Virus record (IMG/VR): IMGVR_UViG_3300047299_000127 | Location: 1-56,894 of that record | Length of the DNA stretch: 56,894 bases | Strand: one strand, 5' to 3' | Source: a virus | Taxonomy: Duplodnaviria > Caudoviricetes | Part shown: one piece after another, positions 1 to 56,894 of the stretch | Position numbering within the stretch: the first letter of the stretch is position 1 | Layout: each line of letters begins with the position of its first letter | Program-made: the position numbers and the translations under genes | Notes under the pieces: generated by a model | The model's database searches: none | The model's input: only the letters and a program-made list of their open reading frames with translations | Told to the model about the DNA's origin: nothing

Positions 1-127
1 CGGCCTGCGCGACCGACTTGATGAGGCTCCAAGCTGCCGACAGGCTGATCTTGGCGCTGTCAGCCTTGAGCTTCATGCAATGTCCTCGCGCAGCTTGAAC
101 TTGAGCAGTTCGTAGACGGTCTGGCGC
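1..127 (+). repeat. 127-bp terminal direct repeat, copy 1 (circular assembly overlap)
   Basis: Identical to 56768-56894. Confidence 0.95.
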
Positions 128-408
128 AGGCCTGCGCTGTACACCACCTCGACCTCGCCCTCATAGTCGCCCTCGGTGCGGTCCAGATCGCCCTCGTTCC
201 ACTGCACGATGGCCACGCCCGTGGTGGCGGTCTGGGGGTTGACGTAGACCTGGCGAGAAAACAGCGCCGTGGGTGCGCCTGCCTCGCGGAAGTGCAGCGT
301 GACGGTTGCGCCCGTGAGATCGAGCGGCAAGCCGGTGATGTCATCGGTCAGGGTCAGGCGAATCTGTGGGCCGGTGTCGCCTCGAACCAGGCGGATCTTT
401 TCTGTCAT
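73..408 (-). CDS. Virion protein, BppU N-terminal-like Ig domain
   Basis: RGDT..I.L.L.D...P.DLTGATV...G.Y.GEVEV pattern; lies among structural genes. Confidence 0.65.
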   Translation of the reverse strand: MTEKIRLVRGDTGPQIRLTLTDDITGLPLDLTGATVTLHFREAGAPTALFSRQVYVNPQTATTGVAIVQWNEGDLDRTEGDYEGEVEVVYSAGLRQTVYELLKFKLREDIA

Positions 409-411
409 GGG

Positions 412-1071
412 TTACTCCTTGGCCACAACAGCCTTGGCGGCGGGCTGCTGGATGCCCACCAGTGCGTTGAACTTGGTCAGGTAGCCGCCAGACAGTGCGG
501 CGTTACCGGCATCCGAGGCGTCCTTGGCCAGGGCGCGGTGCAGGCAGTAGCACAGCAGCGCCTCGCGCCACTGGTCGGCCAGGCCGATGTTTCCGATCAC
601 GGTTGAAAAGGCGCGGCCATTGCCAGATGGCGCGGGCACCTCAGCGGGGTACAGCGCCCCCACCAGCTGCACCTTGGTACCGGCCTTGGCGGGCGGGTAG
701 GACAGGATGGCTCGCGGGTCCTTCAAGTCGTAGCAGTAATGCTCGATCTCGCTGGCGCTGGCCATGCCGTACCAGCCTGGCGCGCAGGCGTCCAGATCGT
801 CCTGATCCACCTTGCGGATGGCCAGGCGGCGGCCTTCGGTGTTGCGCGGAATGTCGATGAAGGCGGCGAACTTGGCCGGGAGCGTTTGGTCCGGGCCTTC
901 GACCAGCGTCAGGGTCTCGGTCGTGGCGGTTTGCTCGGGCCGGTTGACGACGATCACCACCTGGCCAGCGTTGAGGTAGCGCACCAAGTCGGATGCGGGG
1001 TAGCGGATGCCAGCAAGGTCCTGCAAGGCCTCTTGCGCATCCCGGACGATCAACTGAGCAGCTACGGTCAT
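412..1071 (-). CDS. Putative head-tail adaptor virion protein
   Basis: 219 aa; DLVRYLNAGQ N-terminal helix and ALLCYCLHRALAKD C-terminal helix typical of podovirus adaptors; position after capsid genes. Confidence 0.6.
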   Translation of the reverse strand: MTVAAQLIVRDAQEALQDLAGIRYPASDLVRYLNAGQVVIVVNRPEQTATTETLTLVEGPDQTLPAKFAAFIDIPRNTEGRRLAIRKVDQDDLDACAPGWYGMASASEIEHYCYDLKDPRAILSYPPAKAGTKVQLVGALYPAEVPAPSGNGRAFSTVIGNIGLADQWREALLCYCLHRALAKDASDAGNAALSGGYLTKFNALVGIQQPAAKAVVAKE

Positions 1072-1081
1072 GGATCAGGCC

Positions 1082-1705
1082 TCAGCACCACTTGGGGCGC
1101 GCACGGGGGACGTTCTTGGTGTGGCCCCGATAGGCCTGGGTGGAGGCCTCGTTCATCGCCTGCTCGAACTTCTCGTTCGCCACAGCGGCCAACTCGGGGT
1201 TGAAAAATGGGGTCTCGGGCGTGAGCATCAGTTCCGACTTCGCGCCCTCGGCCAGCGCTTCGAGGTAGCGGCTGGCCAGTTCGTCGGGGATGCCGGTGGC
1301 GGTGGCCGAAGGAATCAGCACCACCTGCACCTGCACGCGCTCGGATGCGGGCATGCCGCCCGTCAGCACGAAGGTCTGGAGGTCACGCGAGACCAGGCCT
1401 TGGCCTTGGTCTGCGCCGAACTGGGCGGGGTCACTGGTGCGATGGCGAAACGACTGCACCGGGTAGGGCCTGCCGCCCTGGGTGGCCTGCTCCAAAGCGA
1501 AAAGCTCGCTGTCGGTGGGCAGGTCAAAGTCGTACTCGGAGCTTGCGCGGCCCGTGGTGCGCACAGGATCGAGCCACTGCACCCAGGCGCGGGTGCGGCG
1601 GAAGAACTTGCGCGCAGCGGTGCGCAGCGCCTGAGCGATCAGCGGATTGGGTGCGCCTGGCACATGGACCAGGACTTGGGGGTACCAGTAATCCCACTTG
1701 GCCAC
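1082..1705 (-). CDS. Putative head-tail adaptor virion protein
   Basis: 207 aa; VPGAPNPL..QALR.AA.KFFRRTRAW motif seen in Bcep22-like virion proteins. Confidence 0.6.
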   Translation of the reverse strand: MAKWDYWYPQVLVHVPGAPNPLIAQALRTAARKFFRRTRAWVQWLDPVRTTGRASSEYDFDLPTDSELFALEQATQGGRPYPVQSFRHRTSDPAQFGADQGQGLVSRDLQTFVLTGGMPASERVQVQVVLIPSATATGIPDELASRYLEALAEGAKSELMLTPETPFFNPELAAVANEKFEQAMNEASTQAYRGHTKNVPRARPKWC

Positions 1706-1717
1706 GGCGCGGACCCC

Positions 1718-2137
1718 TTACTTCTTGGACTTGGGCTTGCCGCCAGCTTTGGCGTCAGGCAGGGGTTTGAGCGGGCTGTTGGCCTCGACCGGCAAAGCAG
1801 CGCCAACTGCGGCCTCGTCGTCGGCTTCATCGTCCTGCTCGTCGTCGGCATCGCCATCGGTTTGGCCAGCGTCAGGACCTTCGCCCTCGCCTTGACCTTC
1901 ACCGGAGTCGTCGCCATCACCCTCGGCGGCCAAGCGCAGGGCAGCGTCAAAGTCCTCGGGGTTTTCGGGGTAGAAGTTGCCAGTGCCCAGCAGGTGGGCC
2001 ACGGTCGCCTCATCTTCCACTTCACCCGTCAGAACGCCATCGGCGTCCGTGGTGAACTTGTAGGCCTTGCTATCGAGGCCTTGAACGGTCAGGGTGCCAT
2101 CGCGGCGCGCCGGGATCGAGGTTTGCAGTTTCATCAT
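1718..2137 (-). CDS. Hypothetical head-associated protein with acidic C-terminal region
   Basis: GGAG SD before ATG at 2137; conserved position after capsid and decoration genes. Confidence 0.7.
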   Translation of the reverse strand: MMKLQTSIPARRDGTLTVQGLDSKAYKFTTDADGVLTGEVEDEATVAHLLGTGNFYPENPEDFDAALRLAAEGDGDDSGEGQGEGEGPDAGQTDGDADDEQDDEADDEAAVGAALPVEANSPLKPLPDAKAGGKPKSKK

Positions 2138-2146
2138 GGTCTCCAA

Positions 2147-2180
2147 ACAAAAATAGGGGGCGCAAAGTCGGCCCCCTATT
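2147..2180 (-). terminator. Rho-independent terminator after capsid and decoration genes
   Basis: AATAGGGGG/CCCCCTATT stem followed on the minus strand by a T-rich tract. Confidence 0.7.
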
Positions 2181-2233
2181 ACCTTTGGCGCTTGCGCGCC
2201 GACACGTCACCGGCCACAGGGGCCGGATCTGGC

Positions 2234-2680
2234 TTAGGCGGCGCGGTAGAGCAGCGTCACGCCCACTTCACCAGCGGCCTTGGTGGCAGCGCCAGCAGTG
2301 AACTTCATGCCGACCTTGCGGTCGCCAGCGGCGGCGGCAGTGCGCGCCAGTTCCTTGCTCATCACAGCCACTTGGCCACCGGCCTGGCAGACGGTCAGGC
2401 CGGAGCCCCAGACCACTTCCAGATCGGTACCGGCTGCGTTGAGCAGGCCCACCGAAGCCACAATCGTGGGCGTGTTGTTGGTGTCCAGGTCGTCGCTGTC
2501 CACGTACAGAGCCACCGGCACGGAGCCAGCGGGCAAGATGCCCACAGCGCCGATGTCGTTGGCGTCCAGGTCAGCGGCCACCAGTTCCAGCGGGTAGCGC
2601 ACGGCGGCGACTTCGGAGCAGTCGCAGGTGATGGTTGGCTTGCGGCCATCCAGGTAGTCGTTCGATTTGGTGAAAGACAT
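2234..2680 (-). CDS. Putative capsid decoration/minor capsid protein
   Basis: 148 aa beta-rich protein directly downstream of the major capsid gene; AGGAG SD. Confidence 0.65.
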   Translation of the reverse strand: MSFTKSNDYLDGRKPTITCDCSEVAAVRYPLELVAADLDANDIGAVGILPAGSVPVALYVDSDDLDTNNTPTIVASVGLLNAAGTDLEVVWGSGLTVCQAGGQVAVMSKELARTAAAAGDRKVGMKFTAGAATKAAGEVGVTLLYRAA

Positions 2681-2715
2681 TTGTATTTCTCCTGTTCAGT
2701 TTGCGAATCGCCCGA

Positions 2716-3831
2716 TCAGCGGGCGGCTGCGGCGGTGTCCAGAGAGAACACACCGAAATCTTGGCTACCGGCCTCGGTATCGAAGCGAACCTTCTTGATA
2801 CCGAAGATGGCGGAGGTCGTGATGACCACCTTGTCGCCGTTGTCACGGGTTTCCTCGTGCCAGTCGTAGCGCAGGTTGGTGCCCGGCGAGCCGAAGGCGA
2901 CCACGGCAGCCTGGGAGCCCAGGAACAGACCGCGAGCGGCTTCCACGTTGCCGCCAGCGCCAGCGTTGGCGAAGCGGATGACGTTGCGGTGGCTGTGCAG
3001 GATCACGCCGCGATACATGCCCAGCGAGCCCTTGAACAGCGGCGAGTTGCGGCCTTCGGCGGCAGCGGCGGCCTTCTGGATGTCCATCCACTGGCCGGTC
3101 TGCGTGTTGGCGCGCAGATCGTCCTCTTGGAAGGTGTGCATCACGCACACGAAGGTCTCGTTGCCATCGATCTTGCAGGGCTGCAAAACGGGAATGTTGG
3201 TTGCGCCGCCGCCTTGGCTGTCAGCCTTGGTCTTGGCACGATCCACCAGGCGCAGATCGAACTTGTCGGCTGCGTCGATGTTGTTGAAGGCCGTGGCGTC
3301 ACCGCCGAACAGGTTGTGGTTGCTGTCCGGATTGGTCAAGCCGTTGCCTGCGCGACCTGCGTAGTTCAGGGGCAGCAAGAAGTTGGGGTTCACGCCGCGA
3401 GCGCCCGACAGGTAGATGAACATCAGTTCATCCATCAGGCGAGCCCACCAGCTGGACTGCTGGCGCTTGGCTTTTTCGCGCAGATCGTGCAGCGTGCGCT
3501 TGCGGGTCATGCGACCGCCAGTGTTCACACCGCAACGAGCCTGATCGATGTAGATCTGGTCGGTGTAGAACTTCTGGCCTTCTTCCTTGCCCTCCAGGAT
3601 GTCCTCGCCTTCGACGGGGGCCATCTTGAGTTCGGCAAGCAGGTCGTAGCTGATCTGTTCGCCAGCGTCCGATTCCAGATCGGTCAGGATCTGAACGGGC
3701 ACTTCGGCCTCAGCGCCACGCGCCATGAAGCGCTGGTTGAAATACGACTTCTGGGAAGTGTCGTGGGCAAGCAGACCAGCCCAGCGCTTGACTGCCTTGG
3801 CGTCATTGACGCCGATGATGGTACGAGCCAT
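2716..3831 (-). CDS. Major capsid protein, N4-gp56 family (DUF4043-like)
   Basis: 371 aa; VEGEDILEGKEE, IDQARCGV, DLREKAK..WW, DFGV motifs. Confidence 0.92.
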   Translation of the reverse strand: MARTIIGVNDAKAVKRWAGLLAHDTSQKSYFNQRFMARGAEAEVPVQILTDLESDAGEQISYDLLAELKMAPVEGEDILEGKEEGQKFYTDQIYIDQARCGVNTGGRMTRKRTLHDLREKAKRQQSSWWARLMDELMFIYLSGARGVNPNFLLPLNYAGRAGNGLTNPDSNHNLFGGDATAFNNIDAADKFDLRLVDRAKTKADSQGGGATNIPVLQPCKIDGNETFVCVMHTFQEDDLRANTQTGQWMDIQKAAAAAEGRNSPLFKGSLGMYRGVILHSHRNVIRFANAGAGGNVEAARGLFLGSQAAVVAFGSPGTNLRYDWHEETRDNGDKVVITTSAIFGIKKVRFDTEAGSQDFGVFSLDTAAAAR

Positions 3832-3906
3832 GGAAATACTCCTTCAAGGTTGAACTCAAAGGGAGCACTTCCTGCGCACCCGAATCACATGGCCGATAGG
3901 CCACGT
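3832..3906 (-). promoter_or_regulatory. Structured capsid 5' UTR: SD-sequestering stem and alternative GGA-loop (CsrA-type) hairpin
   Basis: GGAAGUGCUCC (3872-3862) pairs with GGAGUAUUUCC (3842-3832); alternative hairpin GCGC-AGGAA-GUGC (3877-3865). Confidence 0.65.
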
Positions 3907-3908
3907 TC

Positions 3909-4106
3909 TTACTCTGTCATGCTTGGCACGCCATCAGCGTCCTTGCATGGCTGCTTTTCGATCTTCACATCGCGAGGGGCAGTGACGCGCAACCGCGCCA
4001 ACTGCCCGCTCTTTTGCACAAGCTCGACCGTGACCACATCCGACAGCGCCAGACGCTCGCCTGGGCGCACGTCAATGATGAGACTCGACAGTCTGGTGTT
4101 TGCCAT
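3909..4106 (-). CDS. csrA: CsrA/RsmA-like RNA-binding protein
   Basis: LIIDVRPGERLALSDVVTVELVQKSGQLARLRVTAPRDVKI aligns by eye with the CsrA fold; TGATG coupling to the scaffold gene. Confidence 0.75.
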   Translation of the reverse strand: MANTRLSSLIIDVRPGERLALSDVVTVELVQKSGQLARLRVTAPRDVKIEKQPCKDADGVPSMTE

Positions 4107-5083
4107 CAGCGGCCTCGTGCCCACTTCTCCCGCTGTGCGGGCGTCATCTTGGCAATGGCCGATTCAAGGGCATCGCCTTCGAGCGCATCGATGTCGGCAA
4201 ACTCACCGGCCACATCGCCAGGACCATCGCCACCGGGCACCTGCGCCAGCGTGGCGGGCGCGGCAGCCACTGGGGGCTTGCGGGCATCGTTGGCGGCCTT
4301 GGCTGCGGCAGCGGGGTCAACCTTGGGCGCGGGCGCGGCATCGGCAACGCCGTGCAGTGCCTTCACGCGCTTGTGGGCCTCGGTCAAGAACCAATCCATG
4401 GGCTTGTCCGAGTTCTCTTCACGTGCGGCCAGCACGCGCACGAACTGATCGAGGTCGGCTTGCTTGGCCAGGTCCTTGCGGTAGTCGATGCCGCCATCTT
4501 CCTTGGCCGCCGACAGCACGAAGCGGTCAACCGTGTTCTTCCACTGGTTTTGCGCGGTCTGCTGGGTCATCTCCTGGGAGATCTCAGCCTTGATGCGGGC
4601 TTGGTTCAACTCGTCGCGGCGCGTGAGCAGTTCGCCACGCTGCAACTCGAACTCGTCAAAGTCGATCTCGCCGGACTTGAACTTGGCTTTGAGGTCGGCT
4701 TCCTGAGTGGCCAGTGTCTTGACCTGATCGTCGTAGTCGCTGGGCAGCTTAGCGTCATACGTGGCCGTGACCGCGCTGGGCGGCATGGCGGGCTCTTCGA
4801 CTGCGGCAGATGCGGCGGGGGCATCAGCGGGTGCCGGGTCGGTGTTGGGGGCGGCAGCGGCGGCTGGTGCTGCGGGTTTGTTCTCGGCGGCGGGCGGTGC
4901 GTCCTTGCCTTCTACGGGCGGGGCGCTGGTGTCGTCATCATCGCCATCATCATCACCGTCATCGTCTGCGATGCGGCGCATCGCTTCCAGTTCGGCCTCG
5001 CTGTGCTCGGGGTCGTTGATGGCCGCGAGTTCTTCGGGGGTCATGGTGTCCAGGATGTCCTGGTCCAGAGTTGCAGCACTCAT
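4106..5083 (-). CDS. Putative capsid scaffolding protein
   Basis: 325 aa; acidic low-complexity N-terminus, coiled coil, C-terminal MTPAQREKW helix; upstream of the capsid gene. Confidence 0.75.
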   Translation of the reverse strand: MSAATLDQDILDTMTPEELAAINDPEHSEAELEAMRRIADDDGDDDGDDDDTSAPPVEGKDAPPAAENKPAAPAAAAAPNTDPAPADAPAASAAVEEPAMPPSAVTATYDAKLPSDYDDQVKTLATQEADLKAKFKSGEIDFDEFELQRGELLTRRDELNQARIKAEISQEMTQQTAQNQWKNTVDRFVLSAAKEDGGIDYRKDLAKQADLDQFVRVLAAREENSDKPMDWFLTEAHKRVKALHGVADAAPAPKVDPAAAAKAANDARKPPVAAAPATLAQVPGGDGPGDVAGEFADIDALEGDALESAIAKMTPAQREKWARGR

Positions 5084-5111
5084 GCGCGCTTCCTTTCGGG
5101 GGGTTGAAAAA

Positions 5112-5300
5112 TCAGTCCTGGGTGCCGCCTGCCACCTTGGCGGTTTCCATCATTCGTTTCTTGGCCATGGCCTGCACCTTGGCGTAGCGCTTGGCGTCCT
5201 GCTTGATCGCCTCGGCTTCAATCATGGTGCGCAGGTCAGACTCGACGCGCCACTCTTCATCGGCCTTGATGGAGACTTCAGCGGTTTTGTTCTTGGCCAT
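5112..5300 (-). CDS. Small hypothetical head-morphogenesis protein (62 aa)
   Basis: AAGGA SD; EWRVESDLRTMIEAEAIK motif; follows the late-promoter motif. Confidence 0.7.
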   Translation of the reverse strand: MAKNKTAEVSIKADEEWRVESDLRTMIEAEAIKQDAKRYAKVQAMAKKRMMETAKVAGGTQD

Positions 5301-5340
5301 GGTGTTTCCTTGTGGGGTGGGTGTGTTGATCGGGCAAATC

Positions 5341-5355
5341 TGCCATGCTTGCCAC
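5341..5355 (-). promoter_or_regulatory. Late-operon motif GTGGCAAGCATGGCA
   Basis: Exact copies at 5341, 9429, 43600 and 46840; near copy at 3915. Confidence 0.65.
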
Positions 5356-5359
5356 GCCG

Positions 5360-5393
5360 AAAAAGAGCCCCGGCGCTTGCGGCAACCGGGGCT
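5360..5393 (-). terminator. Rho-independent terminator after the lysis cassette
   Basis: AGCCCCGG/CCGGGGCT stem followed by CTTTTT on the minus strand. Confidence 0.65.
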
Positions 5394-5425
5394 AAGGGCG
5401 GCTCGCGCCACCTTGGAGACAACTG

Positions 5426-5920
5426 CTATCGGTCCTCATTCACTGCGCGCTCGGCGGCTTGGTATCGGGCTTGGCACTGGGCAAGCTCGACTCGGATGAG
5501 ATCGGCTCGGGCAGCTTCCCCGACAAGAAAAGCAGCATCCGGTCGGTAAAGCTGGACTCCAGTACAGCCTGAGGCACTGGGTCCAGGCTGGGCAGGCGCG
5601 GCGGCTTGACTGGGGGCATCGGCTGGGCGGTCGGGGCGCTGGCGCAGGCTGTCAAGAGCAGCATCACGCTGGCGAGTAAGGCGAGCAATCTCACGGTGTT
5701 TCTCCTGTCGGTCTTGGTCTGCCTGGCGCTGAAGGGTTTGTTCACGGGCACGGGCGCGGGCTTGTTCGTCGGCATGGGCCCTGGCGGTCTTGGCGCGCTC
5801 CTGGTCCCACATCTGAGCCACCTCGGCGCGCCCATCGCTGCGGCCCACCACGTAGCACTTCCAGGCACCGGCCAGCAATACCAGGATGGCCACGATCACG
5901 GCAACGATGCGCACGCTCAT
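5426..5920 (-). CDS. Rz: Inner-membrane spanin (Rz-like)
   Basis: N-terminal TM helix (IVAVIVAILVLLAGAW), coiled-coil periplasmic domain, two Cys near the C-terminus; follows the endolysin. Confidence 0.85.
   Translation of the reverse strand: MSVRIVAVIVAILVLLAGAWKCYVVGRSDGRAEVAQMWDQERAKTARAHADEQARARAREQTLQRQADQDRQEKHREIARLTRQRDAALDSLRQRPDRPADAPSQAAAPAQPGPSASGCTGVQLYRPDAAFLVGEAARADLIRVELAQCQARYQAAERAVNEDR
5440..5694 (-). CDS. Rz1: Outer-membrane lipoprotein spanin (Rz1-like), embedded in Rz
   Basis: AGGAG SD, GTG start, signal peptide with lipobox LTAC, Pro-rich mature part; lies entirely within Rz in another frame. Confidence 0.85.
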   Translation of the reverse strand: MRLLALLASVMLLLTACASAPTAQPMPPVKPPRLPSLDPVPQAVLESSFTDRMLLFLSGKLPEPISSESSLPSAKPDTKPPSAQ

Positions 5921-6390
5921 GGCCGGGCACCCTCGCCCATGCACTGGGCGTATTCGGACTGGCGGCGGATGGTCAGGCCGCGCAGCGGCTGGCCCTTGAA
6001 CCTGTCCCATCGCAAGATCTGGCGGCAGGCGTCCTCGTACTGCTCCTGGTTGAGCAGGCGCACCAGCGTGGAGGCACAAAAGGCGGATGAGCCGATGTTG
6101 TAGGCCAGGCTCACATAGGCGTCATATTCGTGCTGGTGCAAGGGCACGCGCACACACTGACGGATCGCGCCCTCGAACTTCTGCACATCGGACAGCTTGC
6201 GTGCCAGGGCTTTGGGTGGCGTGGTTCGGTCGCCCAGCTTCACGCCATCGGTCGTGCCAAAGCCAAGCGTGGGCACATCGCCCGGTACCGGGATGATGGC
6301 CTGATCGGTGTAGCCCTCCTTGAGCGCAATGCCCACCAGGGCGGCGGCGCTCAAGACCAGGCTGGCAATGCTGGCGCGCCGGATGCTCAT
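5917..6390 (-). CDS. SAR endolysin (GH24 lysozyme)
   Basis: Weakly hydrophobic Ala/Ser/Gly N-terminal SAR segment then EG...GDVPTLGFGTT; YNIG and GLTIRR.SE motifs. Confidence 0.92.
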   Translation of the reverse strand: MSIRRASIASLVLSAAALVGIALKEGYTDQAIIPVPGDVPTLGFGTTDGVKLGDRTTPPKALARKLSDVQKFEGAIRQCVRVPLHQHEYDAYVSLAYNIGSSAFCASTLVRLLNQEQYEDACRQILRWDRFKGQPLRGLTIRRQSEYAQCMGEGARP

Positions 6391-6611
6391 TCGTAGAGCC
6401 CCATGCGCCGGTCATGCTCGGCCTGCTGGCGCTTGTCCTCTTTGTGCCGGTAGTACCAATTCACGAAGAAACCGCCAACAGCCACAAGCAGGCCAATCAG
6501 GATGGTGAATTCACTCGATAGCACCCAGCCCATGACGCTGGTGCCTGCGCCCGTGTACGTCGCCTTGCTGGCGGCGGCGCTGATCGTGGCTTCAAGGGTT
6601 TGTTCCTTCAT
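6387..6611 (-). CDS. Holin
   Basis: 74 aa; TM segment followed by NWYYR and a charged C-terminus; directly upstream of the endolysin. Confidence 0.85.
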   Translation of the reverse strand: MKEQTLEATISAAASKATYTGAGTSVMGWVLSSEFTILIGLLVAVGGFFVNWYYRHKEDKRQQAEHDRRMGLYE

Positions 6612-8973
6612 TGGTCTTTCCTGCTTGATTGAGTTCATTGCGTGCCTCGATGGAGCGCATCACGGTGTCGAGTCGGTCTTGGAGGGCTTGGATCTTCTTG
6701 TCGCTGGTCGCCTGGATCTCGGCCACGCGCAGCCGGGTGTCCGCATCGATGCGGGCCACTTCCAGCTTGGTGTCGGCTTCCTTGTTCATGCGAATGGTCT
6801 GGTTGGCCAGATCCGCCTGGGCCTTGCGCAGTGCCTCGGTCATGCGGTCGATCTCGTCGTTGGCCTGCTGGCGCACCTGCATGAGCGCGCCCTGCACGTC
6901 CTCGCCAGGCTGGCCACCACCGGCAGCGGCTTGGGCTTCGGTTTCGAGCTTGGCGGCGCGGGCGTTGAGTTCGCGGATCTTGGCGGCCTGCTCTTCCAGT
7001 GCCTGCATGGCCTGCTGGCGCTGCATCTGCAAGGCCTCGGCCTGCTGGGCGGCTTGCTCCTGTGCCGCCTGCTCTTCCTCGGGCGTCATTGGCTTGTTCG
7101 GATCGCGCTCGCCTGTGAGCTTGCGGATCTGGTCGGCCACCTCGTCCTTGTTGGGCAGGTCCGAAAACTCCATGGCGATGGTCATCAGGCGCAGAGCCAC
7201 CTCGGGCGGCAGTCGCGTGGCCATCTGGTTCAGGGCCTCGAACATCACCTGGCGCAAGGTGCCCGAGTAGTCCTGCTCAGACACCACAAAATCGGCAGCG
7301 CTGGCCGTGATGTCGTTGATGAAGCGCACGGACCCATCGGCTTGCACCTCGGGCACGTTGATCTTGACCCACTCCAGCGCGCCCTTGGAGCCGGTCAGGC
7401 GGACCACTTTTTCCTGGGTGTAGAACTGCTCGGTCAGGGACAACTGCTTTTCGCCCTGCACCTGAGTGGCAAAGCGCAGGTTGTCGAAAGGCTCGGTCGT
7501 GACCACGGAGCCCTGCAACTGGCGGGCTTTGATGGCCTCGCCTGAGACCGCATTGGTCTGGCGGCCTAAGTTTTCCTGGCTCACACCGGCTGACTTCTGG
7601 ATGCTCTGGGCATCCATCGCCATCATCTGGATCTGGCCGGTGGCGGCATCGGTGTCGCGGCGGATCTCGATGGACTTGCCCTGCTTCTTGACGATCAGGC
7701 CATCGGGACGGTCGGCCTCGTCGCGCAGCACGTCCATGTCATCGACCGCGCCCTCGTCGGCAATGACCTGGTTGGTGTTGAGCATCCACAGGGCTTTGGA
7801 TGCGCGCTTGTTCAGATCCTGCTGAATGTCGCGCACGCGCCGGATGATCCCGTAAGGCAGGCGATCACGGCCACGGCGGTAGCACCAGACCGGCGTGAGG
7901 CTAAAACGGTTGTGCCGGAACATCGAGGGACCCATGCCAAGCATGTGGCTCTCGGTGAACACGGCGATGTGCACGCGCATCATCACCTTGTCCACGATGA
8001 AGCTGCCCGACTTGGCCACTGCATCGGCCATGGCCTGATCGCCCTGGTTGAGGATCAGGCCCTTGAGCGGACCATCGGCCACGATCTTGACGGTGGCGGG
8101 CTTTCGGTACTGGCACTCGATCAGCTTGACCCTGCGGCGCTTGGCGTCCGCCAGTTGGCCAACACCGCTGGCGTACAGGGTGCCGGTCTTGACGTTGTTC
8201 ATGTCGGCGGGCGAGTACCAGGTGTCCTCTTCCCATCCGTCCGTGGTGTAGTGGGCGGCCTCTTCCACGGCTGAGGCAATGACGTGCCTGCGCCCTGGGA
8301 ACATCATCAGAGCCACGTCCTCGTCCACCCAGCGCCAGCGAAACAGGTAGCGCGAGTCCGACAGGTCCAGCTCGTAGCCGGATGAATCCCAAATGACGTT
8401 GCGCCAGTCCTCGTACTTGCAGTACAGGATGTCTTGGGTCGGGTCATCGCGCACCCCGTCATCTATCCAGCCCACACCGGACTTCACGGCATCGGCAAAG
8501 GCGCGGGAGCGCACGAAGGGCACACGGTTGATGTCGCTGACGTACTTCAAGACCTTGGTCTTGGTGTCGGCCATCTCCACATCGTCCTCGGTGCGCGGCA
8601 GCACGCGCCAATCCACACGGGTGCGGCGCTCGGTACCGATCACCCAGTCCACCATGGGCGCGACCTCGTTGTAGACCAGCGGCATCTGGCCGCGATCACG
8701 CAGCACCTGGGCATCGTCCGGGTCCCACTGGAGGTTGTCGTAGAAGTCGGCATCCATCGCCATTTCCAGGCGGTTGAGCGACTGCTTTTCCTTCTCGTGA
8801 TAGAACCACTCCAGCAGCTTGCGAAGCTCGGAGCGGGCCTCGTCGCTGTCCAGCGGGTTGCCCTTGGGGTCCATGACCTCGCGGCCTTCGCTGGCCATGG
8901 TCTGCGCCTGGCGGTTGAAGTAGTCCTCACCAGGTGCGGTGTTGCGCTTGACGCGCACATCGAGATCAGCCAT
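6592..8973 (-). CDS. Portal protein (P22-like, with C-terminal barrel/coiled coil)
   Basis: 793 aa; DFYDNLQW, RGQMPLVYN, YGIIRRVRDIQQDLNKR, SGEAIKARQ.QG motifs. Confidence 0.92.
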   Translation of the reverse strand: MADLDVRVKRNTAPGEDYFNRQAQTMASEGREVMDPKGNPLDSDEARSELRKLLEWFYHEKEKQSLNRLEMAMDADFYDNLQWDPDDAQVLRDRGQMPLVYNEVAPMVDWVIGTERRTRVDWRVLPRTEDDVEMADTKTKVLKYVSDINRVPFVRSRAFADAVKSGVGWIDDGVRDDPTQDILYCKYEDWRNVIWDSSGYELDLSDSRYLFRWRWVDEDVALMMFPGRRHVIASAVEEAAHYTTDGWEEDTWYSPADMNNVKTGTLYASGVGQLADAKRRRVKLIECQYRKPATVKIVADGPLKGLILNQGDQAMADAVAKSGSFIVDKVMMRVHIAVFTESHMLGMGPSMFRHNRFSLTPVWCYRRGRDRLPYGIIRRVRDIQQDLNKRASKALWMLNTNQVIADEGAVDDMDVLRDEADRPDGLIVKKQGKSIEIRRDTDAATGQIQMMAMDAQSIQKSAGVSQENLGRQTNAVSGEAIKARQLQGSVVTTEPFDNLRFATQVQGEKQLSLTEQFYTQEKVVRLTGSKGALEWVKINVPEVQADGSVRFINDITASAADFVVSEQDYSGTLRQVMFEALNQMATRLPPEVALRLMTIAMEFSDLPNKDEVADQIRKLTGERDPNKPMTPEEEQAAQEQAAQQAEALQMQRQQAMQALEEQAAKIRELNARAAKLETEAQAAAGGGQPGEDVQGALMQVRQQANDEIDRMTEALRKAQADLANQTIRMNKEADTKLEVARIDADTRLRVAEIQATSDKKIQALQDRLDTVMRSIEARNELNQAGKTNEGTNP

Positions 8974-9397
8974 AGGTCACGCCCTCTTTTTCGACACGGA
9001 TGTCCTCGCCAGCCAGGGCCTGGCCATCTGCGCGCAACTCCATGTGGCCAAAGCTCGCCCGGTGGTACTCCTTGGGCGGCGATGAGGGCATGCGGATCAG
9101 GTCGGGCAGTGCGTCAATGACGATGCCCGCGATGCGGCGGCAGTTGGTGGGGGTTGGCTCGATGCCCAGGACTTCGCAGGCCTTCATGGACTTGCGCACG
9201 ACCTCGGGCACGTTGCGGGAGTTCTCGTCATCCCAGGTGAATGCCGCCGACTCCATGACGATGAACCACGGCGCACCGGCCCGAAAGGTCGGCACCATCA
9301 CCATGGCCCGCTCGTCGTTGACCCAGGTGAAGATGGTTGTGATGTCGCCGTGCTGGCGCGTCAGGTGCGCTTTGCGCGTATCGATGGATGCAGACAT
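8966..9397 (-). CDS. Hypothetical protein upstream of the portal
   Basis: 143 aa ORF coupled to the portal; DLIRMP motif; follows the late motif. Confidence 0.75.
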   Translation of the reverse strand: MSASIDTRKAHLTRQHGDITTIFTWVNDERAMVMVPTFRAGAPWFIVMESAAFTWDDENSRNVPEVVRKSMKACEVLGIEPTPTNCRRIAGIVIDALPDLIRMPSSPPKEYHRASFGHMELRADGQALAGEDIRVEKEGVTYG

Positions 9398-9428
9398 TTC
9401 GGCCCCAGAATGAACTGGGGTCCAAAAA

Positions 9429-9443
9429 TGCCATGCTTGCCAC
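9429..9443 (-). promoter_or_regulatory. Late-operon motif GTGGCAAGCATGGCA
   Basis: Exact copy about 30 nt upstream of the portal operon. Confidence 0.65.
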
Positions 9444-9511
9444 GGATCAGAGGCATGTCAGGCCTCGGTCAGGCGATCTCCGCATAAGACAATCTCGAAA
9501 AAGGAGTAAGC

Positions 9512-9745
9512 ATGAAGTCACCAAAAAACCTGTCCGTAATCCTCTTGGCTGCATTGCTGGCGGCCTGCGCCACGCCACAGGAACGGGCGGCCAAGGCAAT
9601 CGAGCGCCATGGACCATATTGCGAAGGCCTTGGTTACTCTCGCGGCACGGAATCCTTCATCAACTGCGTGCGTCAGGAGCAGGCGCGAATCGAGTACTTG
9701 GTGAACTCGTACCAGCAACCGGCTCAAGTCAAGGTCAAGAAATAG
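9512..9745 (+). CDS. Small lipoprotein moron, antisense to the late operon
   Basis: AAGGAG SD; signal peptide with lipobox LAAC; Cys pair (YCEGLGY...NC). Confidence 0.8.
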   Translation: MKSPKNLSVILLAALLAACATPQERAAKAIERHGPYCEGLGYSRGTESFINCVRQEQARIEYLVNSYQQPAQVKVKK

Positions 9746-11320
9746 TCAAACAGCCATGGCCGAACCCCGGCGCTTGAACGCCCCGGAACCTGGCGGGCGC
9801 GGCGCAGCGATGGCGGTCATGAAGGCGGTACCGGCATCGGCGGCCTGGCCAAACTGGCGGAAGGCGTCAGAGCCGTGGCTGTTGTCGTCGTGTTCGTGCT
9901 GGTCAGACCAGCAGCCTCTGGTCTTGTCCCACTTCTTGCGGTAGTTGCCCAGGCGCTTGAGGCCCTGGGCGCACTTGCCCTCATCGAACCAGCAGGACGA
10001 AAACACGTTGCGCGTGGCCTGAATGCCTGCGGTCAGGACCGTGACCCTGGGCACCACCTCAAAGCGCTGGCCAGGCATCAGGTTCTCCAGCATTTCCTTG
10101 AGCGATCGGTTCGTGTCCGGTGTCTCGCCCATGCGCTTATGGTCGGCCTCGTGCGGGAGGTAGTGGCGGCCAAATGGCAGGCCCAGCCCCTGGAGGTAAG
10201 TGGTGTAGTGGATGAAGTCCTCGCCGCTGGCCTCGTAGTACCCGATGAAGCGGTTTTCAGGGCCAATGCGCTGGTGCAGCCAAATACAGGTCATGTCACC
10301 GCGCCCGATGTCCCAGAAGGTGTTGACCGGCACAGCCTCGACCGGCAGGTGCGGCACGATGCGCCCTTGCTTGCGGGCATTGGCCAACTGGGTGGCGTAG
10401 TAGCAGCCCTCGGTCGATACCTGGAAGGCCTCTTCCGGGTAGCTGGGGTATTCCTGCCACATCAGCGGGGCCTCGTCCGCGAAGTCGGCGCGCAGCGTGG
10501 TCACGTACCAGGCGCGCTGTCCCTCGGTCAGCACGCGCTTGATCTTGCCCTCGACCTCCAGGAAGTACTTGAGGTTGGCATCCGTGAACACCACGCCCTC
10601 GGGGTCAAGGGTGTAGTTCGGCTCTTCCCACCAAGGGAAGAAGTGAAAACGGTAGTCCTTGGCTGTGAGGCTTGAGCCCTGATCGTGCAGCGCCTTGGCG
10701 CGCATGGTCATGTCGTAGAAAGGCCCGTCCTGCCCTTCGGCGGTGGACTCGATCACGGCAATGCCGGTCTTGGGCACGGCGGGCAGCGAGCCCGTCACCA
10801 CTTCGCGGGCCTTGTCCGGGAACTTGGCGGCGATCTTGCCGAACTCGGACACGTGCAGCCGGTGGATGGTGCCACCGCGCACGGATGTGGCCACACGGAT
10901 GCTCGATCCGTTGTGCGCCCACAGCAACTCGCTCTTGTTCTCGCTCTTGAGCGGCATGGCCTCGCGTAGCGAGGCCTCAAGGTTGTCGTAGGCGAACTTC
11001 ACCTTGTCGCGGAAGATGGCCTCGGCGGTCTCCCGGTCTTGGGCAATGATGCCGCACCGGATGGGGTCCTTTGAGAACAGCGCGGTGTCCAGCCACAGGA
11101 TGGCGATCAGGGTTGTGAACCCCAACTGCCGGGCCTTGAGGATGATGTTGCGCGTGTGCATCCTGGCCATAAGGCGGCGCTGGGCGCGGTTGGGCTTGAA
11201 CTGCACCACCAGCCCAATGTCGGCATCGTCGTCGCCCTTGATGATGATCTTGTAGAGGTTGCAGATCCTCCACATCGGATCGTTCAGGCGCTCGGCCAGG
11301 GTGGCAGCATCCAGCCCCAT
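9746..11320 (-). CDS. terL: Terminase large subunit
   Basis: Walker A ILKARQLGFTT, Walker B LHVSE, ESTAEG, RNase H-like FWDIG and HGSDAFR. Confidence 0.95.
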   Translation of the reverse strand: MGLDAATLAERLNDPMWRICNLYKIIIKGDDDADIGLVVQFKPNRAQRRLMARMHTRNIILKARQLGFTTLIAILWLDTALFSKDPIRCGIIAQDRETAEAIFRDKVKFAYDNLEASLREAMPLKSENKSELLWAHNGSSIRVATSVRGGTIHRLHVSEFGKIAAKFPDKAREVVTGSLPAVPKTGIAVIESTAEGQDGPFYDMTMRAKALHDQGSSLTAKDYRFHFFPWWEEPNYTLDPEGVVFTDANLKYFLEVEGKIKRVLTEGQRAWYVTTLRADFADEAPLMWQEYPSYPEEAFQVSTEGCYYATQLANARKQGRIVPHLPVEAVPVNTFWDIGRGDMTCIWLHQRIGPENRFIGYYEASGEDFIHYTTYLQGLGLPFGRHYLPHEADHKRMGETPDTNRSLKEMLENLMPGQRFEVVPRVTVLTAGIQATRNVFSSCWFDEGKCAQGLKRLGNYRKKWDKTRGCWSDQHEHDDNSHGSDAFRQFGQAADAGTAFMTAIAAPRPPGSGAFKRRGSAMAV

Positions 11321-11697
11321 CAGTGCCCCCCAACTCCACGGGAAAGCACATCGAGCAGCATGCCAGCCAGTTTTTTGGTTTCGCTCTCGTACTGGTTGAT
11401 CTTGGCGCGCTGGCCTGGCAACCATGACGGGCGCAGCTTCAGGGCAAGCACATCGTTATCGACGGTCACGATCCAGCTTTGACGACCGCCAGGCATGTGC
11501 AAGCGATGAAACTCCAGCGTGACGACCGAAAATTGCAGTAACTCGATGCGTTGAGCCCGGTTGAGTGGGCGCATGTCAACCGGATCAGCGGCTTGAATGC
11601 GAACGCGCCCCATGCGCTCCGCATACTCCAGCGCCCACATCGGCAGGTCAAAGACCGTGATGGGCTCCATGTCTCGGGTGTACAGCACCACATTCAT
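11320..11697 (-). CDS. Hypothetical protein
   Basis: 125 aa ORF coupled to terL (TGATG). Confidence 0.7.
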   Translation of the reverse strand: MNVVLYTRDMEPITVFDLPMWALEYAERMGRVRIQAADPVDMRPLNRAQRIELLQFSVVTLEFHRLHMPGGRQSWIVTVDNDVLALKLRPSWLPGQRAKINQYESETKKLAGMLLDVLSRGVGGH

Positions 11698-11699
11698 GC

Positions 11700-12152
11700 T
11701 CAGAACCCTCCAGGTGCCACCTGAAAACAGGCCACCCCCCTGGCGCGCCACATGTCCACCACCTTCTGGCGGTCATCGAACACAGCCACCAGGCGGCGGC
11801 GGTCGTGCGCTTTCATGGCATCGAGCCATGAGGATTTCAGCTGCTCGTCCGGGGTGTAGTCGCCCTCCACGCGCATGCACAGCGGCACGCCATGGGCGCA
11901 ATCGCCCAGGTGTTCGGCCAGCCAGTCCTGGGTGGGTTGCATGACCTCGGAACTGCGGCCAGACCAGACCCAAACATCGCATCCGGTGTCCAGCAGGCGC
12001 AAGAGCGTGTCGATCACGGGCGTGTTGGGCTCATCGTCCACGCAGGCAGCGAAGAAGGCGCGCCAGTCCTTGGTCTCGCCCTCAACCAAGTGGCGGCGGT
12101 GTTCGATCAGGGCCAGGGTCCCGTCCAGGTCAAAGATGTAGAGCGGTTTCAT
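11700..12152 (-). CDS. HAD-family phosphatase (T4 PNK 3'-phosphatase-like, standalone)
   Basis: FDLDGTLA motif I, SGR, MR..GD..PD...K, FDDR..VV.MWR..G..CFQV. Confidence 0.88.
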   Translation of the reverse strand: MKPLYIFDLDGTLALIEHRRHLVEGETKDWRAFFAACVDDEPNTPVIDTLLRLLDTGCDVWVWSGRSSEVMQPTQDWLAEHLGDCAHGVPLCMRVEGDYTPDEQLKSSWLDAMKAHDRRRLVAVFDDRQKVVDMWRARGVACFQVAPGGF

Positions 12153-12707
12153 TCAGTCGTCCTCGTCGTCAATGGGTGGCAGTCCTTGCGCAGGCCCCAG
12201 CACGTTGCCGCTGAGGCTGGCCAGCAGATCCACCAATGGATCGGACTTTTGCTTGTTGTCCAGTTCGTAGAGGCCCAAGATCTTCCCGGCCTTGTCCAAG
12301 GCGGAGTTCTTGTCCCAGAACTTGTATTCGATGCGCCCGTACTCATCGATCTTGAAGCTGGCTACAGCGGCGCGGGTGGCCGGGTCCAGTTCGTGGGGCA
12401 GCTTCACGCGACCATCGTCGTGCATGATCCCGGCGATGTCGGACAGGGCCACGCGCTTGATCTCGCGCAGTACTTGGGAGGCTTCCAACTCGGCGCGGTC
12501 GGCGGCGGCGGCCTGGAGTTGGCGAACCCTATGGGTAATCTCTGGGTTGGCCATCAGCTTCGAGGCCGTGTCGTTGACGGTCTCGGGCTTCATCTTCGAG
12601 GCCTTGTAGGCGGCGCGGTAGGCCTCGCTCAGGCTCTTGCCCTTGGCCACTTCCTGGGCAAAGACCTCTTGTTGTGGCGTCAAGCCATGCTCATTCTTGG
12701 CGCTCAT
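12153..12707 (-). CDS. terS: Terminase small subunit
   Basis: LTPQQEVFAQE...SEAYRAAY...ASKLMANPEI HTH; DKNSALDKAGKILG. Confidence 0.9.
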   Translation of the reverse strand: MSAKNEHGLTPQQEVFAQEVAKGKSLSEAYRAAYKASKMKPETVNDTASKLMANPEITHRVRQLQAAAADRAELEASQVLREIKRVALSDIAGIMHDDGRVKLPHELDPATRAAVASFKIDEYGRIEYKFWDKNSALDKAGKILGLYELDNKQKSDPLVDLLASLSGNVLGPAQGLPPIDDEDD

Positions 12708-13153
12708 GATCGAACTTCCTTCACTTCAATCCCGTGCCGCCACAGCATCAGCTTTCGCTTGAGCCTGAATTCAGGCGTCACGGCTCCCTTCACATCCTCG
12801 ACAACTTGGCACCCTTTCGCATCGGTGTAGACGAAATCGGCCAGGTAGACGGTGGGCCGCTCCTTCTTGCCGCTGGGGCTGACTTGCGCCGGGATCAACT
12901 CAAACGCCACTTGCAGGCGCAGGTCGCAGATCTCCCCTGCCCGCTCCAGCATGGCCAGGTACTGCCAGCGCTTGTGCTCGGCCTTGCTGTCAAAGCTCAG
13001 GCCCTTGTCCGTCACCTTCTCGTTCCCGTACTTCTGGGCGCGGCGCTGCTTCTCGGCTGGGTTGTCGCGCATGGCGGTGATCGAAGGCCTGCCAGCGATG
13101 CGGGCCTTGATGTCCACCAGTTGCTGGGGCGTCAGACGCATGGCTTTGCTCAC
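12704..13153 (-). CDS. DUF1064-family PD-(D/E)XK nuclease
   Basis: KYGN, FDSKAE, YLADFVY, VEDVKG motifs; GTGA coupling. Confidence 0.85.
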   Translation of the reverse strand: MSKAMRLTPQQLVDIKARIAGRPSITAMRDNPAEKQRRAQKYGNEKVTDKGLSFDSKAEHKRWQYLAMLERAGEICDLRLQVAFELIPAQVSPSGKKERPTVYLADFVYTDAKGCQVVEDVKGAVTPEFRLKRKLMLWRHGIEVKEVRS

Positions 13154-13359
13154 AGCAGTGCGTCCTCCACGTCCACGGGCGCATTGCCGCCGTAGTACTT
13201 CATCGGTGCCAGGCGGCAGACCCGGCGCAGGAATGGCTCGGGCGGGGTCGGGAATGGCCAAAGCGGGACGATGATCGACAGGTACAGGTACTTGTCGTCG
13301 CGCCGGACCTCGATGCCCTCGCGCCCATCGGGCGTGATCCACTTGTCGCCCTGGCTCAC
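13150..13359 (-). CDS. Hypothetical protein (69 aa)
   Basis: GGAGG SD, GTG start, coupled to the next gene. Confidence 0.6.
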   Translation of the reverse strand: MSQGDKWITPDGREGIEVRRDDKYLYLSIIVPLWPFPTPPEPFLRRVCRLAPMKYYGGNAPVDVEDALL

Positions 13360-13372
13360 AGCAGGTCCTCCC

Positions 13373-13615
13373 TCACGGCGTGGTGGACTTCGGCCCAACT
13401 GAGCGGCGTTTCTCCAGGCATTGGCGCACGGACTCCAGCACTCGCTCCCGGCCAGGGTTCAACGGGAAACGGTCGATGGCTGCCAGCATGGCTGACGCTT
13501 GGGCCTTGCTCGGGTAGGCGGACAACACCAGACGGGTGCAGCACTCCAGGCACTGGAAGCGGTACGCCCCACTGGTGGGCCGTTGCTTGGACGATTCGCA
13601 GGCTTGGCATGTCAC
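13373..13615 (-). CDS. Small zinc-finger protein
   Basis: CxxC ... CxxC; GTGA coupling to the upstream gene. Confidence 0.6.
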   Translation of the reverse strand: MTCQACESSKQRPTSGAYRFQCLECCTRLVLSAYPSKAQASAMLAAIDRFPLNPGRERVLESVRQCLEKRRSVGPKSTTP

Positions 13616-14238
13616 CGACCCCTCTCCGTCATGGCGGGCATGACCTTGAGCCGGGCTTTGCATTCCTCGATGAGCTTGCGCACCTTCTCGGGGTCAGCGC
13701 TGCCTTGGCCGGGCGCTGGCAGTGCATCGCGGCGCGGCGGCACCTCGGGCAGGTCTTGCTGGGCCAGCTTTTCCGCAAGCAAGCGCGTCCATCGGCCCTT
13801 GGCGGTCTGCCAGGATGCGTTGCGCAGGTCCCAGGTGCCGAACTCCACGGCTGCCCAGTACACGGCGCGGTGGCTCCACTGATCGCGGCCATCCTCACGC
13901 AGGCGCATCTGCTCGCAGGCTTCGCTGAATGCGGCCTCGGCGTCCAGCTGCGGGGCGCAGGCCTTGAGGAATTCCGTGATCGATGGTGGCCAGTCGTACT
14001 GGCGGGCGCATGCCCGGATGCCATCGGCCACTTGCTGGGGCGTGATCCCGGCATCGATGAACGCATCGGCCCAGGCCTCGCGCCAGTTGCGAATGGAGTC
14101 CTCGCCGGGGAATGCGGCGCGCCAGCGCTGCGGGTACATCCCGTCCAGGCGATTGAAAAGGTGGTCCATCAGGGACAAGCGGCGGTCCCCGATCTGCCTG
14201 GGCTCAAGCCAGGCGCTGCGCTGCAACGTCAATGACAT
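13612..14238 (-). CDS. Replication protein P-like (helicase loader)
   Basis: LFNRLDGMYPQRW, WPPSITEF and WSHRAVYWA motifs; follows the initiator. Confidence 0.7.
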   Translation of the reverse strand: MSLTLQRSAWLEPRQIGDRRLSLMDHLFNRLDGMYPQRWRAAFPGEDSIRNWREAWADAFIDAGITPQQVADGIRACARQYDWPPSITEFLKACAPQLDAEAAFSEACEQMRLREDGRDQWSHRAVYWAAVEFGTWDLRNASWQTAKGRWTRLLAEKLAQQDLPEVPPRRDALPAPGQGSADPEKVRKLIEECKARLKVMPAMTERGR

Positions 14239-15121
14239 CGGCTTGCTCCTTGTGGGCTTGGTTGACGAATGCCACCGGGTCGAACTTGGTCGGTCGGTAG
14301 CTGCCTGCCGGGTTGTGCTGGCCCTTGGCCAAGTTCTGGGCGTCCTGCAACTGCCCCTTCACGATGCCGATGGCGTAGGCGAAGCTCTTGCCCTTCTCCA
14401 CGGCCTGGCGTGCGGCCTGCTCAAACATGCCAATCTCGGCTCCGCGCTCGATCAGGGCGGCCAGGTCCGGGTGCGAAGGGTTGACGGTGGGCAGGCCTGC
14501 GGCGCGCATGGCAAAGCAGATGGCCGTGGATTTGGACACGGGCCTGGGTTGCTCTGGCGGATCGTTGGACCTGTCCCCAACAGTGGTTGAACTGTGTGTG
14601 TCTTTAACTACTGGTGTCTGGTGACTGGTGTCTGGTGTCTGGTTAGCCGTGTTGTCACGCGTGACAGGTGGCGTGACAGGTCCAGACGAAAGCCGTGACA
14701 CCATGGCTTGTAGCTGTTCGGTCGATGCGTCCCATGGCGCGGTGTAACCGTGCTGGCGCAGGGTGTCGAAGAGGGCTTTGCGCCTCTCGCGGGATCTGCG
14801 CTGACGCTCGCGGTCGTTCTCTCGCTTGGCCTCGGCGCTGGGTTGCTTTTCTTGGTACCGAGCGATTTCGGCATCACAGCGCTTGTGCCTCCAGCCATCG
14901 GTGGACTGGACGAAAAACTCTTCCAGCACGACCTTGACCGCATCGCGCTCGGGCTTGGTGATGGCTCTGGCCAGGCGGCAAACCTCCTTGAGGTCGCCGG
15001 GCAATGGCCTCTCGCGGGTGTAGTAGGCGTCGATCAGGCGGCGGTAGGCCCCGTCCTCAACCATGGACAGGTGCGCCGTGTCCCGAACGTAGTCGCCCAG
15101 GTGATGCTCGTAATAGTTCAT
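14204..15121 (-). CDS. Replication initiator, YdaU/DUF1376 family
   Basis: MNYYEHHLGDYVRDTAHLS..EDGAYRRLID.YY..E.PL; WRHKRCDAEI. Confidence 0.88.
   Translation of the reverse strand: MNYYEHHLGDYVRDTAHLSMVEDGAYRRLIDAYYTRERPLPGDLKEVCRLARAITKPERDAVKVVLEEFFVQSTDGWRHKRCDAEIARYQEKQPSAEAKRENDRERQRRSRERRKALFDTLRQHGYTAPWDASTEQLQAMVSRLSSGPVTPPVTRDNTANQTPDTSHQTPVVKDTHSSTTVGDRSNDPPEQPRPVSKSTAICFAMRAAGLPTVNPSHPDLAALIERGAEIGMFEQAARQAVEKGKSFAYAIGIVKGQLQDAQNLAKGQHNPAGSYRPTKFDPVAFVNQAHKEQADVIDVAAQRLA
14595..14700. repeat. Probable replication origin iterons inside the initiator gene
   Basis: CGTGACA x3 plus inverted TGTCAC, next to tandem CTGGTGT repeats. Confidence 0.55.
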
Positions 15122-15471
15122 CCAACCCACACCCACACTGTCTTTGGACACCCGTGACTCATGGGGTCCTTCACCGGGGCGTAGCCCACCCGAGAAATCA
15201 GGCGTGACCTGGAGGCCTTGACGATGATTGCGCCCCATGCGCGGGGCTCGGGCGGCTCGGGCACGATGCCCTTGGCGGCGTGGCGCGCGTCCTCACCCAG
15301 GAAGGGCTGGCCCTGGCGGGCCTTGGCCCAGCGGACAAAGAACTCCCAGGCCTGGCTGGTCCACTGGCCCTGGCTCTTGCGGTCGGCGGCCTCGGCGGCG
15401 CTTTGCGCGGCCAAAAGGCCCAACTGCTGGCCAATGTGTGCGGGGTGACGGTTGTGGGTGGCGGTCTCCAT
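15118..15471 (-). CDS. Hypothetical protein (possible winged helix)
   Basis: 117 aa; AAGGAG SD; RAWGAI and SHGCPKTVW motifs. Confidence 0.75.
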   Translation of the reverse strand: METATHNRHPAHIGQQLGLLAAQSAAEAADRKSQGQWTSQAWEFFVRWAKARQGQPFLGEDARHAAKGIVPEPPEPRAWGAIIVKASRSRLISRVGYAPVKDPMSHGCPKTVWVWVG

Positions 15472-15489
15472 GGTGGCTTACTCCTTGTG

Positions 15490-15804
15490 TTATGTGGCTC
15501 GGTAGCGCAGGTACCGTGAGTTGCGTGCCGTGTCGGGCACGCACTCCACCAGGCGTTGGGACCGCAAGAACAAGAGCGCCCAATCAACGCTCTTGGCACT
15601 GCGGCCTGTGCCTTTGACGATCTGCGCGTGTGTGAGGAACATGCCGCGCTTGGCCAGCAAGAAGGCCAGCACAGCGGCAGTAGCGCTGCCTTCGCGGATG
15701 ACGCCGGGAGGGCGCGGGTTGTAGCGGGGCACTTGCAGGCCCAGGCCATGCTGGCGCTTCTCAGCTATCAGGGTCAGCTGGGCGACCATCCACGACGAAC
15801 TCAT
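15490..15804 (-). CDS. Winged-helix DNA-binding protein
   Basis: LTHAQIVKGTGRSAKSVDWALLFLR HTH followed by a beta wing. Confidence 0.7.
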   Translation of the reverse strand: MSSSWMVAQLTLIAEKRQHGLGLQVPRYNPRPPGVIREGSATAAVLAFLLAKRGMFLTHAQIVKGTGRSAKSVDWALLFLRSQRLVECVPDTARNSRYLRYRAT

Positions 15805-16052
15805 CCGAGGTTTTCCCGAGATTCGTCGGATGGACCCATGGTGAGGGGTCGTGTCATCCTTCGCACCATGGACAATTCACCGAACACGGCCCGCTCGATC
15901 AGCATGCGCACGTACTCAGCCTTGGGTACGCCCATGCTCACGGCCATGGCGATCACCGCCTCGTTGAGTTCCTCGCTGACGGGGATGTCCAGGCGCGCAA
16001 CCAGCTTGCCATCGGGGTTTGATCTGCCAGATCGACTGAGCATCGTGTTCAT
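15801..16052 (-). CDS. Ribbon-helix-helix regulator (cII position)
   Basis: RLDIPVSEELNEAVIAMA..MGVPKAEYVRMLIE. Confidence 0.7.
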   Translation of the reverse strand: MNTMLSRSGRSNPDGKLVARLDIPVSEELNEAVIAMAVSMGVPKAEYVRMLIERAVFGELSMVRRMTRPLTMGPSDESRENLG

Positions 16053-16068
16053 GGTTTGGGGGTCCTAC

Positions 16069-16305
16069 ATGTCTGAAAACTTTTGGTGGCAGGCAGCCGC
16101 GCTCTTTTGGGCGGCTGTCTGCTTCTTCCGGGTGGGCGCGATGACAAAGGGCATTGCGATGAACCGCCGCACGTGGCTTGAGATCGGGCAGGCAGCGTTC
16201 ATCGTTGTGGTCCTCTTCGCCTTACTTACCGAGGGCCGTGGCTGTCGCAGTGCGGGCACGTCGAGCCTTGAGCCCGCCTCGTGCGTTGGGGATGCGCAGT
16301 GCTGA
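16069..16305 (+). CDS. Possible small two-TM membrane protein convergent with cro
   Basis: 78 aa with two hydrophobic segments; overlaps the cro 3' end; weak SD. Confidence 0.45.
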   Translation: MSENFWWQAAALFWAAVCFFRVGAMTKGIAMNRRTWLEIGQAAFIVVVLFALLTEGRGCRSAGTSSLEPASCVGDAQC

Positions 16306-16497
16306 TGTCCGCTTGTCGTGCTTCTCAAACCAGTCGAGCAGCGGCTGCACGGTGTCCAGGCGTGGCGAGCACTGGCCCGCATGGATGCGGCTTACGGTGG
16401 CCTGTGGCACCCCGCTCTCCTTAGCGATGCGGTTGTGCTGGCCAGCGAGTTCAGACAAGCGCCTGCGGAGGTAGTCGTAGATCGGTTCTTTGTTCAT
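16222..16497 (-). CDS. cro: Cro-like HTH repressor
   Basis: NRIAKESGVPQATVSRI HTH; divergent from the cI-like gene. Confidence 0.82.
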   Translation of the reverse strand: MNKEPIYDYLRRRLSELAGQHNRIAKESGVPQATVSRIHAGQCSPRLDTVQPLLDWFEKHDKRTSALRIPNARGGLKARRARTATATALGK

Positions 16498-16510
16498 GGC
16501 CCCCTGAGTG

Positions 16511-16562
16511 TATCCGTATCCGGATATTTAATCAACCACATCCGGATATCCATTTATGGAAT
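16511..16562. promoter_or_regulatory. Three operators (TATCCG-N4-CGGATA family) of the lysis/lysogeny switch
   Basis: 16511-16526, 16533-16548 and 16547-16562, between cro and cI. Confidence 0.8.
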
Positions 16563-16572
16563 CATTGGAACC

Positions 16573-17055
16573 ATGGAATCTCTACGACAACGACTTGCCC
16601 GCTTGATGCGGGAACTGATGGGCACAACGCTCGTGGACACACAGACCAAGGTGTCCGCGAAGGCGGGTGTGTCGCAATCCACAGTTCAGCGGCTGCTGTC
16701 GCTGGAACAGGCCGCGACCGTGGACCTCTTGGAGTCGTTGGCCAAAGCGTTTGGCGTCAAAAATGCGCAGTACCTGCTGCTTGAGCGTGAGGAAGCAAAA
16801 CTCTTATCACTTTGGTCGGGTCTCAATGCCGAGGACCGGCAGACCGTTCTGGGCTTTATTCAGATGAAGGCCCAGGTCAAACCCGTGCACGATCTACCAG
16901 CGCAACTCAGCTTCGATTCCGGCACGCCGGTGTCGCCCGAGTTGCGCGCTGCGTCGAAGCGGGCATCGGTGAGGAAGCCGGGAACAGACTCCCTGAGCAA
17001 CCAATCAGATGACAAGGCAAGATCCACCACACCACGCGCACGGCGCAAGGCTTGA
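16573..17055 (+). CDS. cI: CI-like XRE-HTH repressor lacking an S24 autoprotease domain
   Basis: QTKVSAKAGVSQSTVQRLL...ATVDLLESLAKAFGV; LL.LW.GLN.EDRQTV.GF dimerisation helices. Confidence 0.8.
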   Translation: MESLRQRLARLMRELMGTTLVDTQTKVSAKAGVSQSTVQRLLSLEQAATVDLLESLAKAFGVKNAQYLLLEREEAKLLSLWSGLNAEDRQTVLGFIQMKAQVKPVHDLPAQLSFDSGTPVSPELRAASKRASVRKPGTDSLSNQSDDKARSTTPRARRKA

Positions 17056-17338
17056 CACCGTTCACAGCTTTCAACCCCACCCCGAGCGCATCAAGCGCAT
17101 CCGCGACTGGCACCAGGCGCAAGCCACCGCCGAGCAAGTCCCTGTCGCGCTCTTGTCCCTGGGCATCACCGACTGCGGGCAGGTCAAGACCACCGGCCTG
17201 GCCATCGAGCCAGAGCACGCGCTGATCTTCCTGGCTGAGTTGGAGTCGGTATCTGTTCGCCTGCGCGCCTTTGTCCAGGCCAAGCGCACGCCGACCGTCC
17301 CACCGGCAGACATCCTCCCTTTCGAGCGCAGGGCCTAG
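17009..17338 (+). CDS. Hypothetical protein co-transcribed with the repressor
   Basis: 109 aa ORF overlapping the cI 3' end. Confidence 0.6.
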   Translation: MTRQDPPHHAHGARLDTVHSFQPHPERIKRIRDWHQAQATAEQVPVALLSLGITDCGQVKTTGLAIEPEHALIFLAELESVSVRLRAFVQAKRTPTVPPADILPFERRA

Positions 17339-17388
17339 CGCCCTACCCCCTCGATCAAGCGTTGCCGTGGAGACACGGCGGCGAAAAA

Positions 17389-17422
17389 TATCCGTTGACG
17401 AATATCCGGATACGGATATACT
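17389..17422 (+). promoter_or_regulatory. Early sigma70 promoter with two operators
   Basis: TTGACG (17395) and TATACT (17417), overlapped by operators at 17389-17404 and 17403-17418. Confidence 0.75.
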
Positions 17423-17455
17423 TGGACACATCAGGAACTTTCAAAGGAGTCAGGA

Positions 17456-17716
17456 ATGGAAAAAGTGCCCTACCTCTACCGCCCCATCGCCATGTACGGC
17501 GGCAAGGTGCTCAAGTGCTGCGGTATCGCCACCGAAATCAGCCGCGCCATTGTTTCGGACCAATCGGTCGGCCTGGGACTTGTGAAAGACGATGCCCTCA
17601 TGACCAACGGCATCGTGGTCGAGACCAGCGAATACAAAGGCGACCGGATCTATGCGGAAAGCCTGGAGCCTTTCATTGCAGGAAGCCTGCAACCTTTCGT
17701 GGAGCAAGCAGCATGA
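17456..17716 (+). CDS. Hypothetical early protein
   Basis: AAGGAG SD; first gene after the early promoter. Confidence 0.75.
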   Translation: MEKVPYLYRPIAMYGGKVLKCCGIATEISRAIVSDQSVGLGLVKDDALMTNGIVVETSEYKGDRIYAESLEPFIAGSLQPFVEQAA

Positions 17717-17949
17717 GGAACTTCACCAACACCGCCCCCGCCTTCCAGGCTCAGATCAACGCCCTCGGCATCGTGGCCAACATGACAGGCGAGGAAGTCT
17801 TCGCACTCTGGCGCAAGTACAGCGCTCAGTGCACAAACTACGACCAGTCGCCCGTCATGTTCGAGTTTGTCCAGTGGTACGCCGCCGAGCTTGGCGGAAA
17901 CCAGCGAGCACTCCAAGACGCTCTCGATCAAATCGAAGCAGTGCTTTGA
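17713..17949 (+). CDS. Hypothetical early protein
   Basis: ATGA coupling; 78 aa. Confidence 0.7.
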   Translation: MRNFTNTAPAFQAQINALGIVANMTGEEVFALWRKYSAQCTNYDQSPVMFEFVQWYAAELGGNQRALQDALDQIEAVL

Positions 17950-17961
17950 CTTGCCCACCAA

Positions 17962-17977
17962 TAACCGCATCCGGATA
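17962..17977. promoter_or_regulatory. Operator TAACCGCATCCGGATA
   Basis: Matches the operator family; intergenic. Confidence 0.65.
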
Positions 17978-17983
17978 TTTGCC

Positions 17984-18112
17984 ATGAACTTTGAAGAACA
18001 AATGAACCAAGGCGGCCCGCTCTTCTGGGCCGTGACCGTGGCCAGCGCCAGCGTGGCGTACCTGGCCTTGTGGGCTGTGATGGCCCTGCCTGATGTCCTG
18101 GGGGTCGCATGA
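17984..18112 (+). CDS. Small membrane protein (42 aa)
   Basis: One TM helix; coupled to the next gene. Confidence 0.5.
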   Translation: MNFEEQMNQGGPLFWAVTVASASVAYLALWAVMALPDVLGVA

Positions 18113-18330
18113 GCCTCGAAAACAGACAACCGGGCCAGGACGTGTACCTGGGCGATGGCGTGTACGCCAGCTTCGATGGCTTTCAGATCTGGCTGGCAGT
18201 CAATCACCACGAGAACCGGGTGGTGGCCATCGAGCCCAAGGTGATGGAGAACCTGGTGCGTTACGCCACCGCCTTATGGCCCGAGGTCAAGCGCCTTCCC
18301 GCTGATGACACAGAGGGGGGTGCGACATGA
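18109..18330 (+). CDS. Hypothetical phage protein
   Basis: YLGDGVYASFDGFQIWL motif. Confidence 0.7.
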   Translation: MSLENRQPGQDVYLGDGVYASFDGFQIWLAVNHHENRVVAIEPKVMENLVRYATALWPEVKRLPADDTEGGAT

Positions 18331-18524
18331 CCGATCAGCACTTCAAGTTCATTGAGTTCAACCCACGGCGCGCAATGCGCGGCGCAGAAGCGGCGCGAGT
18401 TGAGGTTGACCAAGATGGTGAATGGCTCTGGATGAGCAAGCGAGACATCAAGGCCAACATGAAAGATTTTGGCGCTCATCCAGAACTACAAAAGGCGCTC
18501 GATGCTTACGGGGCGTTTGCATGA
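18327..18524 (+). CDS. Hypothetical protein
   Basis: ATGA-coupled chain. Confidence 0.65.
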   Translation: MTDQHFKFIEFNPRRAMRGAEAARVEVDQDGEWLWMSKRDIKANMKDFGAHPELQKALDAYGAFA

Positions 18525-18712
18525 GGCAATACGACGACGCCCTCCACATGATGGAAGTACTTGGCGGCTCTTTCGTCAAAGCGCTGGCCGACCTGTACTA
18601 CATGGCCGACAGCACGAACAAGCCGCGCGTGCGCGCAGCCTTCCCCGAGTACTTCGAGAAGTACGAGGCCATGTACCGCCAACACCGTGAGCAGGTGAAG
18701 GGGCAAGCATGA
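18521..18712 (+). CDS. Hypothetical phage protein
   Basis: GGSFVKALA...AD..N..R...AFPEYFEKY motif. Confidence 0.7.
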   Translation: MRQYDDALHMMEVLGGSFVKALADLYYMADSTNKPRVRAAFPEYFEKYEAMYRQHREQVKGQA

Positions 18713-18957
18713 CCGAGATCTCTACCCGAGTCGCAGGCATCCCCTGCATTGCCAGGGTCACGCACTTCTACCGGCAACGCCCGTGGCGTGGGTGTGCCTC
18801 TACATGCCCCAGCGACATGGACTGGTACGGCTACACCGAATGCGAGTTCGACATCCTGGATCGGCGTGGCCGCCCTGCCCCATGGCTTGAACGCAAAGCC
18901 ACAGATGCCGACCGCGAGCGCATCACCGAAGAAATCGAAAACCAACTTGGAGACTGA
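18709..18957 (+). CDS. Hypothetical phage protein
   Basis: RVAGIPC...ILDRRGRPAPWLERK motif. Confidence 0.75.
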   Translation: MTEISTRVAGIPCIARVTHFYRQRPWRGCASTCPSDMDWYGYTECEFDILDRRGRPAPWLERKATDADRERITEEIENQLGD

Positions 18958-18958
18958 C

Positions 18959-19189
18959 ATGCAACGAGTCACACCCTACGACACCGGCAAAGTGAAGATC
19001 GGTTGTCACTACCAGCCGCAACCGCGCATCGACATGAGCGCCGACATGGAGCGCCTGCAATCCGGCCTGCTTCGCTATCGCGGGCCACGGATCGACATCG
19101 ATGTGCGCCAGATCCTGGAGCGCACCAGCTACGCCGCATCGGCCTGCATCGCTTTCATCTCCCTTCTCATCATCTTCAAACCCCAGTAA
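18959..19189 (+). CDS. Hypothetical protein with C-terminal TM
   Basis: GGAG SD; PYDTGKVKIGCHY. Confidence 0.65.
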   Translation: MQRVTPYDTGKVKIGCHYQPQPRIDMSADMERLQSGLLRYRGPRIDIDVRQILERTSYAASACIAFISLLIIFKPQ

Positions 19190-19194
19190 TCGCA

Positions 19195-19533
19195 ATGGCA
19201 ACAAAAACAAGAATTGCAAAGGGGGCTGCCTGGCCCCACAAGACGCCCGTCAACAAGCAGGACGTGAACCTCGACGCAGTGCAGAAGTGCACCGACCCCT
19301 ACCGGCCCGAGCGCATCGTCCAGCGTCACAAGTACGACGAGCTTTTCGCCAACGTCAAAGAGGGCGACTGCTTCCGGTGCCCAGACGCCAAGACCACGGC
19401 AGCCGTTGCGCGTGCCCTGCGCATGCACTTCAAACGCAATGGCTTGGATGGCGTCATCCGCCAGAACGTCAAAACTGATGACGGTGTGTGCCGTGTTTGG
19501 GCGGTCAAGGTATTCAAGGAGCAGCGCGCATGA
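19195..19533 (+). CDS. Hypothetical protein (possible small DNA-binding domain)
   Basis: KYDELFANVKEGDCF...RVW pattern. Confidence 0.65.
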   Translation: MATKTRIAKGAAWPHKTPVNKQDVNLDAVQKCTDPYRPERIVQRHKYDELFANVKEGDCFRCPDAKTTAAVARALRMHFKRNGLDGVIRQNVKTDDGVCRVWAVKVFKEQRA

Positions 19534-19859
19534 ACTGCTGCGACGAGTATTGCTCCAGCCATGGCTGCAACCAGGGGCGCGACTGCCCTGCGAGGGGGCC
19601 TGCGAAGGTGGCCAAGGTCAAGAGCAGTAAACCCCGGTACGCCAGCACGCCAACCCAGGCGCAGCACACTGCGCGCCTTCGCATCTTGGCCAAGTGGATG
19701 CTGGCGGTCCTGGCCATGCTTTTGATCTTTGCCATCGTCGTGGGCATCGCGCCCAGGTCCAAGAGCATGCGCGTGCCCTGCGACCTGGCCGAGATCAGCC
19801 CGGACCTGACACCGCAACAGCGCGAACTGTGCCGGGGCATGCGGAGGTTGAGCGTATGA
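19530..19859 (+). CDS. Hypothetical membrane protein with Cys-rich N-terminus
   Basis: CNQGRDCPAR motif, TM helix, CDLAEISPD. Confidence 0.7.
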   Translation: MNCCDEYCSSHGCNQGRDCPARGPAKVAKVKSSKPRYASTPTQAQHTARLRILAKWMLAVLAMLLIFAIVVGIAPRSKSMRVPCDLAEISPDLTPQQRELCRGMRRLSV

Positions 19860-20047
19860 CCGCCCTACCCTATGACGTGACCCGGTGCAGGCCTCAAGCG
19901 GCCAGCATCCAGTGCGCCAACTGCAAGCGCTGGGCAGATCATCCCGAACAGGTTTTCGGGAGCATCACGCCCCTTGTCAACGCAACTGGTCCGCGAGATC
20001 CAGCATGCGTGTACGTGCCCATCAGCCTGCTACCGGAGGCTGCATGA
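19856..20047 (+). CDS. Small Cys-rich hypothetical protein
   Basis: LPYDVTRC...CANCKRW; ATGA coupling. Confidence 0.6.
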   Translation: MTALPYDVTRCRPQAASIQCANCKRWADHPEQVFGSITPLVNATGPRDPACVYVPISLLPEAA

Positions 20048-20223
20048 GCTTTGTGAAGAACCCTATTGCCATGCGCGATACACCCCGCAACGCTAGGCCG
20101 TTCAAGTTGTGCGACTGGTGCGAGACCAGGCGAGCACCCGAGGGGGGCATGGACATGGGCAGAGGCCGGTGGATGTGCGCCGAGTGTTGGAACCGTAGGG
20201 CAATCAAGAGGGCTGGCAAATGA
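20044..20223 (+). CDS. Small zinc-ribbon protein
   Basis: CDWC ... CAECW. Confidence 0.6.
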   Translation: MSFVKNPIAMRDTPRNARPFKLCDWCETRRAPEGGMDMGRGRWMCAECWNRRAIKRAGK

Positions 20224-20417
20224 GCGCAGGTATCAAAGCGTGCCCACCCGACACGCCAGAGCACCACATACGCATGGCGCGCATCTTCATCCATCAGGCG
20301 CGCGAGACCATTCACCGAGATTGGTTCTTCACGCTCATGGCCTGGGCGGCGGAACGCCGCAGGCGTGCAGCACAACTCAAGGCTGCTGGCCCAGCACAAA
20401 AGGACCTATTTGCATGA
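20220..20417 (+). CDS. Hypothetical protein
   Basis: 65 aa; ends QKDLFA, resembling a beta-clamp-binding motif. Confidence 0.6.
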   Translation: MSAGIKACPPDTPEHHIRMARIFIHQARETIHRDWFFTLMAWAAERRRRAAQLKAAGPAQKDLFA

Positions 20418-20854
20418 GCCTCGATACCGACATCCGCAACTTGTCCAAGTGGCTAAACGAGGAACAGGCTGCGCCTATCGACCGCTCCGCCCTGGCCAGG
20501 CTGATGGCCTGGGCGCAGTTGGCCAACAAGCCCGCCGCCTGGGTCTATCCCGAGTTCTTCGAGCGCATCGAGGAGGCCGGGTGCTGGACCGCCTACGCAG
20601 GTGATGGGGTTGGCCAACACCCTGACGGGGTGGAGCGCATCCCACTGTTTCGCGGCCCGCCCAAGCCTTCATCGTTTCCAGCCGAAGCCGCAGCCTTCAA
20701 AGCCTGGTTCGATGCCTGGTATGTGGGTGATGGCGAGCAAGGCGAAACCATCCCAGGGCAGTCAGACCCGCATTTTCTGACCTACCTGGATCAGTACACC
20801 CTGGGCTTTGGTGCCTGGATGGCGGCCAAGCATGCGGCGAGGGCGGGTACGTGA
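20414..20854 (+). CDS. Hypothetical mosaic phage protein
   Basis: KPAAW...IPLF motif; ATGA coupling. Confidence 0.65.
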   Translation: MSLDTDIRNLSKWLNEEQAAPIDRSALARLMAWAQLANKPAAWVYPEFFERIEEAGCWTAYAGDGVGQHPDGVERIPLFRGPPKPSSFPAEAAAFKAWFDAWYVGDGEQGETIPGQSDPHFLTYLDQYTLGFGAWMAAKHAARAGT

Positions 20855-21165
20855 ACGCCAGCGACCCAGGCAGTAAGGACTGGTGGCGCGTGGTGCAGAC
20901 CATGCCGCCCGAAGAGGCCTTGATCTGCCTGAACGACTACCGCGCAGCGCTGGTCATCTACAACATCGGCCACCCCCAGTACGTCACCGCCGCCGCGATG
21001 CTGGTCAAGGTCAACGCCGAGATCAAACGATTCAACCGAATCATCGACAGCGGACGCTGGTACCGGGCATGCAAGAACGTGCTGCCGCCCGAACAGTTTG
21101 ATGCCGTGCTAATTGAAAAGCGCCTCCTGGAGGACCAGGAGCGCGGACCTGTGAGGACCGTATGA
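20851..21165 (+). CDS. Hypothetical protein
   Basis: GTGA coupling; 104 aa. Confidence 0.65.
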   Translation: MNASDPGSKDWWRVVQTMPPEEALICLNDYRAALVIYNIGHPQYVTAAAMLVKVNAEIKRFNRIIDSGRWYRACKNVLPPEQFDAVLIEKRLLEDQERGPVRTV

Positions 21166-21287
21166 GATCCCTTCTCGCTTACCTTGCCATCGTCGCCGCC
21201 ATCTTTGGCGGCATCTACATCAAGTCTTGGCAGTGCCAAGAACTTTTCCCGCACGCCAACCAGGTGGCGTGCCTCTTCTGGAAGTGA
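21162..21287 (+). CDS. Small membrane peptide (41 aa)
   Basis: GAGG SD; TM helix plus Cys pair; translated by hand. Confidence 0.5.
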   Translation: MRSLLAYLAIVAAIFGGIYIKSWQCQELFPHANQVACLFWK

Positions 21288-21290
21288 CCC

Positions 21291-21530
21291 ATGCACATCA
21301 TCATCTACACCAAAGACCACTGCCCCAACTGCACAACGGCCAAGCAGCTGCTGGCCGCCAAGGGCATGCAGTTTGAAGAGCGATACATCGAGGTGCCGCT
21401 CTGGTTTGAGACCTTGAACATGCTGTACCCCGAGGCGCGCCAGATGCCTCAGATCTTCATCGATGGCCAGCGCGTGGGTGGGCTGGCTGGTCTCCAAGCC
21501 GCGCTCAAGCAACTGGAGGCGCAGTCGTGA
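21291..21530 (+). CDS. Glutaredoxin
   Basis: IYTKDHCPNC active site; MPQIFIDGQRVGG. Confidence 0.9.
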   Translation: MHIIIYTKDHCPNCTTAKQLLAAKGMQFEERYIEVPLWFETLNMLYPEARQMPQIFIDGQRVGGLAGLQAALKQLEAQS

Positions 21531-21616
21531 TCGCTTTCATTGCTGGCTTGTTCATCGGTGCCGCGCTGGGCATGTTGACCGCTGCCCTGTGTGTGATCTC
21601 CAAGACCGACGACTGA
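21527..21616 (+). CDS. Small membrane peptide (DUF3789-like, 29 aa)
   Basis: GGAGG SD; FIAGLFIGAALGMLTAALC. Confidence 0.5.
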   Translation: MIAFIAGLFIGAALGMLTAALCVISKTDD

Positions 21617-21682
21617 CGCCCATGACCAGGTGCCAAGCTGCGCAAAATCATGCTCATCCCAGCGTGACGCACCGACCAACTG

Positions 21683-22087
21683 ATGTACCGCAGACCGCCC
21701 AAGAAGAACCCTTACGGCAACCCCATTGCCAAGGCCATCATCAAGCAGGAACTGACCAGCCAGATCCTGAACCACAAGATCCGCCTGTACATGATGCAGG
21801 CCGGAGAGCCGTGCGATGCCCTGATGGAGGCCACGGGCAGTTCTATGGCCATGGTGGGCTACGCCGCCGAACTGGAGGCCGCAAAGCCTGGCAGCACGTT
21901 CAGCCGCGAGGACCCCAAGCTGCGCATTCTTCGCGGCGGGCTGTCCGCCTGCCAGCAAATGCTGCTGGCCAACCGCTGGGACCCATTGCAGGCCACGTCC
22001 ATTGCCATGGGCATCGATGCCACCGTCGAGCTTGTCCCCCTTGTGAGCCCCGAAAGCCTGGCCAAAGCCATCAAAGCCCTGTCGTAG
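21683..22087 (+). CDS. Hypothetical protein
   Basis: 134 aa ORF with typical codon usage. Confidence 0.7.
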   Translation: MYRRPPKKNPYGNPIAKAIIKQELTSQILNHKIRLYMMQAGEPCDALMEATGSSMAMVGYAAELEAAKPGSTFSREDPKLRILRGGLSACQQMLLANRWDPLQATSIAMGIDATVELVPLVSPESLAKAIKALS

Positions 22088-22120
22088 TCCGGCGAGGCGC
22101 AAAAAAAATTTGCACCTGAA

Positions 22121-22162
22121 TATCCATATACGGTTGCATTGTTATCCGTATGCGGATATGAT
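22121..22162 (+). promoter_or_regulatory. Second early sigma70 promoter with two operators
   Basis: TTGCAT-N17-TATGAT; operators at 22121-22136 and 22143-22158. Confidence 0.75.
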
Positions 22163-22199
22163 CGAGGCGTGTCAGGAACTTAAACAGGAGTCAGGAACC

Positions 22200-22466
22200 A
22201 TGAACCAAGCCCAGATCGAAGCAGTGGCAAATGCCAATGCCTTCCTCAACAACGCAGGCCTGCCGCTTATCGAAGAGCGTGTCTTGCAGGTCCAAGTCAA
22301 GAACGTGTACGGCAAGGCCACCGTCTACCCGGCCAACGAAACCGCCGAGTTCTTCGCGGCGATTGCTGGCACCAAAACCCTCGCGCCCGTTGTCCTGGCC
22401 TATGCCAGACGGTTGGGCTTCGACATCAAGCAAGTCGAGGCCTACCAGATTCCGGGGGTGCAGTGA
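22200..22466 (+). CDS. Hypothetical phage protein
   Basis: AGGAG SD; VKNVYG...YPANETA..FA.IAGTKTL motif. Confidence 0.75.
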   Translation: MNQAQIEAVANANAFLNNAGLPLIEERVLQVQVKNVYGKATVYPANETAEFFAAIAGTKTLAPVVLAYARRLGFDIKQVEAYQIPGVQ

Positions 22467-22726
22467 TGTGGGGCGCACGCAGCAACAAGGGCGCAGCCCT
22501 TACCCGCAAAGCCAACAAGGCCCTCAAGGGCCTGGTTGAGTCTGTCAAGGTCAAGAGCGGCGGGTACACCAACATGGAGTGCGGTGAAGTCAGCGGTCCC
22601 GAGATCGAGCCTCTGATGTTCGCTCGCCAGATCCTGATCGATGCAGGCATCGAGTGCAGCGAGATCCAGACGTTCAAGAACATCGGGCCTCGCTTCTACA
22701 TCCAAAACGCCAAGGTGGCCGCATGA
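22466..22726 (+). CDS. Hypothetical protein
   Basis: TGATG coupling. Confidence 0.65.
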   Translation: MWGARSNKGAALTRKANKALKGLVESVKVKSGGYTNMECGEVSGPEIEPLMFARQILIDAGIECSEIQTFKNIGPRFYIQNAKVAA

Positions 22727-22956
22727 CGCTCATTCAACGCCAAGACCGCATCGTGCGCGCATTGGAAAGGATCTATCGGCGCGCCCGGCAAAACCCCGGC
22801 CAGCGCTCCAAGGCCGTGCGCCTGCTGATGGAGTTCAACGCCAAGCGCATGGCCTTCGCGGGCTATTCCGCCATCGAGGCCCGCGCCAGCTTCAACCAGT
22901 GCGCCGACATGGCGCGCCTCAACAGCATGTGCGGGCCTTCGCTCGCCCAGCAATAA
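22723..22956 (+). CDS. Hypothetical protein
   Basis: ATGA coupling. Confidence 0.6.
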   Translation: MTLIQRQDRIVRALERIYRRARQNPGQRSKAVRLLMEFNAKRMAFAGYSAIEARASFNQCADMARLNSMCGPSLAQQ

Positions 22957-22969
22957 CCGCATCCGGATT
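22954..22969. promoter_or_regulatory. Operator TAACCGCATCCGGATT upstream of the recombination genes
   Basis: Matches the operator family. Confidence 0.65.
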
Positions 22970-22997
22970 TTTCAACCCAACGTCAAGGAGTGACGCA

Positions 22998-23984
22998 ATG
23001 AACGCAGTAACGCAAACCGAAGCCCAGGCCCTTGAGGTCATCGAGCAAGGCCACGACCGAAGCAAGTACCTGGGCGGCAGCGACATCGGCGCTGTCCTGG
23101 GCATCAGCCCATGGAGAACGCCCATCGACCTGTGGAAGGACAAGACCACGCCGCGAGTCGAAGGCCCGCGCAAGCAGGTTTTCACGCGAGGCGTGCGCTG
23201 GGAGTCCGTGGTCGCAGAAATGCTGGTCGAGCGCCTGGAGGCCGAGGGCAACAAGGTCCAGATCGTCAGCAGCAACAAACGCTACAAGGACCCGGAGCAT
23301 GCGTTCATGGCCTCGGAGATCGACTTCGAGATCATCCTGAACGACGACACCGAAATCACCAACGTCGAACTCAAGACCGTTCACCCCTTCAAGATGCGCG
23401 AATGGGGCGAGTCGGGCAGTGACAACCTGCCCATTCACTACACAGCGCAGGTGATGTGGGGCTTGGGCCTGACGCGCCGCCAAAACGGCATCCTGGCCGC
23501 TCTCTTCGGTGCTGACGAACTGCGCACCTACCCGGTGGCCGCCGACCAGGAAACCATCGCGGCGATCCGCGCCCGTGGCTTTGAGTTCTGGACGCGCAAT
23601 GTCCTGGGCGGTATCGCACCCGACCCGATCAACCTGGCGGACCTGGCCAAGATCTTCCCCAAAGAGGTTGACGACCGCCCTGCCCTGCTGGCCGACGAGC
23701 AGCTGGCCGCCAAGGTCATGCGCATGCGCGCCATCAACACCGAGATCAAGGCACGCGAGGCCGAAGCCGAGGCCTTGGAGTTCGAGATCAAGTTGGCCAT
23801 GCGCGATGCCGGTGAACTGCTCATGCCCAACGGCAAGACCGCCATCAACTGGGTCAACAAGTCCGGCAAGTACCTGGACGAAGCCACCTTCAAAGAGCAG
23901 GACCCCAAGGGCTACAAGGCCCTGCAAAAAACCTGGGAGAAGCGTGTTTTCACGCTCAAGCAGTTCAGCACCGAAGGCCTGTAA
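22998..23984 (+). CDS. YqaJ-like recombination exonuclease
   Basis: RSKYLGGSDIGAVLGISPWRTPIDLW; ASEID; ELKT; PIHYTAQV. Confidence 0.92.
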   Translation: MNAVTQTEAQALEVIEQGHDRSKYLGGSDIGAVLGISPWRTPIDLWKDKTTPRVEGPRKQVFTRGVRWESVVAEMLVERLEAEGNKVQIVSSNKRYKDPEHAFMASEIDFEIILNDDTEITNVELKTVHPFKMREWGESGSDNLPIHYTAQVMWGLGLTRRQNGILAALFGADELRTYPVAADQETIAAIRARGFEFWTRNVLGGIAPDPINLADLAKIFPKEVDDRPALLADEQLAAKVMRMRAINTEIKAREAEAEALEFEIKLAMRDAGELLMPNGKTAINWVNKSGKYLDEATFKEQDPKGYKALQKTWEKRVFTLKQFSTEGL

Positions 23985-24020
23985 GCCCGACAGATTAACC
24001 CACCCAAGAAAGGAAGCTCC

Positions 24021-24941
24021 ATGAGCACTCAAGCCCTCAAACAAGTCGCTACCGGCAAAACAGCCGTAGCGCAACGCCGACCCGACACCATCGCGGGCCT
24101 GCTGGGAGACCCCAAGGTCAAGCAGCAAATGGCCCTGTGCCTGCCCAAGCACGTCACCGCAGACCGCCTGGCGCGCATTGCACTCACCGAGGTGCGCAAG
24201 AACCCGAAATTGGGCGAAGCCGATCAAGGCTCATTCCTGGGGGCGCTGATGCAGTGCGCGGCCCTGGGCATCGAGCCCGGTGGCGCACTTGGCCACGCCT
24301 ACCTCCTGCCGTTCGACAACAAGCGCAAAGGCATCACCGAAGTGCAGTTCATCCTTGGCTACAAGGGCATGCTGGACCTGTCCCGCCGCTCGGGCCAGAT
24401 CATGAGCATCGAGGCTCGCGCCGTGTACACCGCCGACCAATTCCACGTGTCGCTGGGCCTCAATCCTGATCTGACGCACGAGCCCAACTGGGACGCTGAC
24501 GACCGTGGGGACCTGCGCTTTGTGTACGCCGTGGCCAAGCTCAAGGACGGGGGCACGCAGTTCGAGGTCATGAGCCGCAAGGAGATCGAGAAGATCCGCA
24601 ACGAGTCTCAGGGCTACAAGACCGCCGTGAAGTACGGCAGCTCCAACCCTTGGATCTCGCACTTCGAGGAAATGGCCAAGAAAACCGTGCTGCGCCGCCT
24701 CTTCAAGTGGCTGCCAATCAGCATCGAACTGGCCACCGCTATCCATCAAGACGAGGCCGTGGACATCGGCATGCCGCAGGACAACCCGCTCACCATCGAC
24801 CAGGAAACCGGCGAGATCACTGGCGGCACGCAAGAGCAGCAGCAGGTCCTGGCCAACGAGCCAAGCCAGGCCCTCCAGCCTGCAACCAACGAACACGCCG
24901 ACTTTGTGGCCGCCATGGAAGGCGAAGAGCAGAAGGCGTAA
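24021..24941 (+). CDS. recT: RecT single-strand annealing recombinase
   Basis: GHAYLLPF, QFILGYKGMLDL.RRSG, EMAKKTVLRRLFKWLPIS. Confidence 0.95.
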   Translation: MSTQALKQVATGKTAVAQRRPDTIAGLLGDPKVKQQMALCLPKHVTADRLARIALTEVRKNPKLGEADQGSFLGALMQCAALGIEPGGALGHAYLLPFDNKRKGITEVQFILGYKGMLDLSRRSGQIMSIEARAVYTADQFHVSLGLNPDLTHEPNWDADDRGDLRFVYAVAKLKDGGTQFEVMSRKEIEKIRNESQGYKTAVKYGSSNPWISHFEEMAKKTVLRRLFKWLPISIELATAIHQDEAVDIGMPQDNPLTIDQETGEITGGTQEQQQVLANEPSQALQPATNEHADFVAAMEGEEQKA

Positions 24942-24946
24942 CGAAT

Positions 24947-25009
24947 TGGCCGAAAGCGGATGCTGTTGGAGCGATTAGCGATCTACCAATGGACGCAGCG
25001 AGTAGGCCA
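24947..25009 (+). ncRNA. Candidate structured cis-RNA between recT and the next operon
   Basis: TGGCC/GGCCA, GCTG/CAGC and TTGG/CCAA stems with a GAAA/AGUA (loop E-like) internal loop. Confidence 0.4.
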
Positions 25010-25036
25010 CCCATCACCAACCACCAGGAGCAAACC

Positions 25037-25402
25037 ATGCACCCATCCCGTCCCGAATCGGCAGCCACAGACGTGCCCGAGTTCATCACCGACCTAGAGG
25101 GCGGTCTCTTTGAGATCGTTCTGTCCAAAGCCCTGAGCGATACCGCCGCCGCCGCAGTGGATCACAACAAGAAAGGCGAGGTCATCGTGAAATTCAAGAT
25201 CGAGCAGATCCTGGGCACTCACCAGGTCCGCATCCAGCACGACCTGAAATTCAGCAAGCCCACCAGTATGGGCCGTGTGTCCGAAGAAACCAGCGGCGCG
25301 ACCGTGCTGCACGTTGGCAAGTACGGCGCGCTGTCCCTGGCCCAGCCTCCCCTGTTCAGCCAAGACCAAAGCCAAAACCAAACCCGCATCCCCGGCGCTT
25401 GA
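25037..25402 (+). CDS. Conserved phage protein (YfdP-like, partner of DUF2303)
   Basis: TDVPEFITDLEGG.F...LS..AAAAVDH.KKGEV; AGGAG SD. Confidence 0.75.
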   Translation: MHPSRPESAATDVPEFITDLEGGLFEIVLSKALSDTAAAAVDHNKKGEVIVKFKIEQILGTHQVRIQHDLKFSKPTSMGRVSEETSGATVLHVGKYGALSLAQPPLFSQDQSQNQTRIPGA

Positions 25403-25434
25403 TGCCGCAGATCAACCCATAAGGAGAACCCAAC

Positions 25435-26265
25435 ATGTTCGACAAAGAGGCCATCGAAGCGATCAACGAAGGCACCGGTATCTACCAGGCAGTCAACGCC
25501 GTTGCCAAGGCGTTCAAGGACAACAAGGCCGCCGTAGCCCTGCCCGAGAAGTACAAGATCCATGACCTGGAGCCCTACCTGGATAACCGCCGCCGTGCCC
25601 GTGGAACGATGACCACCGAATCGGTGGCCGACTTCGCCAAGTACGTGCGCGAGCACAAAGAGGCCGGAGCCAGCGTGTTCGTGGAGGCCGATAGCATGCA
25701 GGCCGTGGCCGTACTGAACCTGGGCACGCCCACGACACCGGGCCACACCGACAACCGCGCCAAGCTGGTCATGCGCAAGACCGCCGCCTACACCGCGCTC
25801 AAGGCGCATGCCAGCGGCCAGGGCATGACCCAGGCCAAAGCCGCCGAGTTCATGGAGGACTGGCAAGACCTGATCGAGTGCTACGCAGACAGTGAGGCCA
25901 TGGGCACGCACAAGGCCATTGCCGCCGTGCGCGACATCACCATCGAGGCCGCCAAGAAAGTCGAAAGCCAAGAGCAGCAACTCAGCGCAACCCGTAGCGC
26001 GTTGGAAAGCGTCAAGGCCAGCAGCAAGCACACCCTGCCCACGCACATCTATTTCAAGTGCGAGCCTTTCGCAGGCCTGCAAGAGCGCACTTTTGTGCTT
26101 CGCCTGGGCATCCAGACTGGCACCGACAAACTGGGCGTGGTGCTGCGCATCGTCAAGCAGGAAGCGCACGACGAAGAAATGGCCAACGAGTTCGCCCGCA
26201 AGGTCGATGACGCCCTGTTGGGCTGGAGCGTCCCGGTACTGGTCGGCTCCTACGCAAAGGCATGA
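25435..26265 (+). CDS. DUF2303/YfdQ family protein
   Basis: DLEPY...RRR.RG.M.T.S..DF; LNLGT...PGH.D; AEFMEDW; CEPF.GL.ER. Confidence 0.85.
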   Translation: MFDKEAIEAINEGTGIYQAVNAVAKAFKDNKAAVALPEKYKIHDLEPYLDNRRRARGTMTTESVADFAKYVREHKEAGASVFVEADSMQAVAVLNLGTPTTPGHTDNRAKLVMRKTAAYTALKAHASGQGMTQAKAAEFMEDWQDLIECYADSEAMGTHKAIAAVRDITIEAAKKVESQEQQLSATRSALESVKASSKHTLPTHIYFKCEPFAGLQERTFVLRLGIQTGTDKLGVVLRIVKQEAHDEEMANEFARKVDDALLGWSVPVLVGSYAKA

Positions 26266-26579
26266 CGGACATGAACAACGAACAGCAAATTGAGCAAACC
26301 CTCCAGGACAAAGGGCTCAATGCCCCACGCCTGAGCCCTGACGACATCAACGCAGTGATCGTGCACGAGCAGTATTACGTGTTCCCCGGTACCACCGTGA
26401 CCGTGTGCTGCCTGACACTGCGCAACGGCTTCAACGTCATTGGCCAAAGCGCCGCCGCCAGCCGCGAGAACTTCGACGCCGAGATCGGTCGGTCCATCGC
26501 TTACGGTGATGCCCGCGAGAAGATCTGGCAACTGGAGGGCTATCTGCTCAAGCAGCGCCTGGCAGGGGGTGAGGCATGA
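26262..26579 (+). CDS. Phage Gp49/Gp66 family protein
   Basis: APRL...TVCCLTLRNGF.V.G.SA..S.ENFDAEIGR..A...A..KIW.LEGY. Confidence 0.88.
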   Translation: MTDMNNEQQIEQTLQDKGLNAPRLSPDDINAVIVHEQYYVFPGTTVTVCCLTLRNGFNVIGQSAAASRENFDAEIGRSIAYGDAREKIWQLEGYLLKQRLAGGEA

Positions 26580-26977
26580 GCGACTTCACCCTCAACCCCG
26601 ATCTGATTGTCCAGGCCGCCGAGGTCTTGCAGCGCCAATGTCACGGTGCTGCCGATGCCGCTGGCTGGTGGCATGACCTTCAAACAGGCGAAAGCATCAC
26701 AACAAACCCGTACTGTTTCAGCAACAAGCTGTGCTTGATTCACAGTGAAGTCAGCGAATCCATGGAGGGTGACCGTAAGGGCCTGATGGATGACAAGCTG
26801 CCACACCGCCCCATGCGTGAAGTTGAACTAGCAGATGCAGTCATCCGCATCTTTGACCTGGCGGGCGCTTACCGCATGGACCTGGCTGGTGCCATTGCCG
26901 AAAAGATGGCATTCAACGCCAGCAGAGCAGACCACAAGATCGAAAACCGCGCCGCAGAAGGCGGCAAGAAATTCTGA
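26576..26977 (+). CDS. MazG-like NTP pyrophosphohydrolase
   Basis: KLCLIHSEVSESMEGDRK...EVELADAVIRIFDL...K...N..R. Confidence 0.82.
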   Translation: MSDFTLNPDLIVQAAEVLQRQCHGAADAAGWWHDLQTGESITTNPYCFSNKLCLIHSEVSESMEGDRKGLMDDKLPHRPMREVELADAVIRIFDLAGAYRMDLAGAIAEKMAFNASRADHKIENRAAEGGKKF

Positions 26978-26986
26978 AAGAAAACC

Positions 26987-27208
26987 ATGAGCGCAACACG
27001 CCCCTACATCGTCACCGACAAAGCCGGTGCAACCCGCTTGGTGCAAGCCAGCAACCAAGCCCAGGCCCTGCGACACGCAGCCATCAACCAGTTCACGGTA
27101 CGCGCCGCCACTGCCAATGAGGTCCTGGAACTCATGACAAGTGGCGTCCAACCCGAAGTGGCCAGCCAGGAGGTGGCCACCCAAGACAAGGAGCAACCCG
27201 AATGCTGA
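26987..27208 (+). CDS. Hypothetical phage protein
   Basis: RLVQASNQAQALRH motif. Confidence 0.7.
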   Translation: MSATRPYIVTDKAGATRLVQASNQAQALRHAAINQFTVRAATANEVLELMTSGVQPEVASQEVATQDKEQPEC

Positions 27209-27702
27209 ACAAGGCCCAGCTTATCGGCAGGCTGGGCCGTGATCCGGAGGTCCGGTACATGCCCAGTGGCGAGGCGGTCTGCAACTTCTCGATGGCCACC
27301 ACCGAGAAGTGGAAGGACAAGGCCAGCGGAGAGGTCAAGGAAGAGACCACCTGGCACCGCATCACCGCCTTCGGCAGACAAGCCGAGATCGTGGGCGAGT
27401 ACTTGAAGCAGGGCTCGCTGGTGTTCATCGAAGGCAAGATGACCCAGCGCAAGTACCAGGACAAGGACGGGGCCGAGAAAGTCTCGCACGAGATCCGCAT
27501 GCAGGACATGAAGATGCTCAGTAGCCGCGAAGGCGGGCAAGGCGGGCAAGGCGGGCAAGGCGGGCAAGGTAGCAGCGGCAATGCTGGCCAACCTGCGCAG
27601 CGCCCTGCTGCTGGCCAGGCATCCGGCCAGGCGCGCCCTGATCGCCCGCCCGTGCAGCGCAGCGGCTTTGACGACATGGATGACGACATCCCTTTTGACT
27701 AG
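27202..27702 (+). CDS. ssb: Single-stranded DNA-binding protein
   Basis: LNKAQLIGRLGRDPEVRY OB-fold; C-terminal DDDIPF. Confidence 0.97.
   Translation: MLNKAQLIGRLGRDPEVRYMPSGEAVCNFSMATTEKWKDKASGEVKEETTWHRITAFGRQAEIVGEYLKQGSLVFIEGKMTQRKYQDKDGAEKVSHEIRMQDMKMLSSREGGQGGQGGQGGQGSSGNAGQPAQRPAAGQASGQARPDRPPVQRSGFDDMDDDIPFD
27532..27567 (+). repeat. (GGCGGGCAA)4 tandem repeat in the SSB linker
   Basis: Seen directly; encodes GGQ x4. Confidence 0.85.
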
Positions 27703-27761
27703 GTGGCGCGTGCCCACCCTAAAAACACGCAACCATCCAGCCCACCCACCGAGACCCATCC

Positions 27762-28040
27762 ATGAGCGAACAAGACCAGCAACTCACCTTCACCGGCAGC
27801 CCAACAACGATTGGCACCGACATCTTCATCCAGTGCGTGATGCCCATCATCAAGCAGGTGCAGCAGCAACCCACGGCCAACGCCAAAAGCGTTGCGCAGT
27901 TCTACTCCGGGTTCATGGCCGCCCTCAGCGGCTGCATTGCCGCCGACTTCGACAAGGGCATCGCGGTGGAAATGCTGCGCGGCACCGCCGACCGGCTGGA
28001 GCGCACCGACCTACCAGGAGAGGAAGCTGTGCCTCACTGA
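27762..28040 (+). CDS. Hypothetical protein
   Basis: 92 aa ORF in the early operon. Confidence 0.65.
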   Translation: MSEQDQQLTFTGSPTTIGTDIFIQCVMPIIKQVQQQPTANAKSVAQFYSGFMAALSGCIAADFDKGIAVEMLRGTADRLERTDLPGEEAVPH

Positions 28041-28060
28041 GGCATCGGCTTGTCATCAAA

Positions 28061-28076
28061 TACCCGCATCCGGATA
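28061..28076. promoter_or_regulatory. Operator TACCCGCATCCGGATA upstream of the AlpA/excisionase gene
   Basis: Matches the operator family. Confidence 0.65.
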
Positions 28077-28080
28077 AACA

Positions 28081-28305
28081 ATGACCAGACTCATCAACCG
28101 CAAAACTCTTCTCGGAATGATCCCGCTGTCTGAGCGGGCGATCTACGACATGGAGCAGCGCGGCGACTTCCCGCGCCGCATTGCCCTCACCAGTCGCAAC
28201 GTGGCGTGGCAGTTGGACGAGGTGGAGGCCTGGATTCAGCAGCGCAAGCTGTCTGGCGTCCAGGCCATGCGCCCAGGCATCACGCCGCAGGCTGTGGCCG
28301 CTTGA
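28081..28305 (+). CDS. alpA: AlpA-family excisionase/regulator
   Basis: LSERAIYDMEQRGDFPRRIAL..RNVAW..DEVEAW; convergent with the integrase. Confidence 0.9.
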   Translation: MTRLINRKTLLGMIPLSERAIYDMEQRGDFPRRIALTSRNVAWQLDEVEAWIQQRKLSGVQAMRPGITPQAVAA

Positions 28306-29488
28306 GCGTCCACCCGTCGATCATGTCTGCCCAGTCCTGCAACATGGCCGTGCGCTGCTCGCGGTACTCGGCCTTGTTGTACACCGCCCTCACCCCCTTT
28401 TGTTCGTGGGCCAGGGCCTTCTCGATCCAATCCGTGTTGTACCCAGCCTCGTGCAGCAACGTGCTGGCCGTGCGCCGCAAGTCATGCGGCCCGAACTTGG
28501 CCAAGGCCTTCCCGTCCTTCTGTGCATTGGTGTAGACCACCTCCAGCACCCGGTTGAGCGTGGCCGAACTCATCGGCTTGTCGATGTCGTAGCGCGATGG
28601 CAGCACATAGTCTGAGCCCCCCGCAAAGGTCTTGAGCGCGATGAAGAAATCCAACGCCTGCCTGGACAAATAGACGTTGTGCGGATTGCGCCGCTTCATC
28701 CGCTCCTTGGGGATCGTCCAAACCCCCTCAGTGAAGTTGATCTCAGACCACTTGGCATCGGACAGTTCTGACTTGCGCACCAGGGTCAGCAGCAGCAGCT
28801 TGGCTGCCGCCCTGAACTGAGGGCCGGTGCCCACCGTGTCCAGGTACTGGTACATGATGCCGATTTCCTCGGGCGACAGCGCCCGCTCCCTGGGCTTGAA
28901 CTTGGCGATGGCCGAAGGTCGCACCAGGTCGGCGGGGTTGTCCACCTTCTTCCCGCGCTCAGAGGCCCAGCGGTAAACCTGCATCACGATCTCGCGCACG
29001 TGCACAGCGGTGGCCGGTGCGCCGCGCTCCACGATGGTGTCTGTCAACAGCCGCAGATCCTCGTGCGTGATTTCTTCGAGCAGCTTGGCCGCGAACTTGG
29101 GCTTCAACTCGCGCTCATAGACCGAGCGGCGCATGTCGCGGGTGGAGTCGGCCATCTCGTAGCCGCGCAGCCACTTCTCAGCCCATGCGCCAAAGGACTT
29201 GGCATCCTTGACCCGCGCCTTGTCGCGGGCCTTCTCTCGCGCCGGAGATCTGCCATCGGCAATCATCCGCTTGGCCTCGTGCAGGCGCTCGCGGGCCTCA
29301 GCCAGCGTGAGCCCGCCCGTGCCGTATCGGCCAATGGTCAAAGTCTCCTGGCGACCGTTGATCGAGTAGTTGTAGCGAAAGGACACCGCACCGGCAGGCG
29401 TCACCGCCACATACATGCCATCGCGGTCGGGCACCTTGTACAGCGACTCCTTGGGCTTGAGGTTGCGCAGCTTGGTATCGGTCAGCAT
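28280..29488 (-). CDS. int: Tyrosine integrase, P4-like with arm-binding domain
   Basis: MLTDTKLRNLKP..DRDGMYV N-terminal arm domain; R(KSE), HDLRR, LAH, YN catalytic residues. Confidence 0.96.
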   Translation of the reverse strand: MLTDTKLRNLKPKESLYKVPDRDGMYVAVTPAGAVSFRYNYSINGRQETLTIGRYGTGGLTLAEARERLHEAKRMIADGRSPAREKARDKARVKDAKSFGAWAEKWLRGYEMADSTRDMRRSVYERELKPKFAAKLLEEITHEDLRLLTDTIVERGAPATAVHVREIVMQVYRWASERGKKVDNPADLVRPSAIAKFKPRERALSPEEIGIMYQYLDTVGTGPQFRAAAKLLLLTLVRKSELSDAKWSEINFTEGVWTIPKERMKRRNPHNVYLSRQALDFFIALKTFAGGSDYVLPSRYDIDKPMSSATLNRVLEVVYTNAQKDGKALAKFGPHDLRRTASTLLHEAGYNTDWIEKALAHEQKGVRAVYNKAEYREQRTAMLQDWADMIDGWTLKRPQPAA

Positions 29489-29511
29489 GGCGCACCCCTC
29501 AAATCAATGCC

Positions 29512-29892
29512 CAATACCATGATTTTTATGGTCACTCCAGGAACTCCTTTCCTGTTCAAAATCAACGACTTACGCCGTTTCAATACCATGCGCCTGTGGA
29601 TAAGTGCCGCATGGTATTCCGAAAATGGATATGGTATCAGGTAAGCGGTACCACGTGCCATGCCATCGGCAGGGCCTGCTTGGTGGGTCAAGTTGCTGCC
29701 AGTCAATGCCGAACAGCGGACGCAAAAAAGCCCGCTGTGGTGCGGGCTTAGGGGTGTTTTGCGCCTTTCAGTGCCTGGCGCTGCCAGACATAAAATCATT
29801 CCCATTCAATTCTCAATAGCACCGCTAAGTGCTTGAATTGCTTGGTTTTGTTGCAGTGCAACACAGGGCGATACCATGAATGATGCCATGCT
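29512..29892. other. attP region: core resembling the guaA 3' end, ATACCATG-type arm repeats, IHF sites
   Basis: Minus strand ATTGAATGGGAATGA (IEWE-stop) at 29810-29796; ATACCATG-like copies on both sides; IHF consensus AATCAACGACTTA at 29560-29572 and a near match at 29826-29838. Confidence 0.8.
29724..29749 (-). terminator. Rho-independent terminator, a replacement for the target gene after integration
   Basis: AAGCCCGC/GCGGGCTT stem with a T6 tract on the minus strand, just downstream of the att core. Confidence 0.75.
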
Positions 29893-30015
29893 CGGAAGTC
29901 CTCTACAAGACAAGGGCGTGCATCATTCGGACACGATCTGCACGAGATAACGAGATTCTATCAAGCGCGAAGATCAATTAGGTGGACGGGCGCGCAGTGC
30001 GCCCGCCCTCCCCCG

Positions 30016-33000
30016 TCACTTCACCTTCTCGGCCAGGTCTCGCATGATCTTGGTCTTTTTCTGGACCTCGACCTGCACGGCCTCCTGGAACTCATCTTGG
30101 GAGATCCGGTTGGTCTGACGCTGGCGCTTGAGTTGGGCGATGTTCTTCTCGACCTCAGCGATCTCGGCCTGGGCCTTGGCGTTGAGGTTGCGGCGCAGAA
30201 CGTCAGCCGGGTAGCTGCCCAGCTTCACCCCGAAGGATGAAGCCACGGCCTGGGCCACCGACATTTCACGCCCAAACGGATCGGTGCGGCCCTGGGTGGC
30301 CTCCACCACGCCCGTGGTGGCGTAGGTGCCCGGCAGGCCCAGCACATTGGGCGCAAAGGCCTTGTACAGGTGATCGGCCACCTTCTCGGCCTTCTGCAAC
30401 GGGGTGTCGGTGTCCAGGGTAATCGGTTTTCCGGTGAATGCCGACTTGTTGAACACCACTTCGCCAAACAGCACCAGCGGACCGCCAGGCATCATGCCCG
30501 GCAGGACCGGCACGGCAGCTTGGCCAGCGCCCACGTCAAACACATCGCCTACCGGGATGAAGCGGCGGATGTCCAGATAGACCGGCGAGCCGTGCTGATC
30601 GTTCCAGGGCATGCGGATGAGCTTGGGCACCATGCCCCAGATCTTCCCGGCCTTCTCTTCGGGCAGCAGCTTGCGCTCTTCATCGTCGCCATCGCCACCG
30701 GCCAGCATGCCGCCCAGCGCGTTGAGCGCACCGGCCAGCATCATCAGCTTCATGAGCTTGTGCGGCTTCTTGCCCGCGATCTCGGCCAGCATGGGCACAG
30801 CGCGGTAGGTGAAACTGATGAACGGCCAGGCCGACTGGCGCATCGCCTGAATCCACGGGGCATTGATGTGGTAGTCCAGGAATGAGCGGCGCGAGGCCTT
30901 GCCTGCATCGATGTCGGTTGCGCCTTCTTCCTTGGCCTTGAGCCAGGCAGCCAGGCGGAAAACATCGTCCTCGGCCTGGTACAGGTCGATCAGGCTGCTT
31001 GCCTCGGTACCGATGGCCTTGCCGGGCTTAGATCCCTTGAAGGCCTCCCAGGCTGTCGGGAAACGCAGCATCAGCGCGTTTTGCAGCGCCGACATCACGC
31101 CCACCTCAGCCTGGGCGGACTGCGCACCAGTGGCGGCCAACTCCTGCTCCAGCTTGGCCAACAGGGGCTCCAGCTGGTCCTTGGCGATCTCGTTCGTCAC
31201 CCATGAACCCACATCACCGCCCGAGTCGGTGTAGCGGTTCAGGATCTCGCGGGCGGCCTCGCGGTCGGCAATCCCGGCCTTGGCCAACTGGTTGCCCAGG
31301 TTGCCCAGCGCGCCCTTACCCTCACGCTGGCTGGCGGCCAGGATCAGGCGCAGGGACTTGGCCACGTGAGCCGCGCCCACGTCATGCCAGTCGGCCATGA
31401 CGAAGTTGGACATGACGTTGTTCATGTGCACGGCAGGCGACAGTGCGGTCTTGGCGGTTTTCCACATGCTCAGGATCTGGGCATAGGTGTCACCGAAAGG
31501 CTTGAACTGGCCATTGACCACCTGGCGCAGGTCATTCCAGACCGGGCCAGGCAGGTAGCGGCCAGCGAGCTTGCCGTACTTGGCCACGTTGGTGCCGCCG
31601 ATCTTGGTGTCGGGCACGCGCACCCACTCGCCGGGCTTGAAGGTGTCGCGGTACCGCTCAGAGGCCTCCACCACCTCGCCGGGGATGGTCTCACCTTCTT
31701 TCATGGCGTAGCTGTGCGCCATCCACTCCAGATAGCGGCCCACCTCCACGTCATGGATCATGCCGTGCAGTGTCTTGGCGATGGCAAAGCGGGCCTCATC
31801 GATCTCGCCCATGGATTCGCGCTCGTCCTTGGTGAAGTCGCGCCAGAAGATGACGTTCTCGCCCTTAACGTCCCGCACCTCGAACGTGCCAGCCTTGGAC
31901 CATTCCGAGTACTGGCTCGGGATGGTTTCACCGGCTGGCCAGTACGCCACCTCCAGCAGCTTGCCCAGGGCCTTGCCTTCCATGCCTTCAAGCGGCTTGG
32001 TGCCCTCGCCCGATGCGGCGCGGCGCTCCAGGCGCACGAACTTCTCGCCCTTGAGACCTGCATCGGCCTTGCCCTTGACCAGCTTGCGGCCCCACCACTC
32101 GGGCGCTGTGTTCTTGAGCTTGGCCATGGTGGCGGCCTCGGTCAGGCCCCGGCCCTTGTACTGGTCGCCCAGGATGGAAATCACACGGGCGCGCTTGGCT
32201 TTCTCGCCAGCGGTCTGCTCCAGGATGTGCTTGGCGTAGCTGCGGCGCAGGTAAGCGAACTTGTTGGCCTCGTAAGCCTCTGGGCTCAGTTGGCCAAGTC
32301 GGACAGCCTCACGCGAGAGCTGATCGATCATCTTCTGCACGTCCTGCAACACCTTCACCGATTCCTCGGGCAGGCCTTGCATCATGGACACATAGGCCTT
32401 GGGGTCGGCACCGTCCATGTTCATCCACTCGTAGGCCACGCGAGACTCTTCGCGGGTCAGGGTGGAGAGCTTTTCGATCAACTCGCCAGCCTTGCGCAGT
32501 TGGACACGCTGGCGGCCTTGCAGCAGCACGCGCTGATCGATCACCGCCTGGGGCACGCCATAGTCGGCAACCACGCCCGCCTTGATGGTCTCGGGGGTGT
32601 AGCGGTCCAGCAGGTAGCCCGCCCGGTCGTAGATCGCGCCGGTCAGGCGCTCGATGCCGGTGATCCGGGTCAAGCCCTTGGCCAAGGCATCCAGCGGGGC
32701 GCGGCTGCCTGCTTTCTGGCTCAGGATCTCGTCGGCGCGCTCGCGGGCATCCTTGCGGCGCGAAAGCATCACGCCACCCTCTGCCGGGTTCTTTTCGCGC
32801 CACTTGGCGGCCAAGCGCTCAAACAGCGGGTAGTCCTTGGCCAACATGTCCTCGACATCAGCAAAGCCTCGGGCGCGGGCCTCGGTTTGCAGCCACTTCT
32901 CCTGGCGCTCGATGTCATCCTTGAGGGTTGTGGACAGGCGGGTGTCGCCCATGTACCCCACTCGGCGCTCGGGGCTCTTGCCCGCCACGTACTCGCGGGC

Positions 33001-36000
33001 ACCGCGCACCAGTTCAGCGACAAACAGGTCGGCACGCTGCTGCTGGGTCAAACTGCCTTCCAGCAAGTCGCTGAGTTTGTTGGCCAGGTTCGTGAAACCA
33101 TGCTCCAGCAACCAGTCGCGCACCATGACCGTGACCTTGCGCCAGCCCTTGAGCTTGGCCAGTTGGGCGGTCGGGATGTCCACAATAGCCTCTTCCACGG
33201 CCTCGGCAGTGGACATCTTGTTGCCGCGCTTCTGAATGTCGAAGGCTGCCCGGCGCACGTTGGCGTTGTTGGCGTACACCAGCGCCATGGCGGTCTTGAG
33301 GCTATCGCCCAGCAAGGCGCGCAGGCCATAGTGAGCGGCCTCATGCTCAAGCAGCACGTGCTCTGCGCGGTTCATGTCAGAAAGACCTGATGCGAACAGG
33401 TACAGCGCGCCCTCGTGGAATGCGCCTTCAACGTCATCCCAGGCGTCCTGGCGGATGATGTACTCGCGCAGGCCCTTGGGTGCTTTGCTTGGATCTGCCA
33501 GCACCGTCACCTTGGGCATGTTGGGCATCTTGGCCTTGACGCCGCGCACCATGGCATCCAGGGCATCGACGCTCACGCTGCCAGAGGCTGCGCCAGCGCC
33601 GCGAGCCAGTCGGGTGTCCTCGGCGGGCTTGACCTCTGACGCCTCGGTGGCCATCCAGTCCTCGGCAGCCCCGCCATTGGTAGAGACTGCCTTGGTGATG
33701 GCCTCATCGGCGCTGGTGGCCTGCACATCGAAGCCCAGGCCAGAGGCCTTGTTTTCCACGCGCCAGGTCTTGGGCTTGGAATCGAGCGCGATCATGGTTT
33801 CCAGATCGTTGGCTTCCTTCACCTTGTCGGCCAGCATGCCAGCCATGGGGAAGGGCGACTCCAAACGGCTGGCCAGCGCATCGATCTGGGCCTTGGCCTC
33901 GGTGATGCGCTCGCGCATCTTGGCGGGCAGGCGTGCCACATCCGCCACCGCGTTTTGCGCACGCATGGCCACGCCGATGGCGCTGGTACCGGCGTCAGCG
34001 ATCAGCAGCAGGGGGTCAGGCGTGCCCAGCATCACCTTGGTCATGAACTGGCCTGCAACGGTCTCGCCGCCGAAAACGACAGGGAAACCGGAGATCTCGC
34101 CAATGGTCATGGGCTTGGTCTCGCCCTTGGCGGTCAGGTCCTTGTACTTGGCGATCAGGACTTCGGCCCAGTCGGCGCGCTCGGCCAGGGTCTTGCCCAT
34201 GACCTTGGCGCGGAACTTGTCGCCAGACAGGTCCTGCACCATGGCGGCCATCTTCTCGGCCTCGGGCATGCGCTTTTCGTTGAACTCCACGGTTGTGCGC
34301 GCCATGTCGTACTGGGACTTGAAGCGGGCGCGCTGGTCCTCGTGGGCGCGGTACAGGCGCTGGAGTTTTTCGATCTCGGCGCGAGCCCCTGCCAGTTGCA
34401 GGATGCGCGGATCTTCGGCCACCATGGCAGCGGCCAGGTCGTACTGGCTTTGGCTGTCCAGATCCTCCAACTCGCGCAGGTTCGCGTCACCGCTCAAGGC
34501 CTGATCGATGAAGAACTGTTTGGATGCGAGCATCTTCCACATGTTCTCGTCGTAAGTGCCCTTGGCGGCGTAGGCGTACAGCTGCACCAGCGGGTTCTTG
34601 TTGCCCTGGCGCACGATGCGGCCTTCGCGCTGCTCCAGGTCAGCCGGGTACCACGGCGAATCCAGGTGGAACAGGGCTTTGAGGCGTTGCTGTGCGTTCA
34701 CGCCCGTGCCCATGTTCTTGCTGGAGCCCACCAGCAGGCGCACCCGGCCAGCGTTCACGTCCTTGAACAGCTTGAGCTTGTCCGCCGACTTCTTGTAGTC
34801 GGACATGAAAGCCACCTGATTCATGGGCACACCAGCATCGCGCAAGCGCTTCTCGAACCAGGCGCGTGCATTGAAGCCGCGATTGGCGGCCACGCCCTCC
34901 CCAAAGCCCAGGTCAGAAAACACCATCGTGGCCGCGCCCTTGTTGGGCTCGACGTTGCCCGCCTTGTCTCGGTACTCCATGTCCTTGGTCTCATCCAGGA
35001 CACGAATCACGTCATCGATCATGCGGTTGAGCTTGGAGTCCGGGTCACTGGGCAGTGTCGGGTCCATGAAACGCATGTCGATGGCCGCCAGGCGGCCATC
35101 GCCAATGATGCGGATCATCGGGTCAGGGTTGTTCGGCTCGTCCTTGGTCGGCTTCCAGGCGCGGGACTTCTCCACACGGGCAGAGAGTTCAGACTGGTAC
35201 CCGTCGTAGGCCTCGGTCTTGGGCGTGACGATGATCCTGCGAGATCCACCCTCCACTTTCGGGCGCTTGTCGCCCAGCAGTGCGGCCAAGGTGTCCGAGG
35301 TCAAAACGTCCGCATACTCGCGGAACATCTGGGTCAACTCGGGCACGTTCACAAACTTGCTGAACCGGGTCACGGGCTCATACTTGCCAGCGGCATTGGG
35401 CTCCAGCACCGTGCGCTCGCGCCCGAACATCGAGGCCCAGGAATCGAAGTCCTCAATGCCGCGATCTTCCAGGGCCTGGCGGTCCATGAACTTCTGCACC
35501 GTGTACAACTCGGCCAGGGTGTTGGTCACGGGCGTGCCCGATGCCAGGACCAGCGAGCGGCCCGGATTTTTCTGCTCCAGGTAGCGGGCCTTCATGAACA
35601 GGTCAAAGGAACGGGCAGAGCCTTGCGGGCTGATGCCCTTGACCTGGCGCGAAGTCGTGAAATCGAGCTTGCGGAACTCGTGGGCCTCGTCCACGTAGAG
35701 CATGTCCACGCCCAACTCATCGAATCGGACGTTGGTGTCCTTGCCGGTCGATGCCATGGCAGCTTCCAGCTTTTGCTCCATGTTCTCGATCTGCTTTTCG
35801 ATCTGCTTGATGCGTGGGGACTTCTTGCCGCCCTTGCCATCCTCGGCCTCGGCCTCTTCTAGGGCAGCGCGCATGTAGTCCAGCTGCTCCTCGATCATCT
35901 GGCGCTTGAATTCGGGGTCCAGGTCCAGCAGCTTGAAAGCGCTGTGCGTGATGACCACGCCATCGAGGTCAGACAGAGCCACACGCGAGACAAAGCGGCG

Positions 36001-39000
36001 GCGGTTGTCGGTGTGGAAGTTCTTTTCGTCGGCCACCATCAGGCGGGCAGCCGGGTAAAGCATCTGCCACTCGTGCGCAAACTGCTTGAGCATGTGGTTG
36101 GGCACCACGATCATGGGCTTCTTGATGAGGCCAAGGCGCTTTTGCTCCATGGCCGAAATGACCATCTGGAAGGTCTTGCCCGAACCCACGGCGTGCGCCA
36201 GGTAGGTGTTGCCGCGCTGGATGATGCGCCAGGCCCCGCGCTTGACGTGATCGAACACGCTGAACGCCTTGGAGGTGCCCGGCAGCGTCAGGTGGCGACC
36301 GTCAAAGGATCGCGGCACCGTGGTGTTGAAGGTGTCGTTGTAGATCCGCACCAGGCTATCGGTGCGCTCGGCATCCTTCCAGATCCAGTTGCCGAAGGCC
36401 TCGCGCAGCGCTTCGAGCTTTTGGTTGGCGGCTTCGGTACCGGCAGCATCAAAGACCGTGGTCTTGTCCTTGCCGTAGCCCTGGCTCTTGGTGATGCGGA
36501 TGGGCCTGCCGGTCAGGGCATGCTCCATGATGTCCGTCACGTTGCGGTCAGCCGTGCCCCAGTCGGCGGTGGCCTGCATGGTCTTGCCGCCACTTGTCTC
36601 CTGAACAGACCATTGCTTGGTGCGCTCATTCCAGGACACCTCAGCACGCACACCGGCCAACTCGCGCAGGAATTGGCTGTACACAGCGCCGGGCACCCAG
36701 TTCATGCCAATGCCCACGTTGATCTGGCTCGGGGTCTTGGGCGCGGGCTGGGCAGCTTCCAGGGCGGCCACATTGCGCTCAAAGCGCTTGTCGGTCTTGG
36801 CAGCCGTGCGGGCTTCATCCAGTTTGCGCTTGACGTTGCCGCTCAAGTACTCGTCGGCAGTCACCCACCCAGCGGCAGGGTCCTCATAGATGGCAGAGCC
36901 CAGGGCCTCGATGGTCTCGGCCTCGGTCAACCCCACGCGCTGGGCGATCAGGGGAATGTCCACGTGCCCCACATCGTTGAGCGATGACAGCATCGCATCG
37001 ACGGGGGTGTTGACGCTGGCGGCATCGGGCTTGCCCAGCACGCGCTCGGTCAGGAAGGCGCTGGGCTTGATCTCGCCCGTGTCCTCGTTGATGGTCTCCA
37101 GCGCCGCGACCAGGGTGTAATCCGGGTCATCCTCCAGCTTGCGCAGCAGGGTGTAGACGCGCACCTGGGTTTCATCGGTGTAGGTCTCGCCCGTGTCCTC
37201 ATCGACCACCTTGGACTTGACGGACTTGAGCGTGAATTGGTTGATCTGGCCGTGCTTCTTGGTGAAGTCGGCATAGGCCTTTTGCAGCGCCTTGATGCTG
37301 GTTTCCCAATCGCCCTCGTTCAACTGGTCGTAGTGCGCCTGCTTGAGGGCATCGCGCAGCGGCACGAAGTCCTTGACCAGTTGCACATCGGCCTGCGAGC
37401 GCAGTTCCACGCGCTGGCCCACCCCACCCTCGCGCACCATCAGCGCGCCGGAGTCGCTGACGTAGTAGTTACCCTCTTTCTTGGCCTTGGGGTTGAAGTC
37501 GATCTCGCGGACCTTGGCCGCTTCGGCGGAAGATCCGCGCTCGGCGGTGTAGATGCCCTCGGGCAGGCGGTTGATCGCCTTGTCGAACAGGGCCTCGATG
37601 TCGCCATCGAGCGGCGCGACCGTGTATTCGCGGTCCTTGTACATGGAGCCCGCATCGGAGTGCGTGCCCAGCACCATGTCAGGGTTGGCCACGAAGTACT
37701 CGTTGATGTTGTAGTCGTTGCCGTTGACCTTGAGCGGCACCGACTTGCCCCAGGACTGCGCGCCCTCAAAGGTCTCGCCGGGCACTTTCTTGCGCAGGAA
37801 GATCACATCCGTGACCACCTCGGTACCGGCGTTTTGCTTGAAGGCGGTTTGCGGCAAGCGAATCGCGCCCACCAGGTCCGCCCGGTCGGCCAGGTACTGG
37901 CGCGCCTTGTCGTCGAGCTTGTCCATGGTGTAGCGGCTGGTGACGTACACCACCAGGCCGCCCGGCTTGGTGCGATCAATCGACTTGGCAAAGAAGTAGT
38001 CGTGCAGGCTGAATGCCCGCTTGGCGTACTCTGGATCGCTCAGGATCTTGGTGCCGGAGAACGGCGGGTTGCCGACCGACACGTCATAGAAGTTCTTGGG
38101 CAACTTGGAGTCCACGAACGACTCAACCAGGATGCGCTCGTCGGGAAACAGTTGCTTGAGGATTCGGCCCGTGAAGGAGTCGAACTCGATGCCGGTGTAG
38201 ATCGAGTTGGCGGCCATGGCGGCAGGCATGAGGCCTGGGAACACGCCAATGCCAGCGCCCGGCTCCAGGATGGCCCCACCCTTGAAACCCATGCGGTCCA
38301 AGGCGCGCCACATCGAGCGCACCACTTCCTTGCTGGTGTAGTGGGCGTACTGGGTCGAGCGTGAGGCCTCGGCCCATTCCTTCTCGGACATGGACGCCTT
38401 GAGGCGGTTGCGCAACTCCACCCACTTGCGCACGCTGGGCTCGGGCTTGGCCTTGTCCAGCATCTCGCGGGTGATGTTGCCCGCCGTGTACCAGGTCAAC
38501 TGCGGGTTGCGGTATTGCAGGACCCGGAAGGCAGGCGCGTACTCGCCATATCGGGCGTTTGTCAGGAACGGGCGATCACCCAGGGCGGCAATGGCCTCGT
38601 CGTAGTTGGTCAGTGCTTCGGCGGCCTTGTCCAGCTTGTCGCCAAACAGATTGTTGGCGATCTCAGACGCGCCCCAGCCAATGAACTTGGCCAGCTTCGC
38701 CTGCTCTTCACGGGTGGCCTGGCGGCCATCCTTCTCCAGCGACAGCAGCAGTTCAATGGCTTCGAGGTTCTGCTCGGCCTTCTTGAACCAGCTGCCCTCG
38801 TAGGTCAGGTCGGAGGCTGAGAAGGCGTAGTTTCGTCCGGACTTTGCGGGGATGTCCCGTCCTGCGGGAACTCCAGCATTTCGGCCAGCACGATCTCGCG
38901 GTTGAGGCTGCTTGCCGTTCGCATCCTGGCCGCGCACTCCATCGGCCCCAGCTTGTCCCACCCCTCCTTGATCCGCTGCGTTTGCGTCAGCGTCACCACC

Positions 39001-42000
39001 TGCGAAGAGATCTGATCCGCCAGGTCCTGGGCGTACTCGTTGAGTTGGCCGCTTGCCGCCAGGCTGCGATACAGCGCGGGTGCCTTCTCCTTGATCGCGT
39101 CCTTGACCAGCGTTATCGTTTGCATCTTGATCTCCAGGTTTCTCGCCAGTATATCCATTTCCGGATAATTGTGGTACAGTTGTGTCGAGAGGTGTTGAAA
39201 TGAGAATCCCAGACGAATTCCCGGACGGTTGCCGTTTCGTACCGACCTTCGGCGGTGACTGGTTTGTTGAATTCCCTGATGGCAGGGTGTTCAAACTGGC
39301 CGACGATGGCGTGTCGCTTGCCCCTGCACGCGAGCTACCGGCTGGCGGCATATCGGTCAGCGCTGATCCGGCTGGCTTCTTGGCCGCCGCTGCAAACGCT
39401 GCATCGTAGAACTCGGTCATCGACTGACCAATCTCGCGCCCAAGTGGTGATTCCTTGGGCGCTTCTCTTTGTGCCTCGTACAGCTTGTGACCCTGGCCCT
39501 CTTTGGCAGCCAGCATCTGCGGCACGTTGATCTGGATCTCACCGATCACGCCGTTAGGCATCACCACGTTGACCAGCACATCGGCATAGCCTCCGTAAAC
39601 CTGGCGATCTTCGGCGGGCAGTTCGCCGCCACTCCAGGTCATGGCAAATTCGCTGGTGCGGTTTTTTGGCTTGCGCAGGAGCTTGAATTCTTTTTCGATC
39701 TCGTCAAGCACCTGCTGGGCCTCGGCGTAAGACTGCACAACGATGGTTGATCGCAGCATGTCCTTCATGCCGCCAACATCGAAGTTTTCTTCAGTGACCA
39801 GCTTCTCCACAGACCGCTTCAATCCCTTGATGGGCGCGATCATTTGGCCGATGGCATTGGTGCGACCAGCGATGTCGATCACCTTCTGGTCATACTCTGC
39901 CTTCACATCCTCAGCCTTGCGAATGATTGGCGTCAGCATGCCCTCTGCGCGCTGACGCTCTTCATTCGTGATCGCAACGGCGGGGCGATCCTTGTAGTAC
40001 TTCTCGACGTAGCCATCGGCACGCTCAAGCACACCGGCATCCATGAAGGTGTCAACGCTGGGCGGGGTGAAGTTGTCCCGCTTCATGTCATACGGGCGGC
40101 CATCGATCATGGCGGCCTTGGGCTTGTCTGCCAGGTTGGCCAGCGCATCACCGAACAGGTCTTGCTGGCCCATGCGGGCCTCGGCAGCGGCAAACAGATC
40201 GTCCACACGCTGGGCCGACTCGCGGGCCATGGCCTGCTCGGCAGCCTTGCGGTACAGATCGGTGCCGATCTTGTTCCAGAAGGTCTTGAGCTTCGGATCG
40301 TTCTTGAGCGCCTGCTTGACGTAGGCCACCAGGTCCTTGAGGCTGTAACCCACTTCCTTGATACCGGCCTCCATCAGGCGGATCAGCGTGGGCATGAGGT
40401 CCGGGGTCTTTTCCGGGACCATCATCAAGCGTGTGTGCTTGGTGGCGATCATGGCCAGATCAGCCATGGCGTCCTTGAAGTCTTGGCGGGCCTGGGCACG
40501 CGCCTGGTCGGGCGCAGCACCCTCGGAGCGCTTGACACTCGGAAACTGGAAAGTGGCGGCCATCAGGTCACGGATGGGAGCGTCGAACTCGATCACCTTG
40601 ACCGGCTCATTCATGGCCAGAGCAGCCACCCACTGGTGATGCCCGTCCAGCACGTAGCCATCGGCAGAAGCCAGCACGGAGCGGTCAACGCCATCGCGCA
40701 CCTCTTTCCAGCGCTCGGCTTTCTTGCTTGAAAACTCGGCCTGGGTGGGCTTGAGGTCAGACGCAGAGCGCTCGACTGTCTTGTGCTCGATGCCCTTGCC
40801 TTGCAGGAACTGGATCAGCGCGCCGCGATGCTCGCCCTTGACCTGGGGCATTTCGGCGCGGGGAATGCCGATGGTGCCCGTGTCGGGCGGGAACATCACC
40901 CATTCGCTTTGCTCGCCTGCTTCGGTTGCGGCAGCGGCGCGGGCAGCCCCATCGCCTTGATCGCCGCCGCGATTGCCCGGCGCATCTTGGGATTGCTGTC
41001 CACTTGGCGCATCAGCTTGCGCACCTTCTCCAGGGTCTCGCCGCTGGGTGTCTTGGGCATTGTTGCCATCGTCGTTTCCTTGTGCAGATTTCAGGAGGTC
41101 GGCGCGTGCCGGTGCGGTGTCGGTGTCGCCAAAGATCGAGCCTTGGCTGGGGTCTCCAGCAGCTTCCAGGGCCTCGTAGTAGCGCTGCACGAACTCAGCA
41201 ATGCGGCGCGGGCTGCGGATGTTGTCGGCCAGCAGGGTCAGCAACTGGGCAGCCTCGGGCGAGTACTTCGCGCCCGTGAGGTCGCCTTGGCCAAGTTCGT
41301 CGGCCACGCTCCAGCCCTTTTCCTTGAGGGCGGACAGACCTTCAACGGCAGACAGCAGATCCGGCGCGATGTCGGCCTCGTACAGGGTCCCGGCCTGCAT
41401 GCGCTCGCGGGAGGCGGCAATGGTCGGGGCCACACGCACCAGCGCCTTGGTGACGTTGCGCAGGTTGTCATCCATGCTCTCGGTCATGCGGCGCAGCGTG
41501 GGCGAGTCGCCGTAGGCCTTGGCCAGCACGGCGTTTTGGATGCGGCGATAGCCGAACGTGGACAGGCGGCCATCGGACTCCACCATGTCCGACTGCTCAG
41601 TGATCGGCAGCATGGCCATGAACTGGCGGATGAAGTCGTAGGAGGTGGCAAAGTCACCGGCATCGTCGGGATTCAGCCCCTCCAGGGAAGCCAGGCGCTT
41701 GGAGTCCGACAGGGCCTGCTCGCTGGGGCTCATGCGCTGCACGGTCGAGGCGTTGGCCTGGCGTGCAAACTCGGCACGATTGACTTGTGTTGAGCGAACC
41801 CGCACCAACACAGGCTTTTCCATGGCATCGACGGATTCGGGTGTGATACCAAACTGGGCGGAGTTCTCGCGCAGCCAGGCCTTGTAGTCCTCGGCCTTCT
41901 GGCCATTGGCCTGATACACGCGCTTGAGGGCGATGGTGCGGGCGTTGCCCGACTCCACCAGGCCATCAGCGCCAACAATCGGCGCGCCAGTGGCAGCGTC

Positions 42001-43566
42001 AGCAGACAGGCCCAGGCGTGCTGGGTCGAGCTTTTGCACGATGCTGGAGACCTGCAACTCGCTGGCCGAACGGCTGCGGTCGCGGGGCTGCAACTCCTGG
42101 GGATACAGACTGTTGGGGCGCAGGCTCTCGTCGTGCGAAGTCACCAGGTCAGCGGCATTCATCAGAGCGTACTGGCCATCGAGCTTGACGCCTGCCTCGG
42201 TCGAGAAGCTGGTAGATGCGCCGGGCTGGGCCTTTGGCCAAGACTGGGCGATGCTGGCGCGCTCGCTGGCCAACTCCTGGGCTTTGGTGGCCAGTTCGGC
42301 GCGCTCCTGGTCGAAGGCGGGACCGTAGCCGTTCTCGGCGGTCAATTCCTGGGTGCGCTCGGCAATGCGCGAGATCTCACCATCGATCTCGCCCACACGG
42401 TCCAGGGCAGTGAGCGATACCGGCGTGCGCAGGGCTTTCTCGGCCTCGGTCGAGTCCCCTACCCCAACGGCTTCCACGCTGGTGGCGGTTCCTCGCGCTG
42501 GGGTTGCTCCATCGACTGGGCTTGCTGCGCCAGCAGGTCCTGGCGCTTGCGTTGTTTGACCTTGCGGGGTTTGTCCCTGGTCGGTTCCTTGCGTTGGGTC
42601 TTGCTCATTGATTCGATTGGGCAGTGCGTTGCGGGCAGCCGAATACGTGTTCATGCCGCCGCCCATACCGGCACCGGCCACCATGCCCTGGGCAGCGGCC
42701 TCGGCCACACCCTCGTCCCACGGCTTGCCCAATGCCAGGTTGGTGAACACCTGTTCTTGGGCGGACTGCGGCAGTTCCTCCAGCACGCCCTCTTTGAACG
42801 TGCCCTTGGCGATCTCTTTGCCAGCCTGCACCAAGCTCTGGCGCTGCGCGCCGCCCATGCCTGCAACGGCTGCGCCGACTTCGGCATCGCGGAAGCCAGG
42901 AATCTTGGACGTGACCAGGCTGATGGCCGCTGTGCCCAGGCCGCCAGCAACGGCGGAAGGGGCGGTATCGGTGTAGTCGCGGCCAGCCTGGCGGCCAGCC
43001 TCCTGGATGCTGCCTGCGGTCATCGCGCCTTCGGAGGCTGCGCCAATGCCTGTCAGCTTGGCGATGGTTGCGGGCTTGGCCAAGAAAGCGGCAGCCTCAG
43101 CGGTACCGGCCTTGATGCCAGCTGAGGCCAGCATCTTGGAGGCGGCAGCGCGCACGGCAGCAGCACCGCCCAACATCATTGGAGTGGACTCAACAATGGA
43201 GCCCACAGCGGCGCTGGGGTTCTGCACCAGGGCCTTGGTCGTGTCCACAAAGCCCTTGGCCCCAGCAACCTCACGATTGGCCTGCTGGCGCGGATCGCTG
43301 TAAAAGTCGCTCAGGATCTGCTTGGTTTGCTCTGGGTCGTAGCCAATGGCCCCCAGGCCCTTGCCCACCAGGTTGCCGGTGGCCAGATCTGCCAGGCCTA
43401 CGGCAGACTCTCCCAGCCCGACAACGCCTTTGGCCAGATCGATGCCGGAGTCGGCAATGGCCTCGCCCCAAGTGCGATCGCGCTGCTCTGGTTTTTTCTT
43501 CGACTGCTCTTGGTCCGGAACAAACCGACCACTAGACTCAGAATTTTCGTCCGGTACAAATGCCAT
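30016..43566 (-). CDS. 4516-aa DarB-like polyvalent virion protein: ddrB-ParB, ParB-like, RelA/SpoT-like NTase, N6-adenine MTase, SNF2 helicase, HExxH metallopeptidase, C-terminal LPD-like region
   Basis: LQPRDR..GAPIV..VESGNAR; [13 protein letters not shown]; K..R..EK..D..R.TI..GY.D..EIQ..GHKLYE; EPGAGIG/NPPF; [28 protein letters not shown]; HEAAHYGL. Confidence 0.9.
38805..39125 (-). CDS. Nested TnpV-like protein (106 aa), out of frame within the giant gene
   Basis: GGAG SD; [21 protein letters not shown]...REIVLAEM resembles TnpV; the host frame here is a low-complexity linker. Confidence 0.65.
   Translation of the reverse strand: MQTITLVKDAIKEKAPALYRSLAASGQLNEYAQDLADQISSQVVTLTQTQRIKEGWDKLGPMECAARMRTASSLNREIVLAEMLEFPQDGTSPQSPDETTPSQPPT
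39152..39167. promoter_or_regulatory. Operator TATCCATTTCCGGATA inside the giant gene, between divergent nested ORFs
   Basis: Matches the cI/cro operator family; local AT-rich patch with TATACT (minus) and TGGTACAGT (plus). Confidence 0.7.
39200..39409 (+). CDS. Nested antisense protein (69 aa) directly behind the RelA/SpoT-like domain; candidate immunity protein
   Basis: GAGGTG SD; globular-looking [33 protein letters not shown]. Confidence 0.6.
   Translation: MRIPDEFPDGCRFVPTFGGDWFVEFPDGRVFKLADDGVSLAPARELPAGGISVSADPAGFLAAAANAAS
40896..41069 (-). CDS. Nested out-of-frame ORF (57 aa) after the ddrB-ParB region
   Basis: AAGGA SD; [41 protein letters not shown]; GC3-rich codons in this frame; translated by hand. 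Confidence 0.55.
   Translation of the reverse strand: MATMPKTPSGETLEKVRKLMRQVDSNPKMRRAIAAAIKAMGLPAPLPQPKQASKANG
42459..42608 (-). CDS. Nested out-of-frame ORF (49 aa, basic) in the first linker of the giant gene
   Basis: [28 protein letters not shown]; host-frame codons turn A/T-rich at third positions; no clear SD. Confidence 0.4.
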   Translation of the reverse strand: MSKTQRKEPTRDKPRKVKQRKRQDLLAQQAQSMEQPQREEPPPAWKPLG

Positions 43567-43573
43567 TGCGCAA

Positions 43574-43614
43574 CCTCATCAGAATGTCTCCGATGAGGGT
43601 GCCATGCTTGCCAC
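43574..43614 (-). promoter_or_regulatory. Late motif plus SD-occluding hairpin upstream of the giant gene
   Basis: GTGGCAAGCATGGCA at 43614-43600; CCTCATC/GATGAGG stem includes the GAGG SD. Confidence 0.6.
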
Positions 43615-43617
43615 CAA

Positions 43618-45261
43618 TTACTGCCAGGTGCCGGACTTGCCGCCAATGGTGATGCGGTCGCCCTTCTTGATCTTGCCCTCTTTGGCGGCCTTCTCTGCAT
43701 CAGCCTCGCTGGCAAAAGACACCCCGGCAGCCTTGGGCGCTGCGGGCATGGCCCAGCGGCCATTGGCCTTGGCATAGCCCATGGTCTCCATCACCTTGTC
43801 GGCGGACGCCACGGCATCCTCGGGCTTGGCCATGTTCTTGATGCCAGCGGCCACAAATTCTTTGTGCAACTCGCCGGGGTCCTGGGTTTTCTTGGTCAGG
43901 GCCATTTCGAGCCCTGAGCGCATGTCGGGCGCAAGGCCTGCATTGACCATGGCCTGCGCCAGCTTCACCTCGGAAGGCGCGTTCTTGCTGTCCGGGTTGA
44001 TGTCGATGACGCCACGGCGCACAGCCTCCAACTCGGCAGCGGTCGCGTTCGGGTTGCGCTGCTTGAACAGTTCCACGGCAGCGGTAGCCTTGGCTGTCTT
44101 ATCGTCCTTCTCGGTCGTGGCAGCGGTGGCGGCCCGTGCATCGGCGTTCTTGGACAGTTGCAGCTGCTCATTGCCGCGCCGGTTGGTCTCGCTCTGGTAG
44201 AAGCGATTGAACACCTCACCGGCTTTGCCCAGCGAGTCCAGTTCGGCCACGGTGTTGATCGTGCGGGTGTTGCCCTGGCCATCCTTGAACTGAATGACAC
44301 GGGTCTCCACGCCATCCTTGTTCTTGACCATCTTGTCAGAGATCACGTTGGCCGGATCAAACTGCACCTTGCCGGTAGCGTTGAAGGACTTGGCCACCTC
44401 CTGGATCGAGCCGCCAGACTGGGCCAGGCGCAGGGTCTTTTCGTAGCCCTCGCTTTGCACCTTGTTGAGCAGGTCGGTGAACTCGCCAAAGGCTTTGGCA
44501 TCGAGCTTGCCGAAGCGGGCATCGTGGTCGATCAGCGCGGCGCGGTCGGCCAGCGCATCGCCCACCGAGTACTCGGGGCGGGCAGGTGCCACAGGGGCCA
44601 GGCCCAACTCGGGGCCAGTCTTGCCGGAGGCCTTCGCGCCCTCGTAGTCGGCTAGGCGCTTTTGGTAGTCGGACATGGCCTGGTTGTAGGACTGCTGGTT
44701 TTGGCCAAAGCGTGAGGACGAAAACAGGCCCTTGCGCCCTTCCTCGTATTCCTTTTGCTTGGCCACTTCCTCGTCCTGGCGCTCCCAGTTCTTTTGTTCG
44801 CGGCCAAAGCGCTGCTGTTCCTGGGTGAAACGTGCTTCGTCGCGCTGGCCAGCAATGGCTTGCTGCTCCATCTGCATGCCGCGCACGGGGTCAAACTTCT
44901 TGATGACACCGGCCATGGCCATGGTCTTGGCGTTGTTGGCCTGGCTGGGCGTCATGGTGCCAGCCGTGCGCTGGCCCATGAAGTCGGTCACGCCCTGCTG
45001 GGCGATCACGCCAGTCTCGCCGCCTGCCTTGGGGGTGACGGTATAGCCCTTCTTGCCCTCGTCATAGGCGATGTCGTACTGGCCAGACTCGGCGGCAGCG
45101 CGCAACTGATCGCCCTGCTCTGCCGTGAAGCCTTCGCTTGTGGTGGGCTGCTCGCTGGCGATCTTGCGCAACTCGGCGTCCTGCAAGACTTTGCTCACAG
45201 TGCCGTAGCCCTGATTGAAGCCCTCGAAAAACTCTGCAACTCGGTTTCGACGTGCCATCAC
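43618..45261 (-). CDS. Putative internal virion/ejection protein
   Basis: 547 aa, helical and Gln/Ala-rich; between the ejection protein and the giant protein. Confidence 0.65.
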   Translation of the reverse strand: MMARRNRVAEFFEGFNQGYGTVSKVLQDAELRKIASEQPTTSEGFTAEQGDQLRAAAESGQYDIAYDEGKKGYTVTPKAGGETGVIAQQGVTDFMGQRTAGTMTPSQANNAKTMAMAGVIKKFDPVRGMQMEQQAIAGQRDEARFTQEQQRFGREQKNWERQDEEVAKQKEYEEGRKGLFSSSRFGQNQQSYNQAMSDYQKRLADYEGAKASGKTGPELGLAPVAPARPEYSVGDALADRAALIDHDARFGKLDAKAFGEFTDLLNKVQSEGYEKTLRLAQSGGSIQEVAKSFNATGKVQFDPANVISDKMVKNKDGVETRVIQFKDGQGNTRTINTVAELDSLGKAGEVFNRFYQSETNRRGNEQLQLSKNADARAATAATTEKDDKTAKATAAVELFKQRNPNATAAELEAVRRGVIDINPDSKNAPSEVKLAQAMVNAGLAPDMRSGLEMALTKKTQDPGELHKEFVAAGIKNMAKPEDAVASADKVMETMGYAKANGRWAMPAAPKAAGVSFASEADAEKAAKEGKIKKGDRITIGGKSGTWQ

Positions 45262-46379
45262 TTCACCTCTTCAAATTCGATGCCCAGCATCTGGTAGTTG
45301 ACCGAGGCAAAGCCCACGTCGTCGTACACCACGGCATCCGGGAACCGGGGCTCAACCTCATCGGCCATGACGCCACGGAAGCGGGTTGGGTTGCCGGTGT
45401 AGTTGAACTCGTACAGGTTCAGGCCCGTGGCCTCGTCCTTGCCCACCAAGACGATGTTTTCCTTGAGGCGGCGGTCGGAGAAGGCGGTGTACAGGCTGGC
45501 AGCGCCACCCAGCACAGAACCCACACCACCAAGGCCGCTGTCCATGTCGGCCACCGCCTTGGCGTAGTTGCCCTGGGCGTTCAGCACGCCAGTGAGGCCC
45601 GTCATGGCGATCTGGCGGCCATTCATCGTGGTGTTCGCGCCGGTGGTCATGCCAGACATCAGAGCCCCGCCTGGGGCCATCTGGTTGGTCATGGCGCTGT
45701 TGCCGCTGTTGGTACCGGCAGAGTAGAAGCTGGGCGCGCTCGATGCCATGCCCGAATAGGTGTTGAGCGTGTCGCCCATGCGCGCATAGGACTTGTCCAC
45801 AGCCTGCGTGCGCCCGGTGTTGGCGGCACCTGCCTTGGCCGTTGCTGCGCCCAGGTCCATCACGCCCTGCATGGCGGCAAAGCGCCCGCTGTTGGGGTTG
45901 ACGCTCATGCGCGTCATGGATCGGTTGGTCTGCTGGCGCTGGTTGTCCAGGGCGGCGGACACATCGGCCACGTTTTCCGTGGCCGCCTTATCCATCTGGG
46001 TCTGCAACTCTGGCGAGACCTTGCCCATGGCGATGTCGCGCATGGCCTGCTGGAGCGGTCGGCCTTCGGTCTTGAAGTTCTCGAAGCTGTAATTGCCCTG
46101 CTCGTAGGCCTGGTCCATGTTGCGCTTTTGAGCGTCAACGATGGGGCGGGCAATCTCGATGTTTTGCTCGTACTGGCGGCGCGACTCGGCCATCTGTTCG
46201 CGGCCAAGCTGGGCAGAGATCTCGGCGGCTTCCTTGGATGCCTGGGCTACGGGGGTGTAGTCCGGTGGCGGTGGGGCATCGCCGCCCATGTCCAAATGGC
46301 ACACGTTGCGCCAGTTGTGGCCGTGAAGCTCGCGCAGCGTCTGCTGGCGTTCTTCAAATCGTTCGCGCTTGCTCTTCAT
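45258..46379 (-). CDS. Ejection (DNA transfer) protein with C-terminal S74 intramolecular chaperone
   Basis: Basic leader then MGGDAPPPPDY; Gly/Ala-rich segment; SDRRLKENI...LYEFNY...GVMADEV. Confidence 0.78.
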   Translation of the reverse strand: MKSKRERFEERQQTLRELHGHNWRNVCHLDMGGDAPPPPDYTPVAQASKEAAEISAQLGREQMAESRRQYEQNIEIARPIVDAQKRNMDQAYEQGNYSFENFKTEGRPLQQAMRDIAMGKVSPELQTQMDKAATENVADVSAALDNQRQQTNRSMTRMSVNPNSGRFAAMQGVMDLGAATAKAGAANTGRTQAVDKSYARMGDTLNTYSGMASSAPSFYSAGTNSGNSAMTNQMAPGGALMSGMTTGANTTMNGRQIAMTGLTGVLNAQGNYAKAVADMDSGLGGVGSVLGGAASLYTAFSDRRLKENIVLVGKDEATGLNLYEFNYTGNPTRFRGVMADEVEPRFPDAVVYDDVGFASVNYQMLGIEFEEVK

Positions 46380-46827
46380 TCAAATGCTCCTTCACGTAGT
46401 CGGCCACGCGCTCGGGGATCATCACGGGCATGGCCTCGGCCACGATCTCAGCGCCCTTGTCCAGGCCGTTGAGGGCACCGATCAAGAACACGGCGACATT
46501 GGCCACGGCGTAGCGCAGGAAGTGGGCAATTTCGACCTTGTGGCCATCCCCCGACTGCTCCATGCGATTGGCTGCCAGGTATCCAACCATAGAGGTCATG
46601 AAAATGGCCCGCAGATCCGCCTCGAAACGGCGGTACACGGGATTGGCCGGTAGGTACAGCAGCAAATTGGCCATCAGGCCATTCACGTCCACCGGCTTGT
46701 CGCGGTCGATCAGGTCATCCCAGGCATGGGCAATGAACACCACCCGCTCGTACAGATCGAGCGCATCACGGTCGCCAGCGAACCAGCGCAGGCGATCAAT
46801 CGGCAGGGGTCGGGCAGCATCCAGCAT
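46354..46827 (-). CDS. DDxxD isoprenoid synthase/prenyltransferase-like protein
   Basis: HAWDDLIDRD Asp-rich motif in an all-helical protein; start codon uncertain. Confidence 0.55.
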   Translation of the reverse strand: MLDAARPLPIDRLRWFAGDRDALDLYERVVFIAHAWDDLIDRDKPVDVNGLMANLLLYLPANPVYRRFEADLRAIFMTSMVGYLAANRMEQSGDGHKVEIAHFLRYAVANVAVFLIGALNGLDKGAEIVAEAMPVMIPERVADYVKEHLNEEQARTI

Positions 46828-46839
46828 GGCAAAGAAGGT

Positions 46840-46854
46840 TGCCATGCTTGCCAC
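46840..46854 (-). promoter_or_regulatory. Late-operon motif GTGGCAAGCATGGCA
   Basis: Exact copy at the head of the ejection-protein operon. Confidence 0.6.
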
Positions 46855-46859
46855 GGGGG

Positions 46860-47072
46860 TCAGGCAGCTTGCAGCCGCTCCTGAATGGCCAGAAGCAAGT
46901 TGGGGTCGGTCGGGCCGCCGTAGATCTGGTCAAAGCTCATTTCAAAGCTGGCCACCACCGTGCGCATGCCAGTGGCTTTCTCTTCCAGCACGTCCACATC
47001 AACAATGGTCTCCATCGGAATGGAGATCGATGAAGTGCGGGTAATGCGAATCTGTCGGTTGGTCATGTCCAT
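46860..47072 (-). CDS. Hypothetical tail-region protein
   Basis: 70 aa; AGGTG SD. Confidence 0.65.
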   Translation of the reverse strand: MDMTNRQIRITRTSSISIPMETIVDVDVLEEKATGMRTVVASFEMSFDQIYGGPTDPNLLLAIQERLQAA

Positions 47073-47076
47073 GGGT

Positions 47077-47541
47077 TCACCTGTAACTCAAAACAATCAG
47101 GGTCCAGTCAAAAGAGACTGACGAAGAGGTCACACCAATCTGCCCATACGGGTAGCCAAGGTGTTCAAAGCGAAGCACCGAAGAGGATGAATCGCCAATC
47201 ACGGCGGCGGTCAGCATGTCCCAAGCTGTCACGGCTACGCTTGTGGTCGAGTGCGTGAAATGTGTCAGCATGGAAAAACTCAACTGAATTGTTGAGCCAA
47301 TCACCTGATTCGACACATTTCCGCTTGCTGCCGTGATCTTCACGAACACCAGTGCGATGTCATTGCTCGGGTTAAACGCACCGACCAAGCCAACGTCCGT
47401 TTGAGCCATCACACCAGAGGCAAATGACAGGGACCCAGACTGCGAAAACTTCCGATAGAGCAGTTTGTTGTCGCTTCGGAACTTCTCTGAACCGTCAGCG
47501 TTGTTGATGATGATGCCGTTGGCGTCTACCTTGATGCTCAT
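47077..47541 (-). CDS. Putative tail-tip protein
   Basis: I.I.NADG..KF.SD.K N-terminal motif; beta-rich. Confidence 0.6.
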   Translation of the reverse strand: MSIKVDANGIIINNADGSEKFRSDNKLLYRKFSQSGSLSFASGVMAQTDVGLVGAFNPSNDIALVFVKITAASGNVSNQVIGSTIQLSFSMLTHFTHSTTSVAVTAWDMLTAAVIGDSSSSVLRFEHLGYPYGQIGVTSSSVSFDWTLIVLSYR

Positions 47542-48230
47542 GCTGTCACCCTGAGCCCAATGGTGGACGTGCCGGAGTTAAAGAAAAAGCGCAAAGCCCC
47601 TCGCTCTATAACGGTGTAAGAGGCAAAATTTAAAGGGCCGCTTCGGTACAGGCGCAGCTTTTCGCCTCTGTACACGGGCACTGAATGGATGATCCCGGTG
47701 TCGTTGTAGTACGACTCAGAAGAGCGCATGTAGGCGGTCCATCCAATGCCCTGCTGCTGCCCGCTCGATGGGTTAAAGATTGGATGCGTTGTTAGTCTGA
47801 TGGTGCCGATGTATCGCCCACCAGAATAGGCAGTCGCAAAAATAGGCTGGCTTGCTGGGTCCGTGTTGTTGCCTTCGGATGGACCTGCTGGGTTGCCAAC
47901 GGTGTAAAGAAATCGCGGTATAGGGCCAAGAATCAGGTTCCCGTCAGCCGGAAACGCATATGGCGCATACAGGTCCATGCCCTGGGTTCTATCCCCCAGC
48001 GCAGACAACATGGTCACGCCAGAATGGCTTTCAATGATGATCTGGCTTTGCGATCCTGGTGCCCAAGAGCCGTAGGCGTAGTTGATCGGGCTTGCTGCTA
48101 CTGGCGTCAGCCGCATGTTTCCAGCTGGATCAGTCTTGATGTACTTGTAGTCAGTCGAGAACGCCACGCCACCGCCCGCATCGCGGACGGTCATGTTTTG
48201 GGGCGTGATGCTGATGCGCTCAGTTGCCAT
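47538..48230 (-). CDS. Putative tail-tip/receptor-binding protein
   Basis: VRDAGG.V.FSTDYKY N-terminal motif paralogous to its neighbour; beta-rich. Confidence 0.6.
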   Translation of the reverse strand: MATERISITPQNMTVRDAGGGVAFSTDYKYIKTDPAGNMRLTPVAASPINYAYGSWAPGSQSQIIIESHSGVTMLSALGDRTQGMDLYAPYAFPADGNLILGPIPRFLYTVGNPAGPSEGNNTDPASQPIFATAYSGGRYIGTIRLTTHPIFNPSSGQQQGIGWTAYMRSSESYYNDTGIIHSVPVYRGEKLRLYRSGPLNFASYTVIERGALRFFFNSGTSTIGLRVTA

Positions 48231-48233
48231 TCA

Positions 48234-48494
48234 TCACTCCGCCACGTAGACCTTGACGCTCACCGTGACAGCCGGGAGATCGCTTCCATACACCTGGCCC
48301 ATGGCCATGATGTAGACATTCCCGTTCACAACCTTCGGAAAAATGAAGCGCACGCTGTTGCCTGCGCGTTGAACCACGTGACTGCTGGCCGCTGGAACGC
48401 CATCGACCTCCAGCATGAGAATCGGGTTTGGGATGCTGGTGTAGCCCACATAGATGTTCTCTATGATCCCGGCGACGATCTCTGCGCTACCCAA
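48234..48494 (-). CDS. Small tail protein, probable C-terminal half of a split gene
   Basis: TTG start overlapping the upstream stop; ends LPAVTVSVKVYVAE. Confidence 0.55.
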   Translation of the reverse strand: MGSAEIVAGIIENIYVGYTSIPNPILMLEVDGVPAASSHVVQRAGNSVRFIFPKVVNGNVYIMAMGQVYGSDLPAVTVSVKVYVAE

Positions 48495-49041
48495 TTTCCA
48501 CCCCCGCAGCGTCAGCGGAGTACTTCACCCCCAGGGTGTAGATCTCCATCGCCCGCTCGTAGTCCATCGACTCAATGGCAGATACAGCGGGCAGTACAAA
48601 CTCATTGAACATGCGCTCATAGATTTGGCGCGCATCCTCACGCTGGCCAATCGCCTCAACGATTCGCGGAGCCATCAGGTAGTAGTCCGCCACCTTCATG
48701 CACCGCTCCACATCGGCCAGCATGTACTTGTCGCGGAAGTAGCGCAGCGTGGTCAGGATGTGGCCATCATCCTCAAGCCCCATGGTTTCCACGCAAGCCT
48801 GGGTGATGAAGCAGCCGCCACAACCACCATCGGACCAGGTGTAGTACTCGCGTGCCTTTGCCGACAGCGTGACGTTCGTAGGTCCAATGGTGCCCTTCAA
48901 CTGGAGGTATGGCAGCGAAGTGTGAAAGTACACATCGTCCAGGTTTCCGCTCGGATTGGTCCGGGCGTTGCTCGCATTGCCATAATTGACAATGCTCACC
49001 GTCCCGGCATTCCCATCGACGTAAAGCTGCTTACTGGGCAT
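48487..49041 (-). CDS. Tail-protein N-terminal segment fused to a CFI-box-CTERM domain
   Basis: NLDDVYFHTSLPYL then GGCFITQAC...LRYFRDKYM...YY..AP.IV..I. Confidence 0.78.
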   Translation of the reverse strand: MPSKQLYVDGNAGTVSIVNYGNASNARTNPSGNLDDVYFHTSLPYLQLKGTIGPTNVTLSAKAREYYTWSDGGCGGCFITQACVETMGLEDDGHILTTLRYFRDKYMLADVERCMKVADYYLMAPRIVEAIGQREDARQIYERMFNEFVLPAVSAIESMDYERAMEIYTLGVKYSADAAGVEIG

Positions 49042-49552
49042 AGCGGTACACCTTCAAAGCCTTGGACTGGTCTAAGTCATCGATACAAGAAAACTTACCG
49101 TTTGGGTGGTGAAGAATCCTAGTGCCATCGATGCACACGCCAATATGGCCCATGCGCTCGTAAAAGATCAGGTCGCCGTGCATTGGCTGACTCGCTTCGA
49201 CAAAGCCAAACTCGCGCACAACATCCTCATAGCCAAATCGGTTGAGTTCCTGGTACCGGCGTCCAACAAGCTGGCGCAGCTGGGCAACCATGCTGGTTCC
49301 GTAGTTGCGGTCCATCCACTCAACCACCAAGCCCGCACAGTCGGCGCGCATAAAGCGGTACGCTCTTCCCCGGTACTCTTCGGGCGGACATACTGGAATA
49401 GCCTGCCTCTCCTGGATGAGCAACGTGTAGGGCGCAACGGTCTTGCTGACAGTTAAAAATCCGTCAGGAGACAGCACGACATCGCCAGCAACGATGTCCG
49501 CACGTTGGCCAATGTTGGCATCCCAGTTGGTTGGTTCATCGAATTGCGTCAT
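49031..49552 (-). CDS. NlpC/P60 peptidase (lambda gpK-like C-terminal domain)
   Basis: YRGRAY...DCAGLV; GDLI; HIGV; ILHHP. Confidence 0.82.
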   Translation of the reverse strand: MTQFDEPTNWDANIGQRADIVAGDVVLSPDGFLTVSKTVAPYTLLIQERQAIPVCPPEEYRGRAYRFMRADCAGLVVEWMDRNYGTSMVAQLRQLVGRRYQELNRFGYEDVVREFGFVEASQPMHGDLIFYERMGHIGVCIDGTRILHHPNGKFSCIDDLDQSKALKVYRYAQ

Positions 49553-51135
49553 ACCGAGATCGAGATGTACTTGTTGACCGTATCGATGATGAAAAGGCCA
49601 TCGGTGCTGCGCACAACGCCGCGCACGGTTGCATTCTGGAACTCAGCAGATCCGTCCTTGGTGATTTGCCAGCCACTGGAGCCAGACACAAAGTTGTTGG
49701 ACTGGATGACGTTGCCGATCTTGGCGTTGGAGATCGAGCCATCAGCAATACGCGCCACGTTGATGTAGCCGTAGGTGATGGCCGCCGCATCGACGTTGAG
49801 CAGCTTGGCGTCCAAACTACCGGTCAGGATGCGGTCTGCGCTGATGTAGCCCGCATTGATCTTGCTGGCGTTGAGGTTGGCCACCTTGGCGTCATCGACC
49901 GCCAGGTTGGCGATCTTTGCGTTGGTGATGGTGCCGTTCTGGATGAAGGCATCGCTCATGTACACGCCCACCGGCACGTTCACGCCGTTGATCGTCACGG
50001 GCGTGGTGCGCACGATGAAGGGCATGGCCGGGGCCACGCCTGGGCCTTCAGGGCTGGCGATGTAGAACGAATCGGAGCGGATGGCGAAAGCACTGGTGGG
50101 TGTTGCGCCGTTGGCCGTGGATGCCAGGCCAAAGCCCGACACATAGCCGTTCACATCGGTCTTGACCGTGTACCTGGCAAAAAGCTGCCCAGTCTCGGAG
50201 ACCCGCACAGTCTGCTCGGTCTGGATCGCTGCCGTGTTGGAGTTGACCGTGGCGGCCAGGGTCTGGCGTGCCTGGGCCTCGGCAGTGTCGGCATTGGCCC
50301 GCGCTGTCGCCTCGGTCTGAATGGAAGCGGCCAAGTTCGCGTCCGCCGTATTCACAGCGGCGGTCAAGGTCGTGATCTGGCTGGCCAAGCTGGTGTCGGC
50401 ACCTTGGCGCGCAGTCTGCTCGGCCAGGATCGCCGCGCCGCGAGCGTTGGCCTCGGCCAGCAAGCGGGCGTTGACGCTACCCGCGCCGTTTCCGTCCACC
50501 AGGTTGATGCGCTCGGCCAGGGACTGGTAAAGTTGGCTCTCGGTGATCTCGCCAGTCAAGGCAGCAAGCAGCGTGGCCACATCTTGGCCAGTCACTGCCT
50601 CCAGGCCATTGGTGCCGCCAGCGGGTGCCACGCTCAACACCCCGTCATTGGTCTCCCACTTGATCCACAGCCGCCAGGTCGTGGCAGGATTGCTGGCCAG
50701 CGCCCAGATGGTCCCCGAGAACTGGCCAAGCTCGACTGCATTGTTGAACGTGGGCAGAGGCTGGCCAGCCGTGTGCGTCACGCCGTACAGGCGCGTGCGC
50801 AGGTGCCCGTGGCCCATCAAGTAGCCCGGTTGGTCATGCTCAATGAACACATGGCTTATCGCCGCGCTCACGGCAAAGCCCGTGGGGGTGGGTGGCGGGG
50901 TCAGGTCGGGCTCATCACCCTGGGCCACGGCGTCACCAGGCTCCAGCAGCGGAACACCTCCACCAGGCCGCCAGCCCTTGGCCAACTTGATGATGCCGTT
51001 CTCGATCAGGTCGCGCAGCGTCAGGCCTCGGTCCAGGGGGTTGCCCTGCTTACCGAGGTAGGTCATCAGCGTTTCGCGCACGCGCTGGGGAAAGTTCCCG
51101 GCTGATGGTGGCGGCAGATCGTTGCGGTTGGTCAT
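49549..51135 (-). CDS. Central tail fibre/tip protein (DUF1983/TipJ-like C-terminus)
   Basis: Coiled coil; NGYVSGFGLAS...FAIRSDSF; AFIQNGTITNAKI repeats; GWQITKDGSAEF. Confidence 0.82.
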   Translation of the reverse strand: MTNRNDLPPPSAGNFPQRVRETLMTYLGKQGNPLDRGLTLRDLIENGIIKLAKGWRPGGGVPLLEPGDAVAQGDEPDLTPPPTPTGFAVSAAISHVFIEHDQPGYLMGHGHLRTRLYGVTHTAGQPLPTFNNAVELGQFSGTIWALASNPATTWRLWIKWETNDGVLSVAPAGGTNGLEAVTGQDVATLLAALTGEITESQLYQSLAERINLVDGNGAGSVNARLLAEANARGAAILAEQTARQGADTSLASQITTLTAAVNTADANLAASIQTEATARANADTAEAQARQTLAATVNSNTAAIQTEQTVRVSETGQLFARYTVKTDVNGYVSGFGLASTANGATPTSAFAIRSDSFYIASPEGPGVAPAMPFIVRTTPVTINGVNVPVGVYMSDAFIQNGTITNAKIANLAVDDAKVANLNASKINAGYISADRILTGSLDAKLLNVDAAAITYGYINVARIADGSISNAKIGNVIQSNNFVSGSSGWQITKDGSAEFQNATVRGVVRSTDGLFIIDTVNKYISISV

Positions 51136-52811
51136 GACTCGGCCAGTTCCTTCATGCTGGTGGCCAAGCTCGCCTCCTGCACTGGGGTGGCGCTCTCGAT
51201 CTCGATCTGCCAGTCAGGCGCAGCAAAGCCATCGGGCAACCGGAATCCATTGCGGTCGTTCACGGTGGCCGTGTAGCGCAAGCTGGTGGGGGTCGGCGCA
51301 GTCAGCAGGTCATTGACTGCCAACACCTGGGCCACCTGGTCGGCAGTCAGGCCCAAGGCATCGACGCGCAGCGTCACGGGGTAGGTGTCGGCCACCACCT
51401 CGGCGCAGTTGAAGCTGATGGCGCTGGGGGCCTGGTAGACCTTGCTCTTGAAGCGTGCAGTCAGGAACGTGACCCCGGCATCCCAGCGCTTGACGTTGGT
51501 CCCGTCCAGCACGTACAGCTGGTCCTGCAAGTCATCGAAGTGCATGCCCTCGTAGCCCGTATCCAGGAAGAACATCCCGGTCGGGTTCATCGGGTCGATC
51601 ACAAAGCCCTTGCGGCCCGTGCCATCGTCGTAGCTGCCAAAGTACAGGCCCTCGTACATCTGGCCGACCACGGTCGAGGGGCGCAGGGCCTGCCAGTCCT
51701 CGCGGGTCATGACGCCCGCCGTGAGGATCTTGGGACCGTTGGAGCCATACCAGCACAGGCCATCGTCAGAGGACCAGGCCACACCCGCGCCCATGCTCAC
51801 GACAGACTCGGCGCTCACGCAGGACTGGGGAAGCTCCAGCGGGGCCTGATCCATGGCGTCCGGGCTTGAGCCGCTGGCCAGCAGCGGGCGGCCCGTGGTC
51901 AACACCAGGATCGACTGGCCAAAGTGACCAATGGCCACCGGCTTGGAGTCGGGCGGCACCAGGTCATAGGCCGATGGCCAGGCGTAAGGGGTGTAGGGCT
52001 CGCACAGGCGCACAGCGTTGCCGCTGATGCCCGCTAGCATCCCGTTCCAAAGGGCAGTCAGGCCGTGCAGGTCAGCAGGCGGCATCGCCCAAGTGGCCGT
52101 GGGCAGTACTTCGCCCAGGTCCCGGTTGTCGTCGCTCGTGCTGGCCGTGCCCAGCGCAATCTCGCGCAGGAAGAAGAACTCGGTACCGCCAGAGGTGCCG
52201 GTCTGGGTGCGGTAAATCCGGATGCGGTTAATGCCGTAGTTGCCAGCAGGCACGGCAGCGAAACCGGACAAGCTCACAGTGGCATCGGTGGGGCGCACCA
52301 CCTCCACGCTCACGGGGCCTGGAGCGCTCTCCCAACCCCAGTCATTCACGTAGGTGTAGACGTAGTAGTAGGAGTTGTCCAAGCCGGTCCAAGATCCCGC
52401 ATTGACCGAAGCGATCAGCGCCGTGGCCGGTGCAGGCACACCCAGGGGGCGCGATGCAGTGGGGTAAGGTGCAGCGGCCAGCGCCAGGATGTTGTCCGTC
52501 ACCTTGGGCGCGCCATCGCCTGTGAAGAAGGTGCGCTCGGTCGTGTCCTCGGAATCAAAGCCGCGCACGGCATGCACGCGAGTGGTCCAACTGAGCCAGT
52601 AGCTGGCATCGCTGGCCACGTCCCGACCCATGCGGTAGATGGTCTTGCGCCCAGCGGGCACGCTGGCCACAGTCAGGGGCGTGCGCCAGGGGCGCAGATC
52701 TCCACGGCCAGGCTTTTGGTTGCGGCTGACCGTGCCCACGGTCTCGGGCAAGGCCTTGGGGTGCAGTGCGCGGTTTTCACCGCCGAATCCCAGATGACGA
52801 ATGCGCGCCAT
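51132..52811 (-). CDS. Putative tail nozzle/head-closure protein (P22 gp10-like)
   Basis: 559 aa beta-rich; YVYTYVN.WG.ESAP; PY.PYAWP..Y; SCVS..S.V. Confidence 0.7.
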   Translation of the reverse strand: MARIRHLGFGGENRALHPKALPETVGTVSRNQKPGRGDLRPWRTPLTVASVPAGRKTIYRMGRDVASDASYWLSWTTRVHAVRGFDSEDTTERTFFTGDGAPKVTDNILALAAAPYPTASRPLGVPAPATALIASVNAGSWTGLDNSYYYVYTYVNDWGWESAPGPVSVEVVRPTDATVSLSGFAAVPAGNYGINRIRIYRTQTGTSGGTEFFFLREIALGTASTSDDNRDLGEVLPTATWAMPPADLHGLTALWNGMLAGISGNAVRLCEPYTPYAWPSAYDLVPPDSKPVAIGHFGQSILVLTTGRPLLASGSSPDAMDQAPLELPQSCVSAESVVSMGAGVAWSSDDGLCWYGSNGPKILTAGVMTREDWQALRPSTVVGQMYEGLYFGSYDDGTGRKGFVIDPMNPTGMFFLDTGYEGMHFDDLQDQLYVLDGTNVKRWDAGVTFLTARFKSKVYQAPSAISFNCAEVVADTYPVTLRVDALGLTADQVAQVLAVNDLLTAPTPTSLRYTATVNDRNGFRLPDGFAAPDWQIEIESATPVQEASLATSMKELAES

Positions 52812-52831
52812 GTCCCCTGCCCTCCATCGAA

Positions 52832-53143
52832 TCAGGAAGCAGTGGCAGGCACGCGCACAGGGTCAAGCACCTGGGGCTTGTCCTCGGCTGGCTTGTTGGC
52901 CTCTGCGATCTGTGCGTTGACCTGGTTCTGGATGTCAAACACGTCCTGCACCACGTCATCGAACTTGCAGCGGCCCAGGCAGCGCAGAACGCCCTGCACA
53001 CCAGCAAACGGCAGTGTGACCTCGGCAGGCGCATCAAGGGCCTCGTCGCTCAACTGGCCAAGGATGTGCTTGAGCCGGTGCAGGTTCATCTTGAGCGTGG
53101 CCTGCTCGGGCATCTTCTGGGGTTGCTGGGTCATGTTGTTCAT
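52832..53143 (-). CDS. Hypothetical protein, possible fibre assembly chaperone
   Basis: 103 aa; C-terminal VL..LG...F..V...V..IQ.Q pattern. Confidence 0.6.
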   Translation of the reverse strand: MNNMTQQPQKMPEQATLKMNLHRLKHILGQLSDEALDAPAEVTLPFAGVQGVLRCLGRCKFDDVVQDVFDIQNQVNAQIAEANKPAEDKPQVLDPVRVPATAS

Positions 53144-53178
53144 GCGTTGTCTCTCAATCGTTCAGTGAGTAAATCTGC

Positions 53179-53559
53179 TCAGACTTGGGCAGCGGGTTCG
53201 GTGTTTTCCTCGGCCACGGGCGGAGGTGCCCAGGGCAGCGGCGTGGACACCAGCGAGGCCTTGGCGATCTCGCGGTCCAGCACCATCTGAATGTGCTGCT
53301 TGATCGACAGCAAGCGGCCCTCGGGCTCATTGGCCTCGATCCACTCCACCACCTGCACGGGCGTGACGCTGGCCAAAGGCGTGAAGGCATCGGGCTCAGG
53401 ATCTGCCAGGGTCGTGGTGCCGGGAAGCTCAAAGGTCTGACCGGTGTCCTCCCCGACCAGGGTCCAGTCCACCTCTTTGATGGCCTGTGGCAGGCCGCCA
53501 ATGGTGCGCGTGCGGATGTCGCGGACAATGAAGCTGAAAGTGGCGCGAAGGTCGCTCAT
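53179..53559 (-). CDS. Tail-fibre-associated protein
   Basis: V.W...GED...G...L.....FTP...VT..QV.EWI...LPW motif. Confidence 0.7.
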   Translation of the reverse strand: MSDLRATFSFIVRDIRTRTIGGLPQAIKEVDWTLVGEDTGQTFELPGTTTLADPEPDAFTPLASVTPVQVVEWIEANEPEGRLLSIKQHIQMVLDREIAKASLVSTPLPWAPPPVAEENTEPAAQV

Positions 53560-53562
53560 GAG

Positions 53563-53775
53563 TTACTCCTGGGTGGGTTTTGGATACTTGGCTTTGACTG
53601 CCAAGCACTTGTCGATGTAAGCCTGCATTTGTGCCTGATCGCCTTTAACTAAGCCATCTAGGTACTCAGTAAGTGGTGGATACTCGGCGCGCCGCTGGCA
53701 AACATAATGAGGATCAGGCGCATGCAATGGCATCCCAATCAAATCAGGTATCAATGGTGTTTGATCCGTACTCAT
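53563..53775 (-). CDS. Putative tail fibre assembly chaperone
   Basis: Y...RRAEYPPL.EYLD........AVKAKYPKP motif. Confidence 0.7.
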   Translation of the reverse strand: MSTDQTPLIPDLIGMPLHAPDPHYVCQRRAEYPPLTEYLDGLVKGDQAQMQAYIDKCLAVKAKYPKPTQE

Positions 53776-55292
53776 AAGATGCTTTGTGAGTCAAAAATAA
53801 TTTGCAATTCGCCGGGATAAATGACGTCACCATTTCCGGCCTGAATAGCATCAACGACGAAAGTCGTGTAGTACCTATTAGACAGATAGAAACGACATAC
53901 ACCTCTGGAATACGTGTTGCTGTAATAAGCTGTTGGCGAGTATTGACCAGTAGCATCCCAGACGCTGATCGCATTGATTGGGCCGCCATTAGCTATGGTG
54001 GTTACATAACCTGAAATCATCAGGTTAATGTTTCGATTTCCAGAGACATCAAGGGCGTAACCCTGAATGCAGAGCTGGAACATCTTGTTGTTAAGGCTGT
54101 TGTATCTTGCAGGCAAAAGAATATGGACATAGCTCGCTCCACTTGACCACGACTCTCCTGATGCAACTGCAAATGATTTTTGTGAGTAACTGTTCGCTGG
54201 AGATCTAACGCTAATTCCTGCGTTAAATACTGTTAATCCGGAAATGGTTCCGCCAGAAAGTGGCAATGCGTAGTTTGCGTAATTGCCTGCGCTGAAAGCT
54301 ATATTTCCATCCAAACGAATGCCGTTGCCATCGGTAACGCTGATTGAATTTGATGTGTACCCTGCTCTGTGCAAAGCTATACCGACAGTTCCAGCGTCAG
54401 TATTCTTGATTTCAAGCTGCGCGTTGTTCCACGATATAGCGGTTGCGCCAATGTTTCCGCCGATACCATTTAATGCAGAGCGGCCAAGGCCTCCAGCCAT
54501 TAACCCGCCATTGATGTCAAAGTCAAGGTTGAATGACGCGCTGCCCATTCTGATATCAAGAATGGCGGATGCTGTGCGTAATCTAAGGCCGTAATATCCG
54601 GCTACCTGCATCTGGGTCGAACCACTTCCGTAAAAGTCAGAATTAGCTCTTCCTATCCCATACCACGACGAACCATTGACGTTATCGCCAACTAAGCCCC
54701 ACGTCAGTGGGCCAGTCATTGAGGACCCGCCACTTAAAGGAAGAGCGTAAGCGCCGTAGTTCGCAGAATTCAGGACTTGGTTTCCATTTGCGTAGACTGA
54801 CCCACCAAGCGGGTTTAGTTCAAGTGGCTCTATCCCGTGTCCATCTCCCCCGTTGTCATAACTAGCCTGTATCCAAGCGGCATAGTTGCCTGAGCTGCGG
54901 GTGCCAAACTGCAATCTAACCAGCGCATTTGTGGCGCGCAGACTAAGGATTGAGTTGTCCGTGCTGTCTGAAGTCGTTGGATTGAGAACACCAAGCCCTT
55001 GAATCTTGGAAGCGCCCGTTATCGTTCCACCAGCAACTGAAAAAGGCGTGTACCCCAGCGCACCCGTCACGTTGCCCGAGGTCAACTCCCCGCGAATCGT
55101 GGCGCTCGACTTGTTCTCCACGTTGCCAAGGCCAAGGTTCGAGCGAGCCTGAGCCGGGTTGGGCAAATCCAGCAGGTTCAGGGACGCGACCAGCTTCTGT
55201 CCCAACTCCAGGTTGAGCGCGGAGAAGTTGGCATCGACCTCTGAATTGGTCAGAGGTCGGCCAACGGCAGAGCGAAGAGTGATCGAAGCCAT
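53772..55292 (-). CDS. Tail fibre (receptor-binding) protein
   Basis: LTNSEVDANF anchor, ARSNLGLGNVEN, ALGYTP, repeated YALPLSGG; lower-GC distal part. Confidence 0.82.
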   Translation of the reverse strand: MASITLRSAVGRPLTNSEVDANFSALNLELGQKLVASLNLLDLPNPAQARSNLGLGNVENKSSATIRGELTSGNVTGALGYTPFSVAGGTITGASKIQGLGVLNPTTSDSTDNSILSLRATNALVRLQFGTRSSGNYAAWIQASYDNGGDGHGIEPLELNPLGGSVYANGNQVLNSANYGAYALPLSGGSSMTGPLTWGLVGDNVNGSSWYGIGRANSDFYGSGSTQMQVAGYYGLRLRTASAILDIRMGSASFNLDFDINGGLMAGGLGRSALNGIGGNIGATAISWNNAQLEIKNTDAGTVGIALHRAGYTSNSISVTDGNGIRLDGNIAFSAGNYANYALPLSGGTISGLTVFNAGISVRSPANSYSQKSFAVASGESWSSGASYVHILLPARYNSLNNKMFQLCIQGYALDVSGNRNINLMISGYVTTIANGGPINAISVWDATGQYSPTAYYSNTYSRGVCRFYLSNRYYTTFVVDAIQAGNGDVIYPGELQIIFDSQSIL

Positions 55293-55315
55293 GGGCGCTT
55301 ACCTCCAGCCCAGGA

Positions 55316-55771
55316 TCAAACAGCTTGGACGGTGATGGTCCAGGTGATGGCCAGCGTGTCGTCGGCTTGCTTGTTGACGACCGGGAACACGGTGCGGCAG
55401 AGCATGTCGCCACCCACACCAGCGTTGAAGATCGCGGCCTCGGTCACAGCGCCAGTGGCATCACCAGCCTCGAAGCTGGCCACGTACTGGGCCTTGTTGA
55501 ATGCGGGCTTGCTGGAAGAGTCCAGGGCCTCGCGTGCGCCCAGCATGCTCACCAGGTCGGTCTGGCCAGCGGCGGCAGCCGTGGTGCCAGAGCCTAGCGC
55601 CATGTGGCTCATCACGGCTTTTGACGTGTCCAGCATGCGCGTGATGATGAATTCCAAGCCGGTGTTGACCACCAGGTTCTTGATGTCGCGCTGGTCTTTG
55701 ACGTTGCCGTGCTTGTCCTTGAGGACGATGCTCACTTCGCCAGTGATCTTGAGTTTGTCGTTTGCTTGCAT
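55316..55771 (-). CDS. Virion fibre-base/tail-associated protein
   Basis: NLVVNTG, MALGSGTTAAAAGQT.L, TEAAIFNA...G.MLCRTVF..VNK..D.L.ITW. Confidence 0.7.
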   Translation of the reverse strand: MQANDKLKITGEVSIVLKDKHGNVKDQRDIKNLVVNTGLEFIITRMLDTSKAVMSHMALGSGTTAAAAGQTDLVSMLGAREALDSSSKPAFNKAQYVASFEAGDATGAVTEAAIFNAGVGGDMLCRTVFPVVNKQADDTLAITWTITVQAV

Positions 55772-55784
55772 GGTTTGCACCCTT

Positions 55785-56843
55785 TCAGAAAGTTCGTGAT
55801 TCGCCCACGTAGTCCTCAGCGAAGTAGGAAAACTCGCAGTAGCCCTGCATGCGCAGAGACCCCGAATCACCCACACCGGCAGCGTCTTGCGCGCCCTTGC
55901 CCACTTGGACCTGCTTCACGTCACTGAACCCAGCGGCATCGTTTGCCTGCTTGGCCAGTGACAAGGCCTTGGAATCGGACACGCCAGCCACATCAGCCAC
56001 GCGCTTGTCCAAAAATGCCATGCTTGCATCGAAAACCGATGCACCCTCGCTGATTGACTTGCCAACATCGAGCGCGGTCTGGTCCGTCAGGCTCGCGGCG
56101 TCCTCGAAGCGGCGCACATACGCCACCACCCGCTCGAACAGGTCAGACACGCCCGACACATCGCCCAGCACCTTGAAAAAGCTGATCTCCTGGTCATCCA
56201 GGATCGAAGCGGACCCGTCCAGGTCATCGGTGACGGTCACGGTGTCGTGCAAGTACTTCACCAGGTAGGCGGCGGCCTGGTCGGTCACGCCTGCGGCATC
56301 CACGATGCCCTTGTCCATGCTGGCCGCGACCAGATCGCTCACGCCTATGGGGTCAGCCAGGCCTTTGCCGACTGCCTTGGTGTCGATCTGATCGCTCAGG
56401 GCTGCATAGTCGGTGGCGGCCTTCTTGAACACCACCTTGGCCAAGTCCTCGATGGTGGCCAGCTGGTCCTCCAGCGGCTTGTGCACAGCAATGGCGTGCT
56501 GCTCCAGCACCCCGGCCAGGTCGGTGATGATCTTGCTGATGTCGGCGTGGATCTCGTCGCTCACGCCCGCGCTGTCTTGGCGGTCCTTGCCGAAGCTGGC
56601 CACGTACTCATCGACCGCGGCAAAGGCATCGCGTGACACCTTGGCCACATCGATGCTGGCGTGGTCGGTGAAGGATGCGCGGTCCTCCTTCTTCAACCAG
56701 ATGAGGAAGATCCCCACCTCGGAGACCAGGCGGATGTAGGCAGCCTTGGCCGCCAGGGAAATGGTTTCGGCCTGCGCGACCGACTTGATGAGGCTCCAAG
56801 CTGCCGACAGGCTGATCTTGGCGCTGTCAGCCTTGAGCTTCAT
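55785..56843 (-). CDS. Repetitive fibre-like virion protein
   Basis: About 17-aa K...D...VSD repeats; ends YFAEDYVG. Confidence 0.7.
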   Translation of the reverse strand: MKLKADSAKISLSAAWSLIKSVAQAETISLAAKAAYIRLVSEVGIFLIWLKKEDRASFTDHASIDVAKVSRDAFAAVDEYVASFGKDRQDSAGVSDEIHADISKIITDLAGVLEQHAIAVHKPLEDQLATIEDLAKVVFKKAATDYAALSDQIDTKAVGKGLADPIGVSDLVAASMDKGIVDAAGVTDQAAAYLVKYLHDTVTVTDDLDGSASILDDQEISFFKVLGDVSGVSDLFERVVAYVRRFEDAASLTDQTALDVGKSISEGASVFDASMAFLDKRVADVAGVSDSKALSLAKQANDAAGFSDVKQVQVGKGAQDAAGVGDSGSLRMQGYCEFSYFAEDYVGESRTF

Positions 56844-56894
56844 GCAATGTCCTCGCGCAGCTTGAACTTGAGCAGTTCGTAGACGGTCTGGCGC
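56768..56894 (+). repeat. 127-bp terminal direct repeat, copy 2
   Basis: Identical to 1-127; genes read continuously across the junction. Confidence 0.95.

What the first reader, a model, noticed from the sequence alone, without database searches (positions are those of the whole stretch)
3832..4106. CsrA-type translational switch on the major capsid mRNA, next to the phage csrA-like gene
Seen: in the capsid 5' UTR, GGAAGUGCUCC pairs over 11 bp (two G-U) with GGAGUAUUUCC, burying the SD up to the AUG, and the stem extends through UUUGAG/CUUGAA. The anti-SD strand overlaps a mutually exclusive hairpin, GCGC-AGGAA-GUGC, with GGA in the loop. A separate 8-bp hairpin (3887-3906) caps the 5' side. 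Known: CsrA/RsmA binds GGA-loop hairpins and usually represses. Inference: here binding would free the SD and activate capsid translation. Because csrA is translationally coupled to the scaffold gene, this could tie capsid synthesis to scaffold supply.
Basis: partly seen in the sequence, partly recalled or inferred. Interest (0 to 1): 0.8.

Follow-up and report, generated by a model that had tools for sequence, protein, structure and literature searches.

The report
Phage CsrA switch on capsid mRNA
The capsid-protein message of this phage starts with a conserved RNA segment that can fold in two competing ways, one hiding the ribosome landing site and one showing a textbook docking loop for the small CsrA-like RNA-binding protein encoded just upstream, so the phage probably controls its own capsid protein synthesis.

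Summary

**What is there.** In the 77-nt leader of the major capsid gene (minus strand, 3832-3908), a long hairpin P2 (3832-3872) buries the Shine-Dalgarno sequence up to the AUG. It shares its 5' strand with a mutually exclusive short hairpin P1 (3861-3881), GGG-U-GCGC/AGGAA/GUGC-U-CCC.

**Conservation.**
- In 50 distinct related leaders, both folds covary (0 of 500 shuffles each).
- The GCGC/GUGC stem is almost invariant.
- 43 of 50 loops carry GGA, in the CsrB-type CAGGA(N)G form.

**The neighbouring protein.** The 65-aa protein has a CsrA/RsmE fold and models as an intertwined dimer. Its start overlaps the stop of the scaffold-like gene in 32 of 45 junctions.

**Link between gene and element.** The RNA element goes with the regulated gene's start, and the csrA-like gene goes with the scaffold-like gene. 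In Sinorhizobium phage PBC5 they lie about 30 kb apart.

**Open points.** Binding is not shown, and the direction of control is inferred. I favour activation, in which the protein locks P1 and frees the SD, as CsrA does at E. coli ymdA. Repression of the glgC/hag type remains a real rival.

**Status.** Published papers treat the phage csrA as a moron of unknown role. This scan has noted the same theme before on other DNA (e1-3822178, e1-5849030, e1-6220759, e1-5867588).

The parts
4106..5083 (-). Scaffold-like gene (325 aa), lying between the portal and csrA-like genes. Its TGA overlaps the csrA-like ATG.
   Evidence: ORF list. No Pfam family. PHROG 8246, unknown function, E 1e-45. The 'scaffold' label rests on position only. 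The stop/start overlap is seen in the sequence and is conserved: 32 of 45 distinct junctions overlap, 12 have gaps of 0-15 nt and 1 has a gap of 17 nt.
3909..4106 (-). csrA-like gene (65 aa plus stop).
   Evidence: PF02599 E 7e-6, 26.3 bits against a 27-bit cut-off. PHROG 8397 E 2e-12. AF2 model pLDDT 85. Ranks 1-15 of the PDB Foldseek list are all CsrA/RsmA/RsmE chains, TM 0.48-0.85. The family profile against the PDB matches RsmE 2jpp at E 2.9e-8.
3887..3906 (-). 8-bp hairpin (ACGUGGCC-UAUC-GGCCAUGU) immediately after the csrA-like stop codon. It has no U-tract.
   Evidence: Folds: -13.5 kcal/mol, z -4.08. It is conserved with a compensatory change (GGCC/GGCC to GGUC/GACC) in close relatives only. 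Across 46 distinct relatives, 33 have some fold of -6 kcal/mol or better in this stretch, but the median z is -0.67.
3861..3881 (-). P1: the anti-anti-SD / anti-SD hairpin GGG-U-GCGC [AGGAA] GUGC-U-CCC. This is the candidate operator of the CsrA-like protein.
   Evidence: Fold at -11.2 kcal/mol. Covariation on 50 leaders: 82% of cells paired, score 0.253 against 0.135 +/- 0.016, 0 of 500 shuffles. It is the only significant match of the P1 covariance model in the genome: 33.4 bits, E 3e-6.
3869..3873 (-). P1 loop AGGAA. With its closing pair it reads CAGGAAG.
   Evidence: Sequence. 43 of 50 distinct leaders have GGA here. The CsrB repeat CAGGA(U/A/C)G and the ANGGAN loop of RsmE targets are as described in passages of PMC7652899.
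3832..3872 (-). P2: the long SD-burying hairpin. It has an 11-bp outer stem, a bulged C and a 6-bp inner stem, with loop UUCAAC. Its 5' strand contains the P1 loop and the P1 3' strand.
   Evidence: MFE. -20.6 kcal/mol on its own. Covariation score 0.279 against 0.202 +/- 0.010, 0 of 500 shuffles. On the model-fitted alignment of 52 leaders, 0.287 against 0.200, 0 of 500.
3839..3844 (-). Shine-Dalgarno AAGGAG of the capsid gene. It holds a second GGA, which starts 30 nt after the loop GGA.
   Evidence: Sequence. It is fully paired in the MFE.
2716..3831 (-). Major capsid protein gene (371 aa).
   Evidence: PF13252 Phage_capsid_3, E 4e-62.
5076..5087 (-). Weak candidate second site: GCGC-AUGA-GUGC, with the start codon of the scaffold-like gene in the loop.
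   Evidence: Sequence. The same 12-mer sits on this start codon in 8 of 43 distinct relatives. However, the P1 model gives it only 9.7 bits, E 3.3, and the region does not fold better than shuffles (z +0.63). The AUGAGUGC part is also constrained by the Met-Ser-Ala coding.

Best explanation
The capsid mRNA leader is a two-state RNA switch with a protein operator.

**State OFF (P2).** The strand AGGAAGUGCUCC pairs with the SD region and spacer, and the ribosome-binding site is closed.

**State ON (P1).** The same strand's GUGCUCCC part pairs instead with the upstream GGGUGCGC. This forms a short hairpin that shows AGGAA in its loop and leaves the SD and AUG free.

**Proposed mechanism.**
1. The phage's own CsrA-like dimer is made from the same late message. 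Its gene start overlaps the stop codon of the scaffold-like gene.
2. The dimer binds the P1 loop and stem as P1 emerges from the polymerase, before the SD strand is transcribed.
3. This locks P1 and turns capsid translation on. Capsid protein is then made only after, and in proportion to, the upstream scaffold-like/CsrA-like pair.

**Shown here.**
- Both structures and their covariation.
- The near-invariance of the GCGC/GUGC stem and the GGA loop.
- The CsrA fold of the protein.
- The co-occurrence of gene and element.

**Inferred.**
- That this protein binds P1.
- That binding favours P1 over P2.
- The direction of control (activation).
- The link to scaffold supply.
For: **1. Structures in the window.** Searches give them; the RBS is unusually closed.

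**2. Both folds covary in 50 distinct leaders.** Their capsid proteins are 42-99% identical to the window's.
- P1.
- P2.
- Cognate strands pair better than non-cognate ones. P1 is -10.1 against -8.6 kcal/mol and P2 is -13.0 against -11.7, with 0 of 5000 permutations each. This test used 45 leaders; L001-L004 and L061 were dropped for their different architecture.

**3. The two states are close in energy.** With the 5' strand free, P1 minus P2 has a median of +1.6 kcal/mol and a range of -6.3 to +9.9. That fits a switch.

**4. The SD is paired by default.** In 44 of 50 leaders, at most 1 of the 4 SD bases is unpaired in the MFE.

**5. The P1 sequence is more conserved than a stem needs.** GCGC/GUGC never or almost never varies, with G-U at the second pair in 49 of 50. 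GGA is in the loop in 43 of 50. This matches the CsrB repeat CAGGA(U/A/C)G (PMC7652899, passages).

**6. The loop GGA is base-paired in P2.** Protein binding and P2 would therefore exclude each other. Pairing of GGA lowers RsmE binding (PMC7652899, passage).

**7. The protein looks like CsrA.**
- CsrA fold.
- A basic residue, K51, sits at the RsmE R44 position.
- Dimer model: ipSAE 0.45, best of 3 controls 0.00. That mark was reached by 20 of 30 proteins solved as pairs of one chain and by 1 of 23 solved as single chains.
- The three runs agree in at least 86% of contacts, and partner pLDDT is at least 68.
- This pass may reflect the model's memory of solved CsrA dimers.

**8. Gene and element co-occur but are separable.**
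- 62 of 68 held records with a csrA-like gene have the capsid gene next, with the element.
- In GP4 (513-nt gap with an ORF) and L055 (748-nt gap), the element stays at the capsid start.
- In PBC5, a diverged csrA-like gene stays after the scaffold-like gene at 34 kb. The capsid gene at 4 kb keeps GCGC-AUGA-GUGC and a start-burying stem.
- In L065 and L066, the element precedes a different gene (PHROG 644) right after a csrA-like gene.
- Phage 933W has a distant capsid homologue, no csrA-like gene and no element.

**9. There is a precedent.** CsrA activates ymdA by destabilising an SD-sequestering hairpin (PMC7492729, abstract).
Against: - No binding or expression data exist for any member.
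- The SD carries its own GGA 30 nt from the loop GGA, which is the geometry of dual-site CsrA repression (glgC; PMC7652899).
- 7 of 50 leaders, plus Pavtok, LASTA and PBC5, have AAGA, AUGA, AGCA or AGUA loops without GGA. Canonical CsrA requires GGA.
- The Pfam score is just below the curated cut-off.
- R44 is replaced by K, and the C-terminal helix of CsrA is replaced by a short tail.
- With the first codons included, the free-energy minimum favours the closed state by about 10 kcal/mol in the window: -25.0 against -15.4. A bound protein would have to act kinetically or contribute much energy.
- In phage JC1 the CsrA-like protein was found in purified virions, on one peptide only (PMC9144972, passages). 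That hints at a role or partner in the particle.
- The shuffle controls do not correct for the relatedness of the sequences.
Confidence: 0.45

Rival explanations
1. The components are the same but the sign is opposite. One CsrA-like dimer bridges the P1-loop GGA and the SD GGA and blocks the ribosome, as CsrA does at glgC and as B. subtilis CsrA does at the flagellin (hag) leader. Repression would be relieved when the protein is drawn off by a partner such as the scaffold-like protein, capsid protein or procapsids. Free capsid protein would then be kept in step with assembly.
For: - Two GGA motifs lie 30 nt apart, one in a hairpin loop and one in the SD.
- Repression is the usual CsrA mode, with a high-affinity hairpin site plus an SD site at glgC (PMC7652899, passages).
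- The family has a conserved short C-terminal tail motif V-(P/A)-(S/R)-M that could dock a partner.
- Phage JC1 shows possible virion association, on one peptide (PMC9144972).
- The hag/FliW analogy is recalled from memory and comes from no call.
Against: - The SD is already buried by a conserved stem of -20.6 kcal/mol. A repressor would therefore add to a default OFF state for the phage's most needed protein, with no visible way to turn it on.
- In the clade with AAGAC or AUGAC loops (Itty13, Parlo, LASTA, Pavtok, L061), I saw by eye no second copy of the loop motif at the SD.
Confidence: 0.25
2. The element is RNA only. P2 is a stabilising or processing structure, for instance an RNase III site whose cleavage frees the SD. 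Alternatively the P1/P2 pair is a purely kinetic folding timer. The CsrA-like protein would act elsewhere, on host messages (the published 'moron' view) or on other phage leaders.
For: - P2 with its outer extension is a long imperfect duplex of about 25 bp.
- Papers treat the gene as a moron of unknown role (PMC9144972; PMC8310193).
- Two early leaders in this genome carry several CAGGAA motifs.
- The non-GGA loops in 7 of 50 leaders fit poorly with canonical CsrA.
Against: - This reading does not explain why the GCGC/GUGC stem and the loop A-GGA are nearly invariant while the rest of the leader drifts.
- It does not explain why the element is found with a csrA-like gene even when the two are 30 kb apart or when the downstream gene differs.
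- Genome records of hosts on the betaproteobacterial side show no CsrA of their own beyond the phage copy. This rests on 3 MAGs of unknown completeness, so it is weak. PMC7366521 (passage) reports that Burkholderia cepacia and cenocepacia lack chromosomal csrA.
Confidence: 0.2
3. The conserved 12-13-nt box works at the DNA level, as a promoter or as the operator of a DNA-binding protein in front of the capsid gene. On this reading the RNA folds are incidental.
For: - The box is a short and nearly invariant sequence at a fixed distance, 38-61 nt before the capsid start.
- No sigma-70-like promoter was found anywhere in 2500-9500, so late transcription signals in this region are unknown.
Against: - The stems depend on G-U pairs that exist only in the sense-strand RNA: G-U at the second P1 pair in 49 of 50 leaders, and two G-U positions in P2 in 26 of 50 each.
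- The SD-side strand covaries with the box and its flank.
Confidence: 0.05

Closest known systems
CsrA activation of ymdA translation in E. coli (Renda et al. 2020, PMC7492729; abstract read)
   Same: An SD-sequestering hairpin forms in the leader. A CsrA site lies within the 5' strand of that hairpin. Binding is incompatible with the closed fold.
   Different: Here the open state has its own conserved alternative hairpin (P1) that presents the GGA loop. The regulator is phage-encoded, sits in the same operon, and appears to have a single dedicated operator in the genome. Nothing has been tested.
CsrA/RsmE repression at glgC, hcnA and similar leaders, and the CsrB decoy repeats (review PMC7652899, passages; PDB 2jpp)
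   Same: A GGA sits in the loop of a short hairpin, here reading CAGGAAG like the CsrB repeats. A second GGA lies in the SD, within bridging distance. The protein has the same fold and the same kind of dimer.
   Different: The hairpin is built from the anti-SD strand, so stabilising it would open the SD rather than cover it. Some relatives have AAGA or AUGA loops that canonical CsrA should not bind.
RsmA at the psl leader of P. aeruginosa (review PMC7652899, passage)
   Same: The protein binds a loop and thereby stabilises one of two RNA folds that decide SD access.
   Different: At psl the stabilised hairpin is the SD:anti-SD pair itself, so binding represses. Here the hairpin that shows the GGA is the competitor of the SD:anti-SD pair.
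Phage-encoded CsrA homologues listed by Sobrero and Valverde 2020 (PMC7366521, passages), and the 'moron' CsrA of Bcep22-like phage JC1 (PMC9144972, passages)
   Same: It is the same gene family in the same position, between the scaffold-like and capsid genes.
   Different: Those papers propose no target. The word 'capsid' does not occur in PMC7366521. The JC1 paper calls the gene a moron that may benefit the host. The present reading makes it a morphogenesis regulator with a cis target.
Translational activators and repressors of other phages (Mu Com at mom; MS2 coat protein at the replicase hairpin). These are recalled from memory and come from no call.
   Same: A small phage protein binds a hairpin at or near a ribosome-binding site and so changes translation of a late gene.
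   Different: The protein folds are unrelated. In this case the protein belongs to the bacterial CsrA family.

Membership tests
CsrA/RsmA protein family (PF02599) | Sequence match to the family model above the curated cut-off. | tested here: not met
   26.3 bits against a cut-off of 27, E 7e-6. A six-frame search of the genome gives 25.5 bits. The phage-specific PHROG 8397 'CsrA-like regulator' matches at E 2e-12. The miss is by less than one bit.
CsrA/RsmA protein family (PF02599) | The five-stranded CsrA fold. | tested here: met
   AF2 model with pLDDT 85. Foldseek against the PDB: ranks 1-15 as listed are all CsrA/RsmA/RsmE chains, with rmsd 0.7-1.5 A for all but one NMR model (2.8 A) and TM 0.48-0.85. 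The family profile against PDB sequences gives 7 hits, all CsrA/RsmE, best E 2.9e-8.
CsrA/RsmA protein family (PF02599) | An intertwined homodimer, with beta1 of one chain lying beside beta4 of the other. | tested here: met
   Score 0.45, best of 3 controls 0.00. The mark was reached by 20 of 30 proteins solved as pairs of one chain and by 1 of 23 solved as single chains. The runs agree in at least 86% of contacts and partner pLDDT is at least 68. Residues 8-14 touch residues 37-42 of the other copy. CsrA dimers are solved structures, so the pass may reflect likeness only.
CsrA/RsmA protein family (PF02599) | The key RNA-binding residues (R44 and the beta1 residues). | tested here: inconclusive
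   The R44 position holds K51 in the window and K or R in most relatives. Beta1 reads LIIDVRPGE against LILTRRVGE in CsrA. The importance of R44 is recalled from memory and comes from no call.
CsrA/RsmA protein family (PF02599) | Binds GGA-containing RNA. | not testable with these tools
   No RNA-protein modelling or assay was available.
CsrA-type mRNA operator | A GGA lies in the loop of a short hairpin (ANGGAN / CAGGA(U/A/C)G). | tested here: met
   The window reads GCGC-AGGAA-GUGC, with CAGGAAG across the closing pair. GGA is in the loop in 43 of 50 leaders. The definitions come from PMC7652899.
CsrA-type mRNA operator | A second site lies at or near the SD, within bridging distance. | tested here: met
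   The AAGGAG GGA starts 30 nt after the loop GGA. This is a sequence-level observation only. In the closed fold both GGAs are base-paired.
ymdA-type activation switch | An SD-sequestering hairpin with a regulator site inside its 5' strand. | tested here: met
   The hairpin is conserved with covariation.
ymdA-type activation switch | The regulator increases 30S binding and translation. | not testable with these tools
   This needs toeprinting and reporter assays.
Intrinsic terminator (considered for the 8-bp hairpin and for P1) | A GC-rich stem followed by a U-tract. | tested here: not met
   The 8-bp hairpin is followed by GAUUCGGG. The scan flags P1 with tail CCUUUGAGUU, but it found 7 sites in total against 5.5 +/- 2.8 expected, and the tail is not U-rich in relatives.
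Any Rfam family | A covariance-model match at or above the gathering score. | tested here: not met
   The best match in 3600-4300 scores 17.5 bits against a gathering score of 70, E 0.18.

The most novel reading that the evidence does not exclude
A phage-autonomous Csr circuit for head assembly.
- The CsrA-like protein is a dedicated translational activator of the major capsid protein.
- It acts by hairpin capture: it locks P1 as the leader is transcribed.
- Because its translation is coupled to that of the scaffold-like protein, capsid subunits are made only once their assembly partner is present.
- Protein and operator have co-evolved. Loops changed from GGA to AAGA or AUGA mainly in phages of hosts that have their own CsrA/Rsm: Serratia, Klebsiella, Erwinia and P. 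aeruginosa.
- That change would insulate the switch from the host regulator.
- The exceptions are Skulduggery and PBC5, and only 8 named phages bear on the point.
Probability: 0.35. Interest if true: 0.8.

Novelty: new variant of a known kind. Interest (0 to 1): 0.64.

Why it matters
Phage genes annotated 'CsrA-like regulator' sit between the scaffold-like and capsid genes in many phage genera infecting Ralstonia, Burkholderia, Pseudomonas, Serratia, Klebsiella and Erwinia, and in many uncultured freshwater and wastewater phages.

Their role is unknown, and the papers I read treat them as host-directed morons.

A conserved, covarying two-state leader on the capsid message, with a textbook CsrA docking loop, gives the family a concrete cis target. 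It also offers a simple and testable mechanism for ordering head-protein synthesis after transcription.

If the activation reading holds:
- It would be a natural, compact and orthogonal protein-RNA translational ON switch.
- It would be a second, independent case, after ymdA, of CsrA acting as an activator by RNA remodelling.

Tried and rejected
**A third pairing.** The MFE of the window pairs the P1 5' strand with capsid codons 2-4 (P3). Across relatives, 75.8% of these cells are paired, but there is no covariation beyond shuffles (107 of 500). The GCGC also stays where the codons differ. I therefore do not count P3 as a conserved helix.

**More copies of P1 in the genome.**
- The pattern search found 24 matches with up to 2 mismatches against 16 expected, and only one exact match.
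- The P1 covariance model found 40 matches at E up to 10, but only the capsid leader is significant.
- The scaffold-start copy scores 9.7 bits (E 3.3), so it is kept only as a weak lead.

**Terminator and promoter readings.** Both were rejected.

**Rfam.** There is no match.

**RNA evidence from public runs.**
- All 17 runs listed hold only small shares of the query words (0.32 or less) and are kept as contigs.
- One contig of an RNA library (X4, record 14, 3704-4016, 8 differing letters) spans the csrA-like 3' part, the leader and the capsid 5' part.
- X7 record 20 (3735-3931) spans the capsid start and leader, but has only 23 letters in the csrA-like gene.
- Contigs cannot show a single transcript, RNA ends or strand, and DNA may be present in such libraries. 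This settles nothing.

**Host CsrA.** The Pfam model found only the phage copy in 1 of 3 MAGs that hold related phage contigs. Completeness is unknown, and the model missed the phage copies in the other two, so this is weak.

**Ranking all genes by RBS closure.** Greedy ORF calling failed because the GC-rich genome gives long spurious antisense ORFs. I replaced it with named starts and random positions.

**Literature.** Searches found no paper that links a phage CsrA-like protein to capsid translation. Subscription journals are mostly not held. Gill et al. 2011 on Bcep22 could not be read. Supplementary tables of PMC7366521 were not opened.

**Protein-loop co-variation.** L030 (AGCA loop) and L031 (AGUA loop) have divergent beta5 regions. 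With so few independent cases I draw no conclusion.
Full report
**What the window is.** The window is a complete 56,894-bp virus record with direct terminal repeats. The genes around the finding lie on the minus strand:
- a P22-type portal gene, 6595-8973;
- a 325-aa scaffold-like gene, 4106-5083;
- a 65-aa csrA-like gene, 3909-4106;
- the major capsid gene, 2716-3831 (PF13252, E 4e-62).

The scaffold label rests on position only. The protein has no Pfam family and matches PHROG 8246 of unknown function.

**Check of the observation.**
- The 77-nt leader (3832-3908) folds into an 8-bp hairpin (3887-3906) and a long hairpin P2 (3832-3872).
- P2 has an 11-bp outer stem that pairs GGAAGUGCUCC with GGAGUAUUUCC, right up to the AUG.
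- P2 also has a 6-bp inner stem, UUUGAG/CUUGAA.
- The whole fold is far more stable than shuffled sequence: -41.2 kcal/mol, z -4.56, 0 of 200 shuffles.
- The competing hairpin P1 (3861-3881) is GGG-U-GCGC, loop AGGAA, GUGC-U-CCC, at -11.2 kcal/mol.
- P1 and P2 share the bases 3861-3872, so they cannot coexist.
- Opening the capsid ribosome-binding site costs 17.1 kcal/mol. The scaffold-like start costs 5.6 and the portal start 7.6. Only 2.8% of 600 random positions in this GC-rich genome are as closed.

**The protein.**
- Pfam CsrA is missed by under one bit: 26.3 against 27.
- PHROG 8397 'CsrA-like regulator' matches at E 2e-12.
- A model built on 20 relatives has pLDDT 85.
- Ranks 1-15 of the PDB Foldseek list are all CsrA, RsmA or RsmE chains.
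- The family profile finds RsmE (2jpp) at E 2.9e-8 and places K51 at the R44 position.
- Two copies model as the intertwined CsrA-type dimer. The score is 0.45, best of 3 controls 0.00. The mark was reached by 20 of 30 proteins solved as pairs of one chain and by 1 of 23 solved as single chains. The runs agree in at least 86% of contacts, and partner pLDDT is at least 68.
- CsrA dimers are solved structures, so that pass may only reflect likeness.

**Relatives collected.** Searches with the small protein gave:
- 28 viral-contig loci of 83 candidate stretches;
- 3 genome-collection loci of 599;
- 32 metagenome loci of 103.

I also fetched named phages: GP4, Skulduggery, Itty13 and Parlo, and later Pavtok, JC1 and LASTA.

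Of 68 records held, 62 have the csrA-like gene followed by the capsid gene. The six others are L035, L046, L062, L065, L066 and L067. The 62 give 50 distinct leaders. Their capsid proteins are 42-99% identical to the window's.

**Covariation.** On the MAFFT alignment of the 50 leaders:
- **P1:** 82% of cells are paired. The covariation score is 0.253 against 0.135 +/- 0.016 in shuffles, with 0 of 500 as high. Clear double changes occur in the outer pairs: pair 29-45 is GC 40, CG 7, AU 1, and pair 30-44 is AU 20, CG 5, UG 5, GC 2.
- **P1 inner pairs:** the three pairs closest to the loop (columns 32-42, 33-41, 34-40) essentially never vary. The second from the loop is G-U in 49 of 50.
- **P2:** 74% of cells are paired, score 0.279 against 0.202 +/- 0.010, 0 of 500.
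- **P2 on the model-fitted alignment of 52 leaders:** score 0.287 against 0.200, 0 of 500. That alignment leans towards the structure by construction.

RNAalifold on the MAFFT alignment returns only the P1 core, because the variable inner stem of P2 is poorly aligned.

An alignment-free test agrees. The strands of one leader pair better with each other than with the strands of other leaders, for both P1 and P2, with 0 of 5000 permutations each. This used 45 leaders; five with a different architecture were left out.

These controls do not remove the effect of shared ancestry.

A third pairing in the window's MFE, between the P1 5' strand and codons 2-4, shows no covariation (107 of 500).

**Two-state behaviour.**
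- With the upstream strand kept free, the P1 state and the P2 state differ by a median of 1.6 kcal/mol, range -6.3 to +9.9.
- In the unconstrained MFE, 44 of 50 leaders have at most one of four SD bases unpaired.
- In a gammaproteobacterial-phage clade (Skulduggery, Itty13, Parlo, LASTA, Pavtok, L061) the details differ. The shared strand GUGCGG pairs either with CUGCGC (P1) or with a downstream CCGCA.
- In that clade the MFE also forms an outer helix around the SD in Itty13, Parlo, Pavtok and LASTA.
- The logic is the same: P1 competes with the closed fold.

**The operator-like loop.** Loops among the 50 leaders are:

| Loop | Count |
|---|---|
| AGGAA | 20 |
| AGGA | 17 |
| AGGAC | 3 |
| AGGAU | 2 |
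| UGGAU | 1 |
| AUGAC | 2 |
| AAGAC | 2 |
| AAGA | 1 |
| AGCA | 1 |
| AGUA | 1 |

So 43 of 50 carry GGA.
- With the closing C-G pair, the window reads CAGGAAG. This is the repeat CAGGA(U/A/C)G of the CsrB decoy RNA.
- It is also close to the ANGGAN loops bound by RsmE (review PMC7652899, passages).
- The same review states that pairing of the GGA lowers binding. In P2 the loop GGA pairs with the spacer UUUCC before the AUG.
- That spacer follows the loop when the loop changes, read by eye: GGAC with GUCC in L017, GUAGUGC with GCACUAC in L031, and GCAGU with AUUGC in L030.
- The spacer is free to adapt, so the conservation of GGA itself needs an outside reason. A binding protein is the simplest one.

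**Gene and element travel together but are separable.**
- The leader model finds exactly one match per record, always at the capsid start, in 52 of 61 sources. These include Pavtok, JC1 and LASTA, which were not used to build it.
- The nine sources without a match at E 0.01 are L035, L046, L061, L062, L065, L066, L067, PBC5 and 933W.
- In GP4 (513-nt gap with an extra ORF) and L055 (748-nt gap), the element stays next to the capsid gene.
- In PBC5, a diverged csrA-like gene (gp26; profile E 2.9e-4) remains after the portal and scaffold-like genes near 34 kb. The capsid gene near 4 kb keeps GCGC-AUGA-GUGC and a 14-bp stem over its start codon.
- In L065 and L066, a csrA-like gene (PHROG 8397, E 1e-20 for L065) is followed by the same kind of box and an SD-pairing strand. 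The gene behind it is a different one, PHROG 644 in L065.
- Phage 933W has a distant capsid homologue, no csrA-like match and no element.
- In the window itself, only the capsid leader matches the P1 model significantly: 33.4 bits, E 3e-6, with the next best at 17.2 bits.

**Coupling to the upstream gene.** The csrA-like start overlaps the stop of the scaffold-like gene in 32 of 45 distinct junctions. It lies 0-15 nt after it in 12 junctions and 17 nt after it in 1. No sigma-70-like promoter is seen between the portal and capsid genes.

**How it most likely works.**
The protein captures P1 as it is transcribed and keeps the anti-SD strand busy, so the SD stays open.
- The reasons are the strongly closed default state of a gene that needs very high output, the placement of the GGA loop on the competitor of the closed fold, and the ymdA precedent (PMC7492729, abstract).
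- I give this reading 0.45.
- Repression by bridging the loop GGA and the SD GGA, 30 nt apart, is the usual CsrA mode. It would fit an assembly-feedback loop, perhaps through the conserved C-terminal tail motif. I give it 0.25.
- An RNA-only role for the leader, with the protein acting elsewhere, gets 0.20.
- A DNA-level role for the box gets 0.05.

**Comparison with what is known.**
- Phage csrA genes have been catalogued (PMC7366521, passages). That paper does not contain the word 'capsid'.
- For the Bcep22-like phage JC1, the gene is called a moron of unknown benefit. It was detected in virions on one peptide (PMC9144972, passages).
- My five literature searches found no paper proposing a capsid-leader target.
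- This scan's own notebook holds earlier, unchecked notes of the same theme on other DNA.
- One of them led me to the GCGC-AUGA-GUGC box on the start codon of the scaffold-like gene at 5076-5087.
- In this window that box is not statistically supported.

**Verdict.** The structure is real and conserved. The link to the CsrA-like protein is strong by association but untested. The sign of regulation is open. I class it as a new variant of a known kind of control, of good but not exceptional interest.

Noticed in passing
window 5076-5087 (minus strand): GCGC-AUGA-GUGC has the same stem as P1 and carries the start codon of the scaffold-like gene in its loop. The same 12-mer sits there in 8 of 43 distinct relatives, and 7 more read GCGCAUGAGUACGC by eye. 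The P1 model does not score it significantly (9.7 bits, E 3.3). If real, it could let the protein repress the scaffold-like gene and its own coupled gene.
   Followed up: partly
window 17430-17460 and 22172-22200 (plus strand): Two early-gene leaders each carry two CAGGAAC-type motifs plus an AGGAG SD. They lack the GCGC/GUGC stem and are not found by the P1 model. They could be looser CsrA-type repression sites.
   Followed up: partly
window 3912-3935 (minus strand); C-terminal tail of the CsrA-like protein: The tail, which is otherwise variable, ends in a conserved short motif V-(P/A)-(S/R)-M in most relatives. Canonical CsrA has a helix here. The motif might dock a partner. Its coding RNA (GCCAAGCAUGGC in several relatives) also forms a small hairpin.
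   Followed up: no
L062 2198-2227: About 1.5 kb downstream of a distant csrA-like gene lies GGCGCGC-AGGA-GUGCGCC, followed directly by AUG. Here the AGGAG of the loop would itself be the SD. This arrangement would make a bound protein a repressor.
   Followed up: no
named phages: L003, L004, L069, L072 compared with L001 and L071: Loops without GGA (AAGAC, AUGAC) occur in phages of Pseudomonas aeruginosa, Serratia, Erwinia and Klebsiella. I recall these hosts as having their own CsrA/Rsm; no call shows it. GGA loops occur in phages of Ralstonia and Burkholderia; the Burkholderia hosts cepacia and cenocepacia lack chromosomal csrA according to PMC7366521. The exceptions are Skulduggery (UGGAU, Pseudomonas fluorescens) and PBC5 (AUGA, Sinorhizobium). 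This might insulate the switch from host CsrA. Only 8 named phages bear on the point.
   Followed up: partly
window 29987-30006 (plus strand): The second-best match of the P1 model (17.2 bits, E 0.041) is a loopless GC-rich palindrome, CGGGCGCGCAGUGCGCCCGC. It is probably unrelated.
   Followed up: no
window 8966-9397 (minus strand): The start of the 143-aa ORF upstream of the portal gene is even more closed than the capsid start, with an opening cost of 23.1 kcal/mol. The start codon may be mis-assigned, or the gene may be translationally coupled.
   Followed up: no

Follow-up and report, generated by a model that had tools for sequence, protein, structure and literature searches.

The window, a stretch of 56,894 nt of viral DNA, holds a complete temperate Bcep22-like phage. 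One of its minus-strand genes encodes a giant protein of 4516 aa (Table 1), the relatives of which carry a DarB-like annotation in Burkholderia and Ralstonia phages. Pfam searches located ddrB-ParB, Eco57I methylase, SNF2, and Helicase_C domains in this protein; together with the RelA/SpoT-fold (RSH) domain described below, they make it a polyvalent protein, in which several conflict-related domains, including DdrB-ParB, a methylase, and an SNF2 helicase, are combined. Two smaller genes are nested within the giant gene. Both were found where the original prediction had placed them, each with a Shine-Dalgarno sequence: the plus-strand ORF spans 39182..39409 and has its ATG at 39200, and the minus-strand ORF spans 38805..39158 and has its ATG at 39125, with GGAG (complement of 39132-39135) 6 nt upstream. 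Across this cassette the giant frame contained 0 stops in 30 distinct related loci; the other two frames contained 90 and 168.

The homologous giant protein of phage JC1, gp69, is virion-associated by mass spectrometry (51 unique peptides; PMC9144972), and it is through this homology that the window's protein is taken to be packaged in the virion. The motif upstream of the giant gene, common to the structural units, occurs in 4 exact copies and 2 with two mismatches (0.52 expected), which suggests that the giant gene is part of a distinct regulon, probably a late one.

Table 1. Positions in the window of the giant gene, the features nested in it, and the related regulatory sites
Feature	Position	Strand	Basis or remark
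Operator copy, divergent switch region	16511..16526	.	Between 91-aa gene (16222-16497, -) and HTH_3 gene (16573-17055, +)
Two overlapping operator copies, early promoter (TTGACG ... TATACT)	17389..17418	.	
Operator copies, second early promoter (TTGCAT ... TATGAT)	22121..22158	.	
Giant polyvalent DarB-like virion protein gene, 4516 aa	30016..43566	-	Single continuous frame through nested cassette
TnpV-like nested gene, 106 aa + stop, +1 frame of giant ORF	38805..39125	-	Pfam PF14198, codon-position pattern
-10-like hexamer TATACT of putative promoter facing TnpV-like gene	39148..39153	-	AGTATA (+ strand) conserved in TnpV-bearing loci
Operator-like palindrome TATCC-N6-GGATA between two divergent -10s, overlapping TnpV-side -10	39152..39167	.	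Repeat family
Extended -10 TGgTACAGT of putative antisense gene promoter	39172..39180	+	Comparative conservation
Shine-Dalgarno GAGAGG of antisense gene	39187..39192	+	SD-like word conserved
Antisense nested gene, 69 aa + stop, candidate immunity protein	39200..39409	+	Wobble position common with giant frame
Tas1/Apk-like RelA/SpoT-fold (toxSAS-like) nucleotide pyrophosphokinase domain, residues ~1178-1397	39376..40035	-	Profile, AF2, Foldseek
15-bp motif common to head, portal, and capsid units, 34 nt upstream of giant gene start	43600..43614	-	Repeat count

The RelA/SpoT-fold domain

A RelA/SpoT-type domain in the giant protein had been proposed from its motifs, and profile and structure searches both bore this out. 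The motifs lie in the giant frame at about 39489-39828. A profile of 10 sequences matched Tas1 (6ox6_A) with E 1.1e-13, the sole PDB sequence at E <= 10, and brought the motifs K..R...K, D..R.T, GY, EIQ, and GHK.YE into alignment. The AF2 model of the domain was confident (pLDDT 90.5, pTM 0.86). When it was compared with the PDB by Foldseek, 58 matches were obtained at E <= 0.001, with Tas1 as the best (E 7.5e-8; TM 0.62/0.69) and SaEAS, SAS1/2, RelP, Rel, SpoT, and CapRel following. Twenty-two columns of the domain were invariant in 31 sequences, among them K70, R74, K78, D92, R95, G149, Y150, E166, and H183; the residues regarded as catalytic-type are among these columns. The Pfam RelA_SpoT model gave no match at E <= 0.1 on the 4516-aa protein, and phrog_7625 (head morphogenesis, MuF-type) matched the domain with E 3.8e-5. 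The model places the domain in the RelA/SpoT (RSH) synthetase fold, and the nearest known toxin of that fold is Tas1. We infer its product and its toxicity: it is probably a (p)ppApp-making toxin.

The nested genes and their signals

The antisense gene accompanied every close copy of the domain, as had been anticipated. Among related viral loci, 35 scored strongly for the domain, and in every one of them an HMM of the small protein matched the opposite strand right after it (30 distinct sequences, 29-70% identical to the window's); all of these loci come from one family of related phages, so that such counts do not represent independent events. The same HMM gave no match in nine weaker relatives of the domain (L047-L055). 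The gene stays with the domain whatever comes after it, be it the methylase-helicase, a ParB-like domain, DUF7178/MuF_C, LPD39, or the C-terminal module.

A start codon was present in all 35 loci (32 ATG, 2 GTG, 1 TTG). Upstream of the gene, an SD-like word was found in 30 of 31 distinct loci (8.9% of random 40-mers), TANNNT also in 30 of 31 (1.5%), and TGNTANNNT in 24 of 31 (0.2%). The conserved -10 bases fall on wobble positions of the giant frame, and the adjacent non-wobble bases vary. Promoter-like hexamers had been proposed for both strands, and this held in part: conserved -10 elements were found, but a simple sigma-70 consensus scan of 38600-39700 returned 0 promoter-like sites, and no canonical -35 was found by consensus scan for the TnpV-side promoter. 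The putative antisense promoter is a comparative proposal, based on an extended -10 that is conserved but has no good -35 partner.

Within the cassette, the antisense frame showed an identity of 0.480 and a BLOSUM score of 2.35; the giant frame reached 0.429 and 1.82. In the domain region, used as a control, the true coding frame scored 0.509 and 2.53 and the shadow frame 0.453 and 1.65, with 2-8 stops. The order in the cassette is the reverse of that in the control, so the antisense frame mirrors the pattern of true coding. The codon-position diversity of the antisense ORF was ambiguous (0.346, 0.353, and 0.544 at positions 1, 2, and 3). As in overlapping (dual-coding) genes, the frames were kept open and the nested frames were conserved above the giant frame; judged from these sequence comparisons, the low-complexity "linker" of the giant frame directly 3' of the domain is dual-coding.

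AF2 modelled the 69-aa protein with a pLDDT of 90.9 and a pTM of 0.77. Against Pfam it matched no family (one of 31 members did so weakly), and no PHROG and no Atlas cluster matched. The RNA record of the locus consists of short contigs from one metatranscriptome, which are without strand information and could be DNA carry-over.

The TnpV label of the second nested gene stood, with PF14198 matching at E 3.1e-7 and 30.8 bits (cut-off 27) over profile positions 31-110 of 111, the N-terminal 30 positions being unmatched. Its supposed membership in the toxin module did not stand. The gene was present, each time with an ATG, in 22 of the 35 loci; the 13 without it still have both the domain and the antisense gene. 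Its presence goes along with that of the methylase-helicase module. Within its ORF the giant wobble position was the least variable (0.421 vs 0.463 and 0.482). On such comparative grounds, the TnpV-like gene is a separate, real gene that tracks the methylase-helicase module and not the toxin domain.

The original prediction had also identified a copy of the phage operator in the cassette, and its repeats in the genome agree. As an exact string the 16-mer is unique in the window; the palindrome TATCC-N6-GGATA recurs there in 4 exact copies and in 3 with one mismatch, where shuffled sequences predict 0.21. The nested operator and its TATACT -10 form a composite that matches the early promoter at 17398-17425, and the related phages G002 and G003 each have their own operator variant at the nested site and at three other sites. 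The nested palindrome is thus assigned to a repeat family found at the HTH switch and early promoters, and is a putative repressor operator.

Predicted complex and alternative explanations

Structure prediction also favored the proposed partnership of the 69-aa protein with the domain. The predicted complex reached an ipSAE of 0.90 (runs 0.91, 0.89, and 0.90), and the best of three controls 0.00. Among 80 solved complexes 58 attained this ipSAE mark, as did 2 among 110 mismatched pairs, counts that hold only roughly because our own alignments were used. The pLDDT of the partner was at least 92, and the runs agreed in at least 96% of contacts. K78, D92, G149, Y150, D152, E166, K178, and H183 belong to the predicted interface, in which the Tyr loop 146-154 is most tightly contacted; the 69-aa protein is predicted to sit on the acceptor-site/catalytic cleft of the domain. 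Tis1-type proteins are reported to occlude the acceptor site, as covered in the predicted complex (PMC11782079). PDB profile searches at E <= 10 matched neither Tis1 nor any immunity protein to the 69-aa protein, and the best Foldseek match had an E of 0.31, with no 6OX6 chain among the matches listed.

We consider it probable, at roughly 0.7, that the giant virion protein carries a Tas1/Apk-type domain and that the nested antisense gene encodes the immunity protein of that domain. The 69-aa protein could instead be real and bind the domain without inhibiting it, as a folding or packaging chaperone, a head-loading adaptor, or an allosteric regulator. Contact in a predicted complex does not amount to inhibition, Tas1-like effectors of the T6SS are said to depend on chaperones (PMC10083569), and in the searches made the protein was without similarity to a known immunity family. 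Nevertheless, we think such a role unlikely: in the predicted complex the small protein lies over invariant residues of the catalytic cleft and over the acceptor-site Tyr loop, a placement that a chaperone does not need, and in described cases small genes tight beside toxSAS toxins are immunity or antitoxin genes (PMC10083569, PMC11782079).

Two further explanations dispense with the protein. The conserved element could be an internal antisense promoter with its RNA, which would regulate the giant gene through transcriptional interference or an antisense effect; the ORF would then be incidental. The -10 element is indeed the most sharply conserved feature, the operator overlaps a -10, and long open antisense frames abound in this GC-rich giant gene. 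Set against the SD and start codon, which recur at fixed spacing, the protein-level conservation of the antisense frame above the giant frame, the confident AF2 fold from the alignment, and the confident, specific interface prediction, this explanation seems quite improbable. Hardly credible, in our estimate, is that both nested ORFs are unexpressed and their conservation is the shadow of a conserved linker motif of the giant protein. The codon-position test of the antisense ORF cannot separate shadow from coding and, since the giant and antisense wobble positions coincide, conservation of the giant peptide would carry over to the antisense translation. However, the giant-frame peptide is low-complexity yet conserved as much as the enzyme domain, the frame comparison is inverted relative to the true single-coding control, promoter bases are conserved at giant wobble positions, and the TnpV-like ORF combines a least variable giant wobble position with a Pfam score above the cut-off.

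Known systems and the proposed mechanism

The closest solved relative of the domain, by profile and by fold, is Tas1 (Apk1) of the Tas1-Tis1 pair, in which a type VI (p)ppApp synthetase effector of Pseudomonas aeruginosa is matched with its immunity protein, Tis1 (PDB 6OX6). As in that pair, a small partner gene adjoins the toxin-coding DNA and its product is predicted to cover the acceptor-site region (PMC11782079). Unlike the window's phage virion protein, the carrier of Tas1 is a PAAR/T6SS protein; tis1 follows the toxin gene as a gene of its own on the same strand, unlike the antisense 69-aa gene, and the 69-aa protein is without detectable sequence or fold similarity to Tis1. The Apk2-BcTis1-Aph1 system, in which two immunity genes accompany a MuF-fused (p)ppApp synthetase toxin of a phage or prophage (PMC10083569), likewise has a phage head-associated carrier of a Tas1-like domain and an adjacent small immunity gene. 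Its toxin domain is C-terminal, its immunity genes are separate and on the same strand, and a hydrolase is present, whereas in the window the domain is internal to the 4516-aa protein, the ORF of which encloses the whole partner gene in antisense orientation, and no hydrolase turned up. The nearest isolate match of the domain, in Bordetella phage PHB04 (33.9% identity), has the classical layout of portal, toxin, small ORF, and hydrolase, the same as in the Apk2 system; hhalign detected no similarity between the 69-aa protein and the small ORF beside the PHB04 toxin.

RelA/SpoT is listed among the domains of phage-type polyvalent proteins by Iyer, Burroughs, Anand, de Souza, and Aravind (2017; PMC5512222), and the window's protein is of the same class, giant and built of many domains that include DdrB-ParB, methylase, and SNF2 helicase. 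Their examples come from Spirochaetes and epsilon-proteobacterial prophages; the terms "antisense", "overlapping", "immunity protein", and "TnpV" occur 0 times in that text, and it describes no nested partner gene. P1 DarB and the DarB-like virion proteins of Bcep22 and JC1 resemble the giant protein in a homologous methylase-helicase core, and the genomes are of the same type. A tblastn search of the giant genes of isolates found no Tas1-like domain at E <= 1e-5, and a search of the phage collection found no TnpV-like ORF anywhere at E <= 0.01.

Pore-forming colicin operons have an immunity gene on the opposite strand with its own promoter, located between genes and not inside the toxin ORF, and Rz1 is a phage gene entirely inside Rz, in a different frame of the same strand. 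The arrangement proposed for the window resembles the colicin operons in an immunity gene transcribed against the toxin gene, and Rz1 in a phage gene wholly inside another; unlike both, it would set a protein gene in antisense orientation inside the very ORF that encodes its target. In our literature searches we found no printed report of this antisense layout.

The mechanism we propose is as follows: the DarB-like virion protein would bear a Tas1/Apk-type pyrophosphokinase domain, probably a (p)ppApp-making toxin, and the antisense gene, with its own extended -10 promoter, SD, and ATG, would produce a beta-rich protein of 69 aa. This protein would bind across the acceptor-nucleotide/catalytic cleft and act as the immunity protein of the domain, shielding the cell in which the giant protein is made and perhaps shutting off the domain after delivery. 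Because the phage's own operator lies in the nested promoter region, either the phage repressor or early regulation would probably govern the antidote; the motif ahead of the giant gene is another one, common to structural operons. Through nesting, the toxin domain and the antidote gene would form one inseparable unit, moving jointly in the domain shuffling of polyvalent genes. If this is true, a toxin and its antidote would be encoded by the same stretch of DNA, on opposite strands.

The giant virion gene and its Tas1-like domain

In IMG/VR the window is a complete virus record (56,894 bp) bearing direct repeats at its termini. The phage is temperate; the window encodes a tyrosine integrase and an HTH_3 regulator (see the table). 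The giant gene matched DarB-like antirestriction genes of Burkholderia phages (Bcep22, BcepIL02, DC1, BcepMigl, JC1, and CSP3) and of many Ralstonia phages, in its methylase part only. A homologous protein of 4515 aa has been described from purified virions of JC1, with 51 unique peptides (PMC9144972).

The Pfam RelA_SpoT model did not match the giant protein. A ten-segment profile of homologues, searched against PDB sequences, returned a single match, Tas1 (E 1.1e-13), which is a type VI (p)ppApp-synthetase toxin; the basic K/R, D..R.T strand, GY, EIQ, and GHK.YE motifs were aligned in this match. The AF2 model of the domain (pLDDT 90.5, pTM 0.86) likewise found Tas1 as its best Foldseek match (E 7.5e-8), followed by an exported alarmone synthetase, SAS1/SAS2/RelP, Rel, SpoT, and CapRel. 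These motifs were among 22 invariant columns in an alignment of 31 sequences (39-68% identical to that of the window), and the domain also matched a MuF-type 'head morphogenesis' PHROG and a protein of Bordetella phage PHB04 (33.9% identity). Based on profile match, fold, invariant motifs, and the PHROG and PHB04 matches, the domain was assigned to the Tas1/Apk branch of RSH-fold enzymes, in agreement with the RelA/SpoT-like domain of the original prediction; its product and toxicity we infer from this assignment.

Features of the window (nucleotide positions, or residues of the giant protein where stated)
Feature	Position	Strand	Remark
Giant DarB-like gene	30016-43566	-	4516 aa
ddrB-ParB	residues 459-591		Pfam
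Tas1-like domain	39376-40035 (residues ~1178-1397)	-	RelA/SpoT fold
Eco57I-type methylase	residues 1822-1896		Pfam
SNF2	residues 2452-2643		Pfam
Helicase_C			Pfam, giant protein
Antisense gene	39200-39409	+	69 aa; ATG at 39200, GAGAGG seven bases upstream
TnpV-like gene	38805-39125	-	106 aa
Operator copy	39152-39167		between the nested genes
Operator copy	16511		divergent region between two small regulator-like genes
Operator copies	17389-17418		early promoter, -10 overlaps right half-site
Operator copies	22121-22158		early promoter, -10 overlaps right half-site
HTH_3 regulator	16573-17055	+	160 aa; basis for temperate lifestyle
Tyrosine integrase	28280-29488		basis for temperate lifestyle
15-bp motif, exact copies	43600-43614, 46840-46854, 9429-9443, 5341-5355	-	upstream of giant gene and structural operons

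An antisense gene nested behind the domain

All of the elements named in the original prediction were found where it had placed them, including a 69-aa ORF antisense to the giant gene. IMG/VR was queried with the TnpV-like ORF, the domain, and the domain profile, yielding 54 loci; 44 were found by the profile (ten of these being the same contigs as loci found earlier), and 35 of the 44 had a strong domain score (> 219 bits). The predicted co-occurrence of domain and antisense ORF in related phages held in every one of these 35 loci: each carried an opposite-strand match to the small-protein HMM (E 1e-11 to 9e-30), starting within a few dozen bases of the domain end, and a start codon was aligned in all of them (32 ATG, 2 GTG, 1 TTG). 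Removal of five sequence duplicates left 30 distinct loci which, with the window, were 29-70% identical.

Signals for expression were conserved across these 31 distinct sequences. A word resembling a Shine-Dalgarno site was present in 30 (vs 8.9% of random 40-mers from the same gene), a TANNNT hexamer also in 30 (vs 1.5%), and the extended -10 element TGNTANNNT, at a fixed distance, in 24 (vs 0.2%). Conservation within the promoter is highest at T1 and A4 of the hexamer and at the T of TG, all of them wobble positions of the giant frame, while the adjacent first and second codon positions vary, the opposite of what would be expected under selection on the giant protein. A position-diversity test was uninformative, the wobble position being common to the giant and antisense frames. 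When the two frames were compared across the first 50 codons, the antisense frame was better conserved (identity 0.480, BLOSUM 2.35 per column) than the giant frame (0.429, 1.82); in the neighbouring single-coding domain, used as a control, the true frame scored 0.509 and 2.53 and its antisense shadow 0.453 and 1.65, with 2-8 stops. On this evidence from sequence, we consider the antisense ORF a real gene.

The giant frame, for its part, contained 0 stops across the cassette in the 30 distinct loci (mean 492 nt), compared with 90 and 168 in the other two forward frames. With the frame open in all 30, we rejected the idea that the giant ORF arose as an artefact of assembly or fusion. Because the giant frame is kept open and the antisense gene is judged real, the cassette stretch is best described as truly dual-coding. 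The giant-frame peptide over the cassette is conserved and of low complexity (…PSGNST…GN.SG.FIS…), a mirror image of the N-terminus of the small protein. Cassette DNA did not match plasmids, and matched phages only in short stretches of the methylase part.

Among the RNA-labelled sequencing runs, a riverine metatranscriptome (X19) contained short contigs over 39217-39408 and 38771-38951 (90-99% likeness) and the remaining runs contained contigs over other parts of the window; none of these contigs carries strand information, and they decide neither transcription nor its absence, and uncovered parts carry no meaning. One X19 contig (record 12) matches the window over 39169-39202, up to the antisense start codon, after which the letters differ and, by our own reading, encode a relative's N-terminus, V-P-D-R-F-P-E-G-C; this RNA library therefore contains relatives of the small gene.

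Several loci depart from the common layout. The nine weaker domain relatives (L047-L055) had no small-protein HMM match. In all five of these for which ORFs were listed, L047, L050, L051, L053, and L054 (~4430-4915; domain 88-160 bits), mechanical ORF calls place an ORF of 69-93 aa on the opposite strand, immediately behind the domain; it has no HMM similarity to the small protein of the window and could represent a replaced immunity family or arise by chance. On a contig of Acidovorax sp. A1169 (L062, 2896-3885) the domain is interrupted (profile positions 1-113 only, the ORF ending at 3243) and the small antisense ORF still matches the HMM (E 6e-11). An Acidovorax soli contig (L059, 958-3752) carries a degraded prophage whose giant gene breaks off immediately behind the Tas1-like domain. 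What is left is an 868-aa ORF, to which the small gene is convergent, overlapping it by ~49 nt. A second copy of a segment of the upstream protein lies ~1 kb downstream, beside an unrelated 577-aa ORF on the opposite strand. This locus could be a retained toxin-immunity remnant.

The small protein as a candidate immunity protein

The small protein belongs to no described family: no usable match was obtained in Pfam, PHROGs, the ESM Atlas, PDB sequences, or PDB folds, and a collection of 5.8 billion proteins held only 42 relatives, none named. Weak PDB-profile rows for a 'Cake' propeller and CPAP were taken as compositional, lacking a single significant stretch. From the alignment, AF2 confidently predicted a fold of four strands and a C-terminal helix (pLDDT 90.9, pTM 0.77).

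The pairing of this protein with the domain, as originally proposed, was supported by structure prediction. The modelled complex scored an ipSAE of 0.90 (runs 0.91, 0.89, and 0.90), as compared to 0.00 for the best of three controls, with partner pLDDT of at least 92 and agreement between runs in at least 96% of contacts. Of solved complexes, 58 of 80 attained this ipSAE mark, as did 2 of 110 mismatched pairs; these rates are only a rough guide here, because our own alignments were used. The predicted interface includes K78, D92, G149, Y150, D152, E166, K178, and H183 (domain numbering), and its tightest contacts involve the 146-154 loop bearing the conserved Tyr. Tis1-type proteins have been described to neutralize (pp)pApp synthetases by blocking the acceptor-nucleotide site close to this conserved Tyr (PMC11782079). 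PDB-profile and Foldseek searches found no sequence or fold similarity between the small protein and Tis1; it therefore cannot be assigned to the Tis1 family, and the high ipSAE is unlikely to be mere recall of the solved Tas1-Tis1 complex. The model supports binding of the small protein to the domain. The small gene, moreover, stays with the domain whatever follows it, be it the methylase-helicase region, a ParB-like domain, DUF7178 with MuF_C, LPD39, or a C-terminal module. We estimate at about two in three the probability that the small protein is the domain's immunity protein.

The other nested ORF, in the +1 frame of the giant ORF, was rejected as a second immunity protein. Its earlier label was correct (Pfam TnpV, 30.8 bits vs a curated cut-off of 27), and it too is a real gene: an ATG was found in each of the 22 loci that carry it, and giant-frame wobble positions were the least variable (0.421 vs 0.463 and 0.482). 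Its inclusion in a toxin-domain module was not upheld, as it is absent from 13 of the 35 strong-domain loci and is not tied to the domain. A methylase-helicase region like that of the window follows within ~500 residues in 21 of the 22 TnpV-bearing loci, the last (L044) ending at a contig edge, and is absent from all 13 loci without the gene (among L012-L046; 544-1334 residues available); Pfam found neither methylase nor helicase in four of these 13. The TnpV-like gene may, by this distribution, be a partner of the DarB-like methylase-helicase module. An upstream start at ATG 39158 was rejected; in homologues the start corresponds to 39125, where a Shine-Dalgarno site is present. The ORF had no tblastn match among isolated phages, and weak V-ATPase G and other coiled-coil rows for its profile were taken as helical-bias matches.

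Regulation, known systems, and implications

The operator copy predicted between the nested genes proved to belong to a repeated palindrome family, TATCC-N6-GGATA, with 4 exact and 3 one-mismatch copies in the window where 0.21 were expected. It sits between the back-to-back -10 elements of the two nested genes and repeats, on the minus strand, the composite of the early promoters, a half-site followed by TATACT. Counting against the promoter-like hexamers originally predicted here, a consensus scan of 38600-39700 returned no canonical -35/-10 pair. Two related complete phages each carry a variant, TATCC-N5-CGGTT, four times (vs 0 for the reversed control pattern), once at the nested promoter and three times elsewhere. 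This co-variation suggests that the operator placed at the nested promoter is in each case the phage's own. The switch region (16222-17055) holds a 91-aa minus-strand gene without a Pfam hit, HTH-like by eye, from which the HTH_3 gene diverges, with at least three operator-like sites between them.

An exact copy of a 15-bp motif lies 34 nt upstream of the giant gene start and is common to the head, portal, and capsid units (4 exact and 2 near copies vs 0.52 expected); the motif probably serves as a late promoter or as a site for an activator. By our own count, its GG-GC spacing is not that of a sigma-54 site. Operator and motif are consistent with a scheme in which the antidote would be made early under repressor control and the toxin-bearing giant protein late.

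Pairs of toxin and immunity protein were known already, as were Tas1-like toxins carried by phages and RelA/SpoT domains of polyvalent proteins; the last have been reported in phage-type polyvalent proteins (PMC5512222), and phage (p)ppApp synthetases that are fused to MuF and have immunity genes next to them are also in print (PMC10083569). In contrast to the nested layout, the isolated Bordetella phage PHB04 (L068, 1583-3848) encodes, after the portal, a 493-aa domain-bearing protein, then a 69-aa ORF, a gene annotated as (p)ppGpp synthetase/hydrolase (alarmone-hydrolase-like), and a Ser/Thr phosphatase, the classical layout described for Apk2-BcTis1-Aph1 (PMC10083569). The PHB04 69-aa ORF showed no similarity to the small protein of the window, nor a PDB relative of its own. 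The text of PMC5512222 does not contain 'antisense', 'overlapping', 'immunity protein', or 'TnpV', and its supplementary architectures could list relatives of the giant protein; our literature search for nested or antisense immunity genes returned no relevant title or abstract. New among the literature searched is an immunity-type gene that is antisense to, and wholly inside, the ORF of its own target, conserved across dozens of phages. The locus is, in our reading, a toxin-immunity pair with an unprecedented gene architecture. To this the window contributes the operator copy of the nested promoter region, the TnpV-like gene nested alongside with its methylase-helicase link, and the two-frame control analysis.

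A broader scenario is offered tentatively, its propositions being unlikely to hold jointly. Linkers of giant polyvalent virion genes would be a regular home for partner genes of neighbouring domains. The Tas1-like domain and its antisense antidote would form one indivisible recombination unit, shuffled between polyvalent genes with poison and cure never separated, and the TnpV-like gene would be the analogous partner of the DarB-like methylase-helicase module. With the antidote expressed early from the operator-controlled nested promoter, the toxin domain delivered by the virion would exert a brief pulse of activity that limits itself, through depletion of ATP or a burst of (p)ppApp stalling host defences, and that is ended by the first transcripts of the incoming genome.

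If confirmed, the nested pair would be one of the clearest cases, in bacteria or phages, of a functional overlap between protein-coding genes on opposite strands, and would explain how producer cells survive synthesis of a giant protein that has a toxin domain in its interior. It would also mean that partner genes concealed in the "linkers" of giant phage genes systematically escape gene callers. Related prophages with the nested layout occur in cultured, harmless hosts, such as that of Hydrogenophaga intermedia S1 (L057), and would provide a defined experimental system.

Follow-up and report, generated by a model that had tools for sequence, protein, structure and literature searches.

Probable small genes nested in the linkers of a giant DarB-like phage gene

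The locus described here raises the question of whether linkers that join the modules of a giant phage protein can at the same time carry complete genes in another reading frame. The window, which is the whole stretch of DNA that was analysed (56,894 nt; a virus of the Caudoviricetes, IMG/VR record IMGVR_UViG_3300047299_000127), contains a giant gene in which three linkers had been proposed to be overprinted by small genes. It is very probable, taking both parts together, that the host gene encodes a DarB-like polyvalent protein with enzymatic modules connected through disordered linkers, and that two of these linkers overlie complete +1-frame small genes: one of 57 codons after the ddrB-ParB module, and one of 106 codons, belonging to the TnpV family, before the methylase-helicase module. 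The features are collected in Table 1.

The host protein has no cysteine among its 4516 residues. Pfam searches located a ddrB-ParB domain at residues 459-591 and an Eco57I methylase at residues 1822-1896 (26.4 bits, cut-off 25.3), and gave SNF2-rel (24.8 bits, cut-off 24.9) and Helicase_C (21.9 bits, cut-off 23.5) matches slightly below their cut-offs. As is characteristic of DarB-like proteins, an N6-adenine methylase and an SF2/SNF2 helicase are fused in a single large phage protein, and from residue ~1550 onward annotated DarB-like proteins of Burkholderia and Ralstonia phages share 40-45% identity with it (tblastn). The methylase-SF2 helicase dyad and the ParB-like module are common to the host gene and to P1 DarB and the polyvalent proteins, as these are described in the accessible text of Iyer et al. 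(2017; PMC5512222); by that description, the domain preceding the methylase of the host protein would be LPD36. The names of its homologues and the same paper suggest that the host protein would be packaged in the virion, injected and active against restriction. The terms 'linker', 'overlapping' and 'TnpV' have no occurrence in the searched text of PMC5512222, and nested genes in linkers are a feature of the present host gene that lies outside the published description of polyvalent proteins, as far as this is visible in that paper.

Table 1. Coordinates of the host gene, the ORFs nested in its linkers and the associated signals
Feature	Coordinates	Strand	Basis or remark
Host gene, 4516 codons, DarB-like polyvalent (methylase-helicase) phage protein	30016..43566	-	ORF and translation, Pfam, tblastn
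49-codon +1-frame ORF, linker 1	42459..42608	-	chance ORF most likely
Nested gene 1, 57 codons, +1 frame, incl. TGA stop, unnamed family	40896..41069	-	conservation, dN/dS, AF2
AAGGA Shine-Dalgarno motif, 7 nt upstream of 41069 ATG	41077..41081	-	sequence
Nested gene 2, TnpV-family, 106 codons, +1 frame, incl. TGA stop	38805..39125	-	Pfam PF14198, homologues, dN/dS, AF2
GGAG Shine-Dalgarno motif, 6 nt upstream of 39125 ATG	39132..39135	-	sequence
AT-rich leader of TnpV-like gene	39126..39215	-	GC 0.46 vs 0.63 for gene

The coordinates and frames originally given for the three same-strand, out-of-frame ORFs proved exact. All lie in the +1 frame of the giant gene, over host residues 320-370 (49 aa), 833-891 (57 aa) and 1481-1588 (106 aa, with a longer 117-aa form from 39158). 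A shift of codon bias in the linkers, previously judged by eye, was borne out by the GC content per codon position: GC1/2/3 is 0.65/0.44/0.80 for the whole host gene, the host frame in the three stretches has 0.78/0.66/0.44, 0.84/0.60/0.52 and 0.81/0.61/0.47, and the nested frame shows the genome-like pattern. Indeed, when the gene was scanned with a sliding window of 40 codons, host position 3 was GC-poorest in exactly three stretches, which are these linkers. By itself, however, the GC pattern is no more than chance would provide, as is seen in linker 1 of the closest relative, L002, which has the same frame-1-like GC pattern yet is without an ATG-started ORF. ORF length is likewise no evidence by itself, because linkers poor in V, L, I, F and M cannot make +1-frame stops. 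When the host linker peptide was held fixed and synonymous codons were redrawn, the +1 frame was free of stops with P = 0.10-1.0 (for the 49-aa ORF, 0.94); since T stands at codon position 2 in just 2-10% of linker residues, a +1 ORF that spans a linker is no more than is expected by chance.

The 49-codon ORF is most likely a by-product of linker composition and not a gene. Its product is 65% K/R/Q/E/P; no Shine-Dalgarno motif was found ahead of it, no homologue among 5.8 billion proteins, and no match in Pfam or PHROG. In L001, L004 and L009 the frame is either interrupted or unrelated, and a similar stretch was found only in L008, with GTG at the position of the ATG. In L002, whose nested TnpV-like ORF is 98-99% identical, linker 1 differs. 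Together with the probability of 0.94 that the frame is open, the missing start signal, the missing homologue and the different linker in L002 led us to discard the view of this ORF as an overprinted gene.

The other two ORFs recur across relatives. The TnpV-like ORF occupies the +1 frame of an open frame of 2775-5086 codons in 11/11 loci, where the third frame is broken into pieces of 21-107 codons; these loci (protein identity 38-99%) amount to 9 distinct contigs once near-duplicates are merged, and they are phylogenetically related, such that locus counts are not independent trials. Of a further 23 metagenome loci with a TnpV-like match, 22 have no host-frame stop within it and 18 have a host frame that continues for at least 375 codons; the third frame is stop-free in one, a 41-codon fragment. 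The 57-aa gene is kept in the +1 frame in eight loci (WIN, the window itself, L001, L002, L004, L005 (weak), L007, L008 and L009). It also occupies that frame at 7/23 metagenome loci, which in part duplicate the contigs above, and there the surrounding open frame always has at least 3387 codons. With the TnpV-like protein kept and its codons redrawn, the host frame was open with P = 0.005-0.07 in 10 of the 11 loci (0.47 in L001); over the 57-aa gene the corresponding values were 0.06-0.55 by locus, not individually significant. Both frames are open beyond expectation, the 57-aa gene being the weaker case. Positions 38600-41300 of the window are covered at 95-99% identity by contigs from three other studies, the listed indels being 3-nt insertions only, and the arrangement is therefore not an assembly artefact. 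A metatranscriptome run gave four short contigs over parts of the stretch (2 >100 nt), which are possibly DNA.

Both genes have translation start signals of their own. The two Shine-Dalgarno motifs claimed earlier are present (Table 1), and an SD-like 4-mer precedes the 57-aa gene in 8/8 loci and the TnpV-like gene in 8/11, or 10/11 when an ATG two codons upstream is counted, against a background of 147/1172 out-of-frame ATGs (12.5%). In 8/8 loci the start region of the 57-aa gene ranks within the 0.5-5% of windows with the least structure, and in 9/11 that of the TnpV-like gene (-35..+25) ranks within the least structured 8.5%.

Selection on the two frames was compared between loci. In the TnpV-like stretch, nested identity is higher than host identity in 54/55 locus pairs, with 1 tie, and for the 57-aa gene identity is 51-71% in the nested frame versus 30-43% in the host frame. 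Substitutions per nested codon position in the TnpV-like stretch number 1819/1735/2178, and host position 3 is therefore the least variable. The window gene has 74 segments in alternative frames that gave cross-locus matches; these two alone surpassed the host frame in all of their syntenic matches (5/5 and 9/9), and 67 never did. Overlap-aware dN/dS was 0.50 (0.36-0.66) for the nested and 1.00 (0.74-1.38) for the host frame of the TnpV-like stretch, one of four pairs (L001-L008) having a nested ratio of 1.02. For the 57-aa stretch, the values were 0.51 (0.31-0.80), an interval that overlaps that of the control, and 1.57 (0.95-2.75). In the control, a methylase-helicase stretch, the host frame gave 0.23 (0.21-0.26) and a mock +1 frame of this normal domain already gave 0.81 (0.71-0.92), from which the method is seen to be biased below 1; it is against 0.81 that the nested values of 0.50 and 0.51 indicate purifying selection with the overlap allowed for. 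Judged by these substitution patterns, selection acts on both frames, preserving the small genes as proteins and the host frame only as a stop-free stretch with a drifting peptide; by the same measure, the linker peptide over the nested genes evolves neutrally (host dN/dS ~1-1.6). The original prediction of linkers repeatedly overprinted by small genes thus holds for the 57-aa and 106-aa ORFs, where conservation, selection and start signals go far past what chance would give and the nested frame is constrained and intact across homologous giant genes, but not for the 49-aa ORF.

The larger nested product belongs to a known family. The window ORF scores 30.8 bits against PF14198 (gathering cut-off 27; E = 3.1e-7), residues 19-94 of the 117-aa form aligning with profile positions 31-110 of 111, and its last ~23 codons, predicted to encode a disordered segment, reach the start of the methylase module. 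Exactly 106 aa is the length of 20 of its 43 metagenome homologues. The best 150 of 230 matches to the profile are 37-408 aa long, with four above 200 aa and no giant protein, as befits a family of small free-standing proteins; free-standing relatives on contigs L027 and L034 have 47-52% identity and score 28.2 and 37.9 bits, respectively, both above the PF14198 cut-off. The 57-aa gene has 18 metagenome homologues (55-97 aa), and its product is predicted to form a helical hairpin that founds a new unnamed family (AF2 model of two helices, pLDDT 76), unrelated to the TnpV-like family (hhalign probability 0.2%); the two genes occupy successive linkers. The AF2 model of the TnpV-like product has four helices (pLDDT 78), and a search for solved folds found none matching either model. 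To our knowledge, no function has been established for TnpV since its first description. Canonical TnpV, of Tn4451/Tn4453 and Tn6104-6106, is encoded by a free-standing gene beside a serine recombinase, and its role in excision was postulated from likeness to lambda Xis, according to the accessible part of PMC3158075. Whilst the nested 106-aa product scores above the gathering cut-off of this same family, its gene differs in being nested in a phage virion-protein gene, in being without about the first 30 profile positions and in having no recombinase beside it: none flanks it in the window, and the serine-recombinase/mobilisable-transposon context is absent. Its leader, which reads as an S/T/N/P-rich peptide in the host frame, is among the GC-lowest 0.9% of the gene's 90-nt windows in 9/11 loci. 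The hexamer TATACT occurs in the leader at 39148-39153, and TATACT or TATAGT in 8/10 aligned loci; a sigma-70 consensus promoter was not found inside the gene.

Comparison of module order bears on how the linkers arose. The 57-aa gene stands behind the ddrB-ParB module in 8/8 loci that have it, whatever module follows. The TnpV-like gene remains behind module C where modules B and C have changed places (L005, L010), and ahead of the methylase where module C is replaced or missing (L001, L007, L009 and phage JC1). It therefore moves as its own cassette and is not the partner of one enzyme, contrary to the suggestion that each module travels with its own partner gene. The related idea of a small gene absorbed as an in-frame linker survives in part: uptake as a linker accords with the free-standing TnpV relatives, the neutral linker peptide and the G/D/Q/A/R/P composition, but the gene was not absorbed as a dead one, for SD, ATG and purifying selection are kept. 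The composition is that of a GC3-rich gene read one base early. As close TnpV-like relatives also stand free, the linker reading is probably younger than the TnpV-like gene. The small genes would then be the older reading, and neighbouring module genes may have been fused by read-through of a small gene one base early, the early frame of a GC3-rich gene seldom hitting stops and yielding a G/D/Q/A/R/P-rich peptide.

Several other explanations were weighed. It could be that all three ORFs are chance products of composition, the G/D/Q/A/R/P linkers being without T at codon position 2 and the ATGs arising from Asp-Gly/Ala codon pairs. This fits the 49-aa ORF, the ready opening of the +1 frame when the host peptide is kept, and linker 1 of L002. 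It leaves unexplained, however, the Pfam membership and free-standing relatives of the 106-aa ORF and, for this and the 57-aa ORF, the higher nested-frame conservation, the reversed dN/dS, and the conserved SD, ATG and unstructured starts; chance origin was rejected for these two on such grounds, and as an account of all three it is very improbable. The nested ORFs could also be fossils, that is, separate small genes swallowed at module fusion, no longer expressed and recognisable only since the fusion is recent. In favour of this, the family does have free-standing members, and the host peptide over the ORFs resembles an out-of-frame reading. Yet the arrangement is still present at 38% protein identity, no locus has lost the nested frame, nested dN/dS is ~0.5, and conservation extends to the start codon, the SD and the weakly structured start region; furthermore, a dead frame would gain stops at host-synonymous sites, but host position 3 is the least variable. 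We regard fossils as improbable.

Frame errors were considered as well, with TnpV as an in-frame domain of the giant protein displaced by paired indels, real or from sequencing. In a single genome, paired indels in a tolerant linker would look alike locally. This candidate was rejected as extremely unlikely, for it is contradicted by the same +1 relation in 11/11 loci and in 18 more with a host frame running at least 375 codons, by three independent assemblies that concur with 3-nt indels only, by a TAA stop directly before the nested ATG in L001 and L007, and by the small family members, none exceeding 408 aa among the best 150 of 230 profile matches. Programmed ribosomal frameshifting, by which giant-frame ribosomes would slip to +1 and make truncated proteins ending in nested sequence with no internal initiation, is used by phages elsewhere, and the window does have 55 open codons in the nested frame ahead of the 39125 ATG. 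That upstream stretch is not conserved, however (0 codons in L001 and L007, and 19 in L003, L004 and L005, to the chosen ATG), and the conserved ATG and SD fit initiation, which leaves frameshifting highly unlikely.

Under the preferred reading of two nested and separately translated small genes, ribosomes would load at the SD and ATG of each, the loading site being locally unstructured mRNA of the giant gene that for the TnpV-like gene is also AT-rich, and one late transcript would give rise to the giant protein and two small accessory proteins. Their context tentatively suggests that the target of both may be the giant protein, alongside which they would be produced as partners in its assembly, packaging or restraint. 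More speculative, and to be taken with some doubt, is the notion that giant polyvalent linkers are built systematically by read-through of small accessory genes. Each linker would then be an expression cassette (leader, SD, gene) with a product that controls, chaperones or neutralises the modules of the injected protein while it is made in the producing cell, and module shuffling would carry the cassettes along. If so, a single gene of the window would offer two examples of the principle, from families unrelated to each other.

Comparable arrangements are known. In the phage lambda spanin genes, the whole of the small gene Rz1, its own start included, is embedded on the same strand in the +1 frame of the larger Rz gene, and both products are made. 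Rz and Rz1 are both folded and bind each other, whereas in the present case the host frame encodes, over the nested gene, a disordered linker that drifts neutrally; moreover, the TnpV-like gene comes from an older family that is also free-standing, and two unrelated genes are nested in two linkers of one gene. In Bacillus subtilis, comS is a small out-of-frame gene within the giant multi-modular gene srfAB. It encodes a lineage-specific peptide, in contrast to the genes described here, which are conserved families placed precisely in inter-module linkers. In classical viral overprinting, two proteins come from one stretch in different frames, and the new protein is usually born inside the old gene, as far as covered in the accessible part of a review (PMC8227390); here, the nested small gene is probably the old one, and the new reading just a spacer in a fusion protein. 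Should both frames be translated, the locus would be a clean example, from a bacterial virus, of a 'new' reading that is only a spacer over an older gene, and the read-through linkers suggest a route for fusing multi-module proteins. Two unstudied small proteins would thereby be tied to a phage-injected anti-restriction protein, and host-silent positions (host codon position 3 = nested position 2) permit genetic separation of the frames. Annotation pipelines forbid a gene within a gene, and such small proteins go unrecorded as a result: in the GenBank record of Burkholderia phage JC1, the DarB-like CDS alone is listed over the TnpV-like +1 ORF.

The largest gene in the window (see the table below) encodes a giant protein built of modules joined by linkers. 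Pfam placed a ddrB-like ParB domain at residues 459-591 and an Eco57I-type methylase at residues 1822-1896, with SNF2/helicase signals over residues 2450-2988, and tblastn revealed 40-45% identity to Burkholderia (Lessievirus) and Ralstonia phage proteins annotated as 'DarB-like antirestriction', with the similarity confined to residues ~1550 onward. On the strength of these domains and matches, the gene is therefore taken to encode a polyvalent methylase-helicase protein, of the kind set out in Iyer et al. 2017 (PMC5512222). Three out-of-frame ORFs had been claimed to span linkers of this host gene, and all three are located exactly as described, each in frame +1 relative to the host. The accompanying claim of a codon-position shift also holds: when host-frame GC at the three codon positions over these stretches is compared with that of the whole gene, the normal pattern is seen to sit in the nested frame, and a 40-codon scan of the giant gene found host position 3 to be the GC-poorest in these three stretches only.

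Features of the giant gene region, with host-frame base composition and the substitution ratios of the overlap-aware count (bootstrap intervals in brackets); the mock-frame ratio reveals a downward bias of this method, and the nested interval of the 57-aa gene overlaps the control interval
Feature	Coordinates	Strand	Length	Host residues	Host-frame GC1/2/3	Nested-frame ratio	Host-frame ratio
Giant host gene, largest of the window	30016-43566	minus	4516 residues		0.65/0.44/0.80		
49-codon ORF, linker 1	42459-42608	minus	49 codons	320-370	0.78/0.66/0.44		
57-aa gene	40896-41069	minus	57 codons	833-891	0.84/0.60/0.52	0.51 (0.31-0.80)	1.57 (0.95-2.75)
Module C	39367-40119	minus					
Stretch ahead of TnpV-like gene	39126-39330	minus					
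TnpV-like gene	38805-39125	minus	106 codons	1481-1588	0.81/0.61/0.47	0.50 (0.36-0.66)	1.00 (0.74-1.38)
Control, methylase-helicase			700 codons			0.81 (0.71-0.92), mock +1 frame	0.23 (0.21-0.26)

A stop codon in the +1 frame requires a T at host codon position 2, and linkers with 2-10% V/L/I/F/M can thus hardly form one. When host synonymous codons were redrawn with the peptide kept, the +1 frame was open with P = 0.10-1.0 (0.94 for the 49-codon ORF), so that an ORF spanning a linker is by itself no evidence. The GC pattern alone is no evidence either, because linker 1 of L002, the closest relative, has the same pattern yet lacks an ATG-started ORF. A 'frame 2-like' GC pattern over host residues ~1381-1450 was rejected as compositional; the host frame encodes a conserved S/T/N/P-rich motif here, and frame 2 has a stop in the related locus L003.

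Selection acts mainly on the nested frame in two of the stretches, those of the TnpV-like gene (Pfam family PF14198) and of the 57-aa gene. The related DNA used for comparison comprised viral contigs and one Burkholderiales MAG. Of 55 locus pairs compared over the TnpV stretch, 54 showed higher identity in the nested frame than in the host frame and one was a tie. Substitutions at the three nested codon positions numbered 1819/1735/2178, so that the least variable is host position 3, which is usually the most free to change. As an internal control, every alternative-frame segment of the giant gene was compared with the other loci: among the 74 segments with matches, those of the two nested genes alone outdid the host frame in every syntenic match (5/5 and 9/9); for four others this happened in one match out of 5-9, and for 67 it never happened. 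Substitutions were also classed by their effect in both frames, with bootstrapping over sites, and this overlap-aware count, which pooled four independent pairs for the TnpV-like gene and three for the 57-aa gene, gave ratios by which selection is reversed in the two linkers; in the L001-L008 pair alone the nested TnpV ratio was 1.02.

Over both nested stretches two open frames are kept. In each of the 11 loci examined, an open frame of 2775-5086 codons contains the TnpV-like ORF in its +1 frame (nine distinct contigs once L012 and L013 are merged; L005 is the L011 contig and L002 the L006 contig), and the third frame over the same loci is broken into pieces of 21-107 codons. No stop interrupts the host frame across the TnpV match in 22 of 23 metagenome loci, and none interrupts the third frame in one. 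In five of the 23 (L024-L027 and L034) the open host-frame run is short, at 170-210 codons, and ends inside the contig; L027 and L034, the two of these that were inspected, each have a free-standing copy. The 57-codon ORF is found in the +1 frame in eight loci and also in 7 of the 23 metagenome loci, some of which repeat viral contigs already counted; in these seven the enclosing open frame always has at least 3387 codons. The host frame is NEVERTHELESS kept open: when the TnpV-like protein was kept and its codons were redrawn from host usage, the probability of an open host frame was P = 0.005-0.07 in all but one of the 11 loci (L001, with GC3 = 0.89, gave 0.47), and the third frame was almost never open; for the 57-aa gene the corresponding P was 0.06-0.55. 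The low values indicate read-through of the giant frame, over the TnpV stretch at least.

Nesting could in principle be produced by misassembly, an explanation countered by contigs from three other studies, which span 38600-41300 at 95-99% identity and in which the listed indels are confined to 3-nt insertions at 39385/39391. This polymorphism (39385-39391) corresponds to one Ala codon in a host-frame alanine run. Between 30 and 100% of the words sampled from 38600-41300 are present in sixteen DNA runs of 13 studies, many of which carry about one third of them; their habitats are freshwater, aquatic, groundwater, wastewater and bioleaching, and the possible source sample is included. Of these runs, X2, X3 and X7 were aligned to the stretch. 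An RNA-library run, X20, yielded four short contigs, two of them above 100 nt (38771-38951 and 39217-39408), which are not evidence of transcription.

The third ORF, of 49 codons, is read as chance. It has no SD, 65% of its product consists of K/R/Q/E/P, and no homologue was detected among 5.8 billion proteins. In L002 the nested TnpV-like ORF is 98-99% identical, yet linker 1 is different and lacks this ORF; at the same site L001 is unrelated, and L004 and L009 contain stops. A similar stretch occurs only in L008, with GTG replacing ATG, and in this single match the segment did beat the host frame; perhaps, though improbably, the ORF is a young lineage-specific gene.

The start signals of both nested genes are conserved. 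An SD-like 4-mer stands 5-11 nt upstream of the conserved ATG of the 57-aa gene in all eight loci, and of the TnpV-like gene in 8 of 11, or 10 of 11 if an ATG two codons upstream is counted; the background rate is 147 of 1172 out-of-frame ATGs. The -35..+25 region of the 57-aa gene ranks at percentile 0.5-5 among the least structured 60-nt windows of the gene in 8/8 loci, and that of the TnpV-like gene at percentile 8.5 at most in 9/11. AT content in the giant gene peaks in the 90 nt before the TnpV ATG (percentile at most 0.9) in nine of 11 loci, the exceptions being L001 and L007, which have a further nested ORF whose TAA abuts the TnpV ATG. This +1 ORF of ~80 codons (L001 ~4842-5150; L007 upstream of 10001) makes a two-gene nested operon, and P0022, a protein of 182 aa, resembles a read-through product of this ORF and the TnpV ORF. 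In the window, over the stretch ahead of the TnpV-like gene (39126-39330), the host frame encodes a conserved S/T/N/P-rich motif with two PSGNS repeats, GGGAATTC occurs twice in the DNA ~60 nt apart, and a TATACT or TATAGT hexamer is retained in 8 of 10 aligned loci despite GC3-rich codon usage; this stretch could be a promoter, an operator or a ribosome-loading leader. A promoter scan of 38500-43700 gave no consensus (sigma-70) site, and terminator-like sites in the same interval numbered 7 against 5.6 expected.

Modules B (residues ~831-1137) and C (~1153-1569) are in swapped order in L005 and L010 relative to the window, with the TnpV-like gene remaining behind C; in L001 and L007 another module replaces C and TnpV is still ahead of the methylase, and in L009 the body of C is missing, with the AT-rich leader and TnpV retained. 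The 57-aa gene follows the ddrB-ParB module in 8/8 loci, regardless of the next module. In Burkholderia phage JC1 a distant TnpV-like +1 ORF (L014 1247-1582; 32% identity, pairwise E = 7e-9), which surfaced only by direct reading of the frames and not by tblastn, lies just ahead of the methylase module, where the GenBank record has only the DarB-like CDS. On this evidence the nested genes behave as independent cassettes. They would be translated by internal initiation on the mRNA of the giant gene; the small genes may be the older, with the linker as the overprinted frame, produced when module genes fused by read-through, and their products may work with the giant protein.

The TnpV-like product scores 30.8 bits against PF14198 (cut-off 27). 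It is resembled by 43 metagenome proteins (45-91% identity), of which 20 are exactly 106 aa long, and a family profile retrieved 230 representatives, the best 150 of which are 37-408 aa and include no giant protein. The free-standing copies of L034 and L027, two metagenome contigs, are 47-52% identical and both above the Pfam cut-off; the former follows a helicase gene and the latter a coupled 121-aa ORF. The predicted structure has four helices and a disordered tail (pLDDT 78), and for it Foldseek gave six PDB matches at E <= 10 and none at <= 0.001. A prediction of its complex with the methylase module's first 520 residues scored 0.22 against a mark of 0.32 and speaks neither for nor against such a complex. 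In the available part of one source, TnpV is described only as a transposon gene with a postulated excision function (PMC3158075), and a literature search, largely of abstracts, found no TnpV or other gene placed inside a DarB-like/polyvalent gene.

The 57-aa product belongs to an unnamed family, unrelated to the TnpV-like one (profile-profile probability 0.2%). Its 18 metagenome homologues (55-97 aa) share the N-terminal Met, a TPSGE motif and a basic-alanine helix. It is predicted to form a helical hairpin (pLDDT 76), with no PDB match by Foldseek, and a search of the ESM Atlas gave no usable match. Neither product matched a GenBank phage or PLSDB plasmid by tblastn, and PHROGs gave weak matches for the TnpV-like product only (best E = 0.0085) and none for the 57-aa or 49-codon products.

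Cysteine is absent from the 4516 residues of the giant protein and numbers 0-4 in its relatives; the nested TnpV-like protein has one, kept in most relatives in the alignments. Module C gave a weak RelA/SpoT-like match over most of the profile, below the cut-off (E = 0.024; 15.3 bits versus 27). Motifs of the Q-x-D-L-F or S-D-L-F type, which we take to resemble sliding-clamp-binding motifs, occur in host-frame linkers at window residues ~1125-1140 and ~1518-1524, and immediately ahead of the TnpV ORF in L003 and L004. Relative to the window, the helicase is split by an insert of ~340 residues in L005 (giant-protein residues ~2642-2984) and L010 (~2914-3256), which has a deviant codon pattern and intein-like sequence features.

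Follow-up and report, generated by a model that had tools for sequence, protein, structure and literature searches.

A small all-helical DDxxD protein as a probable non-homologous occupant of the IVP-A slot ahead of podovirus ejection genes

The role of the small gene that stands ahead of the ejection genes, of the type of T7 gp13 and P22 gp14, has been a question for decades. According to PMC4819975, infectious particles need this gene, whereas virions are reported to be without its product; there the product, IVP-A, is described as a nonstructural assembly protein that has an acetyltransferase match, is needed for morphogenesis, and is not retained in virions. The same question arises for the DNA analyzed here (the window, 56,894 nucleotides, the whole stretch taken from IMG/VR record IMGVR_UViG_3300047299_000127, Caudoviricetes), in which PF11039 and PF11090, the Pfam families of P22 gp14 and T7 gp13, are both without a match: what occupies the place before the first ejection gene, and how might it act on the protein encoded there? 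On balance, we lean toward the view that the gene in this position, designated gene X, fills the IVP-A slot in a temperate podovirus with a P22-type portal, that it replaces T7 gp13/P22 gp14 without homology, and that it acts on the leader of the ejection protein.

Organization of the Ejection Operon

The features of the operon, all on the minus strand, are as follows.

46354..46854 (-), gene X, encoding an all-helical phrog_21390 protein of 163–166 residues, read here as a probable new occupant of the IVP-A slot
46696..46722 (-), codons of the WDDLIDRDK motif (Trp42–Lys50), at the C terminus of the first long helix (residues 26–47)
46387..46393 (-), Shine-Dalgarno sequence GAAGGAG of the ejection gene, within the 3'-terminal part of gene X, 7 nt ahead of the ATG at 46379
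45258..46379 (-), first ejection-type protein, 373 residues, with matches to phrog_8003, phrog_6121, and phrog_4287
46290..46379 (-), leader of the 373-residue protein (30 N-terminal residues, MKSKRERFEERQQTLRELHGHNWRNVCHLD), which aligns with MLIPNKFNGYSRDGRRLYHL-type leaders of relatives
46260..46289 (-), junction MGGDAPPPPD after the leader, the local form of the Gly-run in relatives
45261..45479 (-), Peptidase_S74 (intramolecular chaperone) region, PF13884, from SDRRLKENI to the end
43618..45261 (-), second protein of the ejection operon, 547 residues, syntenic in close relatives
30016..43566 (-), giant virion-type protein of 4516 residues that closes the operon, with ddrB-ParB, Eco57I-type methylase, and SNF2 helicase domains

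Translation of gene X from its GTG gives 166 residues, from the ATG at 46845 gives 163 (P0001), and from a third Met gives about 157; in the 163-residue numbering, HAWDDLIDRD corresponds to residues 40–49. The stop codon (46354–46356) lies 26 nt inside the ejection gene, and the product of 163–166 residues is all-helical in its model, so that the original prediction of a helical reading frame carrying HAWDDLIDRD and overlapping the start of the ejection gene is borne out. In 69 of the 75 related loci that have a next ORF, its start (taken as the first ATG, GTG, or TTG of the open frame) falls 4–58 nt before the stop of X. The protein encoded downstream of X matches phrog_4287, phrog_8003, or phrog_6121 in 34 of 50 loci and none of these in the other 16, and the gene upstream is variable, 39 of 44 having no PHROG. 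The ejection gene is the constant partner of X, being adjacent to it in all 18 X-bearing loci that were collected through the ejection protein. X is small, lies immediately ahead of the first ejection gene, and is coupled to it, and so stands in the position by which the IVP-A slot is recognized; P22 gene 14 and T7 gene 13 have the same place.

The 373-residue protein matches phrog_8003 ("virion structural protein," E = 2.2e-36), phrog_6121 (2.2e-20), and phrog_4287 ("DNA ejection protein," 3e-14), and PF13884, a feature that the original prediction had not noted, is found at residues 301–350 (4.6e-08, 33.7 bits, with a gathering cut-off of 22). For the 547-residue protein, neither a PHROG nor a Pfam family was found. 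The order of X, the 373-residue protein, the 547-residue protein, and the giant protein is common to loci L002–L012, as seen from synteny in tblastn searches. At the N terminus of the 373-residue protein, the basic leader MKSKRERFEERQQTLRELHGHNWRNVCHLD is followed directly by MGGDAPPPPDY, as had been proposed for this locus. Most of the approximately 120 related ejection N termini consist of a leader, a GGGG-type run, and then PEYAKPY or PPPPDY.

Family and Conserved Residues of Gene X

X belongs to phrog_21390 (E = 2.2e-17, residues 22–140 on profile positions 14–134 of 153), a large phage family of unknown function that comprises 466 representative clusters (50% identity, E ≤ 1e-3). The only cultured carrier of the family in the GenBank set is Achromobacter phage CF418P1, of which no mention was found in the literature. 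Members have identities with the window's protein down to 24–30%. Among 89 diverse family sequences, Asp43, Asp47, and Arg111 are present in 100%, Asp44 in 98%, Asp49 in 94%, and Trp42 in 91%; Asn68 is kept in at least 90%, Asn93 in 75%, and Glu96 in 89%, and residues 145 and 153 are acidic in 96 and 81%, respectively. The invariant or near-invariant polar set comprises Trp42-Asp43-Asp44-x-x-Asp47-x-Asp49, Asn68, Glu96, Arg111, acidic residue 145, and Tyr150. The conservation of the Asp residues, on which the original prediction had depended, shows that the motif is not a chance occurrence.

Sequence searches place X outside the characterized families that might have been expected. No Pfam family was found for X, including PF11090, PF11039, and GNAT families, and NCBIfam was also negative; 23 members of the family had no Pfam match of the isoprenoid synthase type (PF00348, PF07307, or related) at E ≤ 10, and a search of X against PDB sequences gave 0 matches at the same threshold.

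Predicted Fold of Gene X

The AlphaFold2 model of X is all-helical (mean pLDDT 90.4, pTM 0.82). The conserved WDDLIDxD is at the C-terminal end of helix 26–47, and the first Asp-rich motif of trans-prenyl synthases likewise closes a long helix on its C-terminal side. When models of two X-family members with about 25% mutual identity were compared with 48,161 chains using VIA-align, the only whole-domain matches were class I isoprenoid synthases, with scores in a range that can also arise from generic helical packing. The matched stretch begins approximately at the helix that bears FARM and stops shortly before the second Asp-rich motif of trans-prenyl diphosphate synthases. The best structural neighbor is 5h9d_D, the small subunit of Staphylococcus aureus heptaprenyl diphosphate synthase, which we take to be non-catalytic, and another synthase compared was 8v0f_A, the prenyltransferase domain of Penicillium verruculosum copalyl diphosphate synthase. 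Among the nearest named ESM-Atlas clusters are HEPPP_synt_1 and polyprenyl_synt, with scores of 0.78–0.79, a range that is often due to chance. Foldseek searches of the PDB gave nothing at E ≤ 0.001, the weak matches being BAK/BCL2, designed helical repeats, and FPPS/GGPPS, and those of BFVD gave only uncharacterized phage proteins.

Alignment of X with a 38-sequence IspA/IspB profile by hhalign gave P = 0.041 and a probability of 1.3%, with the DDxxD motif aligned on the first Asp-rich motif; P was 0.68 with the motif masked and 0.12 with reversal. Because the alignment did not withstand these masking and reversal controls, it was rejected as evidence of homology between X and prenyl synthases. 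We also rejected the possibility that a synthase fold arose by duplication and that X corresponds to one of its halves; the natural tandem protein P0146 as a whole had no synthase match, and in its model (pLDDT 77.6) the second repeat alone was aligned, as a single truncated core. Neither a second DDxxD nor a (N,D)Dxx(S,T)xxxE sequence, the second metal-binding motif, was found in X. Neither the structural comparison nor that of the Asp residues refuted the original prediction, which is partly supported: the whole-domain structural matches are compatible with the isoprenoid synthase fold that had been anticipated, and sequence profiles and the second metal motif give no support to it. If the fold assignment holds, X is an unusually small protein of isoprenoid synthase architecture.

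Occupants of the Slot in Related Phages

The slot upstream of the ejection gene was surveyed in 80 loci collected via the ejection protein. It contains a second small family (c1) in 31 loci, a Pfam-confirmed GNAT (c2) in 20, X in 18, and other genes in 8, and is unresolved in 3. The GNAT family is absent from all 118 X-bearing sources, and the expectation that X and GNAT genes alternate at this locus, with X in 18 and GNAT in 20 of the 80 loci, is confirmed. X and c1 occur together in 6 of the 118 sources, and therefore X does not simply replace each slot protein one for one; c1 is sometimes adjacent or fused to X. The fusion of X to c1 is seen in P0191 (hhalign probabilities 98.3 and 100), and fusion to a SAM methyltransferase (Methyltransf_11) is seen in 3 of the 15 longest among the 150 representatives listed. 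A family-profile search for longer fused relatives of X found none, which is weak evidence. X has no homology to c1 or c2 in hhalign comparisons (probability 0.5–0.7%). The one c1 member of 31 that was scanned against Pfam had only a weak GNAT match (E = 0.14), and hhalign of c1 with the GNAT family c2 gave a probability of 40.6%.

The leaders of the ejection proteins differ with the slot occupant. Hydrophobic leaders of the MFK/VNPIKF type were found in 29 of 60 and 12 of 15 X-linked cases as compared with 1 of 46 linked to c1 or c2, and the MSYSRRQL and MC types occur with c1 or c2 and never with X; part of the loci in this comparison were sorted by eye. Because the slot classes overlap in leader type and the loci are related by descent, this correlation is not independent evidence.

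Discussion

X probably represents a novel kind of IVP-A slot protein, without homology to the known ones, and would serve as an enzyme or binder of the Mg/diphosphate type whose target is the ejection leader. Since it is in the slot of an acetyltransferase-like factor, before the ejection genes, X probably either modifies the first ejection protein or prepares it in some way. Its conserved residues may form a Mg2+/diphosphate-type binding site, and during assembly X would act on the segment made up of the leader and Gly-run, either modifying the leader or holding it for incorporation; it would thus be a substrate-specific tailoring or assembly factor and not a component of the virion. We favor a catalytic role in view of the natural proteins in which X is fused to c1 or to a SAM methyltransferase.

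The most specific form of such a role, that X functions as a miniature prenyltransferase, taking a host prenyl diphosphate bound via DDxxD and Mg2+ to lipidate the processed N terminus of the ejection protein for membrane targeting, is quite unlikely. The domain of X has about 145 residues, whereas class I enzymes known to be catalytic have 260 or more, the second Asp-rich or NSE/DTE motif is absent, the best structural neighbor is presumably a non-catalytic subunit, and the sequence relation to prenyl synthases is not significant. Furthermore, an alignment of related ejection proteins has no shared Trp, Cys, or CaaX-type acceptor at their N termini, and our literature searches found nothing that ties phage ejection proteins to prenylation or podovirus ejection proteins to acyltransferases or lipidation. 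These points are set against the invariant DDxxD(xD) at the end of a long helix, as in trans-prenyl synthases, the exclusive whole-domain matching of two divergent models to isoprenoid synthases, the nearby ESM-Atlas clusters, often a matter of chance, and the occupation of the slot in other phages by acyl-transfer folds. ComQ, an enzyme of the polyprenyl synthase family, prenylates the ComX peptide.

It is rather unlikely that X is a non-catalytic chaperone or scaffold, with an acidic WDDxxDxD face and conserved Arg, Asn, and Glu residues that dock the leader, keep a membrane-active ejection protein soluble, and pass it on to the procapsid before X is released. IVP-A is an assembly protein not retained in virions (PMC4819975), and the Pfam name of PF11090 is "probable scaffold protein." The leader in the window is basic and X is net acidic (24 Asp/Glu versus 17 Lys/Arg), but most X-linked leaders are hydrophobic and therefore a simple charge match between X and the leader fails. 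The covariation of leader type with slot occupant is consistent with docking, as are structural neighbors that presumably include non-catalytic prenyl synthase small subunits working by dimerization. However, an invariant DDxxD and Arg with conserved Asn, Glu, and Tyr residues at 24–30% identity are more like a metal or ligand site than a peptide-docking surface, and the SAM methyltransferase fusions suggest chemistry. The likeness to small subunits of heteromeric synthases could also suggest pairing with a host synthase, in which case X would be unrelated to ejection and would be a moron or host-takeover protein (for example an enzyme that hydrolyzes nucleotides or diphosphates, or a protein that binds a host prenyl synthase) carried in the late operon. 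This is very unlikely given its position before the ejection gene, mostly with overlapping frames and kept across related loci, its adjacency to that gene in every X-bearing locus of the ejection-protein set, and its alternation in that slot with genes of known IVP-A type; morons usually lie at module borders and have their own signals.

The preferred reading, a slot protein that acts on the ejection leader, bears on the role of the small gene ahead of the ejection genes. One lineage of ejection proteins fills the slot interchangeably with a true GNAT, a c1 protein, or a DDxxD protein with a prenyl synthase-like fold. The occupants can also be joined to one another or to a methyltransferase in single proteins, and such a pattern favors chemistry carried out on the ejection protein over mere scaffolding. 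A broader but very improbable extension is that ejection (pilot) proteins are leader-bearing precursors, tailored before packaging in the manner of ribosomal natural products by whichever slot enzyme (GNAT, methyltransferase fusion, or X) the leader and Gly-run recruit, and that X is a miniature transferase of isoprenoid synthase fold with a Mg2+-bound diphosphate donor; if this were true, X would add a hydrophobic group, for example from a host prenyl diphosphate, for entry through the host envelope. Asp43, Asp47, and Arg111 are testable residues, and the junction of leader and Gly-run is a candidate substrate segment.

Comparison with known systems reveals both parallels and differences. The ejection protein resembles P22 gp7 in having a short leader followed by a Gly-rich stretch (MLYAFTLGRKLRGEEPSYPE-KGGKGG in gp7), and the first 20 residues of gp7 are removed by host OpdA, according to the GenBank note. 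It is unlike gp7 in its C-terminal Peptidase_S74 domain, and a BLASTP comparison of the two gave no significant similarity; leader cleavage in the present protein is hypothetical. The 4516-residue protein of the window can be compared with the giant, methylase-bearing IVP-D that PMC4819975 describes for the F116/H66 group; the same paper lists the F116 group as having no identifiable IVP-A. T7 gp13 (PF11090, Phage_T7_Gp13) and P22 gp14 (PF11039, DUF2824) are small (138–151 residues), like X, but X has no sequence relation to P22 gp14 (hhalign probability 0.8%) and, being all-helical with a DDxxD motif, is unlike the IVP-A with an acetyltransferase match in that source. An unrelated IVP-A substitute is described there for phiRIO-1, whose gp39 is, like X, a small non-homologous gene product in the IVP-A slot. 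Since gp39 (96 residues) is unrelated to X (hhalign probability 0.2%), X represents a further, separate substitute for IVP-A.

Gene X and Its Partner

The gene under study, X, and the ejection-type protein encoded next to it (the partner) occupy the following positions; residue numbers of X follow the 163-aa form.

46354-46854, minus strand: X ORF, 166 aa from GTG or 163 aa from the ATG of the database form
45258-46379, minus strand: 373-aa partner
46260-46379, minus strand: leader and junction region of the partner (leader, then MGGDA as the local Gly-run)
45261-45479, minus strand: Peptidase_S74 intramolecular-chaperone domain (SDRRLKENI...) at the C terminus of the partner

The original observation of a helical protein with the sequence HAWDDLIDRD, encoded by an ORF overlapping an ejection-protein gene, is borne out. 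X contains this sequence, its predicted structure is all-helical (mean pLDDT 90.4), and the last 26 nt of its gene are shared with the partner gene, whose ATG is preceded by a GAAGGAG box. The partner matches PHROGs annotated as virion structural and DNA ejection proteins and begins with a 30-residue leader that runs into MGGDAPPPPDY.

X matches phrog_21390 (function unknown, 2.2e-17) but nothing in Pfam, NCBIfam, or the PDB sequences. An exhaustive HMMER search yielded 466 representative clusters of the family at E<=1e-3, and a word-indexed search found 69 members out of 188 candidates. The only cultured carrier in the GenBank collection is Achromobacter phage CF418P1, with synteny as in the window; bacterial genome assemblies hold 36 loci, including Limnohabitans, Halomonas/Vreelandella, Achromobacter, Cupriavidus, and Caballeronia. 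Among 89 diverse members that are 24-55% identical to the protein of the window, Asp43, Asp47, and Arg111 are invariant, and Asp44 (98%), Asp49 (94%), Asn68 (93%), Trp42 (91%), Glu96 (89%), and Tyr150 (87%) are highly conserved; position 145 is acidic in 96%.

The downstream ORF, counted from the first ATG/GTG/TTG in its open frame, begins 4-58 nt before the X stop codon in 69 of the 75 loci (IMG/VR and CF418P1) with a called downstream ORF. Its product matches phrog_4287, 8003, or 6121 in 34 of 50 tested loci; 15 others have no PHROG match, and one matches muralytic or tape-measure families. The upstream neighbor varies and lacks a PHROG match in 39 of 44 cases (the second upstream gene, not the immediate one, was used at three loci). 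Close relatives keep the gene order X, 373-aa protein, 547-aa protein, and giant protein.

Gene Content of the Window

At 56.9 kb and with terminal repeats, the window represents a complete virus record. It encodes an integrase, a P22-type portal, Phage_capsid_3, an SU10 adaptor, a small terminase, RecT/YqaJ, and a lambda-P-like gene, together with a minus-strand late operon whose last gene product has 4516 residues.

30016-43566, minus strand: giant 4516-aa protein closing the ejection operon, with ddrB-like ParB, Eco57I-type methylase motif, and SNF2/helicase-C domains
11700-12152, minus strand: polynucleotide-kinase-type HAD phosphatase domain (PF25109, 2.5e-25), adjoining the small terminase gene
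49031-49552 and 48487-49041, minus strand: NlpC/P60 peptidase-domain protein (173 aa) in the tail module, with small ORFs after it

The NlpC/P60 gene directly follows that of a lambda-J-type tail-tip fibre protein (49549-51135). The small ORFs between it and X (184, 86, 230, 154, and 70 aa) have no family match.

Occupants of the IVP-A Slot

X lies in the IVP-A slot, the position of the small gene just before the first ejection-protein gene. Occupants of this slot were compared at 80 loci gathered through the ejection protein and not through X.

Table. Occupants of the slot at 80 loci
X: 18
Family c1 (~140 aa; e.g. L165:2501-2929): 31
Family c2 (~153 aa), a true GNAT (PF00583, 5.4e-10, one representative scanned): 20
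Large proteins: 6
Fourth small family: 2
Unresolved: 3

Family c1 is the commonest occupant in the ejection-protein lineage of the window (loci L165-L240). Its GNAT signal is faint: a single member scanned against Pfam gave an E value of 0.14, and hhalign against c2 gave a probability of 40.6%. The predicted mutual exclusivity with GNAT genes holds for the canonical GNAT: c2 is absent from all 118 X-bearing sources (0/118). The slot itself is modular and not a strict either/or; in six of the 118, c1 is the gene immediately upstream of X, and in one protein (P0191) the two are fused. Among the 15 longest of 150 listed X-family representatives, which were scanned against Pfam, three (P0085, P0182, and P0209) are fusions of X with a class I SAM methyltransferase (Methyltransf_11; the nearest NCBIfam, the DVU_1556 family, is below cut-off), and one (P0146) has X duplicated in tandem, with two WDD[LI]IDKDK motifs.

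N Termini of the Ejection Proteins

A common layout recurs in about 120 related ejection proteins: a 15-35-residue leader, a Gly-run (GGGG...), and PEYAKPY, the last being replaced by PPPPDY in the clade of the window. In the window and at loci L002-L081 and L161-L240 (first ~50 codons), the leader closes with aromatic or hydrophobic residues. P22 gp7 is similar, MLYAFTLGRKLRGEEPSYPE-KGGKGG, with a 20-residue leader that host OpdA is recorded to cleave; the leader/Gly junction of first ejection proteins may be a general processing site.

Hydrophobic MFK/VNPIKF-type leaders were found in 29 of 60 X-linked N termini, typed by script patterns, and in 12 of 15 in a set typed by eye, as compared with one of 46 linked to c1 or c2. 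MSYSRRQL-type leaders (about 15) occur with c1 or c2 only, and leaderless "MC..." starts with c2 only, in nine of 19 distinct c2-linked proteins (MCAP..., MCSS..., MCGP...; L177, L189, L193, L202, L206, L217, L226, L232, and L239). T7 gp14 (L159:3729-4319) likewise begins MCW, and an N-terminal Cys beside an acyltransferase-fold gene may be a candidate acylation site. An xKFNGY...RRLY type, alignable with the leader of the window, is seen with X, c1, and c2. Leader type tracks the slot occupant only loosely, and given the relatedness of the loci the correlation is no more than suggestive.

Peptidase_S74 domains typically belong to trimeric tail fibres and spikes and are self-cleaved, a setting that suggests a trimeric mature partner of about 300 residues. 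In more distant relatives the N-terminal ~320 residues are retained, and the C terminus is replaced or extended, up to about 1160 aa.

Predicted Fold and Possible Function of X

A Foldseek search of the X model against the PDB gave nothing at E<=0.001. In VIA-align, a structure search of 48,161 chains, isoprenoid synthases make up 22 of the 50 matches listed; every listed match with more than 103 aligned residues is one of these, and the rest match only in part, over helical hairpins. A second model (P0146) again gave class I synthases in 22 of 50 listed matches, with matched chain ranges from about residue 35-50 to 180-220 that take in the first Asp-rich motif. HEPPP_synt_1 and polyprenyl_synt are among the nearest named ESM Atlas clusters, with scores in a range that the tool calls often chance. 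Comparison by hhalign with a profile of 38 IspA/IspB sequences gave no support (P 0.041, nearly equal to the reversed control at P 0.12; P 0.68 with the motif masked). Two further points count against the fold assignment: the X domain is only about half as large as a functional synthase, and the 89-member sample contains no second Asp-rich or NSE/DTE motif. Resemblance of fold is probable; homology to the synthases is putative, and equivalence as an enzyme hypothetical.

On balance, we lean slightly toward X being an IVP-A slot gene without homology to the known occupants, whose product would act on the leader/Gly-run segment of the first ejection protein while the particle is assembled, using a Mg2+/diphosphate-type site formed by the Asp cluster, Arg111, Asn68, Glu96, and the C-terminal acidic/Tyr residues. 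The position, partnership, alternation, fusions, and conservation of X are observed; the site, target, and timing are what we infer. True transfer of a prenyl group to the ejection protein, as originally proposed, would suit the synthase-like matches and sits poorly with the small domain and single motif; we consider it improbable. A docking chaperone of purely non-catalytic character would agree with the nonstructural precedent of IVP-A and less readily with the invariant Asp and Arg residues, and seems rather unlikely. An enzyme with no relation to ejection proteins is a very improbable reading beside the recurrent downstream partner.

Comparison with Known Systems

The IVP-A slot has been described before, as has the notion of substitutes. 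According to Hardies et al. 2016 (PMC4819975), IVP-A matches acetyltransferases and is a nonstructural protein of assembly, P22 gene 14 is its homologue (also in a figure legend in PMC10386132), phiRIO-1 has an unrelated substitute, gp39, and the F116 group has a giant methylase-bearing IVP-D and no identifiable IVP-A. No relation of X to P22 gp14 or phiRIO-1 gp39 was found, and a literature search found no paper on the X family, its motif, its prenyl-synthase-like fold, canonical-GNAT exclusivity, or the fusions, although genes of this kind may appear in supplementary files of the cited papers.

The 4516-aa protein of the window resembles the giant methylase-bearing IVP-D of F116/H66 and Bcep22-type phages. 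Its equivalent in CF418P1 (2684 aa) carries the annotation "putative portal," apparently in error. Neither PF11039 nor PF11090 was found in the window. These are the families of P22 gene 14 (151 aa) and T7 gene 13 (138 aa), which lie in the same place as X, directly before gp7 and gp14, respectively.
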